Assembly (NCBI GenBank): GCA_031378375.1
Contig: JANNEF010000105.1
Location: 693 to 64,692 of the forward strand
From: Verrucomicrobiota bacterium
GTDB lineage: Bacteria > Verrucomicrobiota > Verrucomicrobiia > Limisphaerales > JANNEF01
Length of the DNA stretch: 64,000 nucleotides
Direction of reading: 5' to 3'
The notes under the pieces were generated by a model. It saw nothing but the letters and a program-made list of their open reading frames with translations, was not told the DNA's origin and did no database searches. The position numbers and the translations under genes are program-made. Of the stretch, positions 1 through 64,000 are shown piece after piece. Each line of letters begins with the position of its first letter. The stretch's first letter is position 1.

Positions 1-404
1 CCGATCGTGAAGCAGTTTCCCCTGCTCAACACCTCCACGGTGCGGTTCACCATTTTGCCTTTGCCCATCAACTTGACTTCGACCTTGGGACCAGCCAGCT
101 CCGTAATTTCCACCGTGCATGCTTTGCTCATCTCGAGTTTCTTTGTGCCTCGCGATGGAATGGTTGAGTTAACCCGGTTGACTTCAAAATAGTTTTTCCA
201 CTTAAAAACGTTTCCCAAACGTTTTGAAAGATCCTTGTCCACGGATTTGTGACTGGGATCAGGAGATTTGTCGTCGTTGGTACCCCAGATCAGCCGCGCC
301 TCGACTTTTATATCCTCCGCCCAAGCAGGCGCAGCGAGTGATAGCACCAGAAACAACAACAAACACCGGGGAAACTTCTTCAGAAAAACACCGGCGAATC
401 TCAT
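1..404 (-). CDS. Secreted hypothetical protein (5' part only; gene runs off the left edge)
   Basis: Absent from the ORF track because no stop lies inside the window. The ATG at 404-402 overlaps the anti-sigma stop (ATGA at 401-404) and the frame stays open to position 1. The translation starts MRFAGVFLKKFPRCLLLFLVLSLAAPAWA/EDIKVEARLIWG, a classical signal peptide with an AxA site. Confidence 0.6.
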   Translation of the reverse strand, partial: MRFAGVFLKKFPRCLLLFLVLSLAAPAWAEDIKVEARLIWGTNDDKSPDPSHKSVDKDLSKRLGNVFKWKNYFEVNRVNSTIPSRGTKKLEMSKACTVEITELAGPKVEVKLMGKGKMVNRTVEVLSRGNCFTI

Positions 405-940
405 TGGATTACCACATCTTCGACTTCATCCATTATCTCCAAGTCCACCTCGGAAACAGTCTCCGCGCTTTTGTCTTGAACCCAGACCACAAACATTTTT
501 TCCGGATGAGAGCGAAAAGAGAATGAACTGGTGAACTCGGAATTGTTCTCCACCTCGTTCTCCATCTGCGTGTTCCCGTCAAACAGAGAAAGGTCGTAAT
601 GTTGCACCACTCCCACTGCCAAAAAAAACACCAAGGCGACGCCCACAAGCGGCGCGAAATGTTTGCGCCACGCCAGGAGAAAGCCCGAACCGGCCGACGC
701 CGGGGATTTTTCGGCACGCGCAATCTCCCGCTCAATTTTGCTCCAATAAAACTCGCGACTCTCGGGCACGGTCACTTCCGGCTCATTGCCGGCGAGAAAA
801 GCCTTGGTCATGCGCAACTCGCCCAGAAGCGATTGCGCCTCGTGATTCTGCTCCACCAAGGCGGCCACCTGCCGGGCCTCGCGACCAGAAAGTTCCCCAT
901 CCAAGTATGACTGCAACTGCAATTGTAATTCCTGTTTCAT
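401..940 (-). CDS. Anti-sigma factor (single-pass membrane protein)
   Basis: Track ORF 401..1033 trimmed to the ATG at 940 (MKQELQLQLQSYLDGELSGREARQV), which overlaps the sigma-factor stop by 1 nt (TGATG). It has a YLDGEL-type N-terminal anti-sigma helix and a central TM segment (FAPLVGVALVFFLAVGVV), and lies directly downstream of an ECF sigma gene. Confidence 0.7.
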   Translation of the reverse strand: MKQELQLQLQSYLDGELSGREARQVAALVEQNHEAQSLLGELRMTKAFLAGNEPEVTVPESREFYWSKIEREIARAEKSPASAGSGFLLAWRKHFAPLVGVALVFFLAVGVVQHYDLSLFDGNTQMENEVENNSEFTSSFSFRSHPEKMFVVWVQDKSAETVSEVDLEIMDEVEDVVIQ

Positions 941-1539
941 CAGCTTAATTCCTCTCGTTTGTAACTCGCCATCAAAACCGCCATCTTGCGTCGCGCATAA
1001 AACAACCGCGACATCACCGTGCCAATCGAACATTCCATTCGCTTGGCGATCTCTTTATATTCCAATTCTTCAAACTCATGTAAAATCAGCACCGTGCGAT
1101 GTTCCATTGAGAGCAGGGCCAAGGCCTTGTCAATCCGCTGCCGCAACTCGCCTCGTTCCAACCGCTCCGTCGGATTCACCGTCACCACCGGCATTTGCCG
1201 CTCCACACCGCCGGATTCTTCCTCCATCATCTCGATGGACTCGGTCCGGTGTCGTTTCTGTTTCCGCAACTGATCCAGACAGAGGTTTATCACGATCCTC
1301 GTCATCCAAGTCACGAAACTTGAATCACCATGGAACTGTTTCAACCGCTGCCAGCCTTTCACCCAGGCTTCCTGAGAAAGATCCATCGCCTCATCCTCGT
1401 TGCGCATCATGCTGAACGCGCGGGCGTATATCTTGTCGCGATGCCGCTTCACCATCTCCTCAAAGGCCAACATGTTGCCTCGCTGCGATGCACGCACCAG
1501 CTTTTCATCGCTGACTGAGGTGTAATCTTGCGTCGCCAT
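940..1539 (-). CDS. RNA polymerase sigma-70 factor, ECF subfamily
   Basis: 199 aa. Region 2 (DLSQEAWVKGWQRL, FVTWMTRIVINLCLDQLRK) and region 4 HTH (EYKEIAKRMECSIGTVMSRLFYARRKM) are typical of ECF sigma factors. Confidence 0.9.
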   Translation of the reverse strand: MATQDYTSVSDEKLVRASQRGNMLAFEEMVKRHRDKIYARAFSMMRNEDEAMDLSQEAWVKGWQRLKQFHGDSSFVTWMTRIVINLCLDQLRKQKRHRTESIEMMEEESGGVERQMPVVTVNPTERLERGELRQRIDKALALLSMEHRTVLILHEFEELEYKEIAKRMECSIGTVMSRLFYARRKMAVLMASYKREELS

Positions 1540-1578
1540 GTTTTCGACGGGGTGTTCGCTGCGCTTATTCAGCCGAAC

Positions 1579-2241
1579 TCACAGCAGGCCCTTCGTGCTG
1601 GGCAGTTCTCCAGTAATGCGTGGATCCCGTTGACAGGCAATATCTACCGCCTTGGCGAACGCCTTGAACAAACCCTCCACGACGTGATGCGGTTCTTCGC
1701 CATAGAGCAGTTCCAGATGCAGATTGCAACGCGCCTCATTCGCAAAACCCTGGAAAAATTCCCGCGCCAATCCGAACCGGAACGCGCTCGACATGTCCTG
1801 TTGTTTTTCCACGGCGGAGATTTTCTTGAACGCCATCCGATCCAATCCGCGCCAGACCAGATACGGTCGCCCGCTGAAATCCACCACGCAACGCGCGAGG
1901 CATTCGTCCATCGGGACGTAGGCCTCGCCCGTGAACGGATTGCGCGGATCAAACCCCGCGCCGTAGCGCCGGATCCCCCGCTTGTCCCCCAACGCCTCGC
2001 GCACCGCCTGGCCCAGCGCGATGCCGCAATCCTCCACCGTGTGATGCGCATCTACGGCGAGATCCCCCTTGCAACGCAACGTCAGATCCATCGCCGCGTG
2101 CCGGGCGAACAACGTCAGCATGTGATCGAAGAAGGCGATGTCCGTGCGGATCGCCGACTTGCCCGAACCGTCGAGGTTGAGCTTGATTCGGATGCGCGTC
2201 TCTTTTGTGGCGCGATGGACATATGCTTGCCGGAATTCCAC
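1579..2241 (-). CDS. hisB: Imidazoleglycerol-phosphate dehydratase
   Basis: 220 aa with the IGPD signatures TKETRIRIKLNLDGSG, FFDHML, HHTVEDCGIALG and EEPHHVVEGLFKAFAKA. Confidence 0.92.
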   Translation of the reverse strand: MEFRQAYVHRATKETRIRIKLNLDGSGKSAIRTDIAFFDHMLTLFARHAAMDLTLRCKGDLAVDAHHTVEDCGIALGQAVREALGDKRGIRRYGAGFDPRNPFTGEAYVPMDECLARCVVDFSGRPYLVWRGLDRMAFKKISAVEKQQDMSSAFRFGLAREFFQGFANEARCNLHLELLYGEEPHHVVEGLFKAFAKAVDIACQRDPRITGELPSTKGLL

Positions 2242-2385
2242 GCGCGCCAGTTAAACCAATTCCGCCGGCAAAACAAAAGGAAATCTGCCGCCAGTCAGCG
2301 AATTATTCACGCGTAATGACCAGGCAACCCGCCCGCTCACGGGGTCGGCGGCGCGGGTGGCTGGTGCGGATTTTCGCTCATCGCA

Positions 2386-3612
2386 CTATCTCTTTCTCTG
2401 CACCTTCGCCGCGACTTTCAGGCGGAGCGCGTTGAGCCGGATGAAGCCGGTGGCGTCGTCCTGGTTGTAGGCCTTGGTCGGGTCGGCCTCCATCGTGGCG
2501 ATGTGCGGGTTGTAGAGGCTCACGGGAGATTTGCGGCCCGCGACCATGATGTTGCCCTTGTAGAGCTTCACGCGCACCGTGCCGGTCACGTTCTTCTGGC
2601 TCTCGGTCACGTAGGCCTGGAGCGCGAGGCGTTCGGGCGCAAACCAGAAGCCGTTGTAAACGAGTTCGGCGTACTTCGGGATCAACGCGTCGCGCTGATG
2701 CATGACCTCGCGGTCCATCGTCAGCGTCTCCATCTGCCGATGCGCGAAATGCAGGATGGCGCCGCCGGGCGTCTCATACACGCCGCGCGATTTCATGCCC
2801 ACGTAACGGTTCTCCACCATGTCCACGCGCCCGACGCCGTGTTTGCCGCCGAGCTTGTTCAGCGCCTTCATCACGCCGAGTGGTGAAAGCTTCTTGCCAT
2901 TCACGGCCACGCAATTCCCCTTCTTGAAATCGAGCGTGACGAACTCCGGCTTGTCCGGCGCGTCTTCAGGGAACACGGAGAGCGTGTTGAAATAACCGCG
3001 ATACTTCGCCTCGCCCGCATCGAACCACGGGTCTTCGAGAATGCCCGCCTCGTAGGAGATGTGCAGGAGGTTGCGGTCCATCGAGAACGGTTTTTTCGCG
3101 CTGGCTTGCACGGGAATCTTGTGGCGGTCGCAGTAATCAATCATCGCCTGCCGGCCGGGAAATTCGGTGCGATACCGCTCGTCGCGCCACGGGGCGATGA
3201 CCTCCAAATCCGGCGCGAGCGCGGCGGCGGTGAGTTCGAAACGCACCTGGTCGTTGCCCTTGCCCGTCGCGCCGTGGGCGATGGCATCTGCCTTCTCCTT
3301 CTTCGCGATCTCCACCATGCGCTTGGCGATAAGCGGCCGCGCGATGCTCGTGCCGAGAAAGTATTGGCCCTCGTAAATCGCGCCCGCGTGAATCATCGGA
3401 TAGATGAAGTCGGTGGCGAATTCCTCCTGGAGGTCATCGATGTAAATCTTCGACGCGCCGGTGTTCCGGGCCTTCTTTTCGAGGCCGTGGAGTTCCTCCT
3501 CCTGTCCGATGTCGGCGCAGAAGCCGATCATCTCCGCGTTGTATTTATCCTTGATCCATGACATGAGGACCGAGGTGTCGAGACCGCCGGAGTAGGCTAA
3601 AACAATTTTCAT
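2386..3612 (-). CDS. argG: Argininosuccinate synthase
   Basis: Track ORF 2386..3876 trimmed to the ATG at 3612 ([15 protein letters not shown], the SGGLDTS ATP-pyrophosphatase loop). Also has [13 protein letters not shown] and [18 protein letters not shown]. The upstream 88 codons are Arg/Pro-rich and look non-coding. Confidence 0.93.
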
Positions 3613-3757
3613 AATTCGCAAAAAGTTGCGCGGACAATAATCGGGAATTGAGTGCGGGTGGAAAGAAGATTCTACCGCGCTGGCAAGCGGAGGGACACGC
3701 TGCCGCCAGGGAAAGGGACGGGAAACCGGGCGGATCAGGATCCGGATACCGCCCGGC

Positions 3758-6496
3758 TTACTTGTCCAGGCACGCGCGAACCATTTCCGCCAGCTTGGGC
3801 GGCGGGTAGGGTTTTTGGAGGAAGACGGTGTCGCGCCGGCCCATGTCGCGCCCCATGATGTCGGCGCTGTATCCACTGGTGTAAATCACTTTGAGGTCCG
3901 GTTTGCGCGACCTCAATTCATCGGCGAGTTCGCGACCGGTCATGCCTTCCGGCATTACCATGTCCGTAAGCAGCAGATCGATGTTGCCGCCGCGCTTCTC
4001 CCAGACTTTCAGGGCGTCCACGCCGGAGCAGGCCTCCAGCACTTCATAGGCGTAATCCTTGAGGATCATCTGGGCGAGCTCACGCAGGACTGGCTCATCT
4101 TCGACGAGCAGGATGGTCTCGCGTCCACCTTTCACGGCCGGTGGGGCGGCTTTTTCAACCACGACCTCGGCGGTCTTGGTGGTTACCGGGAGGTAAACTT
4201 TGAACGTGGTGCCAACGCCAATTTCGCTGGTGACTTCGAGCCAGCCTTGATGCTGTTTGACGATGCCATACACGGTGGCCAGGCCCAGCCCGGTGCCTTT
4301 GCCGACGGGCTTGGTGGTGAAGAACGGCTCGTAAATACGGTTCAAGGTTTCACGGTCCATGCCACACCCGGAGTCGGCCACGCTCAGGCAGATGAACTGG
4401 CCGGGGCGCGCGTCGGGATGTTGTTGGGCGTAGGCGTCTCCGACCTGGACCGTCTTGGTGGCGACAAGCAGGCGCCCGCCTTTGGGCATCGCATCACGGG
4501 CGTTGACGGAGAAATTCATGATCACTTGTTCGATCATGCCCGCGTCGCCTTCGATAAAGGCCGGCTCGGGCGTGCAACTGCACTCCAGGGCAATGTCGTC
4601 GCCCAGCAGGCGGTGGAGCATCTTGGACAAGTCGCGGAGCAAGCCATTTATATCCAGCACGCGCGGCTGCATGACCTGCTTGCGGCTGAACATAAGCAAT
4701 TGGCGCGTGAGACCAGCGGCGCGGCTGGCGGCATCGGAAACCTGTTTGAGCGGATCGCCGGCTCGCGGATCGAGGTCGGCCATGCCCAGCAAACGATCGG
4801 CGTGGCCCTGGATGATGGTGAGAATATTGTTAAAATCGTGGGCGACACCGGCGGCCAGTTGACCGACGGATTCGAGTCTTTGCGCATGGAGCAATTGCGC
4901 TTCGAGGTTGAGCCGGTCGGTCACGTCCTGCCCGTAGCAATGCACCACGTGATTGGCCAGGATGGGGAAAAAGGACCAGGAGAGCGTTCGTTCGTTGATG
5001 CAGATTTCCTGGCGCAATCTGCTCTGGCCCGTGCGCAGGCATTCCTGCGCCGTCGCCGAGGCACAGGGTGGCAGAATCGCCGCCGCATCCGCGACCGTGA
5101 GCGAGAGCGCCATTTCTGACGCGGCCTGGTTCAAGTAAGTGAGCGTACCGTCGGACGCCAGTTCCAACACCGGATCCGGATTAAAGCGCGGAAAGGCGGC
5201 GAGCTTGCGGATTTCCGCCTCGGCCCGTTTGCGCTCGGTGATGTCGGTGATGGTGCCCGACGTGCCCAGATCCGTGCCAAGCGTGGGCTGCGCGTACACC
5301 TCCACCCAGCGAAACGTGCCGTCGCTGGCGATGAAACGTGTCTCATCACGGCAAAAGCTTTTTCCCCGTTGGATGACTTCTTGAAATACTTCGCAGTGAC
5401 GTTCGCGGTCTTCCGGGTGGACATAATCCACGAACGACTTGCCGAGGGATTCTTTAATCTTGAAACCCGTAATCTCCGTCCACGCGGGATTGAGGAACGT
5501 CCACTGGCCGGCGTCGTTCACCTGAAAGATGACTTCCTTAATGCTCTCGACCACCGAACGATAACGAACTTCACTGGCACCCAAGGCTTCCTCGGAACGT
5601 TTGCGCTCGACACACAAGGCAATGCCGTTGGCAACCGATGACATCTCCTGCAGCACCGTCGGAGCGAAAGGCTGGCTACTATAGATGACCATCAGTCCAA
5701 CGGGCCGTTCCTCGAGCATCAAGGGATAGCCGGCACACGCGACAATCCCTTCGCGCTTGACCCAGTCGCGGTCAGCCACGGGCGTTTCTTTCAACGCGGG
5801 ATTGAACAGAAATGGTTTCCCCTCAGCGATAAGGTCCGGCGGAGAAGTGGTGCGCGAGTTGCACTGTGGATACCCATCCGGGTCGGTGATGGTGCCGACG
5901 CTGGCCTGCAGTTGAAGCAACCCGGCCTCCGGATCAAAAGTCCAGATGCGCGACAACTCCGCCTGGAGATAATTCGACATGGCCGCCGCGCAACGATGCA
6001 AAATCGCATCCAACGAGTCGCGACGGGTCAACGCCAGGCCAACCTCCGCGCCAAAGGCTGCCAGCCTCGCCTGATCCGCCGCCGCCGCCGCCGCAGCGCG
6101 CTGGCGGCCAACGGCATAGCGGATGGAGCGCTCCAGCGAACACGCATCGAGACGGCTCTTGATCAGATAATCCGCCGCGCCGGCCTGCATCGCTTCGAGG
6201 TCGATCTCGTGTTCGCCCTGCCCGGTGAGAAGGATGATGGGCGAGGTGCAGCCCCGTTCCAGCGCCGCCCGCAATACTTCAACGCCGGTTTGGGCGCCGA
6301 GCCGGTAGTCCACCAGACAGATATCATGCTGATTGAGCACCAGCGCTTCGAGGCCGGCGGCGGGATTTTTCACCCACTCCAATTGGAAGCGCCCCCCTTG
6401 AATCTCGGAGAAAAGACTTTTCGTCAGGATGAAATCGTCCTCGTCATCCTCGATCAGAAGAACCTTCAAGGGTTCGTTATGCGTGGGGGACTGCAC
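3758..6496 (-). CDS. Hybrid sensor histidine kinase (receiver-GAF/PAS-HisKA-HATPase-receiver)
   Basis: 912 aa. It has an N-terminal receiver (LLIEDDEDD...DICLVDYRL), PAS-like segments, an H-box ([13 protein letters not shown]), ATPase boxes ([25 protein letters not shown]) and a C-terminal receiver (ILLVEDEP...[14 protein letters not shown]). The GTG start at 6496 overlaps the upstream receiver stop by 1 nt. Confidence 0.9.
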
Positions 6497-6948
6497 TATT
6501 TCTTGACGGGTAGTTCGACGGTTTCCAACCAGTACTGGCTGACGATGCGCATGACGTTCACGAGTTCGTCGAAACTGGTCGGTTTGGCGATGAACGAGTT
6601 GGCCCCGAGTTCATAGATGCGGTTGATGTCGGTGTCGGCCTTGGAAGTAGTGAGCACGACGACCGGGATGCGCCTCAACTCAGGATCGTTCTTGATCTCG
6701 CGCAGCGCCTCCCGTCCGTCTTTGCGCGGCATGTTCAAGTCCAGGAGAATCAGGCCGGGACGCGGAGCGGTGGTCGGCGCGTTGAATTTCCCCTGTCGGT
6801 GGAGGAAATCGAGCAACTCCTCGCCGTTCTCGACGAAGTGCAGATCACTGTCGATTTTGCACTCAGCCAGAGCGTCCTTGGCCAGCAGTCGATCATCAGC
6901 GTCGTCGTCGGCCATGAGGATGACCAGGTTTTTGGGAGGAGTACTCAA
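6496..6948 (-). CDS. Stand-alone response-regulator receiver protein (CheY-like)
   Basis: Receiver fold: LVILMADDDADD, LILLDLNMPRKDG, VVVLTTS, ANSFIAKP. The start is uncertain. A TTG at 6948 overlaps the upstream HK stop (TTGA) and keeps the first beta-strand; the first ATG (6915) would cut it; the track start (7065) adds an Arg-rich extension inside the HK gene. Confidence 0.8.
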   Translation of the reverse strand: MSTPPKNLVILMADDDADDRLLAKDALAECKIDSDLHFVENGEELLDFLHRQGKFNAPTTAPRPGLILLDLNMPRKDGREALREIKNDPELRRIPVVVLTTSKADTDINRIYELGANSFIAKPTSFDELVNVMRIVSQYWLETVELPVKK

Positions 6949-8795
6949 ACGGGTTTCTCTCCTTTGGGTTGGCGGGCGGGCAGGCTGACGGTGAACGTTG
7001 CGCCTTCGCCCAGTTTGCTCGCCGCGGTGATGGTGCCACCGTGGCGATCGGTAATACGCCGGCAAACCGCCAGCCCGACGCCCGTGCCTTCGAATTCGGT
7101 GCGCCCGTGCAGCCGTTGGAACATGGTGAAAATTTTATCGAGATATTTTTCCTCAAAACCGATGCCGTTGTCCCGGATCGTCAGTTCGCAGATCTCATCG
7201 TCAGGCGAAGGATTGACCTTGGCGGCGAATGGACGCTTGACGATCTCCGCGCTGATGGTGACCAGCGGCTGCGCGCCCGGCGCTTGGAACTTCAGCGCGT
7301 TGCCGATCAAATTTTGCAGCAGTTGGCGCATTTGGAGCGGGTCCGCGTCAATGGTGGGCAAGGCACCGACCTCGACTTTCGCCTTCGTGCGTTCAATGCG
7401 CACTTCCAGATCAGTCAGCACTTCCTGCGTGACCGCAGCGAGATCCACCGGCGCGAACGGCTCGGAGGTGCTGATGACACGCGAGAAGGTGAGCAGATCG
7501 TTGATGAGGGTCTGCATTCGCGCGGCGGCGCTCTGCATGCGCTCCAGATAATCGCGCCCTTCGTCCAGCTTTACCGCGTCGCACTTGGTTTTGAGGCGGT
7601 CGCCGAAGGCCTGGATTTTGCGAAGCGGCTCCTGCAAATCATGAGACGCCACGTAGGCAAACTGCTCCAACTCGGCGTTGGACCGTGCCAGCTCGGCGGC
7701 CTTGCGACCCAAAGCTTCCTCGGTGCGTTTGCGTTCGGTGATGTCCTTGAAAATAACCACGGCACCGACCATCCGCTCTTTTTCCATGATCGGCGTGCGG
7801 ACGTACTCGACGGGGAAACTGGCGCCGTCCTTGCGGTGGAAGATGACATCCGGCTGAGCTGCGTCGTCGCGCATCCGAAACTGCGTTTCCCCGTTTTGCA
7901 CCGGCGCGGAATGCGAGCGGTGGAACACCTCGATCTCCGGCTTGCCAATGAGCTCTTCGACGGACCAGCCGGTCAGTTTCGCGGCGGCAGGGTTGACGAA
8001 CGTGGTCTTGCCCTGGAGGTCCAGGCCGTAGATGCCCTCACCGGCGGAACTGAGGATGTTTTCGTAGCGGCGCTGGAGTTTCTGCAATTCCTGGGTGCGC
8101 ACCTGCACGGCCATCTCGAGCACATCTTTCGAACGCTCCAGTTCCTGGCGCTGGTGGGCGAGGGTTTTTCCCACTTGGGTGCGCTCGCTGAGTTCCTTCT
8201 CCAGCGCGGCGAGGGACTTGGTCAGCGAGCCGGTGCGTTCCTCAATGCGCTTGTCAAAGTCCTGTTGCAGCGTGCGCAACTGTCCTTCCACCTGCGCGCG
8301 CAAGGCGGTCTGGTGCCGTGCTTCGATTTGGGCCTCGTCCAGTTCGGACTGCGCGACCTGCAATTGCCGGGCATATTGCTGCGACTCCTGCTCCAACGTC
8401 GCACCGCGCATGGCGATGCGGCTGACCCATGCCTGCCGCCACAGCGCCATGCCCAGACTCATCACCAACATCAAACCCGCGCCACCCGCCGCCGTCGCCA
8501 CGGTGACCTTCAAAGTCCAGTCGTCCACCTGTTTGAGGAGACGCGGGATCGCTTGTTCCGCCTGTGACTTGATCTGAAGGGGTGGGGGATTTGTGGAAGC
8601 GCCGGTGGTCGAGCGTGCCGACTGGGCACCTTCGGCATAGAGGGCAATCCCTTGTTCCTTGGCCTGCGCCCGCAACGATTTGGTACCGGCCACATAAACC
8701 CAAATGCTGGCACCGATGGCCAGACTCAGCACAAGCGCCGAGGCGACCACGAACGGTTTGGGCATCGGTGATTTCGTTTCAGTTTGGCTGCTCAT
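6945..8795 (-). CDS. Membrane sensor histidine kinase (TM - coiled coil - PAS - HisKA - HATPase)
   Basis: 616 aa. It has N-terminal TM segments, a long coiled-coil region, a PAS domain (GEGIYGLDLQGKTTFVNPAAAKLTGW), an H-box (ASHDLQEPLRKI) and ATPase boxes (IGNALKF, DNGIGF, GTGVGLAVC). Confidence 0.9.
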   Translation of the reverse strand: MSSQTETKSPMPKPFVVASALVLSLAIGASIWVYVAGTKSLRAQAKEQGIALYAEGAQSARSTTGASTNPPPLQIKSQAEQAIPRLLKQVDDWTLKVTVATAAGGAGLMLVMSLGMALWRQAWVSRIAMRGATLEQESQQYARQLQVAQSELDEAQIEARHQTALRAQVEGQLRTLQQDFDKRIEERTGSLTKSLAALEKELSERTQVGKTLAHQRQELERSKDVLEMAVQVRTQELQKLQRRYENILSSAGEGIYGLDLQGKTTFVNPAAAKLTGWSVEELIGKPEIEVFHRSHSAPVQNGETQFRMRDDAAQPDVIFHRKDGASFPVEYVRTPIMEKERMVGAVVIFKDITERKRTEEALGRKAAELARSNAELEQFAYVASHDLQEPLRKIQAFGDRLKTKCDAVKLDEGRDYLERMQSAAARMQTLINDLLTFSRVISTSEPFAPVDLAAVTQEVLTDLEVRIERTKAKVEVGALPTIDADPLQMRQLLQNLIGNALKFQAPGAQPLVTISAEIVKRPFAAKVNPSPDDEICELTIRDNGIGFEEKYLDKIFTMFQRLHGRTEFEGTGVGLAVCRRITDRHGGTITAASKLGEGATFTVSLPARQPKGEKPV

Positions 8796-9142
8796 GATCT
8801 ATCGGGACCCATATTCCACGCTTTGTTTCGTACCGATGATTTACGGTCCACGTCTAAGGTATCGGCTGCTTTCACCGGATGTTTAATTTTTCCTGCGCGA
8901 AACTCACGGCGTGACCCGTTACCAATTCATCAACCGGTTTGCCCTTCTCAGCACAAGACATGCCCTCACCCGCGTAACATCAAAAAACCTTTTTCGCTTT
9001 CGTTCCATCTCCATCGGTCGGTTCCAATCCCGTTTACAAATGAACCGGTTTGGCCTTCAATCGCGCCATGTTCGCCGGAACCAACGTTTCCCTCACCGCG
9101 ACCGCCGGAACGTCGCACGTGACTTTTGACTAGCGGTGGCGC

Positions 9143-9964
9143 ATGGCATTCGCTACCGACACGTTGGGAATCATCGCCGGCAACCGCACCTTGCCGCTGG
9201 TTTTTGCCCGTCAGGCACGGAAACTCGGCGTGAAACGGCTCGTCGCCGTGGCGTTTGAGAACGAAACAGATCCCACACTGGCCACGCTGGTGGACCAGAT
9301 CATCTGGCTGCGGGTCGGTCAGCTCTCAAAAATGATCGCGGCTTTCACCGGCAACGGGATCGCCCATTGCGTCATGGTCGGTCAAATCGCGCCGAAAAAT
9401 CTTTTTGACCTGCGCCCCGATCTCCGCGCGATGGCGATGCTGCTGAAGCTCAAGGAAAAGAACGCGCATACAATCTTCGGCGCGATTGCCGGCGAGTTGC
9501 AACGCGACGGCGTGGAACTCATCCCGGCCACGCCCTGGCTGCAACCGCTCATGCCAGATGCCGGTTTCCGGATCGGCCCCGAGATGTCCGCCGAACAAGC
9601 TGCCGATGTCGCCTTTGGTTTCCGCATGGCCAAGGAAATCTCGCGCTTGGAAATTGGCCAGACGGTAGTGGTGAAAAACGGCACCGTGCTCGCAGTGGAA
9701 GGCTTTGAAGGGACCGACGCCTGCCTCAAGCGGGGCACCGAACTCGCCGGCAAGTCCGGTGGTGCCGTCGCCGTAAAAGTCGCCAAGGAAAAACACGACC
9801 TGCGCTTCGATATTCCATGCGTCGGCCTCCAGACCATTGAAGTCTGCATCGCCGGGAAGATTTCCGCGCTGGCGCTGGAGGCCCGGAAGACTCTCGTGCT
9901 GGAGCAGGAAGTCATCGCACCACTGGCCACCAAACACCAGTTCACGCTCACCACCGTCAGTTAA
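9143..9964 (+). CDS. lpxI: UDP-2,3-diacylglucosamine pyrophosphatase LpxI (DUF1009 family)
   Basis: 273 aa. GIIAGNRTLPL, GQTVVVKNGTVLAVEGFEGTDACLKRG and FDIPCVG match the LpxI/DUF1009 pattern as I remember it. Confidence 0.75.
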   Translation: MAFATDTLGIIAGNRTLPLVFARQARKLGVKRLVAVAFENETDPTLATLVDQIIWLRVGQLSKMIAAFTGNGIAHCVMVGQIAPKNLFDLRPDLRAMAMLLKLKEKNAHTIFGAIAGELQRDGVELIPATPWLQPLMPDAGFRIGPEMSAEQAADVAFGFRMAKEISRLEIGQTVVVKNGTVLAVEGFEGTDACLKRGTELAGKSGGAVAVKVAKEKHDLRFDIPCVGLQTIEVCIAGKISALALEARKTLVLEQEVIAPLATKHQFTLTTVS

Positions 9965-9971
9965 ACCACGC

Positions 9972-10952
9972 TCACGCCCCGGCGCGCGGATCCAGGGCGT
10001 CGCGCAGTCCGTCGCCCAGAAAATTCAACGCAAGCAACGTGGTCACCAACATCGTGGCGGGACATACGATCAGCCACCAATACATCCGGATCGGGTTTAG
10101 TTGCGCCGCCCCCTCGGCGATCAGAGATCCCCAACTGGCCATCGGCGGCTGGATGCCCAGGCCGAGGTAGCTCAGGAAAGATTCGTAGAGAATCACTGAA
10201 GGCACCGTGAGTGTGAGGTAAACAATCACCACGCCCCACACGTTCGGCAAAATGTGATGCCACAGGATGCGTGCGTGGCTCGCTCCCAGCGCGCGGCTCG
10301 CTTCCACGAACGCCCGATGCCGCAGCGACAACACCTGGCCGCGCACAATGCGCGCCATGGTCAGCCACGACACCGCGCCCAGCCCGGCGAACAGAAACAG
10401 CAGCCGGGCCGACGAGGCGAAATTCGTACCCGCCACCCTCGTCAGCCAGCTCTTTAACAACCCTTCCAACGTGGCGATCAACACAATCACAAACACGACG
10501 GATGGCAGCGCGTAAAGGATGTCCACGCACCGCATCAACAGTGCGTCCCAGCGTCCACCGACGTAGCCCGCCACCGCGCCCCAAGTGACGCCAATGAGCA
10601 AACTCACGCCCGCGCCGACCGCCCCGACCAGCAGCGAAATGCGCGCGCCGTAGGCCATCCGCGTGAGCACGTCGCGCCCGTGGATGTCCGTGCCGCACCA
10701 GTGGCGCCCGTCGGGTGGTTGAAATTGCGCGTTGGACATACTGCTCTCGCTAAAGGGCGAGAGCCATGGCCACAGCACGATGAACCCGGCCAGCAACAAC
10801 AAAAATCCAAGACTTACCAGTGCCGGGCGGTTGCGTTGGAAACGTCGCCAGGCACGCACGGAGGGACGCGGTGAGTGGCGAGCGGCGAGAGCCACAGCAC
10901 TCGCCATCGTTTCTCCGCCGCCCGCTTCCTCCGCTTCGCGGTCCTCAACCAT
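9972..10952 (-). CDS. Peptide/nickel-type ABC transporter permease (OppC/DppC-like)
   Basis: 326 aa, polytopic, with the EAA-type loop (FVEASRALGASHARILWHHILPN). The start overlaps the upstream permease stop by 8 nt. Confidence 0.85.
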   Translation of the reverse strand: MVEDREAEEAGGGETMASAVALAARHSPRPSVRAWRRFQRNRPALVSLGFLLLLAGFIVLWPWLSPFSESSMSNAQFQPPDGRHWCGTDIHGRDVLTRMAYGARISLLVGAVGAGVSLLIGVTWGAVAGYVGGRWDALLMRCVDILYALPSVVFVIVLIATLEGLLKSWLTRVAGTNFASSARLLFLFAGLGAVSWLTMARIVRGQVLSLRHRAFVEASRALGASHARILWHHILPNVWGVVIVYLTLTVPSVILYESFLSYLGLGIQPPMASWGSLIAEGAAQLNPIRMYWWLIVCPATMLVTTLLALNFLGDGLRDALDPRAGA

Positions 10953-11859
10953 GTTTCACCCTCCGGTCGAGCACGCTGTAGCTCAGATCCACCAGCAGGT
11001 TCAGCACGAGCAACAGCACCGCGTAAAGCAAGACGAGGCCGACGATCATCGGGTAATCCCGATTCTGCGTGCTGTTCACCAAAAACACGCCGATACCGGG
11101 AATGCGAAAAATGTTTTCGATGACGAATGATCCGGTCAGCAAATCCGCCAGCAATGGCCCCGCGTAGGACACCACCGGCAGCACGGCCAGCCGAAACGCA
11201 TGCTTGATCAGGATGGCCGGTTCGCTCAAGCCCTTCGCACGCGCGGTGGTGATGAAACCTTCGTGCAACGTGCTCAACATTCCCTCGCGCATGAGTCGCG
11301 CGACTCGACCGGAAAAGTAAAGTCCCAGTGCCAGCGTCGGCAGCACCGCGTGCAGCGGCGACTCCCACAACGCCACCGGCAGCCAGCCCAAGTGGATCGC
11401 GAAAACCATCACCAGCAAGGGCCCAACAACGAATCCGGGCACACACACCGCGAGGATGGCAAGGAAACTTCCCACCCAGTCCCCCCACTCGCCTTTGCGC
11501 ACCGCCGTGTAGAAACCAAGCGGGATGCCCACGCCCTGCGCGAAGCCGAACGCCAGCAAGCCCAGTATGAGTGACACCGGCAGACCCTGCGCAATGATGT
11601 CGTTGACGGTGTGGCTGCGGTATTTGAGCGACGGCCCAAAATCACCGCGCGCCAGGCCGCCGAGGTAACGCAAGTATTGTTGCCAGAGCGGCTCGTCGAG
11701 ATGGTATTTCGCCTTGAGATTGCGCTCAATGTCGGGCGTGGACGGCTCGCGCTCCTTGTCGAACGGCCCACCCGGCGCCACGCGCACCAGCGCAAACGCC
11801 AGCGCGCTGATGAGCAGCAGCAGCGGGAGGAGGAAGATGGCGCGCTTGAGGAAATACAT
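10945..11859 (-). CDS. Peptide/nickel-type ABC transporter permease (OppB/DppB-like)
   Basis: 304 aa. It has the typical N-terminus MYFLKRAIFLLPLLLLISALAFALVRVAPGGPF and the loop FITTARAKGLSEPAILIKHAFR. Confidence 0.88.
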   Translation of the reverse strand: MYFLKRAIFLLPLLLLISALAFALVRVAPGGPFDKEREPSTPDIERNLKAKYHLDEPLWQQYLRYLGGLARGDFGPSLKYRSHTVNDIIAQGLPVSLILGLLAFGFAQGVGIPLGFYTAVRKGEWGDWVGSFLAILAVCVPGFVVGPLLVMVFAIHLGWLPVALWESPLHAVLPTLALGLYFSGRVARLMREGMLSTLHEGFITTARAKGLSEPAILIKHAFRLAVLPVVSYAGPLLADLLTGSFVIENIFRIPGIGVFLVNSTQNRDYPMIVGLVLLYAVLLLVLNLLVDLSYSVLDRRVKHG

Positions 11860-11862
11860 GCC

Positions 11863-11966
11863 GATTAATCAGTGAGTCAGTAATCAGTAAACCAGTGGTG
11901 TGGCAGCCCGGGGCAGTTACTCCGTCCGCCGGATACTGACTCACCGATTACTGGATACTGGTTCAC
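11863..11966. repeat. CAGT-word palindromic element (copy in the opp operon)
   Basis: The left arm is GATTAATCAGTGAGTCAGTAATCAGTAAACCAGTGGTG. The right arm is GGATACTGACTCACCGATTACTGGATACTGGTTCAC, built of reverse-complement words. A ~30-nt spacer separates them. Confidence 0.8.
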
Positions 11967-13629
11967 TTCCGCGCTTCTTCCGTATCGCATACACCGGATG
12001 TTCATCAATCAGGTTGGGATGAATGCCCTCGATACGCGCGGAATCGTAAAAATGAATTCCGGCGTAAAAGTAGAGCGGGACGATGGGCAGTTCGTCGCGC
12101 ACGAGCAGCGTCTCGGCTTCCCGTAAAAACTTCTCGCGTAGTCTCGGGTCGGTCTGGCGATTACCCTCGCGCACCAATTCGTCGTAGCGCGTGCTCTTCC
12201 AGCCGGTGCGGTTGTTGCCGTTGTTGCTCATGAACATGTCGAGAAACGTGTTTGGATCGTTGTAGTCCCCGACCCAACTGCTGCGGCCCACGTCGTAGTC
12301 CAGCGCGCGCAACGCGACCAGATACACTTTCCACTCCGCCTGGCGCAATTCCATACGGATGCCCAGTTCCCGTTGCCACATCGCCTGGATTTCCACGCTG
12401 ATCTGCTCGTCGGTCTTGCCGGTGTTGAACAGGTACTGGAACACCGGAAACCCCTTGCCGCCGGGAAAGCCGGCCTGCGCCAGAAGCTTCCGCGCCTGAT
12501 CCGGATCGTAGTCCAGACCTGCGGGCGGATCGTAAACCGGCATTCCCCTGGGCGTGAAATGCGCCGCCACCCGCTCGCCGCCGCGCGTGATTTTTTCGAC
12601 GATGCGCCGCTTGTCCACCGCCAGCGCCAGCGCCCGGCGCACCCGCACGTCGTCGAAGGGCTTCCGCGTCACGTTGTAGCGGTAGAACAGCGTGCCGAGA
12701 TAATCAAACGTGTGGCAGTCCGGGCGGCGCCGCAACGCGTCCATCAACTGGCCGGGGACCAGCGACTTGTCCCAGATGATGTCCGCCCGGCCGGTGAGAT
12801 AGAGATTGATGGCCGTCATCGGCGAGTCCATCGAGAGAAAATCCACCACGGAACTGTGGACGTTCGCCGCGTCCCAGTAGCGCGGATTGCGGCGCACGCG
12901 GATGCGGTCCTGCAGCCGCCACTCGACCAGTTCGTACGCGCCGCTCACTGGCATCGGTGGCATCACGACCCAGCGATCGCCGTGCTTTTCGATGGCGAAC
13001 TTCGGCGCAACGGCAAGCGTCGGAAACGCGCACAGGTCCAGGAAGAACGGCGTGGGGCCAGTCAGTTCCGCCCGCACCGTGTGAGCGTCGAGCGCACGCA
13101 CGCCAACTTGTGCCGGATCTTTGATTCGGCCGCTGTTGAACTCCTCACCGTTCTTCAGGAAAAACAATTGTCCGGCGTAATCGGCGGCAGTGTTCGGGTC
13201 GAGCACTCGAATCCAGGAATAGACCACGTCCTCCGCCGTGATCGGCTGGCCGGTGGACCAGGCGGCATTGGTGCGCAGATGAAAAGTGTAGGTCGTGCCG
13301 TCCGGCGAAATCTCCCACCGGTGAGCCAGGCCCGGTTCGGGAGCCGCGTTGGTGGGATTGATGCGCGTCAATCCCTCGAAGAGCGCCCGCACTACGCGCC
13401 CGTCCGCCTGGCCAGTGATGATCGCCGGGTCGAGCGATTCCGGCTCCGCGCCGTTGATGATGACGAGGTCGGCGCGAGACGGAACGGCCGGGCGGGCGGA
13501 AAGGAGCGGCAGCAACAGGAGCGGCAGCAACAGGAGCAGCAGCAACGGCAGCGGGCGCACCGCGCACGACGCCCCCAAAAAACGAAACGCCCTCTTGAAA
13601 CTCAAGAGGGCGTCCGTGGAAAACTTCAT
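11941..13629 (-). CDS. ABC transporter substrate-binding protein, family 5 (OppA/DppA-like)
   Basis: 562 aa. A Leu-run signal peptide is followed by typical family-5 segments (INGAEPESLDP, WSTGQPITAEDVVYSW, RRALALAVDK). The last 8 codons and the stop lie inside repeat element 11863-11966. Confidence 0.85.
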   Translation of the reverse strand: MKFSTDALLSFKRAFRFLGASCAVRPLPLLLLLLLPLLLLPLLSARPAVPSRADLVIINGAEPESLDPAIITGQADGRVVRALFEGLTRINPTNAAPEPGLAHRWEISPDGTTYTFHLRTNAAWSTGQPITAEDVVYSWIRVLDPNTAADYAGQLFFLKNGEEFNSGRIKDPAQVGVRALDAHTVRAELTGPTPFFLDLCAFPTLAVAPKFAIEKHGDRWVVMPPMPVSGAYELVEWRLQDRIRVRRNPRYWDAANVHSSVVDFLSMDSPMTAINLYLTGRADIIWDKSLVPGQLMDALRRRPDCHTFDYLGTLFYRYNVTRKPFDDVRVRRALALAVDKRRIVEKITRGGERVAAHFTPRGMPVYDPPAGLDYDPDQARKLLAQAGFPGGKGFPVFQYLFNTGKTDEQISVEIQAMWQRELGIRMELRQAEWKVYLVALRALDYDVGRSSWVGDYNDPNTFLDMFMSNNGNNRTGWKSTRYDELVREGNRQTDPRLREKFLREAETLLVRDELPIVPLYFYAGIHFYDSARIEGIHPNLIDEHPVYAIRKKRGSEPVSSNR

Positions 13630-13637
13630 CGCGCGGG

Positions 13638-14069
13638 CTATTTCGGCGCGGCGTTGCTGACTGCGTTTGCCACGTTGGTCGCGAGGAGCAAAGTGTTGGC
13701 CGGGGCGCTCGGCGCGGCTCCGGCCGCGTTGGTAGCCGGCTTGGGCGCGGGTGCCGGCGCAGCGGGCGTGTCGGCGACTTTTTCCGCTGCGGTCAGTTTC
13801 AAACGCGGGTCGCCACCCTTTTTGCGCGACTGCTGGGCGCTCAAGACGGACAGCGCCAGCGTGAGGACGAAAAAGACCACCGTGGCGTACTTGGTTGTCT
13901 TGGTGAGAAAATCACCGGAACCGGCGCCAAACAGCGCGTCGGTGGCGGCACCCCCAAAAGCCAGCCCACCGCCCGTGTCCTTCTTCGGCTTCTGCGCCAG
14001 AATCAAAAGTCCCAACACCAGGCAGTCCAGCACCAACACGACCGTCAACAATCCAATAATCCAAATCAT
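13638..14069 (-). CDS. secG: Preprotein translocase subunit SecG (with Ala/Pro-rich C-terminal tail)
   Basis: The N-terminal 75 aa match the SecG pattern (two TM helices, KDTGGGLAFGGAATDALFGAGSGDFLTK). It lies next to tpiA, as in many bacteria. Confidence 0.85.
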   Translation of the reverse strand: MIWIIGLLTVVLVLDCLVLGLLILAQKPKKDTGGGLAFGGAATDALFGAGSGDFLTKTTKYATVVFFVLTLALSVLSAQQSRKKGGDPRLKLTAAEKVADTPAAPAPAPKPATNAAGAAPSAPANTLLLATNVANAVSNAAPK

Positions 14070-14082
14070 AGTTTTCTTTCGT

Positions 14083-14847
14083 TCAAATGGAGTTCTTCAC
14101 GATATCCGCGAAACTCCGGTCTTCCAGCGAGGCACCGCCCACCAGCGCGCCATCCACATCGGGCTGGCTCATCAATTCCCGCGCGTTCGCCGGTTTGACG
14201 CTGCCACCATATTGAATCCGCACGCGCCGCGCAACCGTCTCGTCAAACAACTTCACCAGCAACCCGCGAATGTAGGCGTGCGCCTCCTGCGCCTGCGCCG
14301 TCGTCGCTGTCCGGCCGGTGCCGATGGCCCAGACCGGCTCATAGGCGATGATGGTTTCTTCCATCTGCGCCTTGCTCAAGCCGGCCAGGCTGCCGCGCAC
14401 CTGCGTGCCCAGAACTGTTTCCATCTGCCCCGCCTCGCGCTCCGCCAGCGTTTCGCCGACGCAGACGATGGGCTTGAGCGATGCGCCGTGGGCCGCGAAA
14501 GCCTTCTTGGAAATCAACTCATCGCTCTCCCGCTGGTACTGCCGCCGCTCGGAATGGCCGAGGATGACGTAACGCACGGAAAATTCCTTCAACATGCCGG
14601 CGGCGATTTCGCCAGTGTAGGCGCCGGAATTGTGCTCGCTCATGTTCTGCGCCCCGAGGCGGATGTTCGAGTCAAGGATCGCCTTGGAAACCTCGCCCAG
14701 GGCGGTGAATGGCGGGCAGACGACGATGTCCACTTCCTTCACATCCTTGCACTCACGTTTGATGGCGGCGACCAAAGCCAGCGCCTCGGCCACGGTCTTG
14801 TTCATCTTCCAGTTGCCGGCGATGATCAGTTTGCGTTCTTTGTCCAC
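14083..14847 (-). CDS. tpiA: Triosephosphate isomerase
   Basis: Track ORF 14083..15147 trimmed to the GTG at 14847 (MDKERKLIIAGNWKMN). Also has ILGHSERR, IVCVGE, IAYEPVWAIGTG and YGGSV. The upstream 100 codons overlap pgk and are Arg-rich. Confidence 0.92.
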   Translation of the reverse strand: MDKERKLIIAGNWKMNKTVAEALALVAAIKRECKDVKEVDIVVCPPFTALGEVSKAILDSNIRLGAQNMSEHNSGAYTGEIAAGMLKEFSVRYVILGHSERRQYQRESDELISKKAFAAHGASLKPIVCVGETLAEREAGQMETVLGTQVRGSLAGLSKAQMEETIIAYEPVWAIGTGRTATTAQAQEAHAYIRGLLVKLFDETVARRVRIQYGGSVKPANARELMSQPDVDGALVGGASLEDRSFADIVKNSI

Positions 14848-14894
14848 GGGGTCGGTAAGGGTTGTTGATTTCTGGTTTCGGGTGGACGCGGGCG

Positions 14895-16151
14895 TCACTT
14901 CTCCGTCAAGACCGCCACTCCCGGCAGCACCGTGCCTTCGAGGAATTCCAGGCTCGCGCCGCCGCCGGTGCTCATGAAGGTCACCCGGTTGCCGAGGCCG
15001 GCCTGATTGAGCGCCTTCACGCTGTCGCCGCCGCCGATGATGCTCTTGGCTCCGTTCTTCTGCGTTGCTTGGACGACGGCCTGCGCCACGGCATTGGTGC
15101 CCTCGGCGAAGCGCTGGTCCTCGAACATGCCCATCGGGCCGTTCCACAGAATGGTTTTCGCGCCGTGGATGACCCCGGCGTAAGTCTTCGCCGTCTCCGG
15201 CCCGATGTCGAAACCCTCGGCGTCGTCGGGAATATCCAGCGCGCTGTTGAGCCGCGCGTTCTGAAATTCAAACACGGGTCTGCCCTTTTTGTTGACCTTG
15301 CCGGTGTCCACGGGCGTGGCGATCACATTGTCCTTGGGCAGGAGGAAACGCACGCCGCGCTCGGCGGCCTTGGCCAGCGCGCGGGCGGCGACATGCACGG
15401 CGTCCTTTTCCACCAGCGATTTGCCCGTCGTGTAGCCCAGCGCCAGCCGGAAGGTGTACGCCATCGCGCCACCGATCAAAATCGTGTCGGCCTTCTCCAG
15501 CAACCGGTCAATGACCTTGATCTTGTCGGAGACCTTTGCGCCACCAAGGATGACGACAAAGGGATGCGGCGGCCGCTCCAGTTCGTCGCCGAGAAATTTC
15601 AGCTCGCGCTCCATCAACAACCCGGCCGCGCATTGCCCGCCGCGTTGGGCTATAACCCGAGCCACGCCTTCCGTCGAAGCATGGGCGCGATGGGCCGCGC
15701 CAAAAGCGTCGTTCACGTAAACGTCGGCGACCCGAGCCAGCTTCTCCGCGAACCCGGCGTCATTGGCTTCTTCTTCCTGGTGGTAACGGACGTTTTCCAG
15801 CAGCAACACGTCGCCTTCCTTCAGCAGGCCGACGGTCTGTTCAACTTTTTCGCCGATGCACTCATCCACAAACGCCACCGGGCGGTGCAGCATGTCCGCC
15901 AGTTTGGCCGCCACGGGCCGCAGGGACATGGTCGGCTCGCGCTGGCCTTTGGGCCGGCCCAAGTGCGCGGCGAGGATGATTTTCGCGCCTTGCTGGATCA
16001 GCCGGTCGAGCGTCGGGAGCGTTTCCTTGATGCGGGTGACGTCGTTGATGACCATCTGCCCGTCCCGATCTTCCATCGGGACGTTGTAATCCACGCGCAC
16101 CAGCACACGTTTGCCGCGCACGTTCAAATCGTTGACCGTCAGTTTCGCCAT
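14895..16151 (-). CDS. pgk: Phosphoglycerate kinase
   Basis: 418 aa with RVDYNVP, AHLGRPKG, VILGGAKVSDKI, GGGDS and STGGGASLEFLEG. Confidence 0.95.
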   Translation of the reverse strand: MAKLTVNDLNVRGKRVLVRVDYNVPMEDRDGQMVINDVTRIKETLPTLDRLIQQGAKIILAAHLGRPKGQREPTMSLRPVAAKLADMLHRPVAFVDECIGEKVEQTVGLLKEGDVLLLENVRYHQEEEANDAGFAEKLARVADVYVNDAFGAAHRAHASTEGVARVIAQRGGQCAAGLLMERELKFLGDELERPPHPFVVILGGAKVSDKIKVIDRLLEKADTILIGGAMAYTFRLALGYTTGKSLVEKDAVHVAARALAKAAERGVRFLLPKDNVIATPVDTGKVNKKGRPVFEFQNARLNSALDIPDDAEGFDIGPETAKTYAGVIHGAKTILWNGPMGMFEDQRFAEGTNAVAQAVVQATQKNGAKSIIGGGDSVKALNQAGLGNRVTFMSTGGGASLEFLEGTVLPGVAVLTEK

Positions 16152-16214
16152 ACCAATAAGGGCGCAGAGAATAGCGAAGCGCGTTGATGAGTCAAAGGGA
16201 ATTCAATTGCCCCG

Positions 16215-17039
16215 TCAGTAGCGCGGCGCTTCCCACGCGAGGATGGCGCGTTTGCGCGCCGTGCCCCAGCGGTAGCCACGCACCAGGCCCGTCTCGCGAA
16301 TCACCCGGTGGCAGGGGATGAGGAACGCGACCGGATTGCGACCACAGGCGGTGCCCACGGCCCGGATGGCGCGTGGCTCGCCGATCGTCCGGGCAATCTG
16401 GCCGTAGCTCGCCACGCAGCCGGAGGGGATGCGGAGCAAAGCCCGCCAGACCTTGACCTGAAACGGCGTGCCGTGAACGAAGGCGCTCAGTGGCGCGCTT
16501 GCTCCGGGATGCCGGTTGAAGATCACCTTGATCTGACAGCGCGCGTTTCGGTCGTCGCGAATGCGCGCCGCCGCCGCCCAGCCTTCCGCCAGTTCAAGCG
16601 GCTCACCGTCATCCGTCGCCGGGTCGGGGAATCCCAGATGGCAAATCCCGCGCGCGTTCCAGCCAATCGAGCAACGGCCGAACGGACTCTCGGCGAAGCC
16701 CCAGCGTAACTGCGTGCCCGCGCCACGGTTTTTCCATTCTCCCGGCGACGCCGCCTCCAGCGTGACCAGCAGGTCGTGCAGGCGGCCGGGACCGGACAGG
16801 CCGGCGTCCAGCGCGGCCTCGATGACACTCGTCGATTCACGCAGCCGCCGCTTGGCGAACTCGGCCGTGAGGCATTGCAGGAAATCCTTCGGCGTCACTC
16901 CCGCCCAATGGCGAAACAGGCGATGGAAATGCGACTGGCTGAGTCCGGCGACCGCCGCCAGTTCTGCGAGCGAAGGCTGCGCGTCGGGTTGCTCATCGAG
17001 CAGGCGGATGACGCGCGCAATCCGTTCGTAATCGTTCAT
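16215..17039 (-). CDS. Ada-like fusion: AraC-type HTH + O6-alkylguanine-DNA alkyltransferase
   Basis: 274 aa. The N-terminus is an AraC HTH (LAELAAVAGLSQSHFHRLFRHWAGVTPKDF). The C-terminus is an MGMT domain with the active site IPCHRV and TPFQVKVWRALLRIPSG. Confidence 0.88.
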   Translation of the reverse strand: MNDYERIARVIRLLDEQPDAQPSLAELAAVAGLSQSHFHRLFRHWAGVTPKDFLQCLTAEFAKRRLRESTSVIEAALDAGLSGPGRLHDLLVTLEAASPGEWKNRGAGTQLRWGFAESPFGRCSIGWNARGICHLGFPDPATDDGEPLELAEGWAAAARIRDDRNARCQIKVIFNRHPGASAPLSAFVHGTPFQVKVWRALLRIPSGCVASYGQIARTIGEPRAIRAVGTACGRNPVAFLIPCHRVIRETGLVRGYRWGTARKRAILAWEAPRY

Positions 17040-17160
17040 GCGTGCATCCTACGGCACCTCCCGCGCCCGCCCACCCGATTCTTGCTGCGACTTTCCCGGA
17101 AGGACATTTCCACTGCGGTGAGAACTCGGCATCCCGCTTTCCGAAGCGCGCGGACAAAGC

Positions 17161-19797
17161 TCACGCGCCTGGTGGCGCGCCTGGTGGCGCGCCCGCTGGC
17201 GTTTCTGTCGCAGGTCTTGGCAGGAGCAACAGTCCCAACAACAAAATGCCGACGGCGATGGCAGCGAGCGTGACGTAGAGACTCTTCACCGGCGGCTTGA
17301 ACCGGAACTCCACCGTGTGCTCGCCCGCCGGCAACGCGACGCCGCGCATCAGATAATTGCACCGGAGCAAGCGCGCAGGCTGGCCATCCACCGTGACGTG
17401 CCAGTTCGGGTCGTGTTTGTCGTTCAGCAATAGCACGGACGGCGCGGCGGCGTTCGCCCGGAGCACGAGATGTTTCGGCGCGTAGCTGGTGATGACCACG
17501 GTGCCGGGGCTTTGGTTGGTCGCGGATGCCGGGTTGGGCGGCGCGATGTCCTCCGCGACCAGCACGGTTTGCCACAAGTCGAAGGCCGGCTCGGCCAGTT
17601 TTTGCAGCGTGGCGGAGTCGTTGGTGCTTGTCTGCCAACTGGCAAAGAGCTTCGCGCGCGGCAGGGCGCCACCGTACTCGATGAGCGCGAACGGCCCGGT
17701 GGCGTTGGTGCGCGCGACGACGGTTTCGCCGGTGGGGCCGCGTTCCAGCGAGAAGGCCAACCGCTGCTGGAAGCGCCGCTGCGCGGGGTCGAGTTGCTGG
17801 TTGAGCGCGTTGGCGAATTCGCCCGCCAGACCGAACACGTAGCGCGTGTTGGTCAGTTGCCAGAGCCGCACGAGGTTGGTTGACAGCACCTGGCGATACG
17901 CCGCGTTGTCCGCCGCCACGCGCGACTCCTGCACCACGTCCACCGACTGGATGTTGTAAAACTGGAAGAGATGTTGCATCCACTCGACATGGTAAAGCTG
18001 CTGGAAAAACTGGAATTGCTGCCCCAGCGAAAATCGCGGCGTGACCACGCGATGCTCGAACGGCTGCTCGCGCAGAAAATCCACCACGGGATTGGAGGCG
18101 TATTTCTCCCGGTAATTCAGGTGAAGGATCCACGGCGTGTTGGCCCGTGCCAGGTCCACCACCAGCACCAGGCCCAGGAGGATCGCCGCCCACCTGGCGC
18201 GGGTGCCGGTGAAGCAACCCTTCACGATGAAGGCCAGCACCGTCACCGTCACGGCCAGGAAGACGAAGAACAGCCCGACTTCACCCAGACTGTGCCCGGC
18301 CATCGCGCGGGCGCCGCTCGCGTCGAAACCGTTCTCCATCATGTAAGCTTCCACGGCGTTGCGCGACGAGGCATAGATCAACCAGCCGAGCAGGCAGGCC
18401 GCGACCGCCGCGTACGAGCCGATGATCCATTTCTTGTCGAAGCCCGACGGCGCGGGTGGTGGCGCGGACGGGGCACCATTCTTTTTCCCCGTCAGCAGGC
18501 CCGGTGCTTTCGCGGTGGCTCGTTCCACGTAACTTTGCCACAGGCCATGCACGCCGTAGGCGAAGACGACGACCAGCGCCCAGTTGAAGACGTGCATGAA
18601 CTTGGCCGGATTGCGGATGGTGGAGAAATACGGCAGCTTGTAGAGCAATCCGTAAAACGGCGCGTGCCGCCCGAACGCCAGCAACAGCGCCGCCACCAAC
18701 ACCGCCGCCCAGAACCAAAGCAACCTCCGTTGCGCCGGGGTGAACGCGGAATCCTTGCGCCGAAACGCCTGCAACAACGCCCAAAACGCCACGACCGCCA
18801 CGGCCACACCCGCGTACACGCCGCCGCCCGAATAACGCGCGAAGCCCTGATGATGGGTCTCCCAGCCCGGCTGCCGTCCGATGGTGCCCCAGTAATTGCC
18901 GCCGTCCGGCGTGTCCATGCGATAGCCGAACAGCCCGGGGATAATCACCGAGAGCATCTCCTTCTTGGGCAGGCTCCATTGCGTGGCCCAATCCCAGCGC
19001 TCCTCGGTGCGCTGGTCTTCCTGCGCGCCGGCGACGCCTTTGATCTGCGTGCCGATGAGAGTGGTGAGCATTTGCGCGGCGAAGAACACGGCGAAGACCG
19101 CCACCAACCCCAGCCGGATCGCGCCGCGCGACAGTTGCTTCATCAACGGCCCTTCCCGCGTGAACGCCTGGTAAATCACAAACGCCGCGACCTGAAGACT
19201 GAAGATCGCGCCGATGTCCGCGCCTTCCGTGACACCAAGGCCGACGGCCAGCCCGGCAAGCGCCACCTTCACCCACGCCCGCCAGCCTGTGCCATTGGCC
19301 AGCGCCGCCAGCGCGAGATAATTCACCCCGATGGTGATCGGGTGCGTCACCACGCCCCAGCACGCGGCGGAGAAAAAGGTCGAGTTCAACGCCGCCGCCA
19401 GGCCGCCCAGCGCGCAGGCGGCGGGCGTCAACTTCAGGGAGCGGAACAACAACCACGCACTGAATCCCAGGAAGATGACGCTGAACGGCGCGTAGAACTT
19501 GGCGAAATACAGCGGCCCCAGCAGCCAGAACAACAGCCCGGTGATGCCCGTGGGGTAGGTGCCGCCATTGGCGCCGACCCAGTTCAAGTCCATCCACATG
19601 CTTTGGAACGACGCCGGCGGTGCAATTGATCGAGTGCTGATGGCGCCCAGCGGGCCGTCGTTGGAAAAGACGACCTTGTCCGGATGCAGACTGTTGTGAA
19701 AGAGCGCCAGCACGACGACCAGCAGGCAGCCGAGGACAAGCAGCGCGTTTCGCGATGAGAAATCCGTGGACGGTTTGGACGATGGGTTCAGCGCCAT
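17161..19797 (-). CDS. Large polytopic membrane protein (YfhO / GT-C-like, function unknown)
   Basis: 878 aa, with more than 12 hydrophobic segments in the first ~560 aa and then a soluble C-terminal domain. The resemblance to the YfhO family is by architecture only. The C-terminus ends in a 12-nt x3 tandem repeat (PAGAPPGAPPGA). Confidence 0.6.
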   Translation of the reverse strand: MALNPSSKPSTDFSSRNALLVLGCLLVVVLALFHNSLHPDKVVFSNDGPLGAISTRSIAPPASFQSMWMDLNWVGANGGTYPTGITGLLFWLLGPLYFAKFYAPFSVIFLGFSAWLLFRSLKLTPAACALGGLAAALNSTFFSAACWGVVTHPITIGVNYLALAALANGTGWRAWVKVALAGLAVGLGVTEGADIGAIFSLQVAAFVIYQAFTREGPLMKQLSRGAIRLGLVAVFAVFFAAQMLTTLIGTQIKGVAGAQEDQRTEERWDWATQWSLPKKEMLSVIIPGLFGYRMDTPDGGNYWGTIGRQPGWETHHQGFARYSGGGVYAGVAVAVVAFWALLQAFRRKDSAFTPAQRRLLWFWAAVLVAALLLAFGRHAPFYGLLYKLPYFSTIRNPAKFMHVFNWALVVVFAYGVHGLWQSYVERATAKAPGLLTGKKNGAPSAPPPAPSGFDKKWIIGSYAAVAACLLGWLIYASSRNAVEAYMMENGFDASGARAMAGHSLGEVGLFFVFLAVTVTVLAFIVKGCFTGTRARWAAILLGLVLVVDLARANTPWILHLNYREKYASNPVVDFLREQPFEHRVVTPRFSLGQQFQFFQQLYHVEWMQHLFQFYNIQSVDVVQESRVAADNAAYRQVLSTNLVRLWQLTNTRYVFGLAGEFANALNQQLDPAQRRFQQRLAFSLERGPTGETVVARTNATGPFALIEYGGALPRAKLFASWQTSTNDSATLQKLAEPAFDLWQTVLVAEDIAPPNPASATNQSPGTVVITSYAPKHLVLRANAAAPSVLLLNDKHDPNWHVTVDGQPARLLRCNYLMRGVALPAGEHTVEFRFKPPVKSLYVTLAAIAVGILLLGLLLLPRPATETPAGAPPGAPPGA

Positions 19798-19848
19798 AAT
19801 AGAATTCAGGAATTACAGGCGCGCAAAATAACTGCCGGCAGATCAATC

Positions 19849-20646
19849 ATGCGCGGCGAACTCTGGCGGAAAACCCGGGGCGTGCCAATGGCCAACTTGC
19901 GCCTGCATTCCAGGCCGCGACCAAACAATCTTATTTCTCGCCGCGCGGCGGGGATGTGCGACGTTGGGCGTGTTCCCGTGAGCCACCGCCGCAACATCGC
20001 GCTATTCCTATTGCCAGCCATGATCCTGGCCGCTTTCGCCTGCTGTCTGCTCGCACCGCTGGAGCCGGTTCATCAGGGCCGCCGGCTCGCCGCCTGGTTG
20101 CAGGATTTCGACAGCGCCTCGCCGCAACGACGCGACCGCGCGGCGGAGGCCGTTCGGCAAATGGGCGCGGCCGTCGTGCCGTCACTGGTCGAAATCCTCC
20201 GCCAACGCGACTCCGGCTTCAAAGTCGCACTTGGCAAATGGATGAACGCGGTCGTCCCGGTCCAACTCTATTTCAGGCCGGCGGGGGAACGGCACCGGCA
20301 GGCGATCCAGGCGTGCCGGGCGCTGGGCCCGGCGGGGCGTCCGGCCATCCCGGAGTTGATCGCGCTGCTCAACGATGCCGAATCTTCCAGCGCAGCCGCG
20401 CACGCGCTGGCGGTGATTGATCTGCGCATCTTCCCGCTGTCCCGCGCGCTGACCGACGGGAACTACGCGGCCCCGGTGCGGCGGAGCATCGCGCTGCGGC
20501 TGGCCTGCGGCTGGTATAACCCGCAGCAGGTGGTGCCCGCGCTGGTGCAAGGGCTTCAGGACGCCGACAGCGGCGTCAGCGTGGCCGCCGCAGAATCGTT
20601 GAAGCGGATCGATCCGGCGGCGGCGGCCCGGTTGGGGCTGAAGTAA
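19849..20646 (+). CDS. HEAT-repeat protein with N-terminal membrane anchor or signal
   Basis: 265 aa. It carries repeated HEAT/PBS-lyase-type helices (AVVPSLVEILRQRD, AIPELIALLNDAES, VVPALVQGLQDADSGVSVAAAESL). The start codon is uncertain. Confidence 0.65.
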   Translation: MRGELWRKTRGVPMANLRLHSRPRPNNLISRRAAGMCDVGRVPVSHRRNIALFLLPAMILAAFACCLLAPLEPVHQGRRLAAWLQDFDSASPQRRDRAAEAVRQMGAAVVPSLVEILRQRDSGFKVALGKWMNAVVPVQLYFRPAGERHRQAIQACRALGPAGRPAIPELIALLNDAESSSAAAHALAVIDLRIFPLSRALTDGNYAAPVRRSIALRLACGWYNPQQVVPALVQGLQDADSGVSVAAAESLKRIDPAAAARLGLK

Positions 20647-20738
20647 GGCGCGACCATTTCATGCGGTCGCCGGTTGACGGAGAAACCGAACGCATTTTCT
20701 GGTTTTTAAGGTGGGAACCGTTACTATTCGCGCGACAA

Positions 20739-21728
20739 ATGAATACTGGAATCACTGCCATCAACGACGAAGTCCAAAAGGCCAGCGCCTTCGTGCGCCC
20801 GCTGTTTGCCGAGATCGGCAAGGTCGTCATCGGCCAGAGCTATCTGGTCGAACGCCTCGCCATCGGCCTGCTCGCCGGCGGGCATGTGCTGCTCGAAGGT
20901 GTGCCCGGTCTGGCGAAAACGCTCTCGGTGAAAACGCTCGCCGCGTGCCTCAACGTAAAGTTTTCCCGCCTGCAATTCACGCCCGACATGCTGCCCGCCG
21001 ATGTCATCGGCACGCAGATTTACAACCCGCAGAGCGGCGGCTTCACCACGCGCAAAGGCCCGATCTTCGCCAACCTCGTCCTCGCCGACGAAATCAACCG
21101 CGCGCCCGCCAAGGTGCAAAGCGCGTTGCTCGAAGCGATGCAGGAGAAACAGGTGACCATCGGCGACCAGACCTACAAGCTGGAGGAACCGTTCCTCGTG
21201 CTCGCCACGCAAAACCCCATCGAGCAGGAAGGCACCTACCCGCTGCCCGAAGCGCAGGTTGACCGCTTCATGCTCAAGTTGAAGATCGGCTATCCCAGCC
21301 GCGACGAGGAGCGGCAAATCCTCGACCTGATGGCGCGCACCAGCAACCTGCCCACCGCCAGTTCGGTGGTGGAACCGAAACAGATTTTGAAGGCGCGCCA
21401 GGTCATCAACGACATCTACGTGGACGACAAGGTGAAGGATTACATCGTGGACCTCGTCTGCGCCACGCGCGACCCGGCGCAATACAAAATCCAGCTCCAG
21501 GGTCTCATCCAGCTCGGCGCGTCACCGCGCGCGACCATCAACCTCACGCTGGCGGCCAAGGCGTATGCCTTCCTCAAGGGCCGCGGCTACGTCACGCCGC
21601 AGGACGTGAAGAGCATCGGCATGGATGTGCTGCGCCACCGCGTCGCCATCACCTACGAAGCCGAGGCGGAAGACAAGACGAGCGAGACGATTGTGCAGAA
21701 GATTTTTGATGAGTTGCCGGTGCCGTGA
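20739..21728 (+). CDS. moxR: MoxR-family AAA+ ATPase
   Basis: Track ORF trimmed to the ATG at 20739 (MNTGITAINDEV). Has Walker A LLEGVPGLAKT, Walker B VLADEINRA and LATQNPIEQEGTYPLPEAQVDRF. Confidence 0.93.
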   Translation: MNTGITAINDEVQKASAFVRPLFAEIGKVVIGQSYLVERLAIGLLAGGHVLLEGVPGLAKTLSVKTLAACLNVKFSRLQFTPDMLPADVIGTQIYNPQSGGFTTRKGPIFANLVLADEINRAPAKVQSALLEAMQEKQVTIGDQTYKLEEPFLVLATQNPIEQEGTYPLPEAQVDRFMLKLKIGYPSRDEERQILDLMARTSNLPTASSVVEPKQILKARQVINDIYVDDKVKDYIVDLVCATRDPAQYKIQLQGLIQLGASPRATINLTLAAKAYAFLKGRGYVTPQDVKSIGMDVLRHRVAITYEAEAEDKTSETIVQKIFDELPVP

Positions 21729-21867
21729 TTAACGCTCTCCGATGGCAACTCTCACCAATTTCAGCATCCATGACGAACCGAGTTCCGGCCAGAGGATCTG
21801 CGCATGCACTCTCGAACGTCCTCGAGGCACCCTCGACACCGAGCGACACACGAGGTAAAACCAGTCC

Positions 21868-22143
21868 ATGAGCAAGACACTCACTTTGCAGTATCCAGAC
21901 AACCTGCCCGCCACGCTGCACATGACCGCTCCGGAATTCGAGCGCGAAGCCAAACTGTCCATGGCAGTGAAACTTTACGAAACCGGCAAACTCTCCTCCA
22001 GCCAGGCGGCCGCGCTGGTGAGCCTGCCGCGCGTTCACTTCCTCTACGAACTGGCCCGGTTTGGCGTCTCGCCACAGCAGTTGGACGCCGGAGAACTTGC
22101 GACCGACCTCGCCCATGCCGAACAAGCCCTCGCTGGTCATTAA
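21868..22143 (+). CDS. UPF0175-family antitoxin
   Basis: 91 aa. The pattern L.YPD.LP..L.M...EF.REAK...AVKLYE.GKLS..QAA.L matches UPF0175. It overlaps the downstream PIN-like gene. Confidence 0.75.
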   Translation: MSKTLTLQYPDNLPATLHMTAPEFEREAKLSMAVKLYETGKLSSSQAAALVSLPRVHFLYELARFGVSPQQLDAGELATDLAHAEQALAGH

Positions 22144-22612
22144 CACCAGCCCGCTCGTCGCACTGATGACTGGCTTGGATGATTTCCATGTCCTCGGCGA
22201 AGTGGCGACACTGGTGGTGCCGGGAGAAGTCATGGCCGAGCTTCAGGCCGGAAAGGCGCGCGATGATGTTGCCAAGAGAATCGCGTCCACCCCCAGCTGT
22301 GCGATTCGTGCGAACCTTCCGTCCCTGCCGCTGTCCCTCCAGAGCGCGCTGGGCGCGGGCGAGGCCGCGGTCATTCATACGGCCCTGACGGAATCCATTT
22401 CCACAGTCGTCATTGATGAACGCAATGGGCGCCGCACGGCTGCGCTCCCCGGTCTACGTGTAACTGGCTCGCTCGGCCTGCTGCTCGCGTTGCAAAGGCG
22501 CGGCTTGGTGACGTCAATCCGGCCGGCGATCGCGCGGATGAAAGCGAAGGGCATTCATCTCAGCGACGACTTGGTGAACGAGGCGCTACAATTGGAAGGA
22601 GGCAAGCGATGA
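22115..22612 (+). CDS. DUF3368-family PIN-like toxin
   Basis: Track ORF trimmed to the ATG at 22115 (MPNKPSLVINTSPLVALMTGL). The NTSPL..L, VPGEVMAEL and GEAAVI segments fit DUF3368/PIN-like proteins, which are normally paired with UPF0175. Confidence 0.75.
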   Translation: MPNKPSLVINTSPLVALMTGLDDFHVLGEVATLVVPGEVMAELQAGKARDDVAKRIASTPSCAIRANLPSLPLSLQSALGAGEAAVIHTALTESISTVVIDERNGRRTAALPGLRVTGSLGLLLALQRRGLVTSIRPAIARMKAKGIHLSDDLVNEALQLEGGKR

Positions 22613-22636
22613 ACAGAAACCCATCACGCTTCACCT

Positions 22637-22722
22637 GCCGCGGCGGCATCACCTGCGCGGCGGAGGACAAGACGAGCGAGACCATCGTGCGGAAGATTCT
22701 TGATGGGTTGCCGGTGCCGTGA
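22637..22722 (+). pseudogene. Duplicated 3' end of moxR (remnant)
   Basis: 22659-22722 aligns with moxR 21665-21728 at 58/64 identical nt (hand count), including the stop. It translates as ...ITCAAEDKTSETIVRKILDGLPVP*, versus moxR ...ITYEAEAEDKTSETIVQKIFDELPVP*. Confidence 0.85.
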
Positions 22723-23435
22723 TCAGAGTCGCCACATCCACCGTGAGAATCGCCCTGGTAGGAGACCACAGTCCCGATGTGAAGGCCCACGCGGCCATTC
22801 CCAAAGCTTTGACCCTGGCTGCCGGAACTGTTGGCACGGAGGTTTCAGTCGAATGGCTCCCAACGCAGGCGCTGCTTGGCAATGACCTCAAAAGACTGGG
22901 CGGTTTCCAAGGTATCTGGTGCGTGCCCGGCAGCCCATACGTGAGCATGGAGGGAGCGCTCCGGGCGGTTCGATTCGCCCGCGAGCGCATGGTTCCATTC
23001 CTCGGCACTTGTGGTGGGTTCCAGCACACACTAATCGAGTATGGCCGGAGCGTGCTCGCTTTGACCGAGGCCGACCATGCCGAGTCCAACCCTTCCGCAA
23101 GTTTCGCCCTGATCGCTCCCCTGTCCTGCCCTCTCAGAGAAACCGTCGCGCGCATCCATCTCCGTCCAGGCTCACGCGCAGAAGTCATTTATGGTCAGCC
23201 AGAGACAATCGAGACGTTCAACTGCGGCTACGGGCTTAACCCGGAGCACCAAACGCTCTTCTCAAATGGCGCCTTGCGCATCAGCGGCGTGGCGGACGAC
23301 GGATCGGTACGCATTGTGGAGTTGCAGGATCATGCTTTCTTCCTGGCTGCTTTGTTCCAACCCGAACGATCGGCAGAGCGCAACCATTCACATCCGCCGA
23401 TCGTGGCATTTGCTCGCGCCGCACTCGCCGCATGA
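22719..23435 (+). CDS. Class I glutamine amidotransferase-like protein (CTP synthase C-terminal-domain homolog)
   Basis: 238 aa. VRIALVGD, FLGTCGGFQ (nucleophile elbow) and HAFFLAALFQPERSAERNHSHPPIVAFARAA align with the CTP synthase GATase domain (E. coli ...[31 protein letters not shown]). The GTG start overlaps the remnant moxR stop (GTGA), and the stop overlaps the remnant DUF58 start (ATGA). Confidence 0.75.
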   Translation: MIRVATSTVRIALVGDHSPDVKAHAAIPKALTLAAGTVGTEVSVEWLPTQALLGNDLKRLGGFQGIWCVPGSPYVSMEGALRAVRFARERMVPFLGTCGGFQHTLIEYGRSVLALTEADHAESNPSASFALIAPLSCPLRETVARIHLRPGSRAEVIYGQPETIETFNCGYGLNPEHQTLFSNGALRISGVADDGSVRIVELQDHAFFLAALFQPERSAERNHSHPPIVAFARAALAA

Positions 23436-23490
23436 TCCTCCGCGAAATTCTCAAAAAACTCCGGCAGATCGAGATTTGCTCGAACCGTGT
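23432..23490 (+). pseudogene. Duplicated 5' end of the DUF58 gene (remnant)
   Basis: 23432-23487 aligns with the true DUF58 start 24076-24131 at 51/56 identical nt (hand count): MILREILKKLRQIEICSNR versus MIPREILKKIRQIEIRTNR. Similarity ends after ~19 codons. Confidence 0.85.
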
Positions 23491-23506
23491 TCTGCCGGTG
23501 TTCCGT

Positions 23507-23806
23507 TCAATTCAACCGTCGCCGCAACTCGGCGGGATTCCGTGCACCGTGAAAAAACGCGACCACATGGACCGCATTCAACTCAATCGAGTAATAAATG
23601 CTGTAGGGAAATCGTTTGAGAATGGCTTTATGCGTGGCAGGCGCGGCGAGACGAAACCTTTCGGGAACCGTAATAATCTGCTGAAGCATTTCCTGCACTT
23701 CGAGGGTGAATTCATCGCTCAATCCCGGGCGCTGGTTTTCATACCACGCCGCAGCGTCCTCAAACTCCAGCCGGGCGAGCGGCGCGAAAATGATTTCGCG
23801 CCTCAT
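23507..23806 (-). CDS. RelE/ParE-family type II toxin
   Basis: 99 aa. FAPLARLEFEDAAAWYENQRPGL, FPYSIYYSIE and VHVVAFFHGARNP are typical of ParE/RelE plasmid-stabilisation toxins. The start overlaps the antitoxin stop (ATGA). Confidence 0.8.
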   Translation of the reverse strand: MRREIIFAPLARLEFEDAAAWYENQRPGLSDEFTLEVQEMLQQIITVPERFRLAAPATHKAILKRFPYSIYYSIELNAVHVVAFFHGARNPAELRRRLN

Positions 23807-24036
23807 GCCTTGCGGCTTTTCAAACGTTCAGCGAGTTCGGCTTGCACGGTTTCCCAAGGAATGCCGCGTTCAGGATGCTGCCGCAATTCTTCCGCGCGAC
23901 GTTCAAGTTCGGTGATCTGTTCCAGCGTGAGTTCGTCATCGAAATCGCCGAACTCTTCGCGGACTTTTTCGGCGACTTCTTGTTGTTCCCCGGGCGGCAA
24001 CCGGCGGATTTGTTCCAGAATTTCTGTCGCGCTCAT
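23803..24036 (-). CDS. Addiction-module antitoxin (TIGR02574-like component)
   Basis: This is the last 77 codons of the spurious 610-aa track ORF 23803..25635: MSATEILEQIRRLPPGEQQEVAEKV...GIPWETVQAELAERL. The pattern fits the small 'addiction module component' antitoxins found upstream of ParE/RelE genes. Confidence 0.7.
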   Translation of the reverse strand: MSATEILEQIRRLPPGEQQEVAEKVREEFGDFDDELTLEQITELERRAEELRQHPERGIPWETVQAELAERLKSRKA

Positions 24037-24075
24037 GGAACCAAATTTAGCGGTCACGATACATTTTGCAAGCGC

Positions 24076-25026
24076 ATGATCCCCCGCGAAATCCTCAAAA
24101 AAATCCGGCAGATCGAGATTCGCACGAACCGGCTCGTGAGCGAGACGCTTGCGGGCCAGTACCACAGCGTCTTCAAAGGCCAGGGCATGAACTTCGAGGA
24201 AGTGCGCGAATACCAGCCGGGCGACGAGGTGCGCGCCATTGATTGGAACGTCACCGCGCGCATGAACCATCCGTTCGTGAAAAAGTTCGTCGAAGAGCGC
24301 GAGCTGACGCTCATGCTGCTCGTGGACCTGAGCGGCTCCGGCCTGTTCGGCTCTGGCGAGCAGAGCAAGCGCGAACTGGCGGCGGAAATCGCGTCGGTGC
24401 TCGCCTTCTCCGCCATCCGCAACAATGACAAGGTGGGCTTGATTCTGTTCACCGATGAGGTGGAGAAGTTCATGCCGCCGCGCAAGGGCAAGAAACACGT
24501 CTTGCGGGTCATCCGGGAAATTCTTTTCTCCGAGCCGAAGCGGCGCGGCACGGACTTGAACTGCGCGCTGGAATTCCTGGTGCGCGTCACGCCCCATCGC
24601 GCCATCGCGGTGATTCTGTCGGATTTTCTGGAGCCGGGCACCGCCAGTCCGATCTCCCGCCTTCGTCCCGGCGCGACGGGTGAGACGAAGAACCTCGCCC
24701 AGGCCTCCTACACCGCACTGCGCCAGGCCAATCGCCGGCACGATGTCGTCGCGGTGCAAATCGCCGACCGCTTCGAGCAGGAACTGCCCGCGCTGGGCCG
24801 CCTCGTGCTCAAGGACGCGGAAACGGGCGAAGTGGTGGAAGTGAACTCCAGCGACACGCGCAAGCGCGACGCCTTCGCGCGGCAGCAGGCGGTGGCGCAG
24901 GAGGAGTTGATGCGCCTGTTCCGCTCCGCGCGCATTGACGCAATCCAGTTGCGCACCGACCAGCCGTACGGCTCGGAGCTGGGGCGGTTCTTCGAGACAC
25001 GGGAGAAACGGCGGATGCGTGGTTAA
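24076..25026 (+). CDS. DUF58 domain protein (Bat operon member)
   Basis: Track ORF trimmed to the ATG at 24076 (MIPREILKKIRQIEIRTNRLV). GQYHSVFKGQGMNFEEVREYQPGDEVRAIDWNVTAR and LLVDLSGS are DUF58 hallmarks. Confidence 0.9.
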   Translation: MIPREILKKIRQIEIRTNRLVSETLAGQYHSVFKGQGMNFEEVREYQPGDEVRAIDWNVTARMNHPFVKKFVEERELTLMLLVDLSGSGLFGSGEQSKRELAAEIASVLAFSAIRNNDKVGLILFTDEVEKFMPPRKGKKHVLRVIREILFSEPKRRGTDLNCALEFLVRVTPHRAIAVILSDFLEPGTASPISRLRPGATGETKNLAQASYTALRQANRRHDVVAVQIADRFEQELPALGRLVLKDAETGEVVEVNSSDTRKRDAFARQQAVAQEELMRLFRSARIDAIQLRTDQPYGSELGRFFETREKRRMRG

Positions 25027-25038
25027 ATGAGTTGCTGA

Positions 25039-25659
25039 ATGGCCGCCACCAACCACGCTCTCATCGTCCCGCCGCCGTCGCCCGCCGCCGTCGCGGCGAC
25101 GAACAACATTCGCGCCATCAAACCGCCGGTGGAGATTCCCAACGACTGGGCGTGGCTGTGGTGGACGCTTGCGGCCGTCGCACTCATCGCGGCGGGGGTA
25201 TGGCTGTGGATTTGGTGGAAGCGAAAACATGCCCGCCCCGTCGCGGTCGTGGTTGTGCCGCCGCACATGCGCGCGAAGCAAAAACTGGCGGAGGCGCTGG
25301 CGCTCATTCACGATCCCCGCCTGTTCTGCATCGCGGTGTCGGACGCGCTGCGCTGGTATCTGGAGGAACGGTTCCGGCTCCACGCGCCGGAGCGGACAAC
25401 TGACGAGTTCCTCGTGGAGTTGCAATCCTCCAACGCGCTGCTGGCTGGTCAAAAGAGTGGACTGGGTGAATTCCTCCAAAACTGCGACCTGGTGAAGTTC
25501 GCCCGCTTTGAGCCGACGGAAGCCGCGCTGCGCGAGTTGCACGAGGCCGCGCTGCGACTGGTGGACGAAACGCAATACGAGCCTCCCGCTCCCGCGTCCG
25601 TCGGCAACGTGCCGCCACCCGATGCTGTCACGCACGACGCACCCCGCGCCACCCCCTGA
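25039..25659 (+). CDS. DUF4381 domain membrane protein
   Basis: 206 aa. It has IRAIKPPVEIP, a single TM segment (WLWWTLAAVALIAAGVWLWIWW) and CDLVKFARFEP. It occupies the usual position between DUF58 and BatA. Confidence 0.8.
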   Translation: MAATNHALIVPPPSPAAVAATNNIRAIKPPVEIPNDWAWLWWTLAAVALIAAGVWLWIWWKRKHARPVAVVVVPPHMRAKQKLAEALALIHDPRLFCIAVSDALRWYLEERFRLHAPERTTDEFLVELQSSNALLAGQKSGLGEFLQNCDLVKFARFEPTEAALRELHEAALRLVDETQYEPPAPASVGNVPPPDAVTHDAPRATP

Positions 25660-25660
25660 G

Positions 25661-26656
25661 ATGACCTTCGCGCATCCCTATTTTTTGTTGCTGTTGTTGC
25701 TGCTTCCGGTGATCGCGTGGCTGCGGGGCAAGCACGGCCCGCGGGCGGCGTTTCTTTATTCATCCGTGCAGTTGGTGCAGGATGTCTCCCACGTCAGCCG
25801 TTCGAGCGCGGGCCGGGTTTTGACGGCCCTGCGCTGGCTGACGCTGGCGTTGTTCATCGTGGGGCTGGCGCGGCCGCAACTGGTCGAGAGCGAGACCACC
25901 GTCAACGCCAGCGGCATTGACATCGTGCTGGCGGTTGATCTTTCCGGCAGCATGGAATCGGAAGACTTCACGCTCAAAAACCAACGCGTGAACCGCCTCG
26001 TGATCGCCAAGGATGTGTTGAAGAAATTCATCGAACGCCGCCCGGGCGATCGCATCGGGCTGGTGGCATTTGCCGGCAAGGCGTACATCGCCGCCCCGAT
26101 GACGCTCGACCACGGCTTCCTGCAACAAAACCTGGAGCGCCTCGCCCTGCACTCCATTGAGGACGGCACCGCCATTGGTTCCGGCCTGTCGGCTTCAATC
26201 AACCGGCTGCGCGATCTGAAATCCAAGAGCAAGATCGTCATCCTGATGACCGACGGACAGAACAACGCGGGCAAAGTCCCGCCGCTCACCGCCGCCGAGG
26301 CTGCGCAGACTCTGGGCGTGAAGGCTTACACCATCGGCGTCGGCACGCGCGGCACCGCGCCCATGCCGCGCATGAATGTCTTCGGCCAGAAAGTCTATGT
26401 GCAGGTGCCGGTGGACATTGACGAGGAGACGCTCCAGGCCATCGCGAAAAAAACCGGCGGCAAGTATTATCGCGCCGACAGCACGGACACCTTGCGCAAG
26501 ATTTACGACGAGATCGATCAACTGGAAAAGACCGAGGTCGAAGTGAAGAAGTATGTGCGCATCGAAGAACTGTTTTTCTGGGCGGTGGCGCCGGGGCTGG
26601 GGCTGCTGCTGCTGGAGATTTTGTTGAACAACACAATTTGGCGGAGGCTGCCGTGA
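25661..26656 (+). CDS. batA: VWA-domain membrane protein BatA
   Basis: Track ORF trimmed to the ATG at 25661 (MTFAHPYFLLLLLLLPVIAW). It has a VWA MIDAS motif (DIVLAVDLSGSM, ILMTDGQNN) and a C-terminal TM segment. Confidence 0.88.
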   Translation: MTFAHPYFLLLLLLLPVIAWLRGKHGPRAAFLYSSVQLVQDVSHVSRSSAGRVLTALRWLTLALFIVGLARPQLVESETTVNASGIDIVLAVDLSGSMESEDFTLKNQRVNRLVIAKDVLKKFIERRPGDRIGLVAFAGKAYIAAPMTLDHGFLQQNLERLALHSIEDGTAIGSGLSASINRLRDLKSKSKIVILMTDGQNNAGKVPPLTAAEAAQTLGVKAYTIGVGTRGTAPMPRMNVFGQKVYVQVPVDIDEETLQAIAKKTGGKYYRADSTDTLRKIYDEIDQLEKTEVEVKKYVRIEELFFWAVAPGLGLLLLEILLNNTIWRRLP

Positions 26657-26660
26657 GGGG

Positions 26661-26786
26661 AATAGTAATCAGTGGGTCAATAATCAGTGAATCAGTCACT
26701 GAGAAGCGAGGTTCACCGTCCCGCATAGCTGCGATCGCCATTGATCACTGGTTCACTGATTACTGACCTACTGACCCACTGACAAC
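26661..26786. repeat. CAGT-word palindromic element (batA-batB intergenic copy)
   Basis: The left arm is AGTAATCAGTGGGTCAATAATCAGTGAATCAGTCACTGAG. The right arm is TTGATCACTGGTTCACTGATTACTGACCTACTGACCCACTGAC, e.g. TCAGTGGGTCA pairs with TGACCCACTGA. The spacer is ~37 nt. Confidence 0.85.
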
Positions 26787-26789
26787 GCC

Positions 26790-28685
26790 ATGCGCTTTGA
26801 ACATCCCGAACTGCTGTGGTTCCTCCTGCTCGCCGTGCCGGCGCTGACCGCCTTTCTCTGGTGGGCCTGGCGGCGGAAGCGGGCGCTTATCGCGCAGTTC
26901 GTCCGGTCGCGGTTGCTGGCGAACCTCACAGTGGGCGTTTCGACCACGCGGCAAAAAGCGCGGCTGGCTTTGCTCGTCGCCAGCGTCGCGCTGCTCATCG
27001 TGGCGCTGGCGCGGCCCCAGTGGGGTTTCGACTGGGAGGAGGCGCGGCAGCGCGGGCTGGACATCATCGTGGCGATTGACACCTCGCGCAGCATGCTGGC
27101 CGAGGACGTCGCGCCCAACCGCCTGGAGCGCGCCAAACTCGCCGCGATGGATTTGAAAAAACTCGCGCGCATGGACCGGCTGGGCCTGGTCGCCTTCGCC
27201 GGCAGCGCCTTCCTGCAATGCCCGCTCTCCACCGACGACGAGGCGTTCCGCCAAAGCGTGAACGCGCTCGATGTGAACATCATTCCCCAGGGCGGCACGG
27301 CGCTGGCGGAGGCAATCCAGTCGGCCTTGAGCGCCTTCAAGGAAAAGAGCGACAACCACAAGGTGCTCGTGCTGTTCACCGACGGCGAGGATCACGACGG
27401 CAGCGCCCTGGCCGCCGCCAAACAGGCGGCGAAGGACGGGCTGCGCATCTTCACCGTCGGCGTGGGCACGCCGAACGGCGAGTTGCTGCGCCTCCCCGGC
27501 TCGAAGGGGCGGAGCGAGTTCATCAAGGATACGTCGGGCAACGTGGTGAAGTCGCGGCTGGATGAGCAGTTGCTCCGGCAGATGGCGCAGTCGGCGGAAG
27601 GATTTTACCTGCTCCTGAGCGGAGCCAACACGATGGATGTGCTCTACGAGCGCGGCCTGGCGCCGCTGCCGAAGGCGGAGTTCTCGGCCAAGCGGGTGAA
27701 GCGCCCCCACGAGCGTTACCAATGGCTGCTGGGATTGACGATGGTGCTATTGTTGGTCGAGATGTTTTTGCCGGAACGAAAGATCGCACGAGACGCCGGG
27801 GTGATGACCGAAGGCGGCGTCAGCGCCGGACTGCCGAAGGCGGTCGCGCTGTTGCTGCTGCTCGCGTGGCCGGGATTCGCCACCGCCTCGCCTGCCGGCG
27901 CGTTGAAAAAGTACGAGAACGGGAAATACGAGTCGGCGCTGCTGGAATATCAGCGGCTGATCAAGAAGAAGCCCGGCGATCCGCGGCTGGAATTCAATGC
28001 GGGCGCGGCGGCGTATCAGGCGCAGGATTTCCAGGAAGCGTTGAAGCACCTGAATTCCTCGCTCCTCACTCCCGATGTGCCGCTACAGCAGCGCGCCTAT
28101 TACAATCTCGGCAACACGCAGTATCGGGTGGGTGAGGACGCGGCCGAACCACAGAAAAAGCAGGAAGTGTGGGAACAGGCGGTGACGAGCTACGAGAGCG
28201 CGCTCAAACTGAACCCGGCGGACGAAGACGCGAAGTTCAACCTCGACCTGGTGAAGACGAGGCTGGAGGAACTCAAGAAGCAGCAGCAACAGCAGCAGTC
28301 CAAGGATGGCAAGGACGACAAGGACAAAAAGGGCGATCAGAAGAAGGACGAGCAATCCAAGAACGACCAGAAGCAGGACGGAAAGAAGTCCGACGAGCAG
28401 AAACAGCAGGAGCAGCAAAAACAGGAACAGCAGAAGCAGCAGGAGAATCAGGAGGCGAAGAAAGACGGGCAGAAGCAGGACGAACAAAAACAGGCGCAAC
28501 AGAACCAACCCGACGACAAATCAGACAAACCGGAAGACGCCCAGGCTGGCCACACGATGATGGTGCGGATGACCCCGAAGGAAGCGCAACAGTTGCTCGA
28601 CGCGCAGAAGGGCGAGGAGAAGGCTATGATTTTTCAGCCACAGTTGAAGACCAACCGGAACGAGCGCGTGTTCAAGGACTGGTGA
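26790..28685 (+). CDS. batB: VWA + TPR membrane protein (BatB/BatC-type fusion) with Lys/Gln/Glu-rich tail
   Basis: 631 aa. Starts MRFEHPELLWFLLLAVPAL and has a VWA MIDAS motif (DIIVAIDTSRSM, LFTDGEDHDG). It also has a TM segment, TPR repeats (YENGKYESALLEYQRLIKKKP, AYYNLGNTQY) and a ~90-aa K/Q/D/E low-complexity region. Confidence 0.88.
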   Translation: MRFEHPELLWFLLLAVPALTAFLWWAWRRKRALIAQFVRSRLLANLTVGVSTTRQKARLALLVASVALLIVALARPQWGFDWEEARQRGLDIIVAIDTSRSMLAEDVAPNRLERAKLAAMDLKKLARMDRLGLVAFAGSAFLQCPLSTDDEAFRQSVNALDVNIIPQGGTALAEAIQSALSAFKEKSDNHKVLVLFTDGEDHDGSALAAAKQAAKDGLRIFTVGVGTPNGELLRLPGSKGRSEFIKDTSGNVVKSRLDEQLLRQMAQSAEGFYLLLSGANTMDVLYERGLAPLPKAEFSAKRVKRPHERYQWLLGLTMVLLLVEMFLPERKIARDAGVMTEGGVSAGLPKAVALLLLLAWPGFATASPAGALKKYENGKYESALLEYQRLIKKKPGDPRLEFNAGAAAYQAQDFQEALKHLNSSLLTPDVPLQQRAYYNLGNTQYRVGEDAAEPQKKQEVWEQAVTSYESALKLNPADEDAKFNLDLVKTRLEELKKQQQQQQSKDGKDDKDKKGDQKKDEQSKNDQKQDGKKSDEQKQQEQQKQEQQKQQENQEAKKDGQKQDEQKQAQQNQPDDKSDKPEDAQAGHTMMVRMTPKEAQQLLDAQKGEEKAMIFQPQLKTNRNERVFKDW

Positions 28686-28712
28686 GGCGCGCGAACGGCG
28701 CGAGCGCATCCA

Positions 28713-28743
28713 ACAAAAAAGCAGGCCATTGCCGGCCTGCTTT
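28713..28743. terminator. Bidirectional intrinsic terminator between batB and rplI
   Basis: Stem AGCAGGCC (28719-26), loop ATTGCC, stem GGCCTGCT (28733-40). The hairpin is preceded by AAAAAA and followed by TTT. Read on the minus strand it is followed by TTTTTTG, a good terminator for rplI. Confidence 0.7.
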
Positions 28744-28775
28744 ACGAAATCAATCGGTAAAGGAAATCAATACGG

Positions 28776-29435
28776 CTACGCCGGCTTCTCGGCCTTCGCG
28801 GGTTTTTCTCCCTTGGCAGGCTTGTCAGCAGCGGCGGCGGCCCGGGCGGGGCGTTCCGGCTTTTCACCCCTGGCCGGCGCCGGTCCCCGGTCGTCAAAGC
28901 GGTGGCCGCGTTTCTCGGTGCGCTGGGCGGTTTCCCTGGCTTTGACTTCGGCGGCGGCGGCTTCCAGTTGCGCGATCGGCGTGGTGCTCTCAACGCGCAC
29001 TTTGAGCGTGCTGGTGACATCGGGATGCAGGCGCAACTCCAAATTGTAGTCACCCGTCGCCTTGATGGGGTGCTCCAGGTGGATTTTCTTTTTGTCGAGC
29101 GTGATGTCAAACTGGTGCTTGAGTTCGTCGGCAATCGCGCCGGTGGTGACGGAGCCGAAGAGCTTGCCGTCGTCGCCGGTCTTGACCTTCACGATGCAGG
29201 TGAGCTTGGAAATGCTCTTGGACAGTTCGCTCATGCTGTTCAATTCGTTCGATTCCCGCTCGGCGCGGCGCTGGCGCAGGGCTTCGATGCGGCGTTTGTT
29301 GGCGCCGGTGAGCGGGATGGCCAGGTGCTGCGGCAACAGATAGTTGCGGGCATAACCGGCGGCGACTTTGACCTGATCGGACTCGGCACCGAGGCCGACA
29401 ATGTTGCTGATGAGGATGACTTCGATTTTTGGCAT
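28776..29435 (-). CDS. rplI: 50S ribosomal protein L9 with ~70-aa Ala/Lys/Glu/Pro-rich C-terminal extension
   Basis: MPKIEVILISNIVGLGAESDQVKVAAGYARNYLLPQHLA is the L9 N-domain. The L9 C-domain follows, and then a low-complexity tail (...AAAADKPAKGEKPAKAEKPA). Confidence 0.92.
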   Translation of the reverse strand: MPKIEVILISNIVGLGAESDQVKVAAGYARNYLLPQHLAIPLTGANKRRIEALRQRRAERESNELNSMSELSKSISKLTCIVKVKTGDDGKLFGSVTTGAIADELKHQFDITLDKKKIHLEHPIKATGDYNLELRLHPDVTSTLKVRVESTTPIAQLEAAAAEVKARETAQRTEKRGHRFDDRGPAPARGEKPERPARAAAAADKPAKGEKPAKAEKPA

Positions 29436-29480
29436 AAGATTGAGTTGCGTGGCGCGTGAAAAACGCCTGGTTGAATGTGC

Positions 29481-29939
29481 TTAAAACGGCACGTCGTCGT
29501 GTTCGGGCGGCGGACCAGAATCGTCAGGCGCGGGAGCCGAGGCGACCGGCGCAGCAGGCGCAGCGGACGCGGATCGCGTTGCCGGAGGATTGGCTGAGTC
29601 AGTGCGGTTGGAGTCGAGGAAGGAAAAGGATTCGAGAACGACGCCGAGCTTACTGCGCTTCTGACCGGTTTGCTTGTCGTCCCAAGTGTCGTACTTGAGC
29701 CGGCCTTCGACCAGTATGGGCCGGCCTTTCTTGAAGTACTGAGCAATCACTTCACCCTGTCGCGCGAACGCATCAACGTCAACAAAAGCCACATCCTCCT
29801 TCTTTTCACCGGCCTCATTGGTCCAAGTACGACTGACGGCCATTCCGATACGGCAGATAGCCGTGCCTTTGGGCGTGTAGCGCAATTCGGGATCGCGGGT
29901 CAGGTTCCCCACGAGAATGACTTTGTTGAAACTGGCCAT
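29481..29939 (-). CDS. ssb: Single-stranded DNA-binding protein
   Basis: 152 aa with an OB fold (NKVILVGNLTRDPELRYTPKG), a Pro/Ala-rich linker and the acidic tip DDVPF. Confidence 0.93.
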   Translation of the reverse strand: MASFNKVILVGNLTRDPELRYTPKGTAICRIGMAVSRTWTNEAGEKKEDVAFVDVDAFARQGEVIAQYFKKGRPILVEGRLKYDTWDDKQTGQKRSKLGVVLESFSFLDSNRTDSANPPATRSASAAPAAPVASAPAPDDSGPPPEHDDVPF

Positions 29940-29949
29940 ACTGGTCGGG

Positions 29950-30270
29950 TCAGGCGGAGACCGGTGCGGTCACAGGTACGGGCGGCGCGGCGATGCTGAA
30001 CAGCACGCGGAAAATGTCCTCGTTCAGGGCCAGTTGCTTGCGCAGGGGCACGATGGACTCGGGTTTGCCTTGGAAGATGACGTTCACATAAAAGCCGGCG
30101 GTGTACTTCTTGTCGGCGACGCGCGTGAAGTGGCGCTTCTCCATTTTCTGCACCGTTTCAACTTTGCCGCCGGTGGCGACGATTTCCGCCGAAATCTTGT
30201 CGATGGTTTCTTTTATGCCCTCTTCGCGGGCCGTGTTGTTCAAAATAAACAAGCCTTCGTATCGTTTCAC
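29950..30270 (-). CDS. rpsF: 30S ribosomal protein S6
   Basis: 106 aa. MKRYEGLFILNN... fits the S6 pattern, and the gene lies upstream of ssb as in the canonical rpsF-ssb cluster. Confidence 0.88.
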   Translation of the reverse strand: MKRYEGLFILNNTAREEGIKETIDKISAEIVATGGKVETVQKMEKRHFTRVADKKYTAGFYVNVIFQGKPESIVPLRKQLALNEDIFRVLFSIAAPPVPVTAPVSA

Positions 30271-30313
30271 TCAGATGCCTTTGTTAAATCGTTAGTTTTC
30301 AAATCGTTAACCG

Positions 30314-30898
30314 TCAGTTCCGCTCGAGGCCGTTGAACTGGTTCATCGCCCGCGCGATCCCGTCGCGCAACCAGCATTCAACCTGATCCGCCGCGCGGGT
30401 CAAAACTTTTTCCAGCAATTCCGCTTCCGCCGGACTGAATGGCGCCAGCACATGCCCCGCAATTTCACGCGATGCCGGCTCGTTCCGCCCGATGCCCACT
30501 CGCAGTCGCGGAAACTCCCGCGTCCCCAAGTGCTGCACCAGCGAATCCAATCCGTGGTGGCCACCACTACTGCCGCTCGGCCGGAGCCGCAACTCGCCAA
30601 ACGGCAGATCCGCGTCGTCCACCACCGCCAGAATTTTTTCCGGCCCGACGTGGTAAAACGTCCCTACCGCTCCAACCGCCTCACCGCTCGCGTTCATGAA
30701 GGTCTCTGGCTGGCACAACACCAGTTTGCGACCGTCACGCTCTAAACGCGCCAGGCGGGCATTGAACTTTCTCTCGGTCTGCCACGACGCCTGCCATCGC
30801 TGGGCCAGCCGGTCCAGGACCAAAAAACCGGCGTTGTGCCGCGTGCGGGCGTATTGGCGACCGGGGTTGCCCAGTCCCACAATGAGAAATAAATCCAT
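30314..30898 (-). CDS. pth: Peptidyl-tRNA hydrolase
   Basis: 194 aa with VGLGNPGRQYARTRHNAGF and GGHHGL. Confidence 0.93.
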   Translation of the reverse strand: MDLFLIVGLGNPGRQYARTRHNAGFLVLDRLAQRWQASWQTERKFNARLARLERDGRKLVLCQPETFMNASGEAVGAVGTFYHVGPEKILAVVDDADLPFGELRLRPSGSSGGHHGLDSLVQHLGTREFPRLRVGIGRNEPASREIAGHVLAPFSPAEAELLEKVLTRAADQVECWLRDGIARAMNQFNGLERN

Positions 30899-30928
30899 GC
30901 AGGACTTCCCGACCGATCCGCGCGGCGG

Positions 30929-31702
30929 CTATTTTTTCTTCTCGGCTTTTTTCTCGCCGCCGGCTGCCTTGTCCGCGCCTGCCGCCGGGGCTTTTTCGCC
31001 CGCTTTCGCCGCCGGGGCCTTCTCGCCTGCCTTGCCGGCTGGCGCTTCGCCCTCGCCATCCTTCTTCTCTTTGATCATTTCCACATCGCCGGCAGTGGTG
31101 GAACCTTCCGCCTCGGCAGCCGCTTCCTGCTCCTCAGTCACGGGTGCCGCGACCGAGATGACGGAAATGTGTTTGTCGCCTAGAATTTCCACGCCCTCCG
31201 GAGCCTTGATGTCGCCGATGTGAATGGCCTTGCCAATTTCCAAGTGCGACACGTCCACGAGCAGCACCTCCGGCAAATCCTTGGGGAGCGCGCATACCTT
31301 GACCTTGAACAGGACGTGTTCGAGCACGCCGCCGCCGTTCTTGACGCCTGCTGCCTCGCCGACCGTTTCGACGGGCACCATGACGGTGACTTTTTCGGTC
31401 TCGGACACTTCGTGCAAATCCACATGCAGCACATGGCCGCTCAACGCATGGTGCTGCACTTCCTTGACCAGCGCCAGGCGCTTGGGCCGTGCGTCCTGAT
31501 CAATCGCCAGGTCCACCAGCACGTTTTCCGACGCGGAATGGTGGATGAGGTTCAGCAGATCCTTGTTGTTGACCTCAAGGTTCTGCGGCTTGGTCTGGCG
31601 TCCGTAGATGACCGCCGGAACGCGGCCCGTGGCGCGGAGTTTCTTGGAACCCGGGCGCCGCGTGAGCGTCCGTGGATACGCAGTCAAAGGGACAGATTTC
31701 AT
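30929..31702 (-). CDS. rplY: 50S ribosomal protein L25 / general stress protein Ctc, with Lys/Ala/Glu-rich tail
   Basis: Track ORF trimmed to the ATG at 31702 (MKSVPLTAYPRTLTRRPGSKKLRATGRVPAVIYG). The Ctc-type two-domain body is followed by the tail ...GEKAPAAKAGEKAPAAGADKAAGGEKKAEKKK. Confidence 0.88.
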   Translation of the reverse strand: MKSVPLTAYPRTLTRRPGSKKLRATGRVPAVIYGRQTKPQNLEVNNKDLLNLIHHSASENVLVDLAIDQDARPKRLALVKEVQHHALSGHVLHVDLHEVSETEKVTVMVPVETVGEAAGVKNGGGVLEHVLFKVKVCALPKDLPEVLLVDVSHLEIGKAIHIGDIKAPEGVEILGDKHISVISVAAPVTEEQEAAAEAEGSTTAGDVEMIKEKKDGEGEAPAGKAGEKAPAAKAGEKAPAAGADKAAGGEKKAEKKK

Positions 31703-31736
31703 AATAAGTTTCTTTCGACGGCCCGGCGAACCAGCT

Positions 31737-32681
31737 CTAGCTCGTGCGCCCGCCCTTAAATTCAAACAGCGAAGACACCGACGAATTGCTCTCAATCCGC
31801 TTGATGGCTTCGCCCAACAAGCCTGCCACCGACAGGGTGGTTATGTTCACCCCTTCAATCGCAGGGCGGAGGACAGTATCAGTCGTGATGAGTTCGTCAA
31901 TCTTTGATTTTCGAAGTCTTTCGACCCCCAAATCGCTCAATAAAGCGTGCGAAACACACGCGATGATCTTTCTGGCCCCCTTCTGCTTGAGCAACACCGA
32001 CGCCGCCGTCAACGTGCCCGCCGTCTCCGTCAGGTCATCCACCATCAACACGTTCATGCCGCGCACTTCGCCGATGATGGCCATGGACTCGACTTCCTCC
32101 GCGCTCTTCCGGCGTTTGGCGACAATGGCCAGGCCTGATTTCAAAACCTGCGAATAAGCGTGCGCCATTTTCAACCCGCCCACGTCCGGGCTGACGACGA
32201 CGAGCTTCGGCAACGCCTTCTTTTTCAAATACTCGTACATCACCGGCGCGGCGTAGAGATGGTCCACCGGGATGTCGAAGAAACCCTGTATCTGCTGCGC
32301 GTGCAGATCCATCGTGAGCACGCGATTGGCCCCGGCGGCGACCAGCAGGTTGGCCACGAGTTTGGCCGTGATGGGCACGCGCGGCTGATCCTTGCGGTCC
32401 TGGCGCGCGTAACCGTAAAACGGCAGCACCGCCGTGATGCGATCCGCGCTCGCCCGGCGCAGCGCGTCAATCATGATGAACATCTCCATCAAGTGATGGT
32501 TCGAGGGCGGACTGGTGGACTGCACGAGGAACACGTCCTCGCCGCGCACGTTCTCCTCGATCTTCACGAACGTCTCGCCGTCCGGAAACGCGCTAACCGT
32601 GGACTTGCCCAGTTCCATGCCGATGGACGCCGCGATGGCGCGGGCCAGGGGCAGATTGGAATTGCCGCTAAAGATTTTCAC
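31737..32681 (-). CDS. prs: Ribose-phosphate pyrophosphokinase
   Basis: 314 aa with a GTG start. Has FPDGE, LPFYGYARQDRK, DLHAQQIQGFF and VSPDVGG. Confidence 0.94.
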   Translation of the reverse strand: MKIFSGNSNLPLARAIAASIGMELGKSTVSAFPDGETFVKIEENVRGEDVFLVQSTSPPSNHHLMEMFIMIDALRRASADRITAVLPFYGYARQDRKDQPRVPITAKLVANLLVAAGANRVLTMDLHAQQIQGFFDIPVDHLYAAPVMYEYLKKKALPKLVVVSPDVGGLKMAHAYSQVLKSGLAIVAKRRKSAEEVESMAIIGEVRGMNVLMVDDLTETAGTLTAASVLLKQKGARKIIACVSHALLSDLGVERLRKSKIDELITTDTVLRPAIEGVNITTLSVAGLLGEAIKRIESNSSVSSLFEFKGGRTS

Positions 32682-32703
32682 AAAGAGTCAAACCGCGTTC
32701 CGG

Positions 32704-32733
32704 TAAAAATAAAAAGACCACCGCGAAGGTGGC
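32704..32733 (-). terminator. Terminator-like hairpin + U-run in the prs 5' leader (possible attenuator)
   Basis: Minus-strand RNA GCCACC-UUCGC-GGUGGU followed by CUUUUUAUUUUU, ending ~23 nt upstream of the prs GTG. The stem is short (5 bp plus a G-U pair), so confidence is low. Confidence 0.35.
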
Positions 32734-33052
32734 GAATTGCGTCAGGACTCTAACCATGACCCCAAGTGGCGCAAGGGGAATCTTGGCAAATCAACGCGCC
32801 TCTCGTCAGCAATCCCGTCCTTGACGGCACGCTCCCGCTTGCCATAAAGGATCAATCACAGCCATTGACCCATCAATGATCACGTCCAGGCAAAAATCAG
32901 TGCTGAATAGTGATTTCATCGTCAAGGCGTTCCGCCTGTTCGTGAGCATGGACAAGATGGTGGGCAGGCAGTTCGAGGAAGAATTGGCGGCGATCAAGGT
33001 GATCGAGGAAATGCCGCCCATGCCGTATCACTAAAACCGAAACCGAACGACT

Positions 33053-33595
33053 ATGGAAACACTCCGTCTGCAACTGCGCCCGTTTTCGCCCGGTCATTGG
33101 CTGGCTTTGATCGAGGGGGAAGAGGAGTTTCACCGCAGCTTCGGACTGCGCGCAGCGGAGGGTTTGCGTGCGCTCATCACGTCGGGAGAGGTTTCCCCCG
33201 CCTGGCTCGCACAACTCCGGGAGGCGAAAACGGCCGACCCGTGGGTTCACGGTTTCGCGGTCGTCGCATGCGCGGGCAACCTGGTCATCGGCACCGCGGG
33301 CTTCAAGGGGCCGCCGGACGAGGCGGGAACGGTGGAGATTGCCTACGGGATTGCTCCGGCGCACCAAGGCCAGGGTTTTGCCACGGAAGCGGCCGGCGAA
33401 CTGGTTGCCTTCGCGTTCCGCGACCCCCGGGTGCGGCTCGTCAGCGCGCACACGCTGCCGACCAACAACGCCTCGACCCGCGTCCTGACGAAGAACGGAT
33501 TCCTCAAGATTGGTGAAGTGATCAATCCCGAGGATGGGTGTGTCTGGCGATGGGAACAACCCAGGAGCCGGATGGAAGCGCCCGCGCACCGATGA
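33053..33595 (+). CDS. GNAT-family N-acetyltransferase (RimJ/RimL-like)
   Basis: 180 aa. The acetyl-CoA loop QGQGFATEAAGELVAFAF and the segment TLPTNNASTRVLTKNGF are typical of Acetyltransf_3-type GNATs. Confidence 0.82.
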   Translation: METLRLQLRPFSPGHWLALIEGEEEFHRSFGLRAAEGLRALITSGEVSPAWLAQLREAKTADPWVHGFAVVACAGNLVIGTAGFKGPPDEAGTVEIAYGIAPAHQGQGFATEAAGELVAFAFRDPRVRLVSAHTLPTNNASTRVLTKNGFLKIGEVINPEDGCVWRWEQPRSRMEAPAHR

Positions 33596-33764
33596 TCTGG
33601 ACGGGATACCATTCTACCAGCGGAGGCTCACGCGTGTGGAGAGGCAGGCGGACTTGGACGTGGCGGGGTCGGTGACACAACGCTTAGTCCTCAACGCGTG
33701 AAGTCCACGACAGCCGCTTTCACCAACCGAAGGCACTTCCGCCGCCATCGACAGCACCGCCGGT

Positions 33765-36700
33765 CTATTCCTTGGTGATGGCTTCGTCGAGGTTCAGCAA
33801 CACGCGGCTGACAACGGTGTAGGCGGCCAGTTGCGCGGGCGTGACGCCTGGAGGCAGATTCTTGGGCAACTCGCTCGCACCGGTGGCGATCTCATTCGGG
33901 TTCAACCAGCCCTCGCCGAGGCGCTGGCGCTGTTTGTCCAGAAGTGAAAGCAATTCCTTGCGCTCCTCGTCGGCGGGCGGGCGGGCGAGAACGCGGCGGA
34001 AGGCGTAGGTGACGCGCTCGGCGTCGGTCTTGCCGCCCTCGGCGAGAGTGCGACGGGCCAGGGTTTGCGCGCATTCGACAAACATCGGCTCGTTCAGCGA
34101 AACGAGCGCCTGGAGCGGCGAGTTGGAGCGGAGACGGCGCACGCAAGCCTGGTCGGCGTTGGGCACGTCGAAGGTTTGCAACACCGGATAGGGCGTCGAC
34201 CGGCGGCGAAACGTGTAGAGGGCGCGGCGATATTTCTCGGCGCCTTCCTCGTCCTTCCAGGGAAACGGCGCGTAGCTGGCGGGCGGCTGGAAGATGAACG
34301 CGGGCGCGGGCGGCATCACGCTGCGTCCGCCAATTTTCGGATTGAGCAGGCCGCTGGCGGCCAGCGCAATGTCACGCACGATCTCGCCCTCGACCCGGAA
34401 ACGCGGACCGCGCGCGAGGAGGCGGTTGTAAGGATCGCGCTCGTGGAGTTCCGGGGTGACGCGGCTGCTCTGGCGGTAGGCGGCGCTGTTCACGATGAGC
34501 CGGTGGAGGTGCTTCACACTCCAGGGGCGTGATGCGTGATGCGTGATGCGTGCAGTCGGCTCCATGAACTCGCACGCCAGCCAGTCGAGCAACTCTGGAT
34601 GGCTCGGAGCCTCGGCCTGGGTGCCAAAGTCCTCCGAGGTGCTGACCAGACCGAGGCCGAAGTAGGCCTGCCAGACGCGGTTCACGAACACGCGCGCCGT
34701 CGTCGGCGATTTCCCGTCGGCGAGCCATCGGGCGAACGTCAGACGTGTCGGCGGCGCGCCGCTGGGGAGTTGATGCAACACCGCCGGCACCCCGGGCGTG
34801 ACGGGCTTGGTGGGCTTGAGCCAGTCACCACGCTTGAGCACGCGGGTGTCGCGCGACTCTTCGCGCGTCAGCAACGTGAGGGCGGTCGCGCCGGCGGGCC
34901 AGTCGTTCATCAAGGCATCAATCTTTGCATTCGCCTCCTTCCACTCCGGGACGGTCGCGCGCCAATGGCTGAACACGGCGGCGGTTTGCGCGGGCGTGCG
35001 CTGGCCACGGGGAACATGCTGGATGATTTCGCGAATATTTCTTGGAAGCGGATCGACGGCGAGGTTGGTGGCGGCTGTCGTCACACTGAGGCGGAAGCGA
35101 CCGAGGTTGTTGTTCATGTGGTCGTCGCTGTTCCAGCCGCCGTGGTTTTGCTGGAGGCCGAGGCGCCACACCGTGCCATTGGTGAAACCCACCGGCTGGT
35201 CCGCGACGAAGACGGCCTTGCGCTCCTGGTTGCGGCGACCGGGACCGGCGTCGATGCCCCAGGCCGTGTCGCCCTTGCCATCAATGGCGAAGGCGATGGG
35301 ACCGGTGACGCGGGCGTTGGTGGACTTGTCATCGTAGTTGGTTTCGAGTTTGCGCTCGGGCTGGCTGTAGTCGGCGGTGGCGGCGGCCCATTTCACTTTC
35401 ACCTTGTTCGTCTTGTTCTGCACGTCGCCGGCCTCAACCTGAAACTCGCTGAGCGCGCAAGTCCCCATGAACGAACGACCCGGCCCGCCAAAGGGGAGAT
35501 TCGGATCGTTCAGGTATTCGAGGCGAAAGGCCGTGACGCCGGAGAGATTGTTCGTGAGACGGAACCATTGCGTGAACTTCGTCGGTGCGTAGCCCTCGGC
35601 CAGCAGCGAACCATCCTTCAGAAACTGGTAACGCTGCGACTTGTCGCCTTCCGGGTCGAGCTCGTGCAGCACGGTCCATTCGGGCTGGTTGGCGGTAACT
35701 TTCTTTTCCCACGCCGCCATGCGCTCCTCCCAGTCGGGCGCGCGATGACGGAGATCGCTTTCAATCTCCGCGATGCCGCGATGGATGCCGGCGACCCGCA
35801 TCTGCTCGTCTGGCGTGTACACGGCGGGCCGCGCCTCGTGGTCGCTGTTGATGAAGGCGAACATCCGGTAATACTCCTCCTGCGAGAGCGGATCGTATTT
35901 GTGGTTGTGGCACTGGGCGCACTGGATGGTGAGGCCAAGTATCGCTTTGCCGATGGCGTCCATGCGATCGAACATCGCATCCATGCGGAACTGCTCCGGG
36001 TCAATCGCGCCCTCCTGGTTGAGCATCGAGTTGCGGAGGAAGCCGGTGGCGACAAGCTGGTCCTGGGTGCGATTGGGAAGCTGGTCCCCCGCGAGTTGCT
36101 CGACGATGAACTGGTCGTAGGGCAAATCCTTGTTGAACGCGCCGATGACGTAATCGCGGTAGAAGTAAGCCTGGCGCGACATGTCCTTCTCGTAACCGTC
36201 GCTGTCCGCGTAGCGCGCGGCGTCAAGCCAGTGCCGACCCCACCGCTCGCCGTAATGCGGCGAACTGAGCAGGCGCTCAACTTGTTTCTGGTAGGCGTCC
36301 TTCGTTTTGTCAGCGAGGAAGGCGTCCACCTCAGCGGGTGTCGGCGGCAGGCCGACCAAATCCAGCGCGAGTCGGCGCAGCAACGTCGTTTTGTCGGGCT
36401 CGGGCGACGGTTTGAGTTTTTCCTTTTCCAACCGGGCGAGGACGAAGGCGTCAATCGGCGTGCGTGGCCAGTTCTGATTTTTGACCTTGGGCGGCGCGGG
36501 CCGGGCGGGCGGCGTGAAAGCCCAGTGCGGTCCCCTGGCCGCCTTGCTCAAGTTGTCAGGCCACTTCGCGCCTTGATCAATCCACGCGCGCAACAAGCCG
36601 ATTTGTTCCGCCGAGAGGCGTTCGCCTTTTTGAGGCATGACGTCATCCGGGTTCGCGCCGGTGACGAGCTGGATGAGATGGCTCCCGGCGCTGTTGCCTG

Positions 36701-36944
36701 GCACGACGGCGGGTTTGCCCGACTCGCCGCCACGTAGCGCGACGGCTTTGTCGTCGAGGCGGAAACCGGATTTTTGCTTCTGGTCACCGTGGCATTCGTA
36801 GCAACGGCCGGCGAAGATGGGCTGAATATCACGGGCGAAATCCACCACGACAGGCGCCGGCGCCGCCACAGCACGAGCGGGCCAATCCGCTGCGCCGAGC
36901 ACGAGGGCGAAGATGAGTGCGGAATGAGCTTTCATGCCGCGCAT
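33765..36944 (-). CDS. PSCyt1 / DUF1549 (PSCyt2) / DUF1553 (PSD1) domain protein
   Basis: 1059 aa. It has a signal peptide and the haem-binding-type motif [17 protein letters not shown]. The later segments ([36 protein letters not shown]) match this PVC-typical family. Confidence 0.88.
   Translation of the reverse strand: [1059 protein letters not shown]
34527..34554. repeat. Heptamer tandem array (GCGTGAT)x3-4 inside the PSD1-family gene
   Basis: GCGTGAT GCGTGAT GCGTGAT GCGTGCA. On the coding (minus) strand it is translated as [10 protein letters not shown]. Confidence 0.85.
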
Positions 36945-36999
36945 ATTCCCGAACGCAACGGGAATTTTCCAGCGATTTATCGAAGCCCCGCCAACTGCC

Positions 37000-38541
37000 T
37001 CAACTGCTGCGATAGTTGAACAGCTTTCGCTTCTTGATCAGCGCGACCACTTGCGGCGGCACGGCGTTCTCCCAGCTCGGGTCGGCGGATTGGATCTTCG
37101 CCAGCACCTGACGCGAGAGAATCGGCAGGCAGCTCTCGTCAATGTCGCGCAAGCTCTGGATGCAATGGTTTTCCACGAGGTAGGAGTAGAGATGCCGCAG
37201 GTGCGAGTCCACGCGCAGGTTGCCCGCCGAGATGATCGAGCCGGTCGCGGGGTCCTGGAGCGGATAGACGTAAAGCTTGAGCGCGTTCTTGAACAACCGT
37301 CCGAACGATTCGAGAATGCCGCCTTCGAGGTCCGCGTAATACTTCTCGTCAAATATCTCCCGCAACGTCGGCACGCCCATCACCATGCCGACCATCTTCT
37401 TGGTGTAGCGCTGCAAATACGCCGCCAGCCGGTGATGTTCGGCGAAGTTCGAGATGAGCACCGTCTTGCCCAGCGTGCAGAGGATGTCCACGCGATCCAG
37501 GAAATCCTTGTGATTGATCTCCCCGCAGTCCGTGAGGTTCTTGAGTGTCATCTCCAGCAGCACCGCGATCTCCTCGCCTTGCACCTGCGGCTCCTGCACG
37601 AACTGCGCCTGGGCACTGCGCAACATGTCGAGCGTGACCTTGGTGACCGGCCGGAAGCTGCCGCGTTCGATCAAAATCGCCTTCTTGTAGAGCAGTTCGG
37701 CGGCTTGGACAACTTCGCCGTTGGCCGTGAACATCGCCGCGTCGGTCAATCCCTGCTGCACCAGTTGCAGGCTCATCAAGCGGTTGTCCACGCCATGAAA
37801 ATCAGGCCCGGTGAACTTGATCATGTCCACCTCGACCCGTTTGGCGGTCAGGTTGTCCAGCAGCGAGCCGATCAATTCGAGCGGCTTGTCATACAGATAC
37901 AGCGCGCCGTAAATAAGATTCACCCCAATGATGCCCAGTGCCTCCTGTTGGGCGAGATTGTCGCTGTCCAACATGCGGATGTGAATGATGATGTCGTTGG
38001 ACGCGCCGTTGGGGCAGGTCTGGAAGCGGACACCGAGCCAGCCATTGCAATCATCCTTCCGCACAAAGCTGCGCGCGGCGACCGTCTCCGAGAAGCAAAA
38101 GAACCGCGTGGTATCGCCGCGCTTTTCATTCAACCGCTCCACCAGCAAACCATACTCGTGGTCGAGCATCGCCTGCAGGCGCTGGCGGCTCACGTAGCGG
38201 TCGGCCTTGCCGTAAATCTCATCGCTCACCGCCATGTCGTAGGCGGAAATCGTCTTGGCAATCGTGCCCGCCGCGCCACCCACGCGGAAAAACCACCGCG
38301 CCACCTCCTGGCCCGCCCCGATCTCCGCGAACGTCCCGTAGGTGCTCTTGTCGAGATTGGTATGCAGCGCCTTCTGATGCGTATCGGGCACTTCAAGCGC
38401 GCCGCCGGACGGGTTCAGCGGGAGGATATTGTTGGGCGAAGCCAGCGTCAGGGCCGCAGTGGGCGGATTGCCCGGCGTCAGGGCGGCCTGCGGCAAAGGC
38501 TGGTTTTGGCTGTCTTCCGAAATTGCACGTTCAGCATTCAT
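37000..38541 (-). CDS. Conserved hypothetical protein (no family recognised)
   Basis: Long ORF with coding-like composition and no low complexity after residue ~50. The start is set to the ATG at 38541, because the track start (38685) would overlap the divergent ispD start and run through a heptamer array. No catalytic motif was recognised. Confidence 0.7.
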   Translation of the reverse strand: MNAERAISEDSQNQPLPQAALTPGNPPTAALTLASPNNILPLNPSGGALEVPDTHQKALHTNLDKSTYGTFAEIGAGQEVARWFFRVGGAAGTIAKTISAYDMAVSDEIYGKADRYVSRQRLQAMLDHEYGLLVERLNEKRGDTTRFFCFSETVAARSFVRKDDCNGWLGVRFQTCPNGASNDIIIHIRMLDSDNLAQQEALGIIGVNLIYGALYLYDKPLELIGSLLDNLTAKRVEVDMIKFTGPDFHGVDNRLMSLQLVQQGLTDAAMFTANGEVVQAAELLYKKAILIERGSFRPVTKVTLDMLRSAQAQFVQEPQVQGEEIAVLLEMTLKNLTDCGEINHKDFLDRVDILCTLGKTVLISNFAEHHRLAAYLQRYTKKMVGMVMGVPTLREIFDEKYYADLEGGILESFGRLFKNALKLYVYPLQDPATGSIISAGNLRVDSHLRHLYSYLVENHCIQSLRDIDESCLPILSRQVLAKIQSADPSWENAVPPQVVALIKKRKLFNYRSS

Positions 38542-38642
38542 CTCACTCAAGCAATCGGCAGATTTGGCGAAGTGTTTACTGTCCACGGCAATATATTTTC
38601 CCGTTCCGCCCCAGAGTGCAAACTGTTCCCGGCGATTTTTGA

Positions 38643-38677
38643 CTCGAAACCCGAAACTCGAAACTCGAAACTCGCCC
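38643..38677. repeat. Heptamer tandem array (CTCGAAA)x5, directly upstream of the ispD start
   Basis: CTCGAAA CCCGAAA CTCGAAA CTCGAAA CTCGCCC, ending 1 nt before the ispD ATG (38679). Confidence 0.9.
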
Positions 38678-38678
38678 C

Positions 38679-39359
38679 ATGACATCCGCTCTCATCGTCG
38701 CCGCCGGCAAAGGCACCCGCATGGGGCCGGACGTGGACAAGCTCTTCCTCGAAGTCGCCGGGCGGCCCGTCGTCGCGCACACCTGGCAGCGATTCGACAC
38801 GGCGCCGGGCATTGACGAAATCGTGCTCGTCGTCCGCGACGGAATGCAGAGCGCGTTCGAGGAACTGGCCGGGCAATTCAATTTCCGAAAAAACTTCCGC
38901 CTCGTGGCCGGTGGCAAGGAACGCCAGGACTCCGTCTGGAACGGTTTGCTGGCGCTTTCGCCTCAAGCCGAGTTGGTCGCCATCCAGGATGCGGCTCGGC
39001 CTTGCACATCGTCGGAGTTGATCGCGGCGACCATTCAAGCCGCCGGGGAAACCGGCGCTGCCGTGGCCGCGCAAGCCGTCACGGACACGACCAAGGAATC
39101 TGCCGACGGCCAGTTCATCACGCGCCACCTGGACCGCGCGCGGCTCTGGGCGGTGCAAACGCCGCAGTGTTTCCGCGTCGAAGTAATCCGCCGAGCGCTC
39201 GCCGCGGTGCGCGAAAAGGGTTTGCTGGTGACGGATGATACCGCCGCGTGTGAGTTGATCGGCCAACCGGTGCGGTTGGTGGCCAGCGCCGCGCCCAACC
39301 CCAAAGTCACCGTCCCCGCCGACCTGCCCTACATCGAGCTGCTGTTACGAGGGCGATGA
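38679..39359 (+). CDS. ispD: 2-C-methyl-D-erythritol 4-phosphate cytidylyltransferase
   Basis: 226 aa with ALIVAAGKGTRMG, VAIQDAARP and VTDTTKES. Confidence 0.92.
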   Translation: MTSALIVAAGKGTRMGPDVDKLFLEVAGRPVVAHTWQRFDTAPGIDEIVLVVRDGMQSAFEELAGQFNFRKNFRLVAGGKERQDSVWNGLLALSPQAELVAIQDAARPCTSSELIAATIQAAGETGAAVAAQAVTDTTKESADGQFITRHLDRARLWAVQTPQCFRVEVIRRALAAVREKGLLVTDDTAACELIGQPVRLVASAAPNPKVTVPADLPYIELLLRGR

Positions 39360-39488
39360 ATAGCGGAGTTTTTGTCAGCTTGCGCAAAACAGTTCAGCCA
39401 GGCGGTTCGTTCTAACGCGCTCCGGCCTGCGCCAGGCGTTTAGGAATGCGATTGATCCTGACCGGAAAGAGCTTTCCCGCCGGCTGGT

Positions 39489-39520
39489 GTGCCCTCCAAG
39501 TGCCCTCCAAGTGCCCTCGA
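39489..39520. repeat. 11-nt tandem repeat (GTGCCCTCCAA x2.9) upstream of the nitrate locus
   Basis: GTGCCCTCCAA GTGCCCTCCAA GTGCCCTCGA, in the 387-bp intergenic region between ispD and the NasS-like gene. Confidence 0.85.
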
Positions 39521-39746
39521 TACGCCCGGATGCGGCGGGTGCTTAATTATTTTCATCCTTTCGCTCCAAACAATTCAGCGAAGTCATATCAGGCGATGGG
39601 CCTGAATGGTATGGCGGCTGCAATAGCGTCGTCGCAGATGAAGTTCAATAAGCGAACGCGAAGTATGACCGCACGGCGGCTGGTAGCCTGGCTGTGCCGC
39701 GGTTTGGAAACCCAGTCCATGCCCGCCACCGGCAGAGGATAAGCCC

Positions 39747-40886
39747 ATGGCACCAGCGAAAGCGTCCAGCATGCACGGATGGAAAACCGGCAGGCCGATC
39801 CGCCTGGGTTTTCTGCCGCTGAATGATTGCGCCCCGCTGGTCATGGCTCACGAACTGGGCTTGTACGAACAATACGGACTCGAAGTCGAACTGCGACGCG
39901 AGACGAGCTGGGCCAACGTGCGCGACAAGATCATCTACGGCGAACTGGACGCCGCGCACGCACCCGGCGGACTGCTTTTCGCCACGAATCTCGGTTTGGG
40001 TTCCGACCAATGCGCCTGCGTCAGCGGGCTGGTGTTGAACCTGCAGGGCAATGCCATCACCATTTCGCGCGACCTTTGGGAGTGGGGCGTGCGCGACGCG
40101 GGGACATTGCGCGAAGCCATCCGCAGCACCTGGGGTCGGAAGACGCTCACGTTCGGAGTGGTCTTCCAATATTCCTCACACCATTTCCTTTTGCGGCAAT
40201 GGCTGCGCTCCGCCGGCATCAATCCCGACACCGATGTGCGCATCGTGGTTGTCCCGCCGGCGCAGATGTTCCCGAACTTGAAGCTCGGCTACCTCGACGG
40301 TTATTGCGTGGGCGAGCCGTGGACTTCAGTTGCCGTGCAGGCGCAAGCAGGCGTGTGCGTCGCCACCAGCGTGGAACTGGCGCCGCTGCACCCGGAGAAA
40401 GTTTTGATGACCAGCCTCGCCTTCGCCGAAGAACATGCCGACACGCACGAGCGGCTCATCGCCGCCTTGCTGGACGCCTGCGCTTTTTGCGACCAGACGG
40501 AAAACCGCCGGCACCTCAGCGAATGTCTCGCGCAACCGCGCTACGTCAACGCCCCGGCAGAGTGCCTGAAAGCCGCACTCGTCGGCCCGTTCGACCTCGG
40601 GTCATCGCGCATCCAGTCCCTGCTCGACCTCAGCATTTTTCACCGCCATCAAGCCAACGATCCGACCGACGAGAAAGCGTCGTGGATCATGGATGGGCTT
40701 TATGACCTTTTGCAAAGCGGTGCGCTCAAAGCGTCGCACACGCGGATTCCCATTCTGAAAAATGCCTTCCGGCGCGACCTCTTTCACCGGGCCACCCAAC
40801 TGGTCCGGCAACAAGCCACACTGATCAACTCTGAAACCAAACATGAAACCGATCCCATCCTGCCGCCCGATGCCCTCACCGCTTAA
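39747..40886 (+). CDS. Cytoplasmic NrtA/NMT1-like nitrate-binding protein (NasS-like sensor)
   Basis: 379 aa with no signal peptide. RLGFLPLNDCAPLVMAHELGLYEQYGLEVEL and GYLDGYCVGEPW parallel NrtA (next gene). Soluble versions of this fold act as NasS-type nitrate sensors. Confidence 0.7.
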   Translation: MAPAKASSMHGWKTGRPIRLGFLPLNDCAPLVMAHELGLYEQYGLEVELRRETSWANVRDKIIYGELDAAHAPGGLLFATNLGLGSDQCACVSGLVLNLQGNAITISRDLWEWGVRDAGTLREAIRSTWGRKTLTFGVVFQYSSHHFLLRQWLRSAGINPDTDVRIVVVPPAQMFPNLKLGYLDGYCVGEPWTSVAVQAQAGVCVATSVELAPLHPEKVLMTSLAFAEEHADTHERLIAALLDACAFCDQTENRRHLSECLAQPRYVNAPAECLKAALVGPFDLGSSRIQSLLDLSIFHRHQANDPTDEKASWIMDGLYDLLQSGALKASHTRIPILKNAFRRDLFHRATQLVRQQATLINSETKHETDPILPPDALTA

Positions 40887-42138
40887 ACTCAACCGCCGCG
40901 ACTTCCTTCGCGCCACAGCCAAGGGGCTGGGCGCGGCCACCCTGCTCGGCGCCATGCCGCGAGGGTGGGTCGGAAATGTCTATGCGAGCGACGCGCCGGA
41001 GACGACGAACCTGCGCTTCGGCATGATCGCGCTGACCGATTGCTCGCCCATCGTCATCGCCCATGAAAAGGGGTTGTTCAAAAAATACGGCATCAACTCC
41101 ATCGTCGCCAAAGGCGCAAACTGGGCCGCCATCCGCGACTCCCTTTCCAGCGGCGACAACCAGGCCACGCACATGCTCATCGGCATGCCCATCGCCTCGA
41201 CGATGGGCCTGCTCGGTTCGCCCAAGAAGCCGATGGTCATTCCGTGGTTGCTCAACCGCAACGGCCAGAGCATCACGCTCAAGGCCGCGTGGAAGGGCCA
41301 GGTCAAGGACGACCCCAAGGCGCTCAAGCCGCTGGCGGACAAGGCGAAAAAACTCGGCGAGCCGCTCACGTTCGCGATGACCTTCCCGCCCGGCACGCAC
41401 GCGATGTGGATGCGCTATTACCTGGCCGCTGGCGGCATCAACCCGGACAAGGACATCTCGCTCATCACCATTCCGCCGCCGCAGATGGTCTCCAACATGA
41501 AGATCGGCAAGATGGACGGCTTCTGCGTGGGCGAACCATGGAACGCGCGCGCCGTCGCGGATGGCATCGGCTTCACGTCGCTCAACACGCAGGACATCTG
41601 GAAGGATCATCCCGAAAAAGTCTGCGCTTTCACCGCCGACTTCGCCGGCAAAAATCCGAAGACGGTCAAAGCCGTGCTCAAGGCACTGCACGAAGCCAGC
41701 GTGTGGCTCGACAAGCTGGAGAACCGCCCGGAGCAGGCGGACATCGTTTCCAAGCCGACTTACATCAATTGCCAGAAGGATGTCATCCTGGGTCGCCTGC
41801 TCGGCGACTACGACTTTGGCGACGGGCGGAAGAAGAAAGACCCGAACTACATGATCTACCACGAGCGCAACTGCAATTACCCCCAGCCCAAGTATTGCAA
41901 ATGGTGGCTCACGCAATTCCGCCGCTGGGGCATGGTGAGCGGCGCGCCCGATTACGAGGGCGTCGCCAAACAGGTGATGCGAGCGGACCTTTACGAGGAA
42001 GCGATGAAGGAAATCGGCTATGCTCACGGCGGGCCGAGCAACGAGACCGAAACGTTGTTCGACGGCGTGAGCTTCAACCCCACGGGCGACCTTGAGGCTT
42101 ATGCGAAGGGGTTCCCGGTCCACAGCATGAAAGGTTGA
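40843..42138 (+). CDS. nrtA: Nitrate ABC transporter substrate-binding protein NrtA (Tat signal)
   Basis: 431 aa. It has a twin-arginine signal (NRRDFLRATAKGLGAATLLGA), then FGMIALTDCSPIVIAHEKGLFKKYGI and GKMDGFCVGEPWN. An alternative ATG lies at 40870. Confidence 0.88.
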   Translation: MKPIPSCRPMPSPLKLNRRDFLRATAKGLGAATLLGAMPRGWVGNVYASDAPETTNLRFGMIALTDCSPIVIAHEKGLFKKYGINSIVAKGANWAAIRDSLSSGDNQATHMLIGMPIASTMGLLGSPKKPMVIPWLLNRNGQSITLKAAWKGQVKDDPKALKPLADKAKKLGEPLTFAMTFPPGTHAMWMRYYLAAGGINPDKDISLITIPPPQMVSNMKIGKMDGFCVGEPWNARAVADGIGFTSLNTQDIWKDHPEKVCAFTADFAGKNPKTVKAVLKALHEASVWLDKLENRPEQADIVSKPTYINCQKDVILGRLLGDYDFGDGRKKKDPNYMIYHERNCNYPQPKYCKWWLTQFRRWGMVSGAPDYEGVAKQVMRADLYEEAMKEIGYAHGGPSNETETLFDGVSFNPTGDLEAYAKGFPVHSMKG

Positions 42139-42171
42139 ACGCGACTGAGACGTCAACCGTGACTCACCAAG

Positions 42172-42483
42172 ATGGAATCAACCTCAAGCCAAATGCAGGT
42201 CAGCGAATCGAAGTCCGTGTCACACTCAACCGCCAGACGCGAACTGTGGAGGCTGGCGTTCCGGCAACGTTCCGTCTGGCTGCGGGCCTGCAAACTCGGC
42301 CTGACCGTGGGCTGTCTCCAGGCGATCGTCAACCAAGGCGATGTCTGGCTGCGCCACGCAGCGGATGCGACGGTGGTGGTGAAAACGCTGGTTTCACCGC
42401 TCATCGGTTTCACCCTGGTGCTCGTCGCCGCCGCTCAAACCTGGGTCCAACGAACAAGCACACTTGAACAAACCAAATCATGA
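42172..42483 (+). CDS. nrtS: NrtS-like small membrane protein (putative nitrate/nitrite transporter)
   Basis: 103 aa. LGLTVGCLQAIVNQGDVWL followed by a second hydrophobic helix matches my memory of the NrtS family (VGT.L..INQGD). It lies inside an nrt operon, and its stop overlaps the nrtB start (ATGA). Confidence 0.55.
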   Translation: MESTSSQMQVSESKSVSHSTARRELWRLAFRQRSVWLRACKLGLTVGCLQAIVNQGDVWLRHAADATVVVKTLVSPLIGFTLVLVAAAQTWVQRTSTLEQTKS

Positions 42484-43271
42484 ACATTTCCAAATTCAAA
42501 CTCGACTGGCTCATCCTGCCGCTCTGCGGCGCCATCGTCGTACTCGTCTTGTGGCACGTCGCCAGTTCCACGGTGGCGAAGGAACTCCCGTCACCAGTGA
42601 AGACCTGGACGGCCAGCAAGGACTACATCTTGAAGCCGTTTGAAAAACGCGGCGAGATGGACCAGGGCATCCTTCGCTTCACCTGGTATTCGCTCATCCT
42701 CGTCGCCAAGGGCTACGCGATCGCGCTGATCATCGGGACGCCGATTGGTTTTTTCCTGGGCCTGTCGAAGGTGTTCACCAAGACCTTCGATCCCATCATC
42801 CAGGTGTTGCGACCCGTGTCGCCGCTGGCGTGGCTGCCGCTGGGATTGGTGTTGTTCCTCGGCGCGGGCAAGCAGGCGTCGGAATTGGGGGCGCTGTTCA
42901 CCATCGCCATCTGCGCGATGTGGCCAACGGTGCTGAACACCGCCGTCGGTGTGCGCGCCATTCCACAGGATTACTTGAACGTGGCGAAAGTGCTGAAACT
43001 CTCGCGCACGAAGACGCTTTTCAAGGTACTCATCCCGGCGACGTTGCCGTACATGTTCACCGGATTCCGCCTGAGTCTGGGCATCGCGTGGCTCGTCATC
43101 GTCGCGGCGGAAATGCTCACGGGCCGGCCCGGCGTCGGCGGCTTCCTCTGGCAGGAATACAACGCGCTCATCTACGAGCACATCATCCTCTGCATCCTGA
43201 CGATTGGGATCGTCGGGTTCATTCTGGACCGGCTGATGAGCTTGGTGGAGAAACGATTCAAGACCGCATGA
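42480..43271 (+). CDS. nrtB: Nitrate ABC transporter permease NrtB
   Basis: 263 aa, NitT/TauT-type permease (PSPVKTWTA, LRPVSPLAWLPLGLVLF, KVLKLSRTKTLFKVLIPATLPY). Confidence 0.9.
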   Translation: MNISKFKLDWLILPLCGAIVVLVLWHVASSTVAKELPSPVKTWTASKDYILKPFEKRGEMDQGILRFTWYSLILVAKGYAIALIIGTPIGFFLGLSKVFTKTFDPIIQVLRPVSPLAWLPLGLVLFLGAGKQASELGALFTIAICAMWPTVLNTAVGVRAIPQDYLNVAKVLKLSRTKTLFKVLIPATLPYMFTGFRLSLGIAWLVIVAAEMLTGRPGVGGFLWQEYNALIYEHIILCILTIGIVGFILDRLMSLVEKRFKTA

Positions 43272-43301
43272 AAAAGGCGATCCTTTCACGCACCACGCAC
43301 C

Positions 43302-44219
43302 ATGTCCTTCCTTGAGTTAAAAAACGTCAGCAAAGGTTTCGGCCCGGCGGGCACCCGCACCGAAGTGCTGCGCGACATCAACCTCGGCATCGAGAAAGGC
43401 GAGTTCGTCGCCATCGTTGGCTATTCGGGCGCAGGCAAAACGACGCTCATTTCGATGATCGCCGGCTTGGTGAAGCCGGACGCCGGTTCCATCACGCTCA
43501 ACGATCTGGAAATCACCGCGCCGGGGCCGGATCGCGCCATCGTCTTCCAGAATTACTCGCTGCTGCCGTGGATGAATGTTTACGAGAATATTTTCCTCGC
43601 CGTGGACCAGGTGTTCCCCAACTGGGCGCCCGCCAAGAAACAGCAGCACACGGAAAAATACATTGAGATGGTCAACCTCACGCCGGCGCGCGAAAAGTTG
43701 CCACGCGAACTTTCCGGCGGCATGAGACAGCGGGTTTCCGTCGCGCGCGCGCTGGCGACGGACCCGCAAATCCTCCTGCTGGACGAACCATTGAGCGCGC
43801 TGGACGCGCTCACGCGCGCCACGCTGCAGGACGAAATCGAACGCATCTGGGAGCAGGACAAGAAAACCGTCTTCCTCATCACCAATGACGTGGACGAAGG
43901 CATTCTGCTGGCCGACCGCATCATCCCGTTGAGCGCGGGACCGGGTGCCACACTGGGGCCGTCCATCACGGTGGACATTCCGCGCCCGCGTGACCGCAAG
44001 GCCATCAACCATCATCCGCGCTTCCGGGAAATCCGCCGCGAGGTGATTGACTACCTGCTCGGCGTTGGCGGCAAAAAGCACGCAACCGTCACGAGAAAAT
44101 TGCACCTGCCCGACCTCGAACCGGAGGACTTGAACGTGCCGCGCAACTTCTTCTCGCCGCGCCGCGGCCCCATCCGCCGCACCGAAGTGAAGCAGGAGAC
44201 GGTGGAAATTGACGCATGA
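43302..44219 (+). CDS. Nitrate/NitT-TauT-family ABC transporter ATP-binding protein (NrtC/D-type, first copy)
   Basis: 305 aa with Walker [10 protein letters not shown], signature [15 protein letters not shown] and Walker B LLLDEP. Confidence 0.88.
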
Positions 44220-45121
44220 GCGACTACCTGATTCTTTCCGACCTGACGAAGATTTACCCGTCGCCCAAAGGCCCGGCGGTCGTCGTCAAGGATTTCAACT
44301 TGTCCATCAAGAAGGGCGAGTTCGTGTGTCTCATTGGCCACTCGGGTTGCGGCAAGTCCACCGTGCTTTCCATGGTCGCCGGGCTGAACGACATCACGGG
44401 CGGCGGCATCATCCTCGCCGGCAAGGAACTCGTCGGGCCGGGGCCGGATCGCGGCATCGTCTTTCAATCGCCCTGCCTGCTGCCCTGGCTGACGGCCTTT
44501 GAAAACGTGATGCTCGGCGTGGATCAGGTGTTTTACACCGCGAGCATGGAAGAGCGCCGGCAAATCGCTGAGTACTACCTGAGCGTCGTCGGGCTGGCGG
44601 AGGCGATGCACAAACGCCCGGCGGAACTTTCCCAAGGGATGCGCCAGCGCGTCGGCATCGCCCGCGCGTTCGCGCTCTCGCCCAAGATGCTGTTGCTCGA
44701 CGAGCCGTTCGGGATGCTCGATTCGCTCACCCGCTACGAGCTGCAACAAGTGCTCATCGAGCTTTGGCGCAAGGACAAGAAAACCGCGCTCATGGTCACA
44801 CACGACGTGGACGAGGCGCTCTTCCTCGCCGACCGGATTGTGATGATGACCAACGGCCCCGAAGCCGAGGTGGGCGACATTCTGGAAGTCAAATTCCCGC
44901 GCCCGCGCACCCGCAAGGAAGTCATGGAGCACCCCGATTACTACCGGTTGCGCGAGCACTTGATCACGTTCCTGGAAGAACATGCGCACAAGAAACAATC
45001 CGGCACAAAGACGACCAACGCCCCACCAGTGCCGCCAGCCAACCACCTGAACGTTCGCCGCCCGGCCAACTCGCCGAGTTCGCCGGCCCTGGCCCGGCAA
45101 TTGGCCGACTCACCGAAATAG
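44216..45121 (+). CDS. Nitrate ABC transporter ATP-binding protein (NrtD-type, second copy)
   Basis: 301 aa with Walker [25 protein letters not shown] and LLLDEP. The start overlaps the upstream stop (ATGA). Confidence 0.88.
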
Positions 45122-45199
45122 CTTTCCGTATTGATCCAAATCAAACCCACCCCCGCGCCCGCCAACCAGACTGATCGCCAACAGAAATAACACAACGAC

Positions 45200-46666
45200 A
45201 TGATGAAAACGACTCCGCGAAAACTGACCGCCAGTGCTGTGATGCTCGCCACTGTCTCGGCCGCCTATTCCAAGAAAAACTACCCCACCCCCGCGCCACC
45301 ACCCAGCCCGGGGATGCTCAATGAGTGGCTGCGCAAAAAGGATGTTTACAACGCCGCGTGGGATGTGGGCGCCCAGGTGCGTCTTCGTTACGAGGCCAAG
45401 GATAATTTTTTCTCCGGCGCAAACGACTTCAAGAAATTCACGCCGAACCCGGATAACTCCTACCGGTTGCAGCGCATCAAGCCGCGCGTCGGCTACACGG
45501 CCGAATGGTTCAGCGTCTTCGTCGAGGGCCGCGGCAGCTACAGCACCGGCGACGACCGCAATCCCAATCCCGAAGCCGACGGCCCGATGGATCTGCACCA
45601 AGGCTACTTCACCGTCGGCAATCACAAGGAGTTTCCCGTCTCGCTGAAAGCCGGGCGGCAGGAATTGAGCTACGGCGACGAGCGCATCATCGGCGCGTTC
45701 GACTGGAACAATCTGGGCCGCGTGTTCGACACTGCGAAGGTGCGCTGGCAGAACCCGTGGTTCGCCGCCGACTTTTTCACTGGCCGGCTGGTCCTGCCGG
45801 ACGACAACAACTTCAACATGCCGAACGACTACGACTGGTTCTCCGGCATATACGCTTCGACTAAAAAAATTCCCAAGCAAACGACCGAAGCCTATTTTCT
45901 CGCGCGCAACACGAGCCCTGGTTCCGCCAGGACGATCACCAGTTCCACGCCGACGGGTGGCGCTTCGCCGCGCGACATCTACACTTTCGGTGTGCGTATG
46001 AAATCCACGCCGGGCGACTGGGGTAACTGGGACTACATGGGCGAATTCATGGGCCAGTTCGGCCACTTCAACGATCCGGCGATCCCCACGGCTTCCGCGC
46101 GCAGTCTTGAGCACCAGGCTTACGCCATCTTTGTCGGCGGCGGTTATACCTGGACGCAACTCGCCTACGCGCCGCGCGTCGGGCTGGAATACAACTTCGG
46201 CTCCGGCGACAGCAACCCCACGGACGGTAAACACGAGACGTTTGAGAACTTGTTCCCAACGAACCACAAGTTTTACGGCTTCATGGATATCTTTTCCTTG
46301 CAGAACATCCACAACGTCCGCCTGACCAGCTCCATCAAACCGGTGCCACGCCTCACACTGACCTTCGACTACCACGCCTTCTGGCTGGCGAATACAGGGG
46401 ACAACTTTTACACGGTCGCAGGCGGGCGGCGTGGTGGCATCGGCATGACGCCGGGCACGGGCTACGGGATCAATCCAAGTTACGGCAGCTACGTCGGGTC
46501 GGAAATTGATTTGGTCGGCACGTTTGCGATCAAGCCCTACGCCAGCGCGCAACTCGGCTACGGACATTTCTTCGTCGGCGATTACGTCAAACAATCCCTC
46601 TCCGCCCCAACGGTCGGTTCGACCGACGCGAACTGGATTTACGCCCAACTGAACCTCAGTTTTTAG
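45200..46666 (+). CDS. Outer-membrane porin, alginate-export (AlgE-like) family
   Basis: 488 aa. It has a signal peptide, an alternating beta-strand pattern and a terminal aromatic residue (LNLSF). GRQELSYGDERIIGAFDWNN is typical of the Alginate_exp family, which is often found in nitrate loci. Confidence 0.7.
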   Translation: MMKTTPRKLTASAVMLATVSAAYSKKNYPTPAPPPSPGMLNEWLRKKDVYNAAWDVGAQVRLRYEAKDNFFSGANDFKKFTPNPDNSYRLQRIKPRVGYTAEWFSVFVEGRGSYSTGDDRNPNPEADGPMDLHQGYFTVGNHKEFPVSLKAGRQELSYGDERIIGAFDWNNLGRVFDTAKVRWQNPWFAADFFTGRLVLPDDNNFNMPNDYDWFSGIYASTKKIPKQTTEAYFLARNTSPGSARTITSSTPTGGASPRDIYTFGVRMKSTPGDWGNWDYMGEFMGQFGHFNDPAIPTASARSLEHQAYAIFVGGGYTWTQLAYAPRVGLEYNFGSGDSNPTDGKHETFENLFPTNHKFYGFMDIFSLQNIHNVRLTSSIKPVPRLTLTFDYHAFWLANTGDNFYTVAGGRRGGIGMTPGTGYGINPSYGSYVGSEIDLVGTFAIKPYASAQLGYGHFFVGDYVKQSLSAPTVGSTDANWIYAQLNLSF

Positions 46667-46686
46667 GAGCCTGCTTAGAAATGGGT

Positions 46687-46716
46687 AGTGGAGCTGGCGC
46701 CCACGCCAGCGCCACT
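46687..46716 (+). terminator. GC-rich hairpin downstream of the porin gene
   Basis: AGTGGAGCTGGCG / CCCA / CGCCAGCGCCACT: a 13-bp stem with one mismatch, 21 nt after the stop. There is no U-run, so it may be a repeat element rather than a terminator. Confidence 0.4.
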
Positions 46717-46992
46717 ATCCAACAGACTCCCAGTTCACTTCCCGCCAGCGTGCGCAAAAAGAGTCAACCGGCGAAGGTTGCGACTCGGGTTGTACCCGCA
46801 TCGAAGTGCGTCGAGCAGTGCCGGAACCTCTTGGAATGGGCCTTCTGACTGCGCCAGTTTCTCTCCCAAGGCCAATGGATTGGCGGCTTTGCAACGGTGC
46901 TGAATTCGTTTCACGCAATCGTTGGAAACAATTCATGCACCAGAATGGCGCCGGGGCCGCCGCTGGCATTGGGCCTGCAAGTGGCGGAGTAG

Positions 46993-48240
46993 ATGAATCA
47001 CGAACCATCGTTTTGGAAGGCCGGACACTTGCCCACGTTGATCGGCGCGTTCCTTTGCTTCTGCGTTTGTTCGATGTGCTGGCTGCTGCTCGGCGGGCTG
47101 GGCAATCACATCGGGGCGGACCTCGGCTTGACGCCGTTGCAAAAGGGATTGCTCGCCGCCGTTCCGTTGCTGGGCGGCGCGCTGTTGCGGCTGCCGTTCG
47201 GCTGGCTCACCGACGCCATCGGCGCGAAGCGGACCGGATTGCTCGTGCTCGCGGCGACCGCCGTGCCGGTGCTGATGGGCTGGCTGTGGGCGCAGTCGTT
47301 CGCGAGCCTGCTGGTCGTGGGCTTTCTCCTCGGCGTCGCGGGCGCGAGTTTCGTCGTTGCGCTGCCGATGGCCAGCCGCTGGTATCCACCGCAATTTCAG
47401 GGACTGGCCATGGGCCTGGCGGGACTCGGACTGACGGGCACATTGTTCGCGACATTTCTTGGACCGCGGCTGGCGGAACGGTTTGGCTGGCAGAATGTCT
47501 TCGGCCTCGCGCTGATTCCCCTGGCGGTCGTCGCAGTTTTGTTCCTGGTGTTTACCAAGGACGCGCCCTGCGTTGTGCGCCGCCAAAGCCTCGCGGACTT
47601 CGCGGGCATGTTGCGCGAGCGCGACATGATTTTGTTCAGCCTGTTCTACGGTGTGACGTTTGGCGGGTTCGTCGGCTTCGCGAGCTTTCTTTCCATCCTC
47701 CTGGGCGACCAATACGGCCTCACCAAAGTCCGCGCCGGCGAACTCGCCGCGCTTGGCGTGATGGCCGGCAGCCTGGTGCGTCCGCTCGGCGGATTGCTCG
47801 CGGACAAGTTCGGCGGCATCCGCATGCTCAACGTGCTGTTCGGCGTGGTCGCGCTGCTCGCGATGGGTGTGGCGCAATTACCCGCCCTGCCCATCACGGT
47901 CGGGCTGTTCGTGGTCGCGATGGCCTGCCTCGGCCTCGGCAATGGCTCGGTCTTTCAGCTCATGCCGCATCGTTACGGCACGCGCGTCGGTGTGGCCACG
48001 GGCATTCTCGGCGCGGCGGGGAGCTTCGGCGGATTTTTTCTGCCGACGCTGCTTGGCTGGCTCAAGCAAACCACCGGCACTTACAGCGGCGGCATGGCGG
48101 TGCTGGCGGCGCTGGCCGTCGTTGCGCTCATCGTGCTGGCGGTGGTGCAGACGGAATGGGTCGGCGTCTGGATCGGCAAACACGGCCGCGTCGAATCGCG
48201 GCCGGCGACCCCGCCAATCAGGGAAGCCAACATCGCCTGA
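46993..48240 (+). CDS. narK: MFS nitrate/nitrite transporter (NarK/NasA-type)
   Basis: 415 aa with 12 predicted TM segments. GADLGLTPLQKGLLAAVPLLGGALLRLPFGWLTD and GAAGSFGGFFLP resemble the NNP-family signatures. Confidence 0.85.
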   Translation: MNHEPSFWKAGHLPTLIGAFLCFCVCSMCWLLLGGLGNHIGADLGLTPLQKGLLAAVPLLGGALLRLPFGWLTDAIGAKRTGLLVLAATAVPVLMGWLWAQSFASLLVVGFLLGVAGASFVVALPMASRWYPPQFQGLAMGLAGLGLTGTLFATFLGPRLAERFGWQNVFGLALIPLAVVAVLFLVFTKDAPCVVRRQSLADFAGMLRERDMILFSLFYGVTFGGFVGFASFLSILLGDQYGLTKVRAGELAALGVMAGSLVRPLGGLLADKFGGIRMLNVLFGVVALLAMGVAQLPALPITVGLFVVAMACLGLGNGSVFQLMPHRYGTRVGVATGILGAAGSFGGFFLPTLLGWLKQTTGTYSGGMAVLAALAVVALIVLAVVQTEWVGVWIGKHGRVESRPATPPIREANIA

Positions 48241-48247
48241 TTCGCCG

Positions 48248-49960
48248 ATGCCCAGCCCGCCTTCAACCAGACAACCCTTGCGCGAATCCGACACGAACGA
48301 CGGGCGCACGCTGATTGACGACTTGCTCGCCGAGCAGCGTCAACTCACCGCCGTCGAACAATTCTCCCGCGCGCACGACGCCCACGAAGTCCACGGCCGC
48401 CGCTACCGCGATCTGCTTCCCGCCAATGCGCCCGCGCCCGGACAGCAATACGCCTTCGAGGTGGACCTCGACCAGTGCAGCGGCTGCAAGGCGTGCGTGA
48501 CCGCGTGCCATTCGCTCAACGGCCTCGACGACGACGAGACCTGGCGCAGCGTCGGCGCGTTGCACTCCGCCAATGTGCGCCAGCCGCTCAAACAGATCGT
48601 CACCACGGCCTGTCATCATTGCGTGGATCCCGGTTGCCTCACCGGCTGTCCCGTGCTCGCCTACGACAAAGACCCCGTCACGGGCATCGTTCGCCACCTG
48701 GATGACCAGTGCATCGGCTGCCAGTATTGCGTGATGAAATGTCCCTACGAGGTGCCGCAGTACTCGAAGACTCGCGGCATCGTGCGCAAGTGCGACATGT
48801 GCAGCTCGCGCCTCGCCGTCGGTGAAGCCCCCGCGTGCGTGCAAGCCTGCCCGAACGAGGCGATCCGCATCACGGTGGTGGATCAGGCGAAGGTGCGCGG
48901 GAAGTATCGCAGGCTAAAATCCGAAGGCCGAAATCCGAAATCCGAATCAAATCCGAAGGCCGATAACCAAAACTCGCCATTCGGATTTCGGAATTCTTTC
49001 GGGCTTCGGGCTTCAGATTTCGGATTTCACAACTCCTTCCTCCCCGACTCGCCGAATCCCGCCATCACGCTTCCGACGACCCGTTACGTTTCCAAGCGCG
49101 CCCTGCCCGGCGACCTCGAAGCCGCTGACGCCCATGAACTCCGCCGCGCGAAGCCGCATCCGCCGCTCACCCTCATGCTGGTGCTCACCCAACTCGGCGC
49201 GGGGCTGGCGCTGATGGACGCGCTCACGGGCGGCGCGGCGCGGATGCTGGCAGCCGTCGCCCTCGCGGCCAGCGCCCTCGGCGTCGTCGCGGGCACGCTG
49301 CACCTGGGCCAGCCGCTCAAGGCGTGGCGCAGTTTTCTCGGCTGGCGCAAATCATGGCTGAGTCGCGAGTTGATTGCCTTCGGCGCTTTCGTCGGCGTGC
49401 TCGGCTCGCATCTGGCCATTGGCCGTCCGCTCTCCGCCGGTCTCGCCGCGCTCACCGGACTCCTCGCGGTCGCGTGCTCGGCGATGGTTTACGCGGACAC
49501 GCGCCGGCCGTTCTGGAACGCGCCGATGACATTTGGAAAATTCCTCGGCACCACGCTGTTGCTCGGCGGGGCGGGGTCCCTGTTGCTGTCGGCGCTTGCC
49601 ACGAATCCACTCCTGCCGCGCCCTCTGGTGGTCGCCGTGATCGTGCTCGGCACCATCTTCAAGCTGGCCGTGGAGAATCGCATCTTCCGCTTTCTCGTGG
49701 ACGAACAAGACCCGCACCTCACCGCTCTCAACAAGACCGCCCTGCTGCTCAACGGCCTGTTCGGCCGGCTCTCGCGCGGTCGCGTGGCTTGCGCCCTCGC
49801 GGGTGGAGTGGTGCTTCCGGCGTTGATGCTTGTCACCGGCGCGGGCGTCGCCTTGCCCGCGTTGGCGCTGACGTTGTGCGTCGCGGGTGAACTCATCGAG
49901 CGCCATCTCTTTTTCGTCGCCGAGGTCGCGCCCAAAATGCCGGGAGGCCGGGGAGTATGA
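48248..49960 (+). CDS. Fusion of a 4x[4Fe-4S] ferredoxin (DmsB/NrfC-like) and a DmsC-like polytopic membrane anchor
   Basis: Track ORF trimmed to the ATG at 48248. It has four Cys clusters ([41 protein letters not shown]...CVQACP). About 8 hydrophobic helices follow, from residue ~300. The stop overlaps the nasA start (ATGA). Confidence 0.8.
48915..49030. repeat. AATCCGA-word palindromic element (in-frame copy inside the FeS/DmsC gene)
   Basis: The left arm is TAAAATCCGAAGGCCGAAATCCGAAATCCGAATCAAATCCGAAGGCCGA, followed by a 15-nt spacer. The right arm is ATTCGGATTTCGGAATTCTTTCGGGCTTCGGGCTTCAGATTTCGGATTTCAC. It is translated as [39 protein letters not shown]. Confidence 0.85.
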
Positions 49961-52362
49961 AGACCACGGGAGCCACAACCAGGCGCGCGGCTGTGGTCGC
50001 AGACCCAGCCGCAGCGCCCACGCAACGACAACGAGCTGCGGCTGATCCTACGGACCCAGCCGCGCTCCAATCGAACTCCCTTCTCCGTCAATGGAGCGGC
50101 CCGCTGTCCTCCGACCTCACGTTGCATCCCGGCGACTTTGGTCTCGGCAGAATCCCCGCCCGCCTTCGCCCCGACGCCACCACACGCTCCATCTGCGGCT
50201 TCTGCTCCACGGGCTGTTCGCTTGACGTTCACCTGCAATCCGGCGTGGCCGTGAACCTCACGCCCACGGTGGACTATCCGGTGAATCTGGGCATGGCGTG
50301 CCCGAAAGGCTGGGAGGCGCTCACCTGTCTGGCCGCGCCGGATCGCGCCACACAACCGCTTTTGCGCAATCCCGACACCGGCAAACTCGAACCCACCGAC
50401 TGGGACGAAGCGATGCAGGTCTTCACGCTGAAGTTCAAGGCGCTGATGGATCAGCACGGGCCGGAGAGTGTGGCGTTTCTCAGCACCGGCCAGATTTGCA
50501 CGGAGGAGATGGCGCTCCTCGGCGCGCTTTGGAAGTTCGGCATGGGCGCGTTGCACGGCGACTCGAACACGCGCCAGTGCATGGCCACCAGCCACGTTGC
50601 CTACAAGCAGAGCTTCGGCTTCGACGCGCCGCCCTACACCTACGCGGACTTCGAGGAGTCGGACACGCTCGTCTTCATCGGCTCGAATCTCTGCATCGCG
50701 CACCCGATTCTCTGGCAGCGCGTCCTGCGGAACAAAAAAAATCCCGCCCTCATCGTCATTGACCCGCGCAAGACGGAGACGGCGATGAACGCGACCCAGC
50801 ACGTCGCGCTGCGGCCCAAGTCCGACCTCACGCTGCTCTACGGCCTGGCGAACCTGCTGGTGCAGGGCGGCTGGATTGACCGCGCGTTCATCGAGCGCAG
50901 CACGACGGGATTCGCGGAGTTCGCGGAGTTCGTGCGGCAGTTCACACCCGACAAAGTTGCGGCGGAGACCGGCTTGACCGTGGGCGAATTGTCCCGCGTC
51001 GCCGAGACCATCGCGAAGGGCAAGGCCGTGAGTTTCTGGTGGACGATGGGCGTGAACCAGAGCCACGAGAGCACGCGCACCGCGCAGGCCGTCATCAATC
51101 TCGCGCTGATGACCGGCAACATCGGCCGTCCCGGCACCGGCGCGAACAGCATCACCGGCCAGTGCAACGCGATGGGCTCGCGCCTGTTCGCCAACGCCTC
51201 GGGACTGCTTGGCGGGCGCGACTTCCTCAACGCTGAACATCGCGCCGAGGTATCGCGCGCGTTGCACATCGCGCCGGAAAGCATTCCCGCGAAGAACTCG
51301 CTCGCCTACGACCAAATCATGCAGGGCATCGCCGAGGGCCGGATCAAGGGCCTATGGGTCATCGCCACGAACACGGCGCACTCGTGGATTGATTCCGCCC
51401 GCGCCTGTGGCGCACTCGACAAGCTGGAATTTCTCGTCGTGCAGGACATGTTCACGACCACCGACACGGCGAAACGCGCGCATCTGATTTTGCCCGCCGC
51501 CGGCTGGGGCGAGAAGGAGGGCACGTTCATAAACAGCGAGCGGCGCTTCGGTCACATCAAGAAAGTGTCACGCGCGCCCGGCCAGGCGTTGAGCGATTTT
51601 AACATCTTCCGCCTGGTAGCCGAATACTGGGGCTGCGCCGGGATGTTCAGCCAGTGGACTTCGCCGCAGGCCGTTTTCCAAATCCTGAAAAGACTTTCCG
51701 CCGGTCGCCCGTGCGACATCACGGGCATCGAAGACTACCGGCATCTGGATGCGAGCGGCGGGATTCAGTGGCCGCTGGCAAAAGAACGTGAGTCAGTAAT
51801 CAGTGAGCCAGTGACCAGTGAACGCGAGATGGCGACGGGTTCCGCTACTGATTCACTGAATACTGGCGCACTGATTACTGATCACTCTCCCCGCGAACGC
51901 CGCCTCTTCGCCGACGGCAAGTTCTTCACTCCCGATGGCCGCGCAAAATTCCTCTTTGACCCGCCACGTCCCGTCGCCGAGCCGGTGGACAGCGAGTATC
52001 CGTTCGTGCTGTTGACCGGACGCGGCACGAGCGCGCAATGGCACACAAACACGCGCACCGGCAAGTCCGCCGTCTTGCGCACGCTGTATCCGGCCAACCC
52101 CTACGTGGAGATCCATCCGAAAGACGCCGCGCGATTGCGAATCGAACCAAACACGACCGTCGCCGTCATCTCACGACGCGGGCGCGTTGAGTGCGCCGCG
52201 GTGGTCACACCCATCGTGCAGCCCGGACAGGTCTTCATCCCGATGCATTACGACCTGACGAACCAATTGACCCGCGCCGAGTTCGATCCGCACTCGCGCC
52301 AGCCCAGCTACAAACATTGCGCAGTGCGAATTGAACCGACGCGCAACGGTTCCAACAAATGA
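49957..52362 (+). CDS. nasA: Molybdopterin (bis-MGD) oxidoreductase, assimilatory nitrate reductase type (NasA/NarB-like)
   Basis: 801 aa with an N-terminal FeS motif ([10 protein letters not shown]...CPKG) and MGD-binding segments ([14 protein letters not shown]). The C-terminal barrel has [20 protein letters not shown] and the tail [10 protein letters not shown]. Confidence 0.85.
51788..51887. repeat. CAGT-word palindromic element (in-frame copy inside nasA)
   Basis: The left arm is GTGAGTCAGTAATCAGTGAGCCAGTGACCAGTGAAC, followed by a 23-nt spacer. The right arm is TACTGATTCACTGAATACTGGCGCACTGATTACTGATCACTC. It is translated as [33 protein letters not shown]. Confidence 0.85.
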
Positions 52363-54233
52363 GCGCCACGGAGTCCAACATCGTTGAGTTGCCCAAGTCG
52401 CCCGGACGCGAATTCACGCCCGAGCAAAAGGAATATCTCGCCGGCTTCATGGCAGGCATCGCGCAGCGCGGAATGATCCCCTTCGTCGGCGCGATGCCGG
52501 ATGGCCGCCTCACCGCTGACCCGGCGCACGGCGGCGACAATCTCGCCGCGCCGCGCGAGGAGACGGTGTTCGGCACGCCGCTCTCGGAGTTATGCAAACA
52601 GGAGCGATGGAAGTACGAGGAAAACCCGCTGGACGTTTGGGACAAGCTGCTCGCCTGCGCCGAGCAGGACAAACTACCCGACGAGGCGGACACTTTTCGC
52701 TTTCGGGCGCACGGCCTGTTCAACGTCGCCCCGGCGCAGAACGCCTTCATGCTGCGCTGCCGCATCCCCGCCGGCGAGTTGACGGCGGCGCAACTCAAGG
52801 GCCTCGCCGACATCGCGGAGGAATGGGGCGGCGGCTGGGCGGACATCACCACGCGGTCGAATATCCAGATTCGACAAATTGCGCCGCGCCACATCATCAA
52901 GGTGCTGACGCGGCTGCAGGAACTCGGACTCACCGCGCGCGGTTCCGGCGTGGACAACATTCGAAATGTCACCGCGTCGCCCACGGCGGGCTTCGACGCG
53001 GCGGAGTTGATTGACACGCGCCCGCTGGCGCACGCGCTGCACCACTACATCCTCAATCACCGCGACCTCTACGGGCTGCCGCGCAAGTTCAACGTCGCCT
53101 TCGACGGCGGCGGCGCGGTGAGCGCGGTGGCGGACACGAATGACATCGGGTTCGTGGCGGTACGAGTGGCGCAGGCTTCCAGCCTGAGTCCGGCGGGCTT
53201 GCCGCCCGCGAATCTGGGGCAGGGTGCCCCAAGCGGCAGGCTGGAAGCCTGCCCCACTATCGAGCCCGGCACCTACTTCCGCGTCGAACTCGCCGGCATC
53301 ACCGGGCACCGGCAGTTCGCGAAGGACGCGGGCATTCTCGTGAAGCCGGGCGAATGCCTGGCCGTCGCCGCCGCGATGATTCGCGTGTTCTGTGAGCACG
53401 GCGACCGTACCGACCGCAAGAAGGCGCGGCTGAAATACCTGATTGATAAGTGGGGCATCCCGAAGTTCCTCGAAGCGACGCAAGCGAAACTCGCCTTTGC
53501 GCTCCGTCATTTTCCGTTGGAGCAGTGCGAGCCGCGCCATCCGGCGGTGAAGCACGGGCACATCGGCGTGTTCAAGCAGGCGCAGCGCAACTTGAACTAC
53601 GTCGGCGTCGTCATCCCCGTGGGCCGGATGCAGGCGCGGCAAATGCGCCGGCTCGCCGACCTCGCGGCAAATTACGGCTCTGGCCACCTGCGCCTGACGC
53701 CGTGGCAGAATCTGCTATTGCCGAACATCCCCGACGGTTTCGTCGAGACGGTGAAGCGCAATCTCCTCCGCATCGGTTTCCACTATGAAGCCAGCACCAT
53801 CGCCGGCGGCCTCGTCGCCTGCACCGGCAACACCGGTTGTAAGTGGGCCGCGACGAACACCAAGGGCCAGGCGGTGGAGCTGGCGCGCTATCTGGAAAAG
53901 CGCGTGCAACTCGACCAGCCGATCAACATCCATCTCACCGGCTGCCCGAACTCCTGCGCGCAGCACTACATGGGCGACATCGGCCTGCAAGGGGCGCGCG
54001 TCACGTTGAGCGGCGAGTCGGTGGAGGCGTATCACGTCGTGCTTGGTGGCGGTTACGGCGCGGAGCAGGCGGTAGCAAAGGAAGTGTTCAAAGGCATCCC
54101 GTTCTCCGCGCTGCCGGAGCTGCTGGAGCGGGTGCTCATTGTTTACCAGGAGAAGCGGGCGGCGGGCGAGAGCTTCGCCGCGTTCACGCGCCGGCATGAA
54201 GTGAAACAACTGCAAGAGATGTTTTCTGAGTGA
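52359..54233 (+). CDS. nirA: Sirohaem/[4Fe-4S] nitrite (or sulfite) reductase hemoprotein, NirA-type
   Basis: 624 aa. It has duplicated NIR_SIR halves and the cluster/sirohaem Cys motif ([11 protein letters not shown]...[17 protein letters not shown]). The start overlaps the nasA stop (ATGA). Confidence 0.85.
53171..53252. repeat. Inverted-repeat element inside nirA (in frame)
   Basis: Perfect 16-bp inverted repeat GCAGGCTTCCAGCCTG (53171-86) / CAGGCTGGAAGCCTGC (53237-52). It encloses two small hairpins (GCGGG-CTTGCCG-CCCGC and GGGGCA-GGG-TGCCCC). It is translated as [28 protein letters not shown]. Confidence 0.8.
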
Positions 54234-56017
54234 TGGAAACCAACTTGATTCCCTACCTGCCCGACACGGCGCCGTTCACGCCGGAGCAACGAGCCTATTT
54301 GAACGGGCTGTTCGCCGGCCTGTTCGCCCACGCGCCGCGCGCCACCAACCCGGCGCCTGCCGCCAAGCCACTGCTACCGCTGACCATTCTGTTTGGCTCG
54401 CAGACCGGCAATGCGGAGGCGCTCGCCAAGCGCGTCGCCAAGGAAGCCGGCAAGCAGGGCTTCGCGCCGACGATCTTTGACGCGGCGCAATATCCGCGCG
54501 AGCAACTCAAGACCGAGAAGCATCTGCTGCTCATCACCAGCACCTACGGTGACGGCGAACCGCCGGACAACGCAAAGGACCTGTGGGAATTTCTCACCGC
54601 CACCACCGCACCCGCGCTGCCGGAGTTGAAGTTCTCCGTGCTGGCCCTGGGCGACACGAACTACGAAAAGTTCTGCGAGTGCGGGAAAAACTTCGACCGC
54701 CGCTTCCATGAGCTGGGCGCACACCGGGCGCATCCGCGCGTGGATTGCGACGTGGACTTTGAGGAGCCATTCGGGAACTGGCTGGCCGGCGCGTTGGGCG
54801 CGCTGGCAGGCGGTGGGGGAGTAATCAGTGAATCAGTAATCAGTAGGTCAGTGACCAGTGCGCCCGTCTCTGCCACTGATTCACTGGTTACTGGTTACTC
54901 GCGCGCCCACCCGTTCCCCGCCCCGCTCGTCGCCAACCGCCGGCTCAACGCTCCCGGCTCGGGCAAGGACACGCGGCATTTTGAAATCGCACTCGACGGC
55001 AGCGGCTTGACCTATGAAGTCGGCGACGCGCTGGGGGTGGTGCCGGCGAATTGCCCGGAACTCGCGGACGAGATGCTTCGCACGCTCGGCTGCACCGGCG
55101 GGGAAGCGGTGCCCGGCGCGAAGGGTGGCGAAGTCCCGCTGCGCGAGGCGCTGTTGCGGCATTACGACATCACGAAGATTGCCCAGCCGCTCTTGCAGGC
55201 AATGGCAGAGCGGAGCGGGGACGAGTTGCTCAAGCAACTCACCGCGCCCGGTGTGAACGGCGAGTTGACGAAATTTCTCTGGGGCCGCGAGATTGTTGAC
55301 CTGTTGCTGGCGCACCCGCGCGCGAAGTTCGCACCGATGGAATTTGTCGGCCTGCTCAAGAAACTTCAGCCGCGGCTCTACTCCATTTCCTCCAGCCCCA
55401 AGGCACATCCCGGCCAGGTGCATCTCACTGTCGGGGTCGTGCGCTACGAATCGCTGGGCCGGGCGCGCAAAGGCGTGTGCTCCACGTTCCTGGCGGAGCG
55501 CGCGGGCGGCGGCGCGGCGGCGCCGGTCTTCGTCCACACGAACAAAGGCTTTCGCCCGCCCGCCGATGGCAGCCGTCCGATGATCATGGTCGGGCCGGGC
55601 ACGGGCATCGCGCCGTTCCGCGCTTTTCTGGAAGAGCGTCGCGCCGTCGGCGCGACGGGAAAGAACTGGCTGTTCTTCGGCGACCAACGGTCGGAGATGG
55701 ATTTCCTCTACCGCGAAGAGCTGGAGGCGATGCATCGCGACGGCACGCTGGCGCGGCTGGACACGGCTTTCTCCCGCGATCAGGAAGAAAAGATTTACGT
55801 GCAACAGCGAATGCTCGAACACGCCACCGAACTGTTCACCTGGCTGGAGGCCGGCGCGCATTTCTACGTCTGCGGCGACGCCAACCGCATGGCGAAGGAC
55901 GTGGACCGGGCGCTGCACCAGATCATCGAGCAAGCCGGCGGACGCACGGCAGAGCCGGCGGCGGAGTACGTGAAGAAGATGCAGGCGGAGAAGCGGTATC
56001 AGCGGGATGTGTATTGA
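54230..56017 (+). CDS. Diflavin reductase, sulfite reductase flavoprotein CysJ-like (flavodoxin + FAD/NADPH domains)
   Basis: 595 aa with an FMN domain ([32 protein letters not shown]) and an FAD/NADPH domain ([42 protein letters not shown]). Start is GTG 54230 or ATG 54233; both overlap the nirA stop. Confidence 0.88.
54821..54900. repeat. CAGT-word palindromic element (in-frame copy inside the cysJ-like gene)
   Basis: The left arm is GTAATCAGTGAATCAGTAATCAGTAGGTCAGTGACCAGTG, followed by a 13-nt spacer. The right arm is CACTGATTCACTGGTTACTGGTTACTC. It is translated as [27 protein letters not shown]. Confidence 0.85.
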
Positions 56018-56063
56018 AGCGTGAAACGGAAAACAAGCGCGACGACAATCACGCTTTCACGTT

Positions 56064-56990
56064 TCACGTCTCCATGCCCGGCAAATCCCGCCGGTCCATC
56101 CGCATCCCCGCCGCCACGTTGCGGCACAGCCGGCAGAAGGTTTCCTCCACCAGACTCAGCCGGCGGCCCGCGAGCGAGGCGATCACCCACTGACGGCGCA
56201 ACGGTTTCGGGCCGAGCGGGCGCATCCGCAGCGTGCCGCGCGCGAGTTCCTTGTCGGCGGTCCACGGCGCGAGCACGGAGACGCCAAGGTTGAGCTTCAC
56301 CAGTTCCTTGATCGCCTCGATGCTGGCGATCTCCATCACGGTGCTGGGCACCAGATCGAGGCCGCGGAAGTATTCGTCCACCAGTTGCGCCGTCAGGCTG
56401 GCGCGCTGGTAAAGGATGAGCGGCTGCGTGCGCAAATCATCGCGCGCAATGATCTCGCCGGCGGCCCACGGATGCGACGGCGCACAGACGAAGAGCAGCT
56501 CATCCTTGCACACGGGACGGACCTCCAGATCCGGCAGTCGTTCGGGCGCGACCCCCAGCGCGAGATCGATCCGGTTCTGCTGAATCAACTCCACCATCTC
56601 CGGCATGTCGCCCGATTCGACCTGCAGGGAGAAATTCGCGGACGACTTCTTCAACTCGCGGATGACGGCCGGCAAAATGTACTGGCAGGCGGAAGCCGCC
56701 GCGCCGATGCGCAGGCGCGTCTGGCCCCATTTGCCGAGGCGCTTGAGCGATTCCTCGGCGGCGGCGAGCGCCTGCATGGGTTGTTGGATTTGAGCCAGGA
56801 GCTGTTCGCCCGCCTGGTTAAGCAACATTTTTTTGCCCGCGCGGTCGAACAAGCGACAGCCGAGCTGCGTCTCGAGCGTCTTCAACCCGTGGCTGATGGC
56901 CGACGGCGTGAGATGCAGTTGGGCGGACGCCGTCACGAGGCTGCCGTGGCGGGCGACGGCGGAAAACATTCTGAGCTGGCGCGTGTCCAC
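56064..56990 (-). CDS. LysR-family transcriptional regulator
   Basis: 308 aa. It has an N-terminal wHTH (MFSAVARHGSLVTASAQLHLTPSAISHGLKTLE) and a LysR substrate-binding domain. It is convergent with the nitrate operon. Confidence 0.9.
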   Translation of the reverse strand: MDTRQLRMFSAVARHGSLVTASAQLHLTPSAISHGLKTLETQLGCRLFDRAGKKMLLNQAGEQLLAQIQQPMQALAAAEESLKRLGKWGQTRLRIGAAASACQYILPAVIRELKKSSANFSLQVESGDMPEMVELIQQNRIDLALGVAPERLPDLEVRPVCKDELLFVCAPSHPWAAGEIIARDDLRTQPLILYQRASLTAQLVDEYFRGLDLVPSTVMEIASIEAIKELVKLNLGVSVLAPWTADKELARGTLRMRPLGPKPLRRQWVIASLAGRRLSLVEETFCRLCRNVAAGMRMDRRDLPGMET

Positions 56991-57315
56991 TTATCGCTCC
57001 AGCAAGCAGGAGACCCGCGCGCGGCGACCCGGTTTTTCGGCAAACAAAATCATGCAGCGGCGGCAGCTTAAGGAGGAGAAGCTCAAAGCTCAAGCGAAGG
57101 TCAAAACTTCAAACAAAGCGGGCGGGGTGTATCCGGGATCTCCTCGCCGTTGCTTCGCGGGCGGGGACGTTGGGAACCCGCCCCAACCCAGTTGCTGGAA
57201 AAGCCCCAAGCACATTGCAGGATCCCGGGACTGGTTCCGAGCCGGTGGGCCGCACCTTCAGGTGCTCCGCTGGAAGGCAGCGCACTCCGGGGTATCACGA
57301 CTACGCCGCCGACGG

Positions 57316-58791
57316 TCAGTGGATGTCGCGGCCGAACGGGGGAATCTCCTTGTGCCAGCCGGTGCTTTGCTCGTAGGCGTGTGCAACTTTCAGCAGCGTT
57401 GCTTCGCCAAAGGGTTTGCCCAGCACTTGCAGGCCAATCGGCAACTTTGGGCTTTGCGAGAAACCGCACGGCAGGCTCACGCCGCAGATGCCCGCCAGGT
57501 TGCACGAGATGGTGAAGATGTCCGAGAGATACATCCGCATCGGATCGTCGGACTTCTCGCCAACCTTGAACGCGGGCGTGGGCGTCGTCGGCGTCACTAT
57601 GGCATCCACCCGCTCGAACGCCCTGAGAAAATCCTGGCGGATGAGCGTGCGGACTTTTTGCGCGCGCAGGTAGTAGGCGTCGTAGTAACCGCTGCTCAGA
57701 ACGTAGGTGCCGAGGATGATGCGCCGCTTGACCTCCGCGCCGAAGCCCGCCCCGCGCGTCCGGCTGTATAGTTCCGTGGGGTCCGCGCCGTCCACCCGCG
57801 CGCCGTAGCGGATGCCGTCAAAGCGGGCGAGGTTCGCACTCGCCTCGGCGGTGGCGATGATGTAGTAGGTCGCCACCGCGTAATCGGTGTGCGGGAGGGA
57901 GATTTCCACAAGTTCCGCGCCGAGTTGCTCCAACTGCTTCACGGCCGCTTGCACAGCAGCGGTCACTTCCGGGTCGAGGCCGCCGATGAAATATTCCTTC
58001 GGCAGGCCGAGTTTCAGCCCTTTGATGTCGCCCGTGAGCGCGGCGGTGTAGTCGGGCACGGGCTCCGGCACGCTGGTCGAATCGCGTTCGTCGCGACCGC
58101 TGATGACGCCGAGCATCGTTGCCGCGTCACGCACGTCCTTGGTGAAGGGGCCGATCTGGTCGAGCGACGACGCGAAGGCCACGAGGCCGTAGCGAGAGAC
58201 GCGGCCGTAGGTGGGCTTCAAACCCACGCACCCGCACAACGCGGCCGGTTGGCGGATGGACCCGCCGGTGTCGGAGCCAAGCGTGGCGAACGCCTCGTCC
58301 GCCGCCACCGCCGCCGCCGAACCGCCGGAGGAACCGCCGGGGATGCGCGTGCTGTCCCAGGGATTGCGCGTGGTGACGAACGCCGAGTTCTCCGTCGAGC
58401 TGCCCATCGCAAACTCATCCATGTTCAGCCGGCCGAAGACAATCGCCCCGGCGGCCCTGAGCTTCTCAACCACGGTGGCGTCGTAGGGGGAAACGTATTT
58501 GCCGAGAATTTTCGACCCGCAGTTGAGCGGCTGGTTTTTGACGGCGATGACGTCCTTGAGCGCGACGGGCACTCCAAGCAGCGGCTTGGCAGAGGCCGCG
58601 CCGACGGCGATCTGTTTGTCCGCCGCGTCGGCCTGCGTCAGCGCGTCGGCAGCGTCAAGGCTGAGGAAGGCGTGGAGCTGGCCGTCCACGCGGGCGATCT
58701 GGTCGAGACAGGCCTGGGTGGCGTCGCGGGCGGAAACTTCGCGTTTGGCGAGCTTGACGCGGAGTTGCGAGAGGGTCAGTTGGTGCAGCAT
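57316..58791 (-). CDS. gatA: Glu-tRNA(Gln)/Asp-tRNA(Asn) amidotransferase subunit A
   Basis: Amidase signature [13 protein letters not shown] and [13 protein letters not shown]. The start is set to the ATG at 58791 ([11 protein letters not shown]). The track start at 58833 is a TTG overlapping gatC and cannot be excluded. Confidence 0.92.
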
Positions 58792-58825
58792 CGGGGTACA
58801 GGGTGCGAAAAGCGCGAAGTGTGAC

Positions 58826-59122
58826 TCACTCAATGATCTTCGGCACGAGAAACAAGCCGTTGGCTTTGGCGGGAGCGTTGCGCAGCGCGTCGTCGTTCGA
58901 GAGTGAAGGGCGGATTTCGTCGGGCCGCGTCACGTTGACGAGCGGGATGGCGTGCGCGGTCGGCTCGACCTGGCTGACATCCAGTTCGTTGAGTTTGGCG
59001 ATGTAGTCGAGCGTCTGGTTGAGTTGCGCGGCGAACTTCTGGACTTCCTCGTCACTGAGTTGCAGCCGCGCCAGGTGGGCGACTTCCCGGACTCGTTTGA
59101 CATCGGCGGCGGTGGCGGACAT
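58826..59122 (-). CDS. gatC: Glu-tRNA(Gln)/Asp-tRNA(Asn) amidotransferase subunit C
   Basis: 98 aa. [35 protein letters not shown] is a typical GatC segment. Confidence 0.9.
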
Positions 59123-59146
59123 GCGGCAAGATTAGGAGGCGGGGGA

Positions 59147-59181
59147 CAAAGTTCAAAGTTCAAAGTTCAAAGTTCAAAGGG
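59147..59181. repeat. Heptamer tandem array (CAAAGTT)x5 upstream of gatC
   Basis: CAAAGTT x4 followed by CAAAGGG, located 25-59 nt upstream of the gatC start (59122, minus strand). Confidence 0.9.
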
Positions 59182-59325
59182 CCGAGGCTGGATCCAAGGC
59201 CGCGCCGATGGATCTCGGCGATTTGCTTGAGCGTTGCGCTTACCTCGGCCGCCCGGCAGTCGAAGGGCAGTATTATGTGGGCAGCGTACCCCGGGCAATT
59301 CGTTACTCGCCAACCGCAGCGGCAA

Positions 59326-62133
59326 TCACGGCAGGGCCAGCCGGTAGAACACGCTGCCGTTGGCCGGGTCAATGGACATGACGACACGATTGGTCGTCAC
59401 CGAACCCGGCACGGTGACCCAGTTCATACCAAGACCAACACCCGGGCTGTTGGTCTGCGCTTCCAAGCGCCCACCCATCGCAGGCCAGGAAATGTCCAGC
59501 AGGCTGCCCGTCCGCTGGAGCGTCAGACGCACCGGGGCGAACTTGTAAACGATCCCGCCGGTCCCATTGGCCGAGGTGTTGGTCACCAGCGCGTAAAGCT
59601 CGCCATCCGCATCCTCGCCGAAGCCATGCACGGTCAGACCGTTCGGCAAAATGGCCGAGCCGCCAAACTGCGGCAACGGGAACGCCTTGATCAGACCGGT
59701 CTGAAGATCCGCATAGAAGAGACGGCCATCCGCCCGGACGGGGGCTGTTCTCAGGGCCAGGTCGCCGAAGATATATTTCCCGACCAGCTCCGGGATCGCG
59801 GTGCCGCGATAAACGAAACCGCCGGTGATGGAGATGCCGTCGTTGTGATCGTATTCCAGTGTGCCCAACGTGCCGGTTATCGGGTCGATCAGGCCCGCCG
59901 GCAATCCCGGGCTGCGATTTCCCGGGGGGATCCCGATGGAGCCAGTGTTCCCGGTTGGTCCATTCGTACGGTTGAACAGGAAATCCCCTTCTTTGATTGC
60001 CCAGCCGTAGTTGCCACCCAGCGTGATGCGGTCAATCTCTTCGACATTGCCCTGGCCGACGTCGGCTAGAATCAATTCGCCGTTGGCGCGGTCGAAGGCA
60101 AAGCGATACGGGTTGCGCAGCCCGTAGGCGTAGATCTCGGGCACCTGACCCGGCCCCTGGAACGGATTGGTCGTCGGAATGCGGTACTGGCCGTTGGCGC
60201 TGATTGGATCGGAGCTGGCCGACGTCAGGGTTGGATGGAGCGGGTCGAATCGCAACATTTTGCCGAACGGAGTGCTCAGGTTCTGCGCGTTGCCGCCCGG
60301 CTCGATATGGCTGGTTCCGACATCGTTCGCGTCGCCGCCATCGCCCAAAGCGAGATACAGGTAGCCGTCCGGTCCGAAGGCGATCGTGCCGCCGTTATGA
60401 TTGTTGGCGTTCTTGCCAAAGGAGATGATCTCCCGGCGCGAGGAGACATCAACGACATTGGCGTTCGTGAGCGCAATTTTCCACTCGTTGACGACGTTCT
60501 TGAAGTTATTCGTGGCGGTGGCTGGCGCCGGGTAAGTGGTCATCGTCGCCGCTGGTATCAACTCGCTGTTGAAAGTGTAGAGCGTTTGAAAACCAGGGCT
60601 GGCCAGGTTGTTGAAGCCGGGATGAAAGGCCAGTCCGAGGAGGCCGCGCTCGTCATTGGCGGTGGCCGGGTTCAGCGGCGGTGCCACGCGGCTCTGGATG
60701 TCCAGAGCCGACCCGGGCAGCAAGATGCCGTTCTGGATGATGCGTAACAACCCGTTCTGCTCCACCACAAATAGCCGGGTGGTGTCCCCCGGCGGGCTGA
60801 TGGCGTAGAGGGGCGCGGCCATGCCGGTGGCAACCGGCTGCAGGAGGATGGCGATGTCCCCGTTCATAATCGCGGGCAGGTACCTGGCCATCGTCACGCT
60901 TACGGGAGCCGAGGTCATCGTGACGCCGAGGTTGTCCGAAGCCACCGCAGTCAGCGTATGCAACCCTACCGCAAGCCTGACCGTGAGGCTGAACGGACTG
61001 GTGGCATCGTTGCCCAGCGAAACGATCCCGTCAAAGAACTGGACGTTCGTCACGCTGCCATCCGGATCACTGGCGGAAGCCCGGATGGTCAAGTTGGCGG
61101 AACTGCTCAAGACGGCGGCGGCAGGCGGGTTGGTGATGGTGACGCTGGGCGGCATGTTCGGGACGCTGACCGTCACATTCACGACGGTGGACGTGGTGGC
61201 GAGACCGAGGTTGTCCGTGGCCACTGCGGTGAGGGTGTGACCACCAATGGCGAGGCTCGCCGTGATCGTGTAGGGAGGGTTGTTCGTGCCGCCAAGGAAC
61301 GCGCCAGCGTCGAAGAATGACACATTGGTGACGCTGCCGTCAGAGTCGGCGGCGGTGGCGGTAATGGAGACATTGGCTGGCGCAGTGAAGGAGGCGCCGT
61401 TGGTGGGGGAAGCGATGGAGACTGTGGGCGGCATGTTCGGCGGGATGCCCGGCGTGTAGTTGACCTGAAGCACCCCGGCACTCGCGCCGTTCTCGAGCGC
61501 CGCAAAGCCGCGCACGGTGCGCAGCGTCGCTTCATCCTGGGAAACCAGGAGCCAGCCAAAATTCTGCGACGGATCGTCCACCCACGACTGCACGTCGCCG
61601 GTTAACGCGGGGCCGCTCCACGAATACGTCGCGTTGAACGCGGACCCGACGAACGTCGAGGCGCTGGCCGTCGCGGCGGCGTCGCTGGCAGCGCCGGGGG
61701 TGGTCCAATCCTCAAAGCCGTACATCCGGGAGTTCCAGGTGGCTTCGTCCACCGACGCCAACTCGCCACCCACGCCGACTTTGGTTCCTTCGTTCCAATC
61801 CGCCAGCAACCGGAAAAGATCGAACGTGGAATCCACCCCGGCGCCACCACCACCGGGGACTTTGATCACCGTCAATCGAACCACCACCGAGGTGACGGTC
61901 GATCCGGACGGAATGCCGCTTGCATCGAAGCGCAGCAGCCCGCGCCGCACCGCCCCGTGGCCGTCCGTGCCCGCGTCAATCCAACTGTGCCCCCCGGCAT
62001 TGTTGTCGGGAGCGCCGCCGTGCAGGAACGTGTCCGCCGCCACCGCGAGGTTGATGACGTCGGCGTGGGCGTGAAACGGGGCCAAGGCCGGGCTCAGACA
62101 GACGCCGAGCCAAACTGACAGGAATTTGAACAT
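59326..62133 (-). CDS. Secreted multidomain protein: DNRLRE-like domain - 3 Ig-like repeats - PQQ-type sugar dehydrogenase (SGDH) beta-propeller - C-terminal beta domain
   Basis: Track ORF trimmed to the ATG at 62133 (MFKFLSVWLGVCLSPALAPFHAHA signal peptide). It has three ~85-aa repeats (PPNMPPTVSIASPTNGASFTAPANVSITATAADSDGSVTNVSFF...). The propeller motifs are ERGLLGLAFHP, NHNGGTIAFGPDGYLYLALGDGG and YAYGLRNPYRFAFD. Confidence 0.8.
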   Translation of the reverse strand: MFKFLSVWLGVCLSPALAPFHAHADVINLAVAADTFLHGGAPDNNAGGHSWIDAGTDGHGAVRRGLLRFDASGIPSGSTVTSVVVRLTVIKVPGGGGAGVDSTFDLFRLLADWNEGTKVGVGGELASVDEATWNSRMYGFEDWTTPGAASDAAATASASTFVGSAFNATYSWSGPALTGDVQSWVDDPSQNFGWLLVSQDEATLRTVRGFAALENGASAGVLQVNYTPGIPPNMPPTVSIASPTNGASFTAPANVSITATAADSDGSVTNVSFFDAGAFLGGTNNPPYTITASLAIGGHTLTAVATDNLGLATTSTVVNVTVSVPNMPPSVTITNPPAAAVLSSSANLTIRASASDPDGSVTNVQFFDGIVSLGNDATSPFSLTVRLAVGLHTLTAVASDNLGVTMTSAPVSVTMARYLPAIMNGDIAILLQPVATGMAAPLYAISPPGDTTRLFVVEQNGLLRIIQNGILLPGSALDIQSRVAPPLNPATANDERGLLGLAFHPGFNNLASPGFQTLYTFNSELIPAATMTTYPAPATATNNFKNVVNEWKIALTNANVVDVSSRREIISFGKNANNHNGGTIAFGPDGYLYLALGDGGDANDVGTSHIEPGGNAQNLSTPFGKMLRFDPLHPTLTSASSDPISANGQYRIPTTNPFQGPGQVPEIYAYGLRNPYRFAFDRANGELILADVGQGNVEEIDRITLGGNYGWAIKEGDFLFNRTNGPTGNTGSIGIPPGNRSPGLPAGLIDPITGTLGTLEYDHNDGISITGGFVYRGTAIPELVGKYIFGDLALRTAPVRADGRLFYADLQTGLIKAFPLPQFGGSAILPNGLTVHGFGEDADGELYALVTNTSANGTGGIVYKFAPVRLTLQRTGSLLDISWPAMGGRLEAQTNSPGVGLGMNWVTVPGSVTTNRVVMSIDPANGSVFYRLALP

Positions 62134-62392
62134 GTTTGTAAGGTGGAGTTTTTTTCTCAAACTTTCAACCGGGAAGAAAGTCCCGGTACCTTCGCCCTGC
62201 ACGCACGCACGCGCTCGCCGCGTTAACACCAACTGAGCCGCCCGGCCATTCCGCCACCCGACAGCAAGCCGCCTGCGTCTGCCGTGCCGACACGACCCCA
62301 AGGCTGTGCGTTGTGCAAGATTCACGACTATGAGACGCACCGGGGACGGGTCAGGTTCCCGGCGCCAGGTTGAAACGCAAATGGCTACCGGC

Positions 62393-62416
62393 GAAATCCG
62401 AATGCCGAAAATCCGA
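62393..62416. repeat. Partial AATCCGA-word array next to the pheS stop
   Basis: GAAATCCGAATGCCGAAAATCCGA: two to three copies of the same word as in 48915-49030, with no obvious inverted partner. Confidence 0.5.
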
Positions 62417-62419
62417 CGT

Positions 62420-63478
62420 TCAGAACTGCCGCAGAAACCGCGCGTCGTTCTCGTAGAACAGCCGGATGTCGGTGATGCCATAGCGAATCATCGCGATGCG
62501 CTCAATGCCGAAGCCGAACGCCCAACCGCTCCACACCTCGGGATCGTAGCCGACCGTCTCAAAAACCTGCGGATGAACCATGCCGCAGCCGGCGATCTCC
62601 AGCCAGTCCTTGCCCATCTTGCGGACGAGCGAACTGGAGAAATCAATTTCGAAGCTCGGCTCAGTGTAGCTGAAGTAGTGCGGCCGGAACCGCAACTTCA
62701 CTTCGTCGCCAAGCAACTCCTTGAAGACAAATTCAACCGTGCCCTTGAGATCGCCGACGGTGACGTTCTTGTCCACGTAAAGCCCCTCGATCTGCTGGAA
62801 GGTCGGGTTGTGCGTCGCGTCGGCGTTGTCGCGGCGATAGACGCGACCCGGCACGATGATGCGCACCGGCGGCGGCTGTTTTTGCATCACGCGGATTTGG
62901 ACGGAACTGGTGTGCGTGCGCAGCAGGAACGGTTTCGGTGCCCCGGCACCCGGCACCGCGCCCGCAGCGGCAGGGGCACCGCTCGCGGAAGACGGGGTCA
63001 GATAAAACGTGTCCTGGGCGTCGCGCGCCGGATGGTCGGCAGGCGTGTTCAACGCATCGAAGCAATGATACTCGTCTTCGATCTCCGGCCCGTCGGCGAC
63101 AACAAACCCAATCTTCCGGAAGCTCCGCACGATGTCGTCGGTCACCTGGGTGAGCGGATGCAGTTTGCCAAGCGGACGACGACGGCCGGGCAACGTGAAG
63201 TCCGTCGGCTCCTTGGGCAGCGCGGCTTGCAATTCCAGTTCGGCGCGGCGGCTGGCGAGCGCCGCTTCGAGTTCAACCTTGGCCACGTTGACGAGCTTGC
63301 CGGCCGCGGGCTTTTCCTCCTTCGGCAGCGCACCCAGTTGTTTGAGCAACGCGGTAAATTTGCCCTGGCTGCCGAGGTAACTGCCCTTGGCTAGATCAAG
63401 GGCGGGGAGGTCGGCGGCGGCTTTCAATTCCGCCAGCGCGGCCTGTTTGAGCGGTTCGATTTCGTTGAGAAATGACAT
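62420..63478 (-). CDS. pheS: Phenylalanine--tRNA ligase alpha subunit
   Basis: Track ORF trimmed to the ATG at 63478 (MSFLNEIEPLKQAALAEL). Class II motifs are present: HPARDAQDTFY, LLRTHTSSVQIR, GRVYRRD, GWAFGFGIERIAMIRYGI. Confidence 0.93.
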   Translation of the reverse strand: MSFLNEIEPLKQAALAELKAAADLPALDLAKGSYLGSQGKFTALLKQLGALPKEEKPAAGKLVNVAKVELEAALASRRAELELQAALPKEPTDFTLPGRRRPLGKLHPLTQVTDDIVRSFRKIGFVVADGPEIEDEYHCFDALNTPADHPARDAQDTFYLTPSSASGAPAAAGAVPGAGAPKPFLLRTHTSSVQIRVMQKQPPPVRIIVPGRVYRRDNADATHNPTFQQIEGLYVDKNVTVGDLKGTVEFVFKELLGDEVKLRFRPHYFSYTEPSFEIDFSSSLVRKMGKDWLEIAGCGMVHPQVFETVGYDPEVWSGWAFGFGIERIAMIRYGITDIRLFYENDARFLRQF

Positions 63479-63575
63479 GCGAATTTGCGCGGGCAGGATA
63501 GTGCAGGCCGGCGGGCCGACCAACAAAAAACGGGCGGCCACTCAAGGCCGCCCGCGTGGTGATTCGAAATTTCGG

Positions 63576-63947
63576 TCAAGCTTTGGCGGCCTTGGTCTTG
63601 AGCGCGGCATGGGCGATCTTGACCAGTTCGGCAAACGCACCGTTGTCCTGCGCGGCGAGGTCGGCCAGCACCTTGCGGTCGAGCGCGACCTGGGCGGCTT
63701 TCAAACCTTCCATGAAACGGCTGTAGGTCATGCCGGCGGCGCGGGCGGAAGCGTTGATACGGATTTGCCAGAGCGCGCGGAAATTGCGCTTCTTGGTCTT
63801 GCGGTCGCGAAAGGCGTAGGCGCGTCCGTGATCCAGCGCGTCAGCGGCGTAGCGGTAAAGTTTGGATCGCTTGAGCCGAAAGCCCTTGGCGGCTTTGAGC
63901 GTGCGGATGCGGCGTTTGCGGGAAGCGGGGGCGTTGGTGACTCGCAT
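63576..63947 (-). CDS. rplT: 50S ribosomal protein L20
   Basis: 123 aa. It has KRRIRTLKAAKGFRLKRSKLYRYA and RDRKTKKRNFRALWQIRINA. It lies upstream of pheS as in the infC-rpmI-rplT-pheST cluster. Confidence 0.93.
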   Translation of the reverse strand: MRVTNAPASRKRRIRTLKAAKGFRLKRSKLYRYAADALDHGRAYAFRDRKTKKRNFRALWQIRINASARAAGMTYSRFMEGLKAAQVALDRKVLADLAAQDNGAFAELVKIAHAALKTKAAKA

Positions 63948-64000
63948 GTCAGTGGAGAGTTATGGGTGGTTGAAAGTGGGCGCGGCGGTTTTGCCTAGTG

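What the first reader, a model, noticed from the sequence alone, without database searches (positions are those of the whole stretch)
23432..24134. ParE/RelE toxin-antitoxin module flanked by two copies of the DUF58 5' end
The first 56 nt of the DUF58 gene occur twice. One copy is at 23432-23487 (remnant, MILREILKKLRQIEICSNR). The other is at 24076-24131 (intact gene, MIPREILKKIRQIEIRTNR), with 51/56 identical nt by hand count. An inverted ParE-type TA pair (23507-24036) lies between them.

The divergence (~9%) is the same as for the moxR duplicates on the other side. This fits one of two histories: a single event that imported the block [moxR-3' - amidotransferase - DUF58-5'] from a ~91%-identical relative, or two equally old cassette insertions.

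Either way, an operon junction has acquired two addiction modules while both interrupted genes stayed intact.
Basis: seen in the sequence. Interest (0 to 1): 0.65.

Follow-up and report, generated by a model that had tools for sequence, protein, structure and literature searches.

The report
Toxin cassette bridged inside an operon
The duplicated start of the DUF58 gene is real, and it begins a reading frame kept open backwards through an inserted toxin-antitoxin cassette, apparently so that ribosomes still reach DUF58; the same design recurs at this operon junction in dozens of related soil and freshwater Verrucomicrobia.

Summary
Window 23429-23487 repeats 24073-24131 (54/59 nt). Between the copies lies an opposite-strand ParE-type toxin and its antitoxin, both under purifying selection.

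The upstream copy (B') is not a dead scar. Its ATG opens a 215-codon ORF (23432-24079) that runs antisense through the cassette and stops on the TGA overlapping the DUF58 ATG. The whole 2.35-kb insert is covered by + strand ORFs joined by ATGA/GTGA overlaps.

In related Verrucomicrobiota, the moxR/DUF58 junction ranges from a tight CCATGA overlap to 2.6 kb of cassettes, mostly toxin-antitoxin pairs. These cassettes are separated by moxR-3' and DUF58-5' remnants.
- 29 of 39 B'-to-next-start intervals are stop-free in the B' frame and end on ATGA or continue in frame.
- The promoter spacer, non-coding for the cassette, is a multiple of 3 in 28 of 29 cases.
- The B' ATG lies exactly 84 nt from the toxin stop in 15 cassettes (75 nt in the window).

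Best reading: this is a recombination-driven cassette hotspot, and the gene-end copies act as translational adaptors. The single block-import history is not supported. The insertion mechanism and actual expression remain untested.

The parts
20739..21728 (+). moxR (AAA_3 ATPase), intact. Its last 68 nt (21662-21729) are repeat copy A.
   Evidence: Pfam AAA_3 2.3e-66 and AAA_lid_2; repeat D1
21725..21871 (+). 48-codon bridge ORF. Its GTG overlaps the moxR stop (GTGA) and its TGA overlaps the ATG of the UPF0175 gene (ATGA).
   Evidence: no Pfam family
21868..22143 (+). UPF0175-family antitoxin of cassette TA1
   Evidence: Pfam UPF0175 3e-22
22115..22612 (+). DUF3368 (PIN-like) toxin of cassette TA1
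   Evidence: Pfam DUF3368 4.9e-13; PADLOC candidate system PDC-S70 1.7e-33
22609..22722 (+). 37-codon ORF containing the moxR-3' remnant A' (22638-22722) in the moxR frame. Its ATG overlaps the toxin stop (ATGA) and its TGA overlaps the GTG of the amidotransferase (GTGA).
   Evidence: (E 1.6e-14); called as a gene in the Logan contig
22719..23435 (+). CTP-synthase-C-terminal-related glutamine amidotransferase, the central forward cassette gene
   Evidence: NCBIfam PRK06186 2.3e-90 above cut-off; closest homologues sit directly upstream of DUF58 in relatives
23429..23487 (+). B': duplicate of the DUF58 5' end (ATG at 23432 overlaps the amidotransferase stop). Decayed homology continues to about 23503.
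23432..24079 (+). 215-codon bridge ORF. It starts at the B' ATG, is codon-aligned antisense to ParE, and stops at the TGA overlapping the DUF58 ATG.
   Evidence: no Pfam family
23507..23806 (-). ParE/RelE-superfamily toxin
   Evidence: Pfam ParE_toxin; weak match to ParE2 structure 8c26; differences from homologues concentrated at third codon positions
23803..24036 (-). Antitoxin (Unstab_antitox / TIGR02574-like), 4-nt overlap with the toxin gene
24037..24075 (-). 39-nt spacer with a conserved promoter-like pair on the minus strand: TTGCAA (24071-24066), 16 nt, TAAATT (24049-24044), then 7 nt to the antitoxin ATG
   Evidence: Same geometry in L006, L049, L058, L059, L166. Below the threshold of the consensus scan, so inferred.
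24076..25026 (+). DUF58 (vWA-like), intact. Its first 56 nt are repeat copy B.
   Evidence: Pfam DUF58 4.6e-80

Best explanation
The window holds one instance of a lineage-wide, hypervariable cassette site at the moxR/DUF58 junction of the Bat-type operon in Pedosphaera/Limisphaerales-like Verrucomicrobiota.

Ancestrally the moxR stop overlaps the DUF58 start (CCATGA), so there is no neutral space for an insertion. Cassettes that persist here are bracketed by a copy of the gene end they would otherwise have cut:
- moxR (A) - cassette - A'
- B' - cassette - DUF58 (B)

In the window the order is A, TA1, A', amidotransferase, B', ParE/antitoxin (reversed), B.

Shown:
- The remnants keep the native stop/start overlaps.
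- The ParE cassette is a real, selected gene pair on the minus strand.
- On the plus strand, an ORF starting at the B' ATG is kept open and in phase through the cassette, ending on the ATGA of DUF58.

Inferred:
- This ORF matters for being translated, not for its peptide. It keeps ribosomes on the operon mRNA across about 650 nt of antisense sequence. That preserves termination-reinitiation at DUF58 and shields the transcript from Rho-type polarity.
- The cassette keeps its own near-leaderless promoter, which abuts the DUF58 ATG.

Inferred with less confidence:
- Cassettes are gained, lost and swapped by homologous recombination that uses the gene-end copies and the conserved flanking genes as arms.
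- The first duplicate was made by a rare illegitimate event: homology-facilitated illegitimate recombination, a Campbell-type crossover, or template switching.
For: Anatomy in the window:
- There are five ATGA/GTGA stop-start overlaps plus one 29-nt gene overlap from moxR to DUF58.
- The insert has no convincing + strand terminator: 1 weak site against 5.5 expected from shuffles.

Recurrence:
- In 80 species representatives, the gap between moxR and DUF58 runs from -1 nt (9 loci, GTGCCATGATCC) to 2644 nt.
- Profile searches find A' always ending at the stop and B' always starting at the ATG, always in the order A..A'..B'..B.
- Loci with and without inserts interleave on the DUF58 tree, for example L020 against L023, and L061 against L049/L059.
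- Four homologues of the window ParE (68-77% identity) that lie on long contigs all sit at this junction.

Selection on the + strand frame:
- Discovery set: 27 of 32 B'-to-next-start spacings are 2 mod 3. 22 are stop-free and end on ATGA, while the other two frames carry 2-17 stops.
- Validation set: 7 of 7 intervals are stop-free, including one of 1280 nt and a four-cassette array.
- The spacer from the antitoxin ATG to the next DUF58-type ATG is non-coding for the cassette, yet it is divisible by 3 in 28 of 29 cases with 13 distinct such lengths.
- Stops are avoided beyond what codon usage predicts (combined about 1e-9).

Not a protein:
- ParE differences fall on minus-strand codon positions 1, 2 and 3 as 20, 13 and 47.
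- The B' peptide is relaxed: ratio 0.94 against 0.20.
- No Pfam family matches.

Recombination:
- Linkers within arrays are 65-93% alike, while the toxin-antitoxin genes are 46-63% alike.
- Close relatives (89-93% identity in the flanks) carry unrelated cassettes.
- The same duplicate-plus-cassette anatomy occurs at nadA (L055) and at a J-domain gene (L076).

Known precedents:
- Translation of a non-genic ORF supports a downstream gene in integron ORF-11/17/18 (PMC8876359).
- Homology-facilitated illegitimate recombination has been proposed for displacement arrays (PMC5361080).
Against: - There are no expression data. Read-through transcription and translation of the + strand are inferred only from frame conservation.
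- For the window alone, openness of the ORF given its phase is unremarkable (P = 0.69 under synonymous resampling). The case rests on the comparative data, whose cassettes share ancestry and are not fully independent.
- About 30 related species have untranslated spacers of 9-160 nt between moxR and DUF58, so tight coupling is not obligatory.
- Five to seven loci break the chain or the phase (L043, L054, L040; others).
- The exact 84-nt left junction in 15 cassettes whose toxins are only 34-77% alike is not obviously expected from homology-driven exchange. It could point to a positional mechanism.
Confidence: 0.6

Rival explanations
1. Site-specific cassette integration. A trans-acting recombinase (integron-like or island-like) recognises a site in the DUF58 5' end and the moxR 3' end. 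The repeats would then be att-type sites regenerated at each integration.
For: - The left junction is fixed: 84 nt from the B' ATG to the toxin stop in 15 cassettes with very different toxins.
- Tandem arrays reach four cassettes.
- Linkers are more alike than their cargo, as in chromosomal integrons.
- The cargo is dominated by toxin-antitoxin pairs with their own promoters, as in chromosomal integrons (PMC8876359).
Against: - No integrase lies at or near any junction locus. The one integrase seen (L079) belongs to a tRNA-type island with its own 46-nt repeats.
- Synonymous sites in the duplicated segments are no more conserved than in the rest of the genes: 0.62 against 0.67, and 0.69 against 0.66.
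- The intact B region has no unusual fold (z = -0.25 and 0.09).
- A' lengths vary from 52 to 91 nt.
- Similar duplicates occur at unrelated genes.
Confidence: 0.15
2. One fragment [moxR-3' - amidotransferase - DUF58-5'] from a ~91%-identical relative was imported between two pre-existing toxin-antitoxin modules.
For: - The two repeat pairs have similar identity (90% and 92%).
- A' and B' flank the amidotransferase with exact start/stop overlaps.
- moxR shows a possible recombination tract.
Against: - Remnants on the A side only and on the B side only are common in relatives.
- Amidotransferase homologues are preceded by B', not A', in L081 and L083.
- The B'-ParE geometry is shared across species.
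- B' is closest to its own B.
- The model requires an illegitimate insertion exactly between two cassettes.
Confidence: 0.08
3. Inert scars. The duplicates are neutral by-products of insertion. The long antisense ORF is the usual stop-poor frame opposite G+C-rich genes and has no role.
For: - Given its phase, the window ORF stays open in 69% of synonymous resamplings.
- Long antisense ORFs are common in this genome.
- The B' peptide is relaxed.
Against: - The phase itself is conserved: 27 of 32 and 6 of 7 spacings are 2 mod 3, and 28 of 29 non-coding spacers are divisible by 3 despite 7-nt repeat units.
- There are no stops in 1280 nt in L167, against 13-14 in the other frames.
- The B' ATG is retained in nearly all copies.
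- The one ParE cassette examined outside an operon junction (L076) has no single through-ORF.
Confidence: 0.12
4. The 215-codon ORF is a genuine protein-coding gene overlapping the toxin-antitoxin pair in antisense.
For: The ORF is conserved in presence, start and end across species.
Against: - Substitutions peak at its first codon position, which is the third position of ParE.
- No family matches.
- Its only recognisable part, the DUF58 N-terminus, is under relaxed constraint.
- Its sequence changes completely wherever the cassette differs.
Confidence: 0.03

Closest known systems
Type II ParE/RelE-superfamily toxin with a TIGR02574/Unstab_antitox antitoxin
   Same: A two-gene module with the antitoxin first, a 4-nt overlap, about 77 and 99 residues, its own promoter-like elements, and purifying selection on both genes.
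   Different: It is embedded antisense inside a conserved operon, with no terminator or spare flanking DNA. It runs from 20 nt past the B' repeat to a -35 element 4 nt from the DUF58 ATG. Its antisense strand is kept open as an ORF.
Displacement ('orphan') arrays at Rhs, CDI and T6SS effector-immunity loci, proposed to arise by homology-facilitated illegitimate recombination (PMC5361080)
   Same: Incoming modules join a conserved gene, the old gene end is pushed aside and retained as a remnant, events repeat to build arrays, and content differs between close relatives.
   Different: Here both a 3' end (moxR) and a 5' end (DUF58) are displaced towards the middle. The cargo is addiction modules and miscellaneous genes rather than alternative tips of the same protein. 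The remnants are retained with their start/stop overlaps.
Chromosomal integron cassette arrays, and the attI1 ORF-11/17/18 translational coupling effect (PMC8876359)
   Same: Arrays of small, mostly promoter-bearing toxin-antitoxin cassettes are separated by repeats more alike than the cargo. A non-genic ORF's translation, not its peptide, supports the downstream gene.
   Different: No IntI, no attC-like fold and no conserved core site were found. The repeats are copies of coding gene ends. The bridge ORFs are 200-470 codons long and antisense to the cargo, rather than 11-18 codons.
Integrative islands that regenerate the end of their target gene (tRNA/tmRNA islands; SXT in the 5' end of prfC) - from general knowledge
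   Same: Direct repeats made of a gene end flank the insert, the target gene stays intact, and tandem accretion occurs.
   Different: The inserts are 0.6-1 kb with no integrase, and there is no sign of a sequence-specific site.

Membership tests
Type II toxin-antitoxin module, ParE/RelE superfamily | Toxin with ParE/RelE-family sequence signature | tested here: met
   Pfam PF05016 28.4 bits against cut-off 23; 87 homologues, many named ParE by their sources. Only weak similarity to solved ParE structures (E 0.2-0.35).
Type II toxin-antitoxin module, ParE/RelE superfamily | Small cognate antitoxin gene immediately upstream in the same operon | tested here: met
   PF09720 34 bits against 23.3; TIGR02574 31.6 against 31.9, just below cut-off. 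The ATGA overlap is at 23803-23806. The pair is conserved together in relatives.
Type II toxin-antitoxin module, ParE/RelE superfamily | Toxicity neutralised by the antitoxin; target (gyrase or ribosome-bound mRNA) | not testable with these tools
   Needs expression in a host. Sequence alone does not separate ParE-like from RelE-like activity.
Integron cassette array | IntI tyrosine recombinase with attI next to the array | tested here: not met
   moxR and DUF58 flank the array directly. No integrase homologue was found in the window or junction loci with the one tyrosine-recombinase query available. Sensitivity was limited.
Integron cassette array | attC sites: imperfect palindromes with conserved core between cassettes | tested here: not met
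   The linkers are the toxin-antitoxin promoter spacer plus 84 nt of DUF58 coding sequence. Folding of the intact copy is no better than shuffles.
Site-specific integrative element (att repeats regenerating a gene end) | Recombinase on the element or a conserved nucleotide-level target | tested here: not met
   No recombinase in the 0.6-2.6-kb inserts. No excess synonymous conservation in A or B.
Displacement arrays by homology-facilitated illegitimate recombination | Conserved anchor gene, displaced gene-end remnants, intact gene restored next to the new module | tested here: met
   The illegitimate joining step itself cannot be observed.
Translational-coupling ORF (as integron ORF-11) | ORF with a start, ending at or next to the downstream start codon, with unconstrained peptide sequence | tested here: met
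   ATGA junctions; relaxed or absent protein constraint.
Translational-coupling ORF (as integron ORF-11) | Its translation raises expression of the downstream gene | not testable with these tools
   Needs reporter or Ribo-seq data.

The most novel reading that the evidence does not exclude
The moxR/DUF58 junction of these Verrucomicrobiota is a recombinase-free analogue of an integron, embedded in a housekeeping operon. Duplicated gene ends serve both as portable homology arms for cassette gain, loss and exchange, and as translational adaptors. Selection maintains long antisense 'bridge' ORFs, up to about 470 codons, purely so that ribosomes traverse opposite-strand toxin-antitoxin cassettes and the operon escapes polarity.
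Probability: 0.4. Interest if true: 0.8.

Novelty: new variant of a known kind. Interest (0 to 1): 0.64.

Why it matters
- It would show how selfish addiction modules can colonise the inside of a tightly coupled operon without silencing it.
- It gives a concrete, testable reason for some long antisense ORFs to be conserved without encoding a useful protein: the act of translation is what is selected.
- It identifies a natural cassette landing pad, conserved across a poorly studied phylum, that turns over between species with about 90% identical flanks.
- For annotation, such ORFs and gene-end remnants should be read neither as pseudogenes nor as new proteins.

Tried and rejected
- Exact-sequence look-ups of the window's DUF58 and MoxR found nothing. 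Only the ParE look-up found the same genome.
- Rfam found no RNA family in 20000-27000.
- The consensus promoter scan found nothing. The proposed toxin-antitoxin promoter scores 8/12, below its threshold, so it rests on positional conservation only.
- A search for a hidden recombination site failed: there is no synonymous-site constraint and no special fold of B.
- B' might be co-opted as the terminator of the toxin-antitoxin operon. The window has an 8-bp stem plus U-run, but the structure is not significant as RNA and is not conserved in ten related cassettes.
- A sliding-window search for a donor of the DUF58 5' end or the moxR 3' end was too noisy to identify one.
- A permissive ORF-chain search from moxR to DUF58 succeeded in 22 of 29 loci, but I judged it non-discriminating without a null and did not rely on it.
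- Synonymous resampling showed that openness given the phase is weak evidence per locus. The argument was therefore moved to phase and spacer lengths.
- The integrase in L079 turned out to be an unrelated tRNA-type island.
- Literature searches found no description of this junction or of bridge ORFs across toxin-antitoxin cassettes.
Full report
**1. The observation**

The region was read directly and its ORFs listed. The repeat finder gives 23429-23487 against 24073-24131 as 59 nt at 92% identity. It gives the companion pair 21662-21729 against 22656-22723 as 68 nt at 90%. Pairwise alignments show that homology begins at CGCATGATCC and ends after AACCG.

Pfam and NCBIfam identify the genes:

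| Coordinates | Strand | Identity |
|---|---|---|
| 20739-21728 | + | moxR (AAA_3) |
| 21868-22143 | + | UPF0175 antitoxin |
| 22115-22612 | + | DUF3368 PIN-like toxin |
| 22719-23435 | + | CTP-synthase-C-terminal-related amidotransferase (PRK06186) |
| 23507-23806 | - | ParE_toxin |
| 23803-24036 | - | Unstab_antitox |
| 24076-25026 | + | DUF58 |

DUF4381 and BatA/BatB follow DUF58. A Logan contig from run SRR20217213 is 100% identical to window 21696-24105.

**2.

The upstream copy (B') is the start of a 215-codon ORF, 23432-24079. This ORF runs antisense through both toxin-antitoxin genes and stops at the TGA that overlaps the DUF58 ATG.

The whole 2.35-kb insert is tiled by + strand ORFs joined by 4-nt overlaps:
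- moxR stop / GTG of a 48-codon ORF (21725-21871)
- its stop / ATG of the UPF0175 gene
- UPF0175 gene / toxin gene (a 29-nt gene overlap rather than a 4-nt one)
- toxin stop / ATG of a 37-codon ORF (22609-22722) that contains the moxR remnant A' in the moxR frame
- its stop / GTG of the amidotransferase
- amidotransferase stop / ATG of B'
- B'-ORF stop / ATG of DUF58

There is no convincing + strand terminator inside the insert.

**3. Relatives**

A scan of one genome per species with DUF58 returned 80 loci, all Verrucomicrobiota MAGs (Pedosphaera, Limisphaerales).
- In nine loci, moxR and DUF58 overlap as GTGCCATGATCC.
- In others the gap grows to 2644 nt.

I built profiles of the last 120 nt of moxR (A) and the first 120 nt of DUF58 (B). 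They detect extra partial copies in about 25 species.
- A' always ends at the stop codon.
- B' always begins at the ATG.
- The order is always A .. A' .. B' .. B.
- Some loci carry two or three B' copies in series.

Between the copies lie:
- ParE/Unstab_antitox pairs (most common, always reversed)
- PIN toxins, DUF5615/DUF433, DUF4160/DUF2442
- an IS200-like transposase
- forward genes of many kinds, such as nitrilase-like, UPF0167, SIMPL, KilA-N, DUF4288, DUF5069 and a beta-propeller
- many genes without a family

On a DUF58 tree, loci with inserts interleave with loci that have the tight overlap. The window's nearest neighbours (L004, L001, L025) have the overlap. L020 (overlap) is sister to L023 (802-nt insert). 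L061 (75 nt) sits with L049 and L059, which carry unrelated cassettes.

The closest amidotransferase homologues in metagenomes (63-72%) all lie immediately upstream of DUF58 in relatives. Two of them are preceded by B' copies.

Four homologues of the window's ParE (68-77%) on long contigs all sit at this junction. One locus has four ParE cassettes in tandem.

**4. Evidence that the plus strand must stay translatable**

- Discovery set, 32 intervals from a B' ATG to the next DUF58-type ATG:
  - 27 are 2 mod 3.
  - 22 are stop-free in the B' frame and end on ATGA.
  - The other two frames carry 2-17 stops.
- L031 counts as a further case once its shifted ATG is used.
- Validation set, loci reached independently through ParE homologues:
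  - All seven intervals are stop-free, including one of 1280 nt.
  - This set includes the four-cassette array, in which one ORF reads in frame through two units.
- The stretch between the antitoxin ATG and the next DUF58-type ATG is promoter DNA for the cassette and often contains 7-nt tandem repeats.
  - Its length is divisible by three in 28 of 29 cases.
  - Those 28 cases show 13 different lengths, from 39 to 177 nt.

This phase conservation cannot come from minus-strand coding.

Resampling synonymous codons of the toxin-antitoxin genes shows a limit to the argument. Given the phase, openness is only mildly surprising per locus (window P = 0.69; combined about 1e-9). The weight therefore lies on phase, not on the absence of stops.

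**5. The ORF is not a protein gene**

- Between the window ParE and its homologues, differences fall 20, 13 and 47 on minus-strand codon positions 1, 2 and 3. The toxin-antitoxin genes are therefore the selected reading frame.
- B' copies differ from their own intact copy with a nonsynonymous-to-synonymous codon ratio of 0.94. The ratio is 0.20 among intact copies of different species.
- None of the bridge ORFs matches a Pfam family.

**6. Geometry and history of the cassette**

- The B' ATG lies exactly 84 nt from the toxin stop in 15 cassettes from nine species. In the window it is 75 nt, explained by a 9-nt in-frame deletion.
- The 39-nt spacer with TTGCAA-16-TAAATT-7-ATG is shared by the window, L006, L049, L058, L059 and L166.
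- L166 has the same cassette type (toxin 73% identical) without the amidotransferase or TA1. It has its own 31-codon bridge ORF from the moxR stop to B'.
- Within arrays, the linkers (B' plus spacer) are 65-93% alike, whereas the toxin and antitoxin genes are 46-63% alike.
- The window's B' matches its own DUF58 at least as well as any of 84 others. In several other loci, by contrast, the remnant matches foreign copies better.

These facts fit old cassette frames that are inherited, exchanged by homologous recombination through the conserved flanks and gene-end copies, and partly homogenised. They do not fit a recent import of one block.

**7. Mechanism of insertion**

I looked for a sequence-specific site and found none.
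- Synonymous diversity in A and B equals that of the rest of the genes.
- The intact B does not fold unusually.
- No integrase lies nearby.

The same duplicate-plus-cassette anatomy occurs at nadA in L055 (69 nt) and inside a J-domain gene in L076 (140 nt). The process is therefore general, and this junction is a hotspot.

The closest described process is homology-facilitated illegitimate recombination, as proposed for T6SS and Rhs displacement arrays (PMC5361080). Campbell-type crossover of a circle carrying B(1-84), or template switching, would leave the same scar. The fixed 84-nt junction remains unexplained and keeps a positional mechanism alive as a rival.

**8. How it most likely works**

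- Shown: the anatomy, the recurrence, the phase conservation, and selection on the toxin-antitoxin genes.
- Inferred: the operon is transcribed through the cassette. Ribosomes leaving the amidotransferase restart at the B' ATG, translate the antisense of the cassette, and terminate on ATGA, where they restart on DUF58. This avoids a long untranslated stretch that would invite Rho termination. Translation of a non-genic ORF helping a downstream gene is established for integron ORF-11/17/18 (PMC8876359).
- Caveat: many relatives tolerate untranslated gaps of 9-160 nt, so the constraint seems to bite only for long inserts.
- Not tested: expression, toxin-antitoxin activity, and the toxin's target.

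**9. Verdict**

The finding is real and more interesting than described. The toxin-antitoxin pair itself is ordinary. Two features are, as far as the searched literature shows, undescribed:
- its embedding in a lineage-wide cassette site bracketed by gene-end copies
- the conserved antisense bridge ORFs

I rate it a new variant of known kinds (displacement arrays, integron-like cassette arrays, coupling ORFs). Interest is about 0.64.

Noticed in passing
window 11863-11897, 26663-26773, 51779-51866, 54804-54894; L048, L044, L029, L073, L050, L059, L046 just upstream of DUF58: Tandem 7-nt repeats occupy intergenic spacers, some forming inverted pairs. The window unit is about AATCAGT; relatives use CATCACG, CACTCCG, CATTCGT and CAATCGG. 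Where they lie inside a bridge ORF, the total spacer length is still a multiple of 3.
   Followed up: partly
window 22115-22612 (+): The DUF3368 toxin of the moxR-side module matches the PADLOC candidate defence system PDC-S70 (E 1.7e-33). Its UPF0175 partner matches weakly. No homologue of this module occurs in the 80 related loci.
   Followed up: partly
L055 16636-16704 / 17374-17442; L076 525-664 / 2179-2318: The same anatomy occurs at other genes. A 69-nt copy of the nadA 5' end lies upstream of a two-gene cassette. A 140-nt duplication inside a J-domain gene surrounds a ParE/antitoxin pair, and there the antisense strand is not one open frame.
   Followed up: partly
L163 / L164 (JGI Ga0181533_1001205, Ga0181530_10003947), about 1540-5340: Four ParE/antitoxin cassettes in tandem, plus a DUF4160/DUF2442 pair, lie between moxR and DUF58. 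The 2.85-kb antisense stretch is covered by three stop-free ORFs.
   Followed up: yes
L064 6243-6707; L029 7463-7930: An IS200-like Y1 transposase sits between moxR and a moxR-3' remnant. In L029 it is flanked by about 70-nt direct repeats at 7382 and 7976.
   Followed up: no
L079 3080-7944: A tyrosine integrase (6618-7901, -) lies between 46-nt direct repeats, with an ADP-ribosyltransferase toxin gene (8025-8873) just beyond the right-hand repeat. This looks like a tRNA-type island. moxR is absent from the 10 kb upstream of DUF58 in this species.
   Followed up: partly
window 20964-21263 (moxR nt 226-525): This segment is 93-96% identical to L043/L046 but 79-89% identical to the window's DUF58-tree neighbours L004 and L001. 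This suggests an inter-species recombination tract in moxR.
   Followed up: no
window 23449-23502 (-): Just past the ParE stop, the minus strand of B' forms an 8-bp stem (CCGGCAGA/UCUGCCGG) followed by AGUUUUUUGAG. This could be a terminator built from the remnant. It is significant with DNA parameters only and is not conserved in relatives.
   Followed up: yes
window 23488-24072: The ParE cassette has 54% G+C, against 62% for the window and 60-64% for its neighbours.
   Followed up: no
L161 (Logan SRR20217213_325901): The independent contig of the same genome ends inside repeat A (21696) and inside repeat B (24105). Assemblers break at these short repeats, so such junction arrays may be under-represented in short-read MAGs.
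   Followed up: no

Follow-up and report, generated by a model that had tools for sequence, protein, structure and literature searches.

In Rickettsia, in-frame selfish palindromes are textbook matter, and they have been regarded as a peculiarity of genomes that have undergone reduction. STRR, which Mazel et al. are said to have described in cyanobacteria in 1990, are tandem heptanucleotide arrays.

The RPE (Ogata et al. 2000), as outlined in PMC10969869 and PMC3733652, are short palindromic repeats situated in frame inside Rickettsia genes. REP/REPIN elements are mobilised by RAYT (TnpA-REP) transposases (PMC3116915, PMC2817692, PMC3733652). GTAG REPs are abundant in the verrucomicrobium Opitutus terrae and some of them lie inside ORFs (Di Nocera et al. 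2013, PMC3733652), so an earlier note on the DNA examined here, which knew of nothing equivalent from PVC bacteria, needs correction on this point. Bacterial MITEs, namely Correia/NEMIS, ERIC/RU, Nezha and Coxiella QMITE1, are also found in genes (PMC10969869, PMC5896051, PMC2759123). The occurrence of RPEs and REPs inside ORFs (PMC3733652, PMC10969869) is the precedent for the elements considered below.

The DNA examined, referred to as the window, is the whole stretch of 64,000 nt from Verrucomicrobiota bacterium GCA_031378375.1 (contig JANNEF010000105.1, positions 693-64,692, forward strand). The earlier note had flagged one palindromic segment in each of four consecutive genes for nitrate and nitrite reduction.

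Palindromic segments in a nitrate-reduction gene chain

The Pfam order along the chain is Fer4_11 plus DmsC; Molybdop_Fe4S4/Molybdopterin/Molydop_binding; NIR_SIR; and Flavodoxin/FAD/NAD. The ORF ends and starts at 49957-49960, 52359-52362 and 54230-54233 make each junction a 4-nt overlap, as had been claimed for all three. In gene 1, Fer4_11 occupies residues 117-208 and DmsC residues 339-556; the start of this gene is most likely the ATG used in Table 1 rather than position 47867 of the ORF list, judging from GC3 and the MFS gene lying upstream. The homologues of nasA are labelled nitrate reductase in their source records, and one protein identical to the window NasA (P0001) was returned by the homologue search. 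Searches of the PDB matched NirA to nitrite reductases (E = 1e-69) and the CysJ-like protein to a sulfite reductase flavoprotein (E = 4e-127).

Table 1. Genes and palindromic elements discussed in the text, in window coordinates.
Feature	Coordinates	Strand	Context or basis
Intergenic CAGT-word hairpin	11866..11970		Between co-directional minus-strand peptide-transporter binding protein and permease genes
Intergenic CAGT-word hairpin	26660..26785		Between two co-directional BatA/VWA genes
MFS gene	46993-48240		Upstream of gene 1
Gene 1, fusion of 4Fe-4S (DmsB-like) domain and DmsC-like membrane anchor	48248..49960	+	Pfam; most likely start
AATCCGA/AGGCCGA-heptamer-arm palindrome	48915..49030	+	FeS-DmsC junction of gene 1; in frame
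nasA, assimilatory nitrate reductase catalytic subunit	49957..52362	+	Pfam Molybdop_Fe4S4, Molybdopterin, Molydop_binding
NasA N-terminal doublet, two small palindromes of GGCTGTGGTCGCAGACCCAGCCGC type	49982..50068	+	In frame, codons 9-38
CAGT-word (7/8-nt) foldback hairpin in NasA	51788..51887	+	Between GGIQWP and ERRLF; in frame
nirA, ferredoxin-nitrite/sulfite reductase family	52359..54233	+	Pfam NIR_SIR, NIR_SIR_ferr
REPIN-like element in NirA	53165..53258	+	In frame
CysJ-like flavoprotein, flavodoxin + FAD + NAD domains	54230..56017	+	Pfam; GTG start
CAGT-word foldback hairpin in CysJ-like gene	54820..54900	+	Flavodoxin-FAD hinge; in frame

The four flagged segments are real inverted repeats. 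Folding z-scores, computed against 200 dinucleotide shuffles per segment, range from -5.1 to -8.1, and for each segment none of the 200 shuffles folded as well as the native sequence. The inverted repeat of gene 1 (48917-49027) has 47-nt arms with a complementarity of 74%, an RNA fold of -45.7 kcal/mol (z -5.1) and a TRF period of 7, and the internal one of NasA (51793-51881) has 30-nt arms with 87% complementarity and a fold of -53.5 kcal/mol (z -8.1). The NirA element is made of the small palindrome GCAGGCT-TCC-AGCCTGC present twice, inverted, with a 50-nt spacer and two nested hairpins enclosed; its outer stem of 22 bp (22-nt arms, complementarity 95%) contributes to a fold of -69.3 kcal/mol (z -6.3). 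In the CysJ-like gene the repeat at 54820-54892 has 18-nt arms with 94% complementarity (z -5.7). All four lie in the reading frame of the host gene, as the earlier note proposed, and for the internal NasA hairpin and the CysJ-hinge hairpin this is the single frame of the six that is free of stops. The proposal of exactly one segment per gene held as regards the presence of those four and failed for NasA, where a second element was found in the N-terminal extension (fold -52.2 kcal/mol, z -5.7).

Nor do the segments form a single family, since the elements belong to at least four. One subclass has arms of tandem 7/8-nt words and accounts for three of the five genic elements; TRF gave period 7, or the 7/8 alternation equal to period 15, for arms at 48917, 48980, 51788, 54820 and 54883 and also at 11866 and 26667. 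In the CAGT family the arms of every coding copy read VIS(E/K)S...TDSL(I/N)T. The IQW codons ATTCAGTGG, just 5' of the NasA insert, themselves make up a CAGT word. The inserts map between Pfam domains or to parts unaligned with solved structures, and NasA residues 614-646 have an AlphaFold pLDDT below 50. This hints weakly that the insert is disordered, in a model of moderate quality (mean pLDDT 67.6) in which several cofactor-binding regions are also of low confidence.

When the full 64 kb was scanned for MFE in stretches of 110 nt with correction for GC, the four flagged segments came out among the five strongest hairpins, and a strict inverted-repeat finder run over the whole window returned exactly five repeats, the four flagged segments and one intergenic. 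All five intragenic elements of the window are in reductase genes and none is in the other ~40 genes.

Copies between genes and in other genomes

CAGT words gave 12 matches in the window against 0.46 expected. The two intergenic hairpins built from them fold with z -4.2 and z -6.0 respectively, and the 3' edge of the second lies 5 nt ahead of the ATG at 26790. Both are closed by stops in all six frames, whereas the genic CAGT copies are open solely in the frame of their gene. One-armed heptamer arrays were seen at 38642-38674 and 59147-59179.

Stable hairpins within a coding sequence raise the question of whether the inserts are translated at all, as ribosomes could bypass the segments or the mRNA could lose them before translation. 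Bypassing has precedents in gene 60 of phage T4 and in the mitochondrial 'byp' elements of yeasts. However, every genic copy is a multiple of three in length and free of stops in the host frame, a constraint which skipped segments would lack, and an untranslated state of the inserts is extremely improbable.

The CAGT-hairpin pattern was present in at least 120 metagenome contigs, the copies listed being mostly non-coding. Among the matches listed, 97 of 122 are multi-word hairpins, with 34 at contig ends, 57 outside long ORFs and 6 inside ORFs. Many of the listed copies are near-identical over ~70-80 nt with a conserved internal mismatch and GGTGGC...GCCACC flanks, which indicates copying of a master sequence. 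One subfamily among the metagenome matches, GTGAATCAGTAGGACAGT..., is possibly cyanobacterial. When 2.9 million viral contigs were scanned with the CAGT-hairpin pattern, the 21 matches were all due to chance and none was a genuine element, so no link to phages was found.

Other elements of the window recur as well. A 27-mer of the NasA N-terminal element has an exact copy in the NasA internal loop of locus L008 and near-identical ones in L004 and L009; these copies are read in a different frame from that of the window NasA N-terminus. The 16-nt arms of the NirA element recur exactly in an Opitutaceae genome (L069, 21467-21510) as a simple hairpin with an 11-nt loop. The CAGT family fills the same CysJ hinge in L013 and L020, whose CysJ proteins are 56-60% identical, and the heptamer foldback architecture was found with other words in L081, L083, L084, L065 and L001. 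GTAG-tagged hairpins occur in related loci (e.g. L033, L002, L013, L067), in L033 in frame at the NasA site. The elements are dispersed repeats and not gene-specific features. The expectation of further copies outside the genes is thus confirmed by the two intergenic hairpins and the metagenome matches, and the complementarity of the arms is not of the kind obtained by shuffling.

The heptamer hairpins could alternatively have arisen, time and again, where they now stand. At hairpin-prone sites, 7/8-nt units would have undergone replication slippage and then intrastrand template switching (fold-back synthesis), and the words held in common would stem from a shared bias of mutation or repair. 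It fits with this that the CAGT copies of the window share words but neither word order nor loop sequence, that arms match better within one copy than across copies, that one-armed arrays and the CAGT word at the IQW codons exist, and that neither a target-site duplication in the NasA alleles nor a transposase among the 44 window ORFs was found. A local origin is nevertheless quite unlikely. It does not account for the near-identical metagenome copies with their common mismatch and flanks, nor for the exact 16-nt and 27-nt identities across genomes and sites, and the proportion of multi-word copies at contig ends is typical of high-copy dispersed repeats.

Turnover of inserts at fixed protein sites

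In Planctomycetes, Sorangium and Poribacteria the orthologues show short loops at all four flagged sites and do not carry homologous peptides there. The FeS-DmsC junction of gene 1 measures 72 aa here against 33 aa in these groups, the NasA internal loop 49 aa against an outgroup baseline of 19 aa, and the NirA loop 37 aa against 6 aa (KVGDEI) in many orthologues. These lengths agree with the idea that the segments are lineage-specific in-frame insertions at positions where only short linkers are otherwise present.

The NasA site holds an insert in 98 of 120 homologues, with at least seven peptide classes. In a NJ tree of the 120 NasA cores the insert classes are interleaved, but the tree is too poorly resolved to count insertions, so near-identical pairs were relied upon instead. 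In pairs with 94-96% core identity the site contains another repeat family or nothing, P0109 and L082 being the empty alleles. Unrelated families are swapped at one site in orthologues that are 96% identical, which requires that insertion is very frequent, that the site is targeted or that alleles recombine. L083 and L084 differ at the four window-type sites, at one further site in the DmsC region and in their N-terminal extensions, with four upstream transporter/porin genes equal in length; L081 and L082 likewise differ at the sites. In L084 the corresponding four genes contain five in-frame palindromes that belong to other families, among them a related TTCGGCA/TTCGGAC-heptamer hairpin at the position of the gene 1 junction, and in L083/L084 the intragenic elements show the same bias towards reductase genes. 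The insertion point in NasA varies by ~10 nt between alleles, the families show no relatedness in sequence, and a comparison of filled with empty NasA alleles revealed no target-site duplication. An assembly artefact was considered and dismissed, since many assemblies made independently show the same architecture.

A protein-level adaptation, whereby flexible Ser/Thr/Gly linkers were selected for tuning domain movement or partner docking and the palindrome is incidental, would suit the inter-domain positions of the inserts and the CysJ hinge, which is long and variable across all lineages. It is very improbable given that a linker has no need of a DNA palindrome, that the same DNA sits between genes with stops in all frames, that the reading frame of one element changes from site to site and that near-identical orthologues do without the insert.

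The earlier note also took one insertion per gene in a single operon as a sign of an RNA-level role. The hairpins would then be selected elements of the polycistronic nitrate-assimilation mRNA, co-opted from repeats and acting as exonuclease barriers, as RNase III/RNase E sites or as ribosome-pausing devices after domain-coding segments that aid cofactor loading. The presence in this operon of four of the five top-ranking hairpins of the window, with a clear enrichment in reductase genes, speaks for such a role, as do the recurrence of palindromes in the independent genome L084 and their absence from its four upstream transport genes, the frequency of NasA inserts at one inter-domain position, and the location of all window copies, the intergenic ones included, within transcription units between co-directional genes. 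Native arms also pair better than chimeric ones: in an arm chimera test, confounded by subfamily and organism structure, native hairpins were 8 kcal/mol more stable and 83% of the copies beat their chimeras, which could reflect selection for the hairpin; given the confounding, the test was not counted as evidence of such selection. However, the empty alleles show that close relatives do without the hairpins, and z <= -2 is retained by only ~12 of the 48 NasA inserts from related loci, so that significant folding has been lost in about three quarters of them; because of these two observations the suggestion is regarded as unsupported. In addition, only 14 of 93 strong inverted repeats in 80 related loci are in the operon genes, which make up 29% of the bases, so there is no enrichment. 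The shift in insertion point and the unrelatedness of the families also count against it, and Rfam gave no match, either for the window at the gathering threshold or for 48800-55000 at E <= 1. An RNA-level role of the hairpins is considered unlikely.

Relation to described repeats and meaning of the inserts

The likeness to RPE is considerable. Here too, dispersed palindromes of several families per genome lie between genes and in frame in unrelated housekeeping genes, are translated as extra surface or loop peptides, and are lineage-specific and absent from orthologues. The differences are that RPE have a reduced intracellular alphaproteobacterium as host and not a free-living PVC bacterium with a large genome, that RPE measure ~100-150 nt and the present elements 80-116 nt, that three of the five elements here have tandem-word arms and that different families repeatedly fill the same protein site in close relatives. 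The present elements, from a verrucomicrobial MAG lineage, do not appear to be related to RPE in sequence, their words having matched nothing in a text search of the literature, and they are regarded as analogues of RPE and not as members. The dispersed tandem 7-nt arrays detected by TRF, some of the words ending in CAGT and lying in non-coding DNA, resemble STRR, but are paired as inverted arms with a loop of 20-30 nt between them, and their hosts are PVC bacteria, where they also lie inside genes. The comparison with RPE and STRR-like heptamer repeats made by the earlier note thus seems apt as an analogy, since the insertions are lineage-specific, in frame and accompanied by further copies outside genes.

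The NirA element has the REPIN layout of two inverted small GC-rich palindromes and a spacer, which in that form is absent from the heptamer-word elements. The NasA N-terminal doublet of small palindromes, the GTAG-tagged hairpins of many related loci and the placement between co-directional genes are likewise reminiscent of REPs. In contrast to REPs, arms in the window begin with (A)GTGG and lack the GTAG (or CGTC) end tetranucleotide, the heptamer-word hairpins are unlike canonical REPs, and no RAYT gene was found among the window ORFs scanned. MITEs share with the present elements a small non-autonomous inverted-repeat form, possible in-frame fusions and stable RNA folds. They differ in having terminal repeats around an unrelated core, whereas here the entire element is a hairpin with neither target-site duplication nor recognisable IS-derived terminal inverted repeats.

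Taken together, the segments are probably copies of several short non-autonomous palindromic families of REP/REPIN/MITE type, of which only in-frame, stop-free copies in permissive linkers survive. The data show repeats that are dispersed and lineage-specific, that are polymorphic among close relatives and on which the reading frame acts as a filter. We infer their mobility, given that Pfam identified no transposase among the 44 window ORFs (the four operon genes included) and no RAYT or IS200-like partner, and that no target-site duplication was visible; neutrality of the inserts is likewise a matter of inference. In the genomes of this verrucomicrobial lineage and of related PVC bacteria, the elements would proliferate and insert at many places. 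Intergenic copies would persist freely, while a copy inside a gene would survive if it added a multiple of three bases, brought no stop codon in the host frame and lay in a loop or inter-domain linker tolerating 25-40 extra flexible residues. Inserted copies may later decay or be replaced. Each reductase would offer one or two such permissive sites, namely the FeS/DmsC junction, the NasA inter-domain loop and N-terminus, the NirA loop and the CysJ hinge, and these may refill repeatedly in element-rich genomes. The inserts would be translated as neutral or nearly neutral loop peptides and the mRNA hairpins would be a by-product, which may incidentally affect mRNA stability or ribosome transit. 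The confinement of intragenic copies to reductase genes is not obviously predicted by random landing followed by filtering.

A bolder reading makes the heptamer-word foldback hairpins an undescribed self-propagating superfamily that homes to safe-harbour sites and is retained for the effects of its mRNA hairpins. Each hairpin would consist of four or five words of 7/8 nt, then a GC-rich loop of 20-30 nt, then the inverted words, and the superfamily would abound in bacteria of soil and freshwater, those of the PVC group included. It would target a small set of positions, such as existing hairpins or replication- and translation-pause sites at domain boundaries, rather than land at random, turn over fast enough to leave unrelated families in 95-96% identical orthologues, and, in the nitrate operon, modulate transcript stability or co-translational cofactor loading. 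As a whole this is doubtful.

What is new here is the foldback architecture with heptamer words, together with the rapid turnover at fixed sites. A literature search for heptamer hairpins in PVC bacteria and for STRR stem-loops gave only general REP/MITE/RPE papers, a text search for the exact repeat words gave no match, and neither the architecture nor its spread through soil and freshwater metagenomes was found in the literature searched.

If the segments are non-autonomous repeats as proposed, a process like that of Rickettsia is operating at high intensity, and with several repeat families, in free-living PVC bacteria with multi-megabase genomes (5.9 Mb in the complete relative behind L064), and the same loops of central nitrogen-assimilation enzymes are struck again and again. 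This amounts to a natural experiment that can reveal where proteins accommodate 25-70 additional residues. The resulting rapid length polymorphism will confuse orthologue clustering and the annotation of MAGs, and much junk 'hypothetical protein' sequence is probably derived from these repeats. The operon is also a tractable case in which hairpins in coding regions can be considered as neutral passengers or as co-opted elements.

Palindromes within the nitrate-assimilation cluster

The region under study lies in a nitrate-assimilation cluster on the + strand, and the last four genes of the cluster, which encode reductases, show a 4-nt overlap at each junction. The nearest homologues of NasA are found in Verrucomicrobia MAGs (Limisphaerales/Pedosphaera-like). 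The long ORFs of the mechanical ORF list at 46806–48314 (GC3 0.48) and 47867–49960 are probably not genes; the true genes there appear to be the MFS transporter and gene 1, whose start is probably 48248 and not 47867. Across the related genome loci L003–L084, the gene 1–nasA pair is kept in Verrucomicrobia, Planctomycetes, Sorangium and Poribacteria, and nirA and cysJ vary in order and position (downstream, upstream, swapped or absent). Two types of NirA occur among these loci, with ∼45% and ∼65% identity to the NirA of the window.

Features of the window (z, RNA fold score; for the palindromes flagged by the earlier note, against dinucleotide shuffles)
Feature	Position	Strand	Remark
CAGT-word hairpin	11866–11970		between co-directional genes of another operon
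CAGT-word hairpin	26660–26785		between co-directional genes of another operon
One-armed array (ACTCGAA)x4.7	38642–38674		ends 5 nt upstream of ispD ATG (38679)
Two NrtA-like binding proteins, permease, two ABC ATPases	nitrate cluster	+	
Porin	nitrate cluster	+	
MFS transporter	46993–48240	+	GC3 0.83
4Fe-4S/DmsC fusion (gene 1)	48248–49960	+	probable start
Flagged palindrome, gene 1	48915–49030		z −5.1
NasA	49957–52362	+	
NasA N-terminal-extension element	49982–50068	+	doublet of small palindromes, z −5.7
Flagged palindrome, NasA	51788–51887		z −8.1
NirA	52359–54233	+	
Flagged palindrome, NirA	53165–53258		z −6.3
CysJ-like flavoprotein	54230–56017	+	
Flagged palindrome, CysJ-like	54820–54900		z −5.7
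Local fold in amidase (gatA-like) gene	57791–57900		sixth-strongest, z −3.6
One-armed array (CAAAGTT)x4.7	59147–59179		∼25 nt upstream of minus-strand gatC start (59122)
LysR gene		opposite to nitrate cluster	

The four segments described in the earlier note proved to be genuine inverted repeats with arms of 18–47 nt that are 74–95% complementary. None of 200 dinucleotide shuffles folded as well as any of them, and they are all within the top five hairpins of the 64 kb in a GC-corrected 110-nt folding scan. A strict inverted-repeat finder run on the whole window returned exactly five repeats, these four and one intergenic copy. Tandem 7/8-nt words were confirmed in the arms of three of the four segments (TRF period 7 or 15), the NirA segment having a 22-bp outer stem enclosing two nested hairpins, and the reading frame is indeed kept through all four. 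The claim of exactly one element per gene fails, as NasA carries a second element in its N-terminal extension. The repeat-element types distinguished were (N3-4CAGT)n...(ACTGN3-4)n, AATCCGA-type, GCAGGCTTCCAGCCTGC-type and GGCTGTGGTCGCAGACCCAGCCGC-type. The fold in the amidase gene is branched and GC-rich and is not a palindrome of repeated words.

Insertion and turnover at fixed protein sites

The alignments took in the four proteins of 80 related genome loci. Baseline loops are short in Planctomycetes, Sorangium, Poribacteria and many Chthoniobacterales, with 33 aa in the gene 1 junction window, 19 aa in NasA (from GGIQWP to FFTPDGRA) and 6 aa in NirA (KVGDEI); the length of the CysJ hinge varies in all lineages aligned. 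Inserts of 10–90 aa at exactly these sites were found in Limisphaerales-like Verrucomicrobia and some Planctomycetes. The segments are lineage-specific insertions, placed where the proteins are permissive. The four sites are expanded together from genome to genome, a pattern that suggests an element load of the whole genome. The insert sites are between Pfam domains or in stretches unaligned to the solved NapA, NiR and SiR-FP structures, and the NasA insert is predicted to be disordered in a structure model of only moderate quality.

Among 120 NasA homologues (70–100% identical), 98 have an insert at the GGIQWP site, and only four indel hot spots exist in the protein: the N-terminus, ∼residue 478, residue 614 and the C-terminus. 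The ∼residue 478 hot spot, after TNPxHSWG, is empty in the NasA of the window and filled in 12–20 of the 120 homologues (P0069, P0070, P0081, P0092, P0099, P0102, P0111, P0113 and P0119 among them) by two other families, ..LTPALSPGEREKRSPS..LSPLPGGEGQGEG.. and ..AKVAAGILPAVEPGFQPGG..NPGGKMPPSTSGRMP... At the GGIQWP site at least seven palindrome-derived peptide classes were recognisable, plus apparently decayed ones, and homologues 94–96% identical over 674 core columns can carry unrelated classes or none (P0025/P0039, P0056/P0058, P0065/P0069 and P0102/P0109). The classes share a DNA architecture of four or five heptamers, a 21–27-nt GC-rich loop and inverted heptamers, the words differing between classes (NNNCAGT, AGGTTGC/AAGTTGC, ACGCGGA/ATGCGGA). 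The insertion point shifts by ∼10 nt and no target duplication was seen at the NasA insertion site.

Comparison of the two relatives L083 and L084 showed different lengths at the four sites of the window, at one more DmsC-region site and at the N-termini, and equal lengths in four upstream transport/porin genes. L081 and L082 gave the same pattern. L084 has five palindromes that keep the reading frame and belong to other families; the strongest of them folds at −134 kcal/mol. One palindromic element of ∼170–215 nt, CCCTCACCCCGGCCCTCTCCC...GGGAGAGGGCCGGGGTGAGGG, is in frame in both NirA and the CysJ hinge of one L084 operon (12869–14902 and 15010–16941), where it encodes LTPALSLGERxK...LFPLPxGEGxGEGEG and folds at −134 and −110 kcal/mol; in P0029, P0031 and P0044 this family fills the NasA site. 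For one family to take the place of another at a given site in near-identical orthologues, the elements must be very active, be targeted (the NirA element suggests nesting into existing hairpins, for example) or be exchanged by allelic recombination. In a comparison with chimeric arms the native ones paired better, but subfamily structure confounds this test. A Pfam scan of 44 ORFs of the window found no transposase.

Dispersed copies of the CAGT family

The CAGT family consists of foldback hairpins with arms of 7/8-nt words, and its word pattern gave 12 matches in the window against 0.46 expected. In JGI metagenomes CAGT-hairpin matches were present in at least 120 contigs, and 97 of the 122 matches listed were multi-word hairpins. 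High-copy repeats tend to sit at contig ends, and 34 of these 97 were in that position; 57 were outside long ORFs and 6 inside ORFs. Among the matches listed, the proteins with such an ORF-internal copy include two of the DUF1553/PSD type, one PSCyt protein and one U32 peptidase. In the two different DUF1553/PSD-type proteins (metagenome loci L133, ∼490–560, and L152, ∼1505–1575) the hairpin is in frame at an identical position, ..YRQS[SVISKSVIS..TDSLITDYS]R..RRLSAE.., showing that one site is used recurrently in an unrelated protein family. Searching 2.9 million viral contigs with the CAGT-hairpin pattern gave chance matches only.

The commonest subfamily among the matches listed (L085, L096, L101, L120, L130, L163, L169 and others) is strongly conserved. 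Its layout is AAAGTAATCAGTAATCAGTGTGTCAGTAATCAGT - loop - ACTGATTACTGAC(N)(N)ACTGATTACTGATTACTTT, GGTGGC...GCCACC flank it on the outside, and one triplet, with GTG opposite NNA, is always non-complementary. Asymmetric internal mismatches are the kind of feature recognised by hairpin-binding transposases. A second subfamily, GTGAATCAGTAGGACAGTGAGACAGTACAAACACTGT..CTACTGTCCTACTGATTCAC (L086, L087, L091, L103, L104, L109 and ∼20 more), recurs with almost no change on numerous short contigs, most often at their ends, and may be the STRR-like relative from cyanobacteria. The one-armed arrays in the window are perfect or near-perfect heptamers with no inverted partner near either of them; each may be half of an element or a seed for the foldback repeats.

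Other elements are also dispersed. An Opitutaceae genome has the 16-nt NirA arm in a perfect hairpin whose loop is 11 nt long. The NasA N-terminal element contains a 27-mer, GGCTGTGGTCGCAGACCCAGCCGCAGC, of which an exact copy lies in the internal loop of the L008 NasA and is read there in a different frame.

Reading frame, decay and relation to known repeats

Each arm of the CAGT family has a single open frame. The two genic CAGT copies of the window are open in the gene's frame only, and both intergenic copies are closed by stops in every one of the six frames, which argues that the inserts are translated rather than bypassed. Every coding CAGT copy found reads VIS(E/K)S...TDSL(I/N)T. This is evidence for a survival filter instead of design. 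Significant folding is retained in only ∼12 of 48 NasA inserts of the related loci, consistent with decay after insertion.

The behaviour resembles that of Rickettsia palindromic elements and of REPs/MITEs within ORFs (PMC10969869; PMC3733652), and Opitutus terrae is REP-rich with REPs in ORFs (PMC3733652). The NirA and NasA N-terminal elements are laid out like a REP/REPIN, without its GTAG tag. Foldbacks made of heptamer words are similar to STRR-type heptamer arrays, but the arrays are arranged as hairpins; literature searches found no published description of them, and no matching Rfam family was found.

Dispersed copies, lineage-specific inserts and the frame filter together support the reading of these elements as selfish in-frame repeats. 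The earlier note had also suggested an RNA-level role. Hairpins are present and there is a bias to reductase genes, since the four reductase genes hold all five intragenic elements of the window, a pattern repeated in L084. However, no operon enrichment of strong inverted repeats was observed over 80 loci (14 of 93, in 29% of the bases) and most NasA inserts of the related loci no longer fold significantly. An RNA function of the hairpins is thus possible but not supported. The finding is of moderate interest, mainly because fixed protein sites are colonised recurrently and the elements there turn over, and because a heptamer-word hairpin family, apparently undescribed, is widespread.

Follow-up and report, generated by a model that had tools for sequence, protein, structure and literature searches.

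What is a heptanucleotide array, followed by its own reverse complement, doing inside a protein-coding gene, and how did it arise there? The question is raised by a 64-kb stretch of Verrucomicrobiota DNA (the window, 64,000 nt in all), in which the linker of an iron-sulfur/membrane-anchor fusion gene carries repeats of the word AATCCGA and their mirror image. An earlier note on this DNA had described a palindromic heptamer insert at 48915-49030, and the sequence is as described. An inverted-repeat search finds an imperfect palindrome at 48917-49027 with arms of 47 nt each, 74% complementary, and a 17-nt spacer (Table 1). TRF reports period-7 arrays at 48917-48957 (AAATCCG, 6.3 copies) and 48980-49028 (TTCGGAT, 7.4 copies). 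The left arm holds exact AATCCGA at 48918, 48932, 48939 and 48950, the four copies that the note had counted, and AGGCCGA twice. The note's three to four right-arm copies of TCGGATT stand only if one mismatch is allowed (TCGGAAT at 48988, TCAGATT at 49013); the exact copies are two, at 48981 and 49020. One of the two claimed CTTCGGG copies is exact, and the other reads TTTCGGG.

Across the window AATCCGA is not enriched overall (14 observed vs 9.6 expected), and the signal is one of local clustering. The only other sequence in the window that shares the word as an array is the 24-nt partial copy beyond the stop of pheS, rightly placed there by the note (pheS, confirmed by Pfam, occupies 62420-63541 on the minus strand). 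The insert has a GC content of 46-50% between flanks of about 64-81% (around 67%). Its RNA fold reaches -47 kcal/mol (z = -4.6), and none of 200 shuffles was equally stable. The terminator/promoter scan returned nothing at the insert site, which removes a terminator or promoter role for 48911-49030, and the 0 Rfam matches at the gathering threshold in the whole window remove a known RNA family.

Table 1. Positions of the linker insert, its host gene and other heptamer elements in the window
Feature	Position (nt)	Strand	Details
Host gene, 4Fe-4S dicluster + DmsC-like membrane anchor fusion	48242..49960	+	Pfam; nitrate-assimilation cluster
Whole insert vs orthologues	48911..49030	+	120 nt = 40 codons; between conserved ...VRGKYR and a second conserved motif
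Left arm	48917..48963	+	AAATCCG AAGGCCG AAATCCG AAATCCG AATCAAATCCG AAGGCCG; unit 5 is an irregular 11-mer
Loop	48964..48980	+	17 nt, TAACCAAAACTCGCCAT
Right arm	48981..49027	+	TCGGATT TCGGAAT TCTTTCGGGCT TCGGGCT TCAGATT TCGGATT; irregular 11-mer mirrored at matching position
Partial single-arm array, AATCCGA word	62393..62416		AATCCGA ATGCCGA AAATCCGA; 3 nt after pheS stop
CAGT-word hairpin in molybdopterin oxidoreductase loop, in frame	51785..51885	+	z = -7.6; absent from syntenic L083
CAGT-word hairpin in flavodoxin/FAD-binding linker, in frame	54820..54900	+	z = -6.5
Intergenic CAGT-word hairpin	26663..26785		Ends 5 nt before ATG at 26790; z = -6.4
CAGT-word hairpin between solute-binding-protein gene stop and permease start	11864..11960		Minus-strand operon; z = -3.5
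CGTGAAA/TTTCACG hairpin between convergent genes	56018..56070		z = -4.6
Single-arm ACTCGAA x4.7 array	38642..38674	+	Ends 4 nt before ispD start codon
Single-arm perfect CAAAGTT x4.7 array	59147..59179	-	AACTTTG on minus strand; 25 nt upstream of gatC start
Perfect GCGTGAT x3.7 array inside PSCyt/PSD1 gene	34527..34552		

The host protein has homologues from Verrucomicrobiota MAGs, the best match being 79% identical; the closest locus in the genome collection is at 70%. As the note had stated, the insert encodes an in-frame peptide at the FeS/membrane-anchor junction. Its 40 codons stay open and lie between the Fer4_11 domain (aa 119-210) and the DmsC domain (aa 341-558), and no Pfam domain covers aa 211-340. 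The word AAATCCG contains zero stop codons in all frames on both strands. About half of all possible heptamers share this property, by our estimate. We propose that the insert could persist in the linker through a length divisible by three and a word that is stop-free in every frame. Stop-codon avoidance was also considered as the reason why words are shared and was dropped, since the CAGT words are not open and are nevertheless found in ORFs.

In principle, selection could be acting on the peptide, as a conserved linker domain or as a functional FG-rich low-complexity spacer, with the palindromic DNA a by-product. In favour of this, the segment is translated in frame, three relatives retain it, and linker length could matter for the position of the FeS domain relative to the membrane. 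We nevertheless consider this reading very improbable. The composition is exactly what mirror-image heptamers dictate, the A-rich arm giving K/S/E/N/P/R and the mirror arm F/G/R/S/D, and the same DNA architecture also occurs in intergenic DNA. AlphaFold gives the insert a pLDDT of about 30 without secondary structure, so it is predicted to be disordered, and a search with the linker peptide found no homologues as such. A linker domain conserved among DmsB-DmsC fusions, which the note had set against its own account, was rejected on these grounds: the site is hypervariable, the peptide search was empty and aa 211-340 lack a Pfam domain. The insert looks like tolerated baggage for the host protein, and nothing suggests that the protein needs it. 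We propose that the FeS-DmsC fusion tolerates such an insert in one place alone, the short cytoplasmic stretch that links the ferredoxin domain to transmembrane helix 1.

The history of the site was followed across 80 orthologous loci, including Verrucomicrobiota, Planctomycetota, Myxococcota and other outgroups. The outgroups all have a fixed linker of 24 nt, or 8 codons, and the 120-nt segment is therefore an insertion. In Verrucomicrobiota the linker measures 30-300 nt, and it ranges from 8 to 100 residues among orthologues, hypervariable in both sequence and length. Many Verrucomicrobiota lack any expansion at this site, which shows that the element is dispensable. Two relatives, L081 and L082 (about 76-82% nucleotide identity to the window), carry an insert of the AATCCGA word at the same site. 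The L081 insert is 120 nt long, with 86 of the 120 bases identical to the window copy, and the L082 insert is 81 nt long. For L081 and L082, respectively, the insert is 72% and 70% identical, four-fold degenerate sites are 65% and 58% identical, and the flanking nucleotides 82% and 76%. These alignments show that the insert has been inherited vertically since before the split from L081 and L082, drifting at a near-neutral rate.

Other close relatives have different heptamer hairpins or other palindromes at the linker, with at least six different states among proteins about 68-80% identical. Within the AATCCGA copies, L081 has a 7-nt (one-unit) bulge between its arms, in a comparison that reached no closer than these relatives and in an ORF that limits indels to multiples of three, and it alone has a perfect GCCCGAA x3 sub-array. 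Together with the 11-nt unit mirrored in both arms, these features would fit local unit turnover. Single 7-nt slippage steps are forbidden in an ORF, so local dynamics here would be slow or proceed in compensated steps. The number of states at the linker among proteins only 20-30% diverged counts against a local-generation reading.

Stems are retained in the three orthologues, which brings in the possibility of a nucleic-acid function. The mRNA stem-loop might keep 3' exonucleases away from operon segments upstream of it, or make ribosomes pause at the domain boundary, or the arrays might bind an RNA- or DNA-binding protein or the 16S rRNA 3' tail. The retained stems have high stability, at -47 to -68 kcal/mol with z from -4.6 to -7.7. 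Three consecutive operon genes and the operon 3' end each bear a hairpin. In the syntenic relative L083 all three in-gene positions also carry hairpins, though of other sequence, with another palindrome where the window has the CAGT insert. At two sites, 31%-48% of expansions of at least 60 nt have z < -3, compared with 1 of 112 control segments. Single arrays frequently lie close to start codons in the sense orientation (13 vs 4 within about 12 nt), a parallel to TAACTGA repeats (PMC4679880). However, many Verrucomicrobiota and all outgroups do without an expansion here, the sequence evolves near-neutrally, the window copy has decayed to 74% complementarity, an Rfam match is absent, and mutational template switching can explain hairpin retention without selection. 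Compensatory pairs between the arms, sought as a sign of selection, number 2-3 in three sequences, with a pairing register that is ambiguous in repeats. On balance, a nucleic-acid function seems decidedly unlikely.

The insert is one of several elements of its kind. The window contains four CAGT-word hairpins, one AATCCGA hairpin and one CGTGAAA hairpin, and matching loops in relatives carry hairpins built from at least 10 other words, which bears out the note's observation that one architecture is common to unrelated words. Although internally symmetric, the CAGT hairpins differ from one another in loop and in the order of their units. The note had proposed testing whether words cluster by genomic region; they do not, as CAGT and CCGA elements interleave along the window. 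Arrays were detected as chains of one 4-mer at 7-8 nt spacing and compared with shuffles and with other periods. The window has 9 such loci vs 0.2 in shuffles, and other periods give 0, except for four loci at the overlapping 6-7 setting. Related loci totalling 1.3 Mb contain 55 period-7-8 loci vs 2-11 at other periods. In both Verrucomicrobiota and Planctomycetota, the heptamer-hairpin pattern is seen again at a loop of the molybdopterin nitrate reductase encoded next door.

Beyond these loci, at least 120 metagenome contigs contain (AATCCGA)3, with an inverted partner beside about 20% of the arrays. For every word tested, arrays lie far above chance, an inverted partner accompanies about 6-35% of them, and inverted partners are 2-3 times commoner than direct ones. 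The variety of words, the specificity for period 7-8 and the excess of inverted partners favour a common, word-independent process, in keeping with the common generating mechanism suggested in the note. AATCCGA is not uniquely abundant: (ACATCGA)3, a control word of the same composition, equals it in IMG/VR, with 30 stretches each. Two other controls have 3-4 stretches, so word usage is uneven but not exclusive. A universal rule that the purine-rich arm comes first was likewise abandoned, as it is true of the AATCCGA family (29:7) and fails for other words (16:14). A total of 355 database 'hypothetical proteins' are translations of such hairpins (KSEIRNPKSE...FGFRISDFGF and similar). A literature search for heptamer repeats in Verrucomicrobia/Planctomycetes, or for the literal array string, found nothing relevant. 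Heptamer-repeat hairpins are a widespread class, apparently not yet described, in Verrucomicrobia, Planctomycetes and neighbouring phyla.

Words cluster by genome. A core is shared in 29% of within-genome site pairs vs 8.7% between genomes, a value reached in 1 of 2000 permutations. AATCCGA arrays in unrelated contigs of 32-70% GC have a common irregular 11-nt unit and the preferred arm order of 29:7. With this clustering, copying or mobility of word families stays a live component, and the note went too far in holding that a single mobile sequence would not explain the pattern, since each word behaves as a dispersed family would. The clustering is also a mark against purely local generation, as are the 11-nt unit and arm order in unrelated contigs and the AT-rich character of the words in a 62% GC genome.

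The same data raise the alternative of a non-autonomous mobile element, MITE-, REP/REPIN- or RPE-like. Its arms would be arrays of heptamer binding or recognition sites, its mobility would depend on a transposase or HUH/Y1 nuclease that acts in trans from another locus, and it would have inserted in frame into the linker as RPEs do in Rickettsia. Besides the dispersed AATCCGA family and the translated hairpins, it can draw on sharp presence, absence and replacement at orthologous sites, such as the CAGT insert that the window has and L083 lacks. In L114 and in Gemmataceae proteins, a composite sub-family is enclosed by an outer CTCACCCGCTG palindrome, and L036 has a heptamer hairpin whose loop contains another palindromic element. 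In-frame REPs and RPEs provide precedent (PMC3733652). Much else argues against it. The arms are inverted, but no flanking direct repeat or target-site duplication surrounds the insert (...TATCGCAGGCT | CACAACTCC...), and comparison of the site with L083 and outgroups reveals no duplicated target. Conserved termini are lacking, and no GTAG/CTAC or CGTC/GACG tag occurs within 48911-49030. Metagenome copies of AATCCGA have the word and the 11-nt unit in common, but their loops, ends and unit order are not shared. In the window, too, loops are unrelated and no two copies arrange their units alike. About four single-arm arrays are found for every hairpin, and control words of the same composition form arrays too. 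The note had suggested a search for a RAYT or nuclease gene; a Pfam scan of roughly 45 genes in the 64-kb window found no RAYT, transposase or nuclease gene. We regard a mobile element as possible but doubtful.

The reading that we prefer, with confidence that is about evenly balanced, is that the insert is non-essential repeat DNA, a heptanucleotide-array hairpin produced by slippage and by inverted duplication or template switching, with some copying of words within the genome. AAATCCG would have been amplified to a short tandem array through slipped-strand mispairing. The array would then have been copied in inverted orientation beside itself, by intramolecular template switching or fold-back synthesis, to give an array, a loop and the reverse-complement array. 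The two arms may have stayed roughly mirrored as units came and went in one of them and template switching corrected one arm against the other. Preferred words may have spread among the sites of one genome through copying, by ectopic conversion or some mobility. The insert would have arisen or landed in the tolerant FeS-DmsC linker, to be translated there as a disordered 40-residue spacer.

A bolder and unlikely variant is that PVC bacteria, and probably Bacteroidota, are equipped with a dedicated and word-agnostic system (an enzyme or hairpin-targeted copying) by which heptamer arrays, along with mirror images of them, are introduced where the DNA is unconstrained. If true, the same permissive loops and operon junctions would be overwritten repeatedly, giving a steady supply of translated low-complexity sequence, and words such as AAUCCGA beside start codons could become regulatory or ribosome-binding signals.

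If the class is real and general, it would account for spurious 'hypothetical proteins' by the hundred and for many of the puzzling differences in length among PVC orthologues. It would also imply that intergenic regions and protein linkers are shaped by a process, mutational or mobile, whose step is strictly 7 nt. The host phyla are large and environmental, and their repeat biology is almost unstudied. The linker site would serve as a natural experiment in which the origin of simple repeats and palindromes, their turnover and their entry into coding sequence could be studied.

Among known systems, the element resembles two kinds of repeat. The Rickettsia palindromic elements (RPEs), reportedly described by Ogata et al. 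in 2000, are one. RPEs and intragenic REPs are in-frame, hairpin-forming repeats inside genes (PMC3733652), about 100-150 nt long, placed at permissive surface or linker positions and translated as an extra peptide. The present insert is likewise an in-frame hairpin absent from orthologues. However, RPE and REP copies share a full-length family consensus, and here dispersed copies have none: 7-nt tandem units occur with copy-specific order and loop, in many unrelated words. Sequence similarity to RPEs is neither seen nor expected. REP/REPIN elements, mobilised by RAYT (PMC3116915, PMC3733652), also form dispersed hairpin doublets with halves more symmetric than independent decay allows, and these are sometimes intragenic; PVC genomes have both kinds of element. 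REP units differ in measuring 20-40 bp, in bearing a GTAG or CGTC tag and in their link to a RAYT gene, and internal 7-nt periodicity is not reported for REPs; the present arms are 47 nt, periodic and untagged.

Heptanucleotide long SSRs, among which the cyanobacterial STRR heptamers belong, are the second kind. As far as they are cited in later papers, heptanucleotide SSRs are over-represented in bacteria, and polymerase slippage is hypothesised (Mrazek et al. 2007, via PMC4679880, PMC4692102). The GGGAATC/GGGGAYT repeats of Xanthomonas and Nostoc include occasional inverted pairs (PMC4692102). Like them, our arrays have 7-nt units over-represented against other periods, are mostly intergenic and vary between relatives, and the insert has head-to-tail 7-nt units beyond chance. 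The published arrays, from Proteobacteria, Cyanobacteria and Actinobacteria, stand singly, lie mostly between genes and use one or a few words, whereas the present element joins an array and its reverse complement into a long hairpin, in frame in genes, with many words and PVC hosts. TAACTGA direct repeats occur in Beggiatoaceae, Cyanobacteria and Bacteroidetes (MacGregor 2015, PMC4679880); 169 direct sets stand against 1 indirect set in the genome described there, where a single word dominates (PMC4679880). They too are heptamer arrays with a patchy cross-phylum spread, often a few nt upstream of start codons and occasionally inside ORFs, and the word resembles the CAGT/ACTGA family of the window. 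The upstream position is found at 38642-38674 (ispD) and in the CAGT hairpin before the ATG at 26790, but the linker insert lies inside an ORF, pairs its array with an inverted one and is built on another word.

Quasipalindrome template-switch mutagenesis, said to go back to Ripley in 1982 and to work of the Lovett laboratory, perfects imperfect inverted repeats and makes inverted duplications, and it would yield arm symmetry without selection. It is a mechanism and not an element family, and its precedent comes from other organisms and other array lengths. Set beside these systems, the insert is a variant form of known kinds, in-frame palindromic repeats and heptanucleotide SSRs.

The insert in the FeS-DmsC gene (48242-49960) consists of two inverted arms, 48917-48963 and 48981-49027, which a repeat search defined as 47 nt each, 74% complementary and separated by a 17-nt loop, and TRF placed period-7 arrays on both sides of the loop. 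The palindromic heptamer architecture described in the earlier note stands, with slightly corrected copy counts: AATCCGA occurs exactly four times in the left arm, and the right arm holds two exact copies of TCGGATT and two with one mismatch. The note's report of a second array of this word right after the pheS stop was also borne out. Window-wide, AATCCGA is not enriched (14 observed versus 9.6 expected); its signal is one of clustering, not overall abundance. The GC content is 46-50%, versus about 64-81% in the flanks. The insert is read in frame as 40 residues between Fer4_11 (aa 119-210) and DmsC (aa 341-558). The host gene belongs to a nitrate-assimilation cluster with NMT1-type binding proteins, ABC transporter genes, a porin, an MFS transporter, a molybdopterin oxidoreductase, a NIR_SIR reductase and a flavodoxin/FAD reductase.

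Sequence comparison shows that the segment has been inserted where the protein is permissive and hypervariable. The closest FeS-DmsC homologues come from Verrucomicrobiota MAGs (top identity 79%). In an alignment of 32 homologues, VRGKYR and a following 14-residue motif are conserved, and the segment between them is wholly different among proteins that are 68-80% identical. The site was located in 80 orthologous loci of the genome collection. The linker is fixed at 24 nt (8 codons, e.g. VEDSEANV) in Planctomycetota, Myxococcota and other outgroups, measures 21-30 nt in several Verrucomicrobiota, and is expanded to at least 60 nt in 21 of the 80 loci. The expansions are mostly palindromes, many made from other heptamers, and 10 of the 21 have a fold z below -3, versus 1 of 112 random control segments. 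AlphaFold models the insert peptide with a pLDDT of ~30 and no secondary structure, and the membrane domain with confidence. A conserved DmsB-DmsC linker domain, which the earlier note said would refute its reading, is ruled out because the site is hypervariable in both data sets, the outgroups have only the 8 codons, and the insert is predicted to be disordered. That selection on the protein maintains the peptide is highly improbable. At least three further FeS-DmsC sites carry repeat-like inserts in some homologues (columns 150-175, 540-585 and 615-670 of alignment A1; proteins P0040, P0045, P0021, P0004, P0005, P0008, P0022 and P0026), for example GEKG...FPFSPF between Cys clusters and GILPA...RQDAGAP in a membrane-domain loop. 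Therefore, the linker is the most used permissive site, not the sole one.

The same word occupies the same linker site in two relatives, L081 (protein P0001; 120 nt) and L082 (P0004; 81 nt). The window and L081 inserts agree at 86 of 120 bases, ungapped. Insert identity to L081 and L082 is 72% and 70%, compared with 65% and 58% at four-fold degenerate sites and 82% and 76% in flanking nucleotides, which suggests near-neutral evolution. The window insert folds as RNA at -47 kcal/mol (z = -4.6; -7.7 and -2.3 for the L081 and L082 orthologues). In the L081 copy one arm is a unit longer, seen as a 7-nt bulge, and a perfect GCCCGAA x3 sub-array is present that is missing from the window copy. An irregular 11-nt unit lies at mirrored positions in both arms of both genomes. 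Arm covariation is too sparse to carry weight: three sequences, with an ambiguous pairing register, yield 2-3 compensatory pairs. The syntenic locus L083 (flanks ~79% identical) has an unrelated GGAAAAG hairpin at the linker site, with 30% identity.

Chains of 4-mers spaced 7-8 nt occur at 9 window loci versus 0.2 in shuffles; other periods tested gave 0, except four at the overlapping 6-7 setting, and specificity for period 7-8 held in all data sets. Arrays per 100 kb number ~14 in the window, 5.3 in Verrucomicrobiota loci, 2.9 in Planctomycetota and 0.7 in Myxococcota. Four window hairpins use CAGT words: units such as AATCAGT, GAGTCAGT and GACCAGT, with ACTGATT and the like as their mirror images, flank GC-rich loops that differ from copy to copy. 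Of the next operon genes, those for the molybdopterin oxidoreductase and the flavodoxin/FAD reductase each carry one such hairpin in frame in an interdomain loop; the other two sit at operon junctions, their ends 5 nt from a start codon. This vocabulary recurs in L012, L018, L202 and in IMG/VR contigs with very many arrays, L281 for example. The location of the CGTGAAA/TTTCACG hairpin is terminator-like, and unrelated GC-rich palindromes hold its position in L083. The window also has four single arrays; the perfect one within an open reading frame could serve as a site of frameshifting or phase variation. Separately, a DUF58 gene has near its start two almost identical stretches of ~45 nt, set ~620 nt apart (ATGATCCyCCGCGAAATyCTCAAAAAAmTCCGGCAGATCGAGATT, encoding MI(L/P)REILKK(L/I)RQIEI); its 5' end may have been partly duplicated.

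Repeat features of the window and of related loci or contigs (L numbers)
Feature	Position or locus	Remarks
FeS-DmsC insert	48911-49030 (+)	AGGCT AAAATCCGA AGGCCGA AATCCGA AATCCGA ATCAAATCCGA AGGCCGA TAACCAAAACTCGCCA TTCGGAT TTCGGAA TTCTTTCGGGC TTCGGGC TTCAGAT TTCGGAT TTCAC
Second AATCCGA-word array	62393-62416	3 nt past pheS stop; pheS confirmed by Pfam
CAGT-word hairpin	11864-11960	heptamer units + mirror
CAGT-word hairpin	26663-26785	heptamer units + mirror
CAGT-word hairpin	51785-51885	heptamer units + mirror
CAGT-word hairpin	54820-54900	heptamer units + mirror
CGTGAAA/TTTCACG hairpin	56018-56070	exactly between stops of convergent reductase and LysR genes; -23 kcal/mol, z = -4.6
GC-rich palindromes	L083 17765-17925	
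ACTCGAA x4.7, single arm	38642-38674	4 nt ahead of ispD ATG
(AACUUUG)n, single arm	59147-59179	25 nt ahead of gatC
GCGTGAT x3.7, perfect	34527-34552	in 1059-aa PSCyt1/PSCyt2/PSD1 gene (33765-36944, minus strand)
DUF58-gene repeat	23432-23491, 24048-24120	
Linker expansion	L018	GTTGAAG/CTTCAAC
Linker expansion	L020, L056	GAAGTCG/CGACTTC
Linker expansion	L052	GAAAGTG/CACTTTC
Linker expansion	L083	GGAAAAG/CTTTTCC
Linker expansion	L001	TTCAACC array, one arm
Linker expansion	L009	CCGAAAT array (the window insert's word), one arm
Linker expansion	L073 9654-9953	GCGGA-type arrays, 300 nt, in frame
Molybdopterin-loop hairpin	L025, L036, L044	CCTCAAC
Molybdopterin-loop hairpin	L073 13189-13389	TCCGCAA; 201 nt, -95 kcal/mol
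Molybdopterin-loop hairpin	L078	GTGCGGA
Molybdopterin-loop hairpin	L056	GGCAGAA
Molybdopterin-loop hairpin	L002	GTCGAGA
Molybdopterin-loop hairpin	L018	CAGT word
Non-heptamer palindromes, same loops	L004 12579-12704; L008 12301-12426; L026 9884-9976; L036 13736-13885; L037 13411-13440/10610-10696; L059 5540-5635	
Perfect (AGGTTAG) x7.5 array	L074 8892-8944	Opitutales; reaches contig's very end
Composite AATCCGA hairpin	L114 2089-2330	

The molybdopterin-enzyme loop, compared from GGIQWP to a conserved 10-residue motif in 70 loci (baseline 33 nt), is expanded to at least 60 nt in 35 of them. Independent heptamer hairpins of different words occur there in both Verrucomicrobiota and Planctomycetota. 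The L083 enzyme lacks the CAGT insert and has a different palindrome with a 15-bp stem at that position; its flavodoxin/FAD linker also holds palindromes different from those of the window. The loop hosts other palindrome types too, one of which is nested in the L036 heptamer-hairpin loop and encodes PLTLALSP...SEG. Among the non-heptamer families in permissive loops of relatives, a second, very stable one (-80 kcal/mol) encodes a 12-residue stretch, ...AAAGHRDTAALR, and a third encodes GTPVSDPARF...RAGSETGAP. In-frame palindromic insertions seem to be common in PVC genes. An extreme case is the Opitutaceae MAG locus L073 (230-19533), with 9 heptamer arrays in 21 kb and two word families only, CTGAAAx and GCGGAxT. 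Heptamer arrays like the one reaching the end of L074 may break short-read assemblies.

Words cluster by genome. Site pairs have a 4-mer core in common in 19 of 65 cases within a genome versus 88 of 1016 between genomes, a value reached in 1 of 2000 permutations. Clustering by genomic region, raised in the earlier note, was not seen within the window. At least 120 metagenome contigs, of 32-70% GC, contain (AATCCGA)3. Among the matches listed (L084-L203), an inverted partner lies no more than 250 nt away for 24 of 133 arrays, 52 of 109 single arrays have stop-free read-through frames, and a start codon lies within ~12 nt downstream of 13 sense versus 4 antisense arrays; the commonest irregular spacing in these matches is 11 nt (CCGAAGGAAATCCGA x12 plus variants), which is also present in the window insert. 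Of 36 AATCCGA hairpins, 29 place the A-rich arm 5', versus a 16:14 split for other words. A search of IMG/VR viral contigs, with chance expectation far below 1, found (AATCCGA)3 in 30 stretches and (AATCAGT)3 in 45, and the control words (ACATCGA)3, (AACGTCA)3 and (AAGCCTA)3 in 30, 4 and 3. For every word, inverted partners are 2-3 times commoner than direct ones. The idealised hairpin translation matches 355 database proteins. With few exceptions they are 'hypothetical proteins', short and devoid of domains, of Gemmataceae, Pirellulales, Verrucomicrobia, Flavobacterium and Saprospiraceae; these are spurious ORFs called over heptamer hairpins. In a composite sub-family (L114; P0127, P0149), the AATCCGA hairpin is nested in an outer palindrome, AAATCCTCACCCGCTG(C/T)G(C/T)GGG ... 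CCCGCGCAGCGGGTGAGGATTT. The sub-family is found again in unrelated contigs, Gemmataceae included, and gives the clearest hint of copying as defined units for some of the elements.

Heptamer single-arm arrays often end a few nt from a start codon in sense orientation, and 5'-AUCCGA-3' could pair with the 5'-UUGGAU-3' that the 16S rRNA 3' tail presumably carries. Such abutting arrays, together with stable stems at three consecutive genes, leave room for a functional mRNA or DNA role; we consider this improbable, given that the element is dispensable in many relatives and drifts near-neutrally. Rfam returned no family match.

With about even confidence, we favour an element that mutation generated, some copying spread and a permissive linker tolerates. 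Heptanucleotide slippage would build a tandem array, and inverted duplication of the array would be followed by template-switch correction between the arms. Quasipalindrome mutagenesis by template switching is established, and by analogy we infer such a step in heptamer hairpins. This origin fits because period 7 holds for any word, the arms differ in unit steps, and each copy has a unique yet mirrored unit order. Over-representation of heptanucleotide SSRs, with a polymerase explanation, is attributed to Mrazek et al. 2007 in the summaries of PMC4679880 and PMC4692102. Local generation alone leaves unexplained the word clustering by genome, the AT-rich words within a GC-rich genome, the 11-nt unit and arm order common to unrelated contigs, and the fast word turnover at a single site. 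From these four findings it follows that word families are also duplicated from one site to another, through ectopic conversion or true mobility. An enzyme-driven mobile element is unlikely, though less so than a functional structure. The marks of a classical MITE or REP, namely a target-site duplication, conserved ends and a GTAG/CGTC tag, were looked for and not found, and no RAYT or transposase gene turned up within the 64-kb window.

For the host protein the heptamer hairpin is nothing unusual; as a process shaping genomes it is of moderate interest. Within incomplete literature coverage, we found no report of heptamer-array hairpins, their in-frame occurrence or PVC heptamer repeats. Elhai et al. 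in 2008 reportedly described cyanobacterial small dispersed repeats inside heptamer arrays. Like the 48911-49030 element, which is an in-frame hairpin insert, RPEs and intragenic REPs are in-frame palindromes (PMC3733652). However, the insert has neither the full-length RPE consensus, the REP tag nor the MITE target-site duplication. Besides RPEs and intragenic REPs, the nearest known systems are the TAACTGA repeats (PMC4679880) and heptanucleotide LSSR/STRR arrays, which include GGGAATC repeats that occasionally form inverted pairs (PMC4692102). The insert itself qualifies as an SSR by definition.
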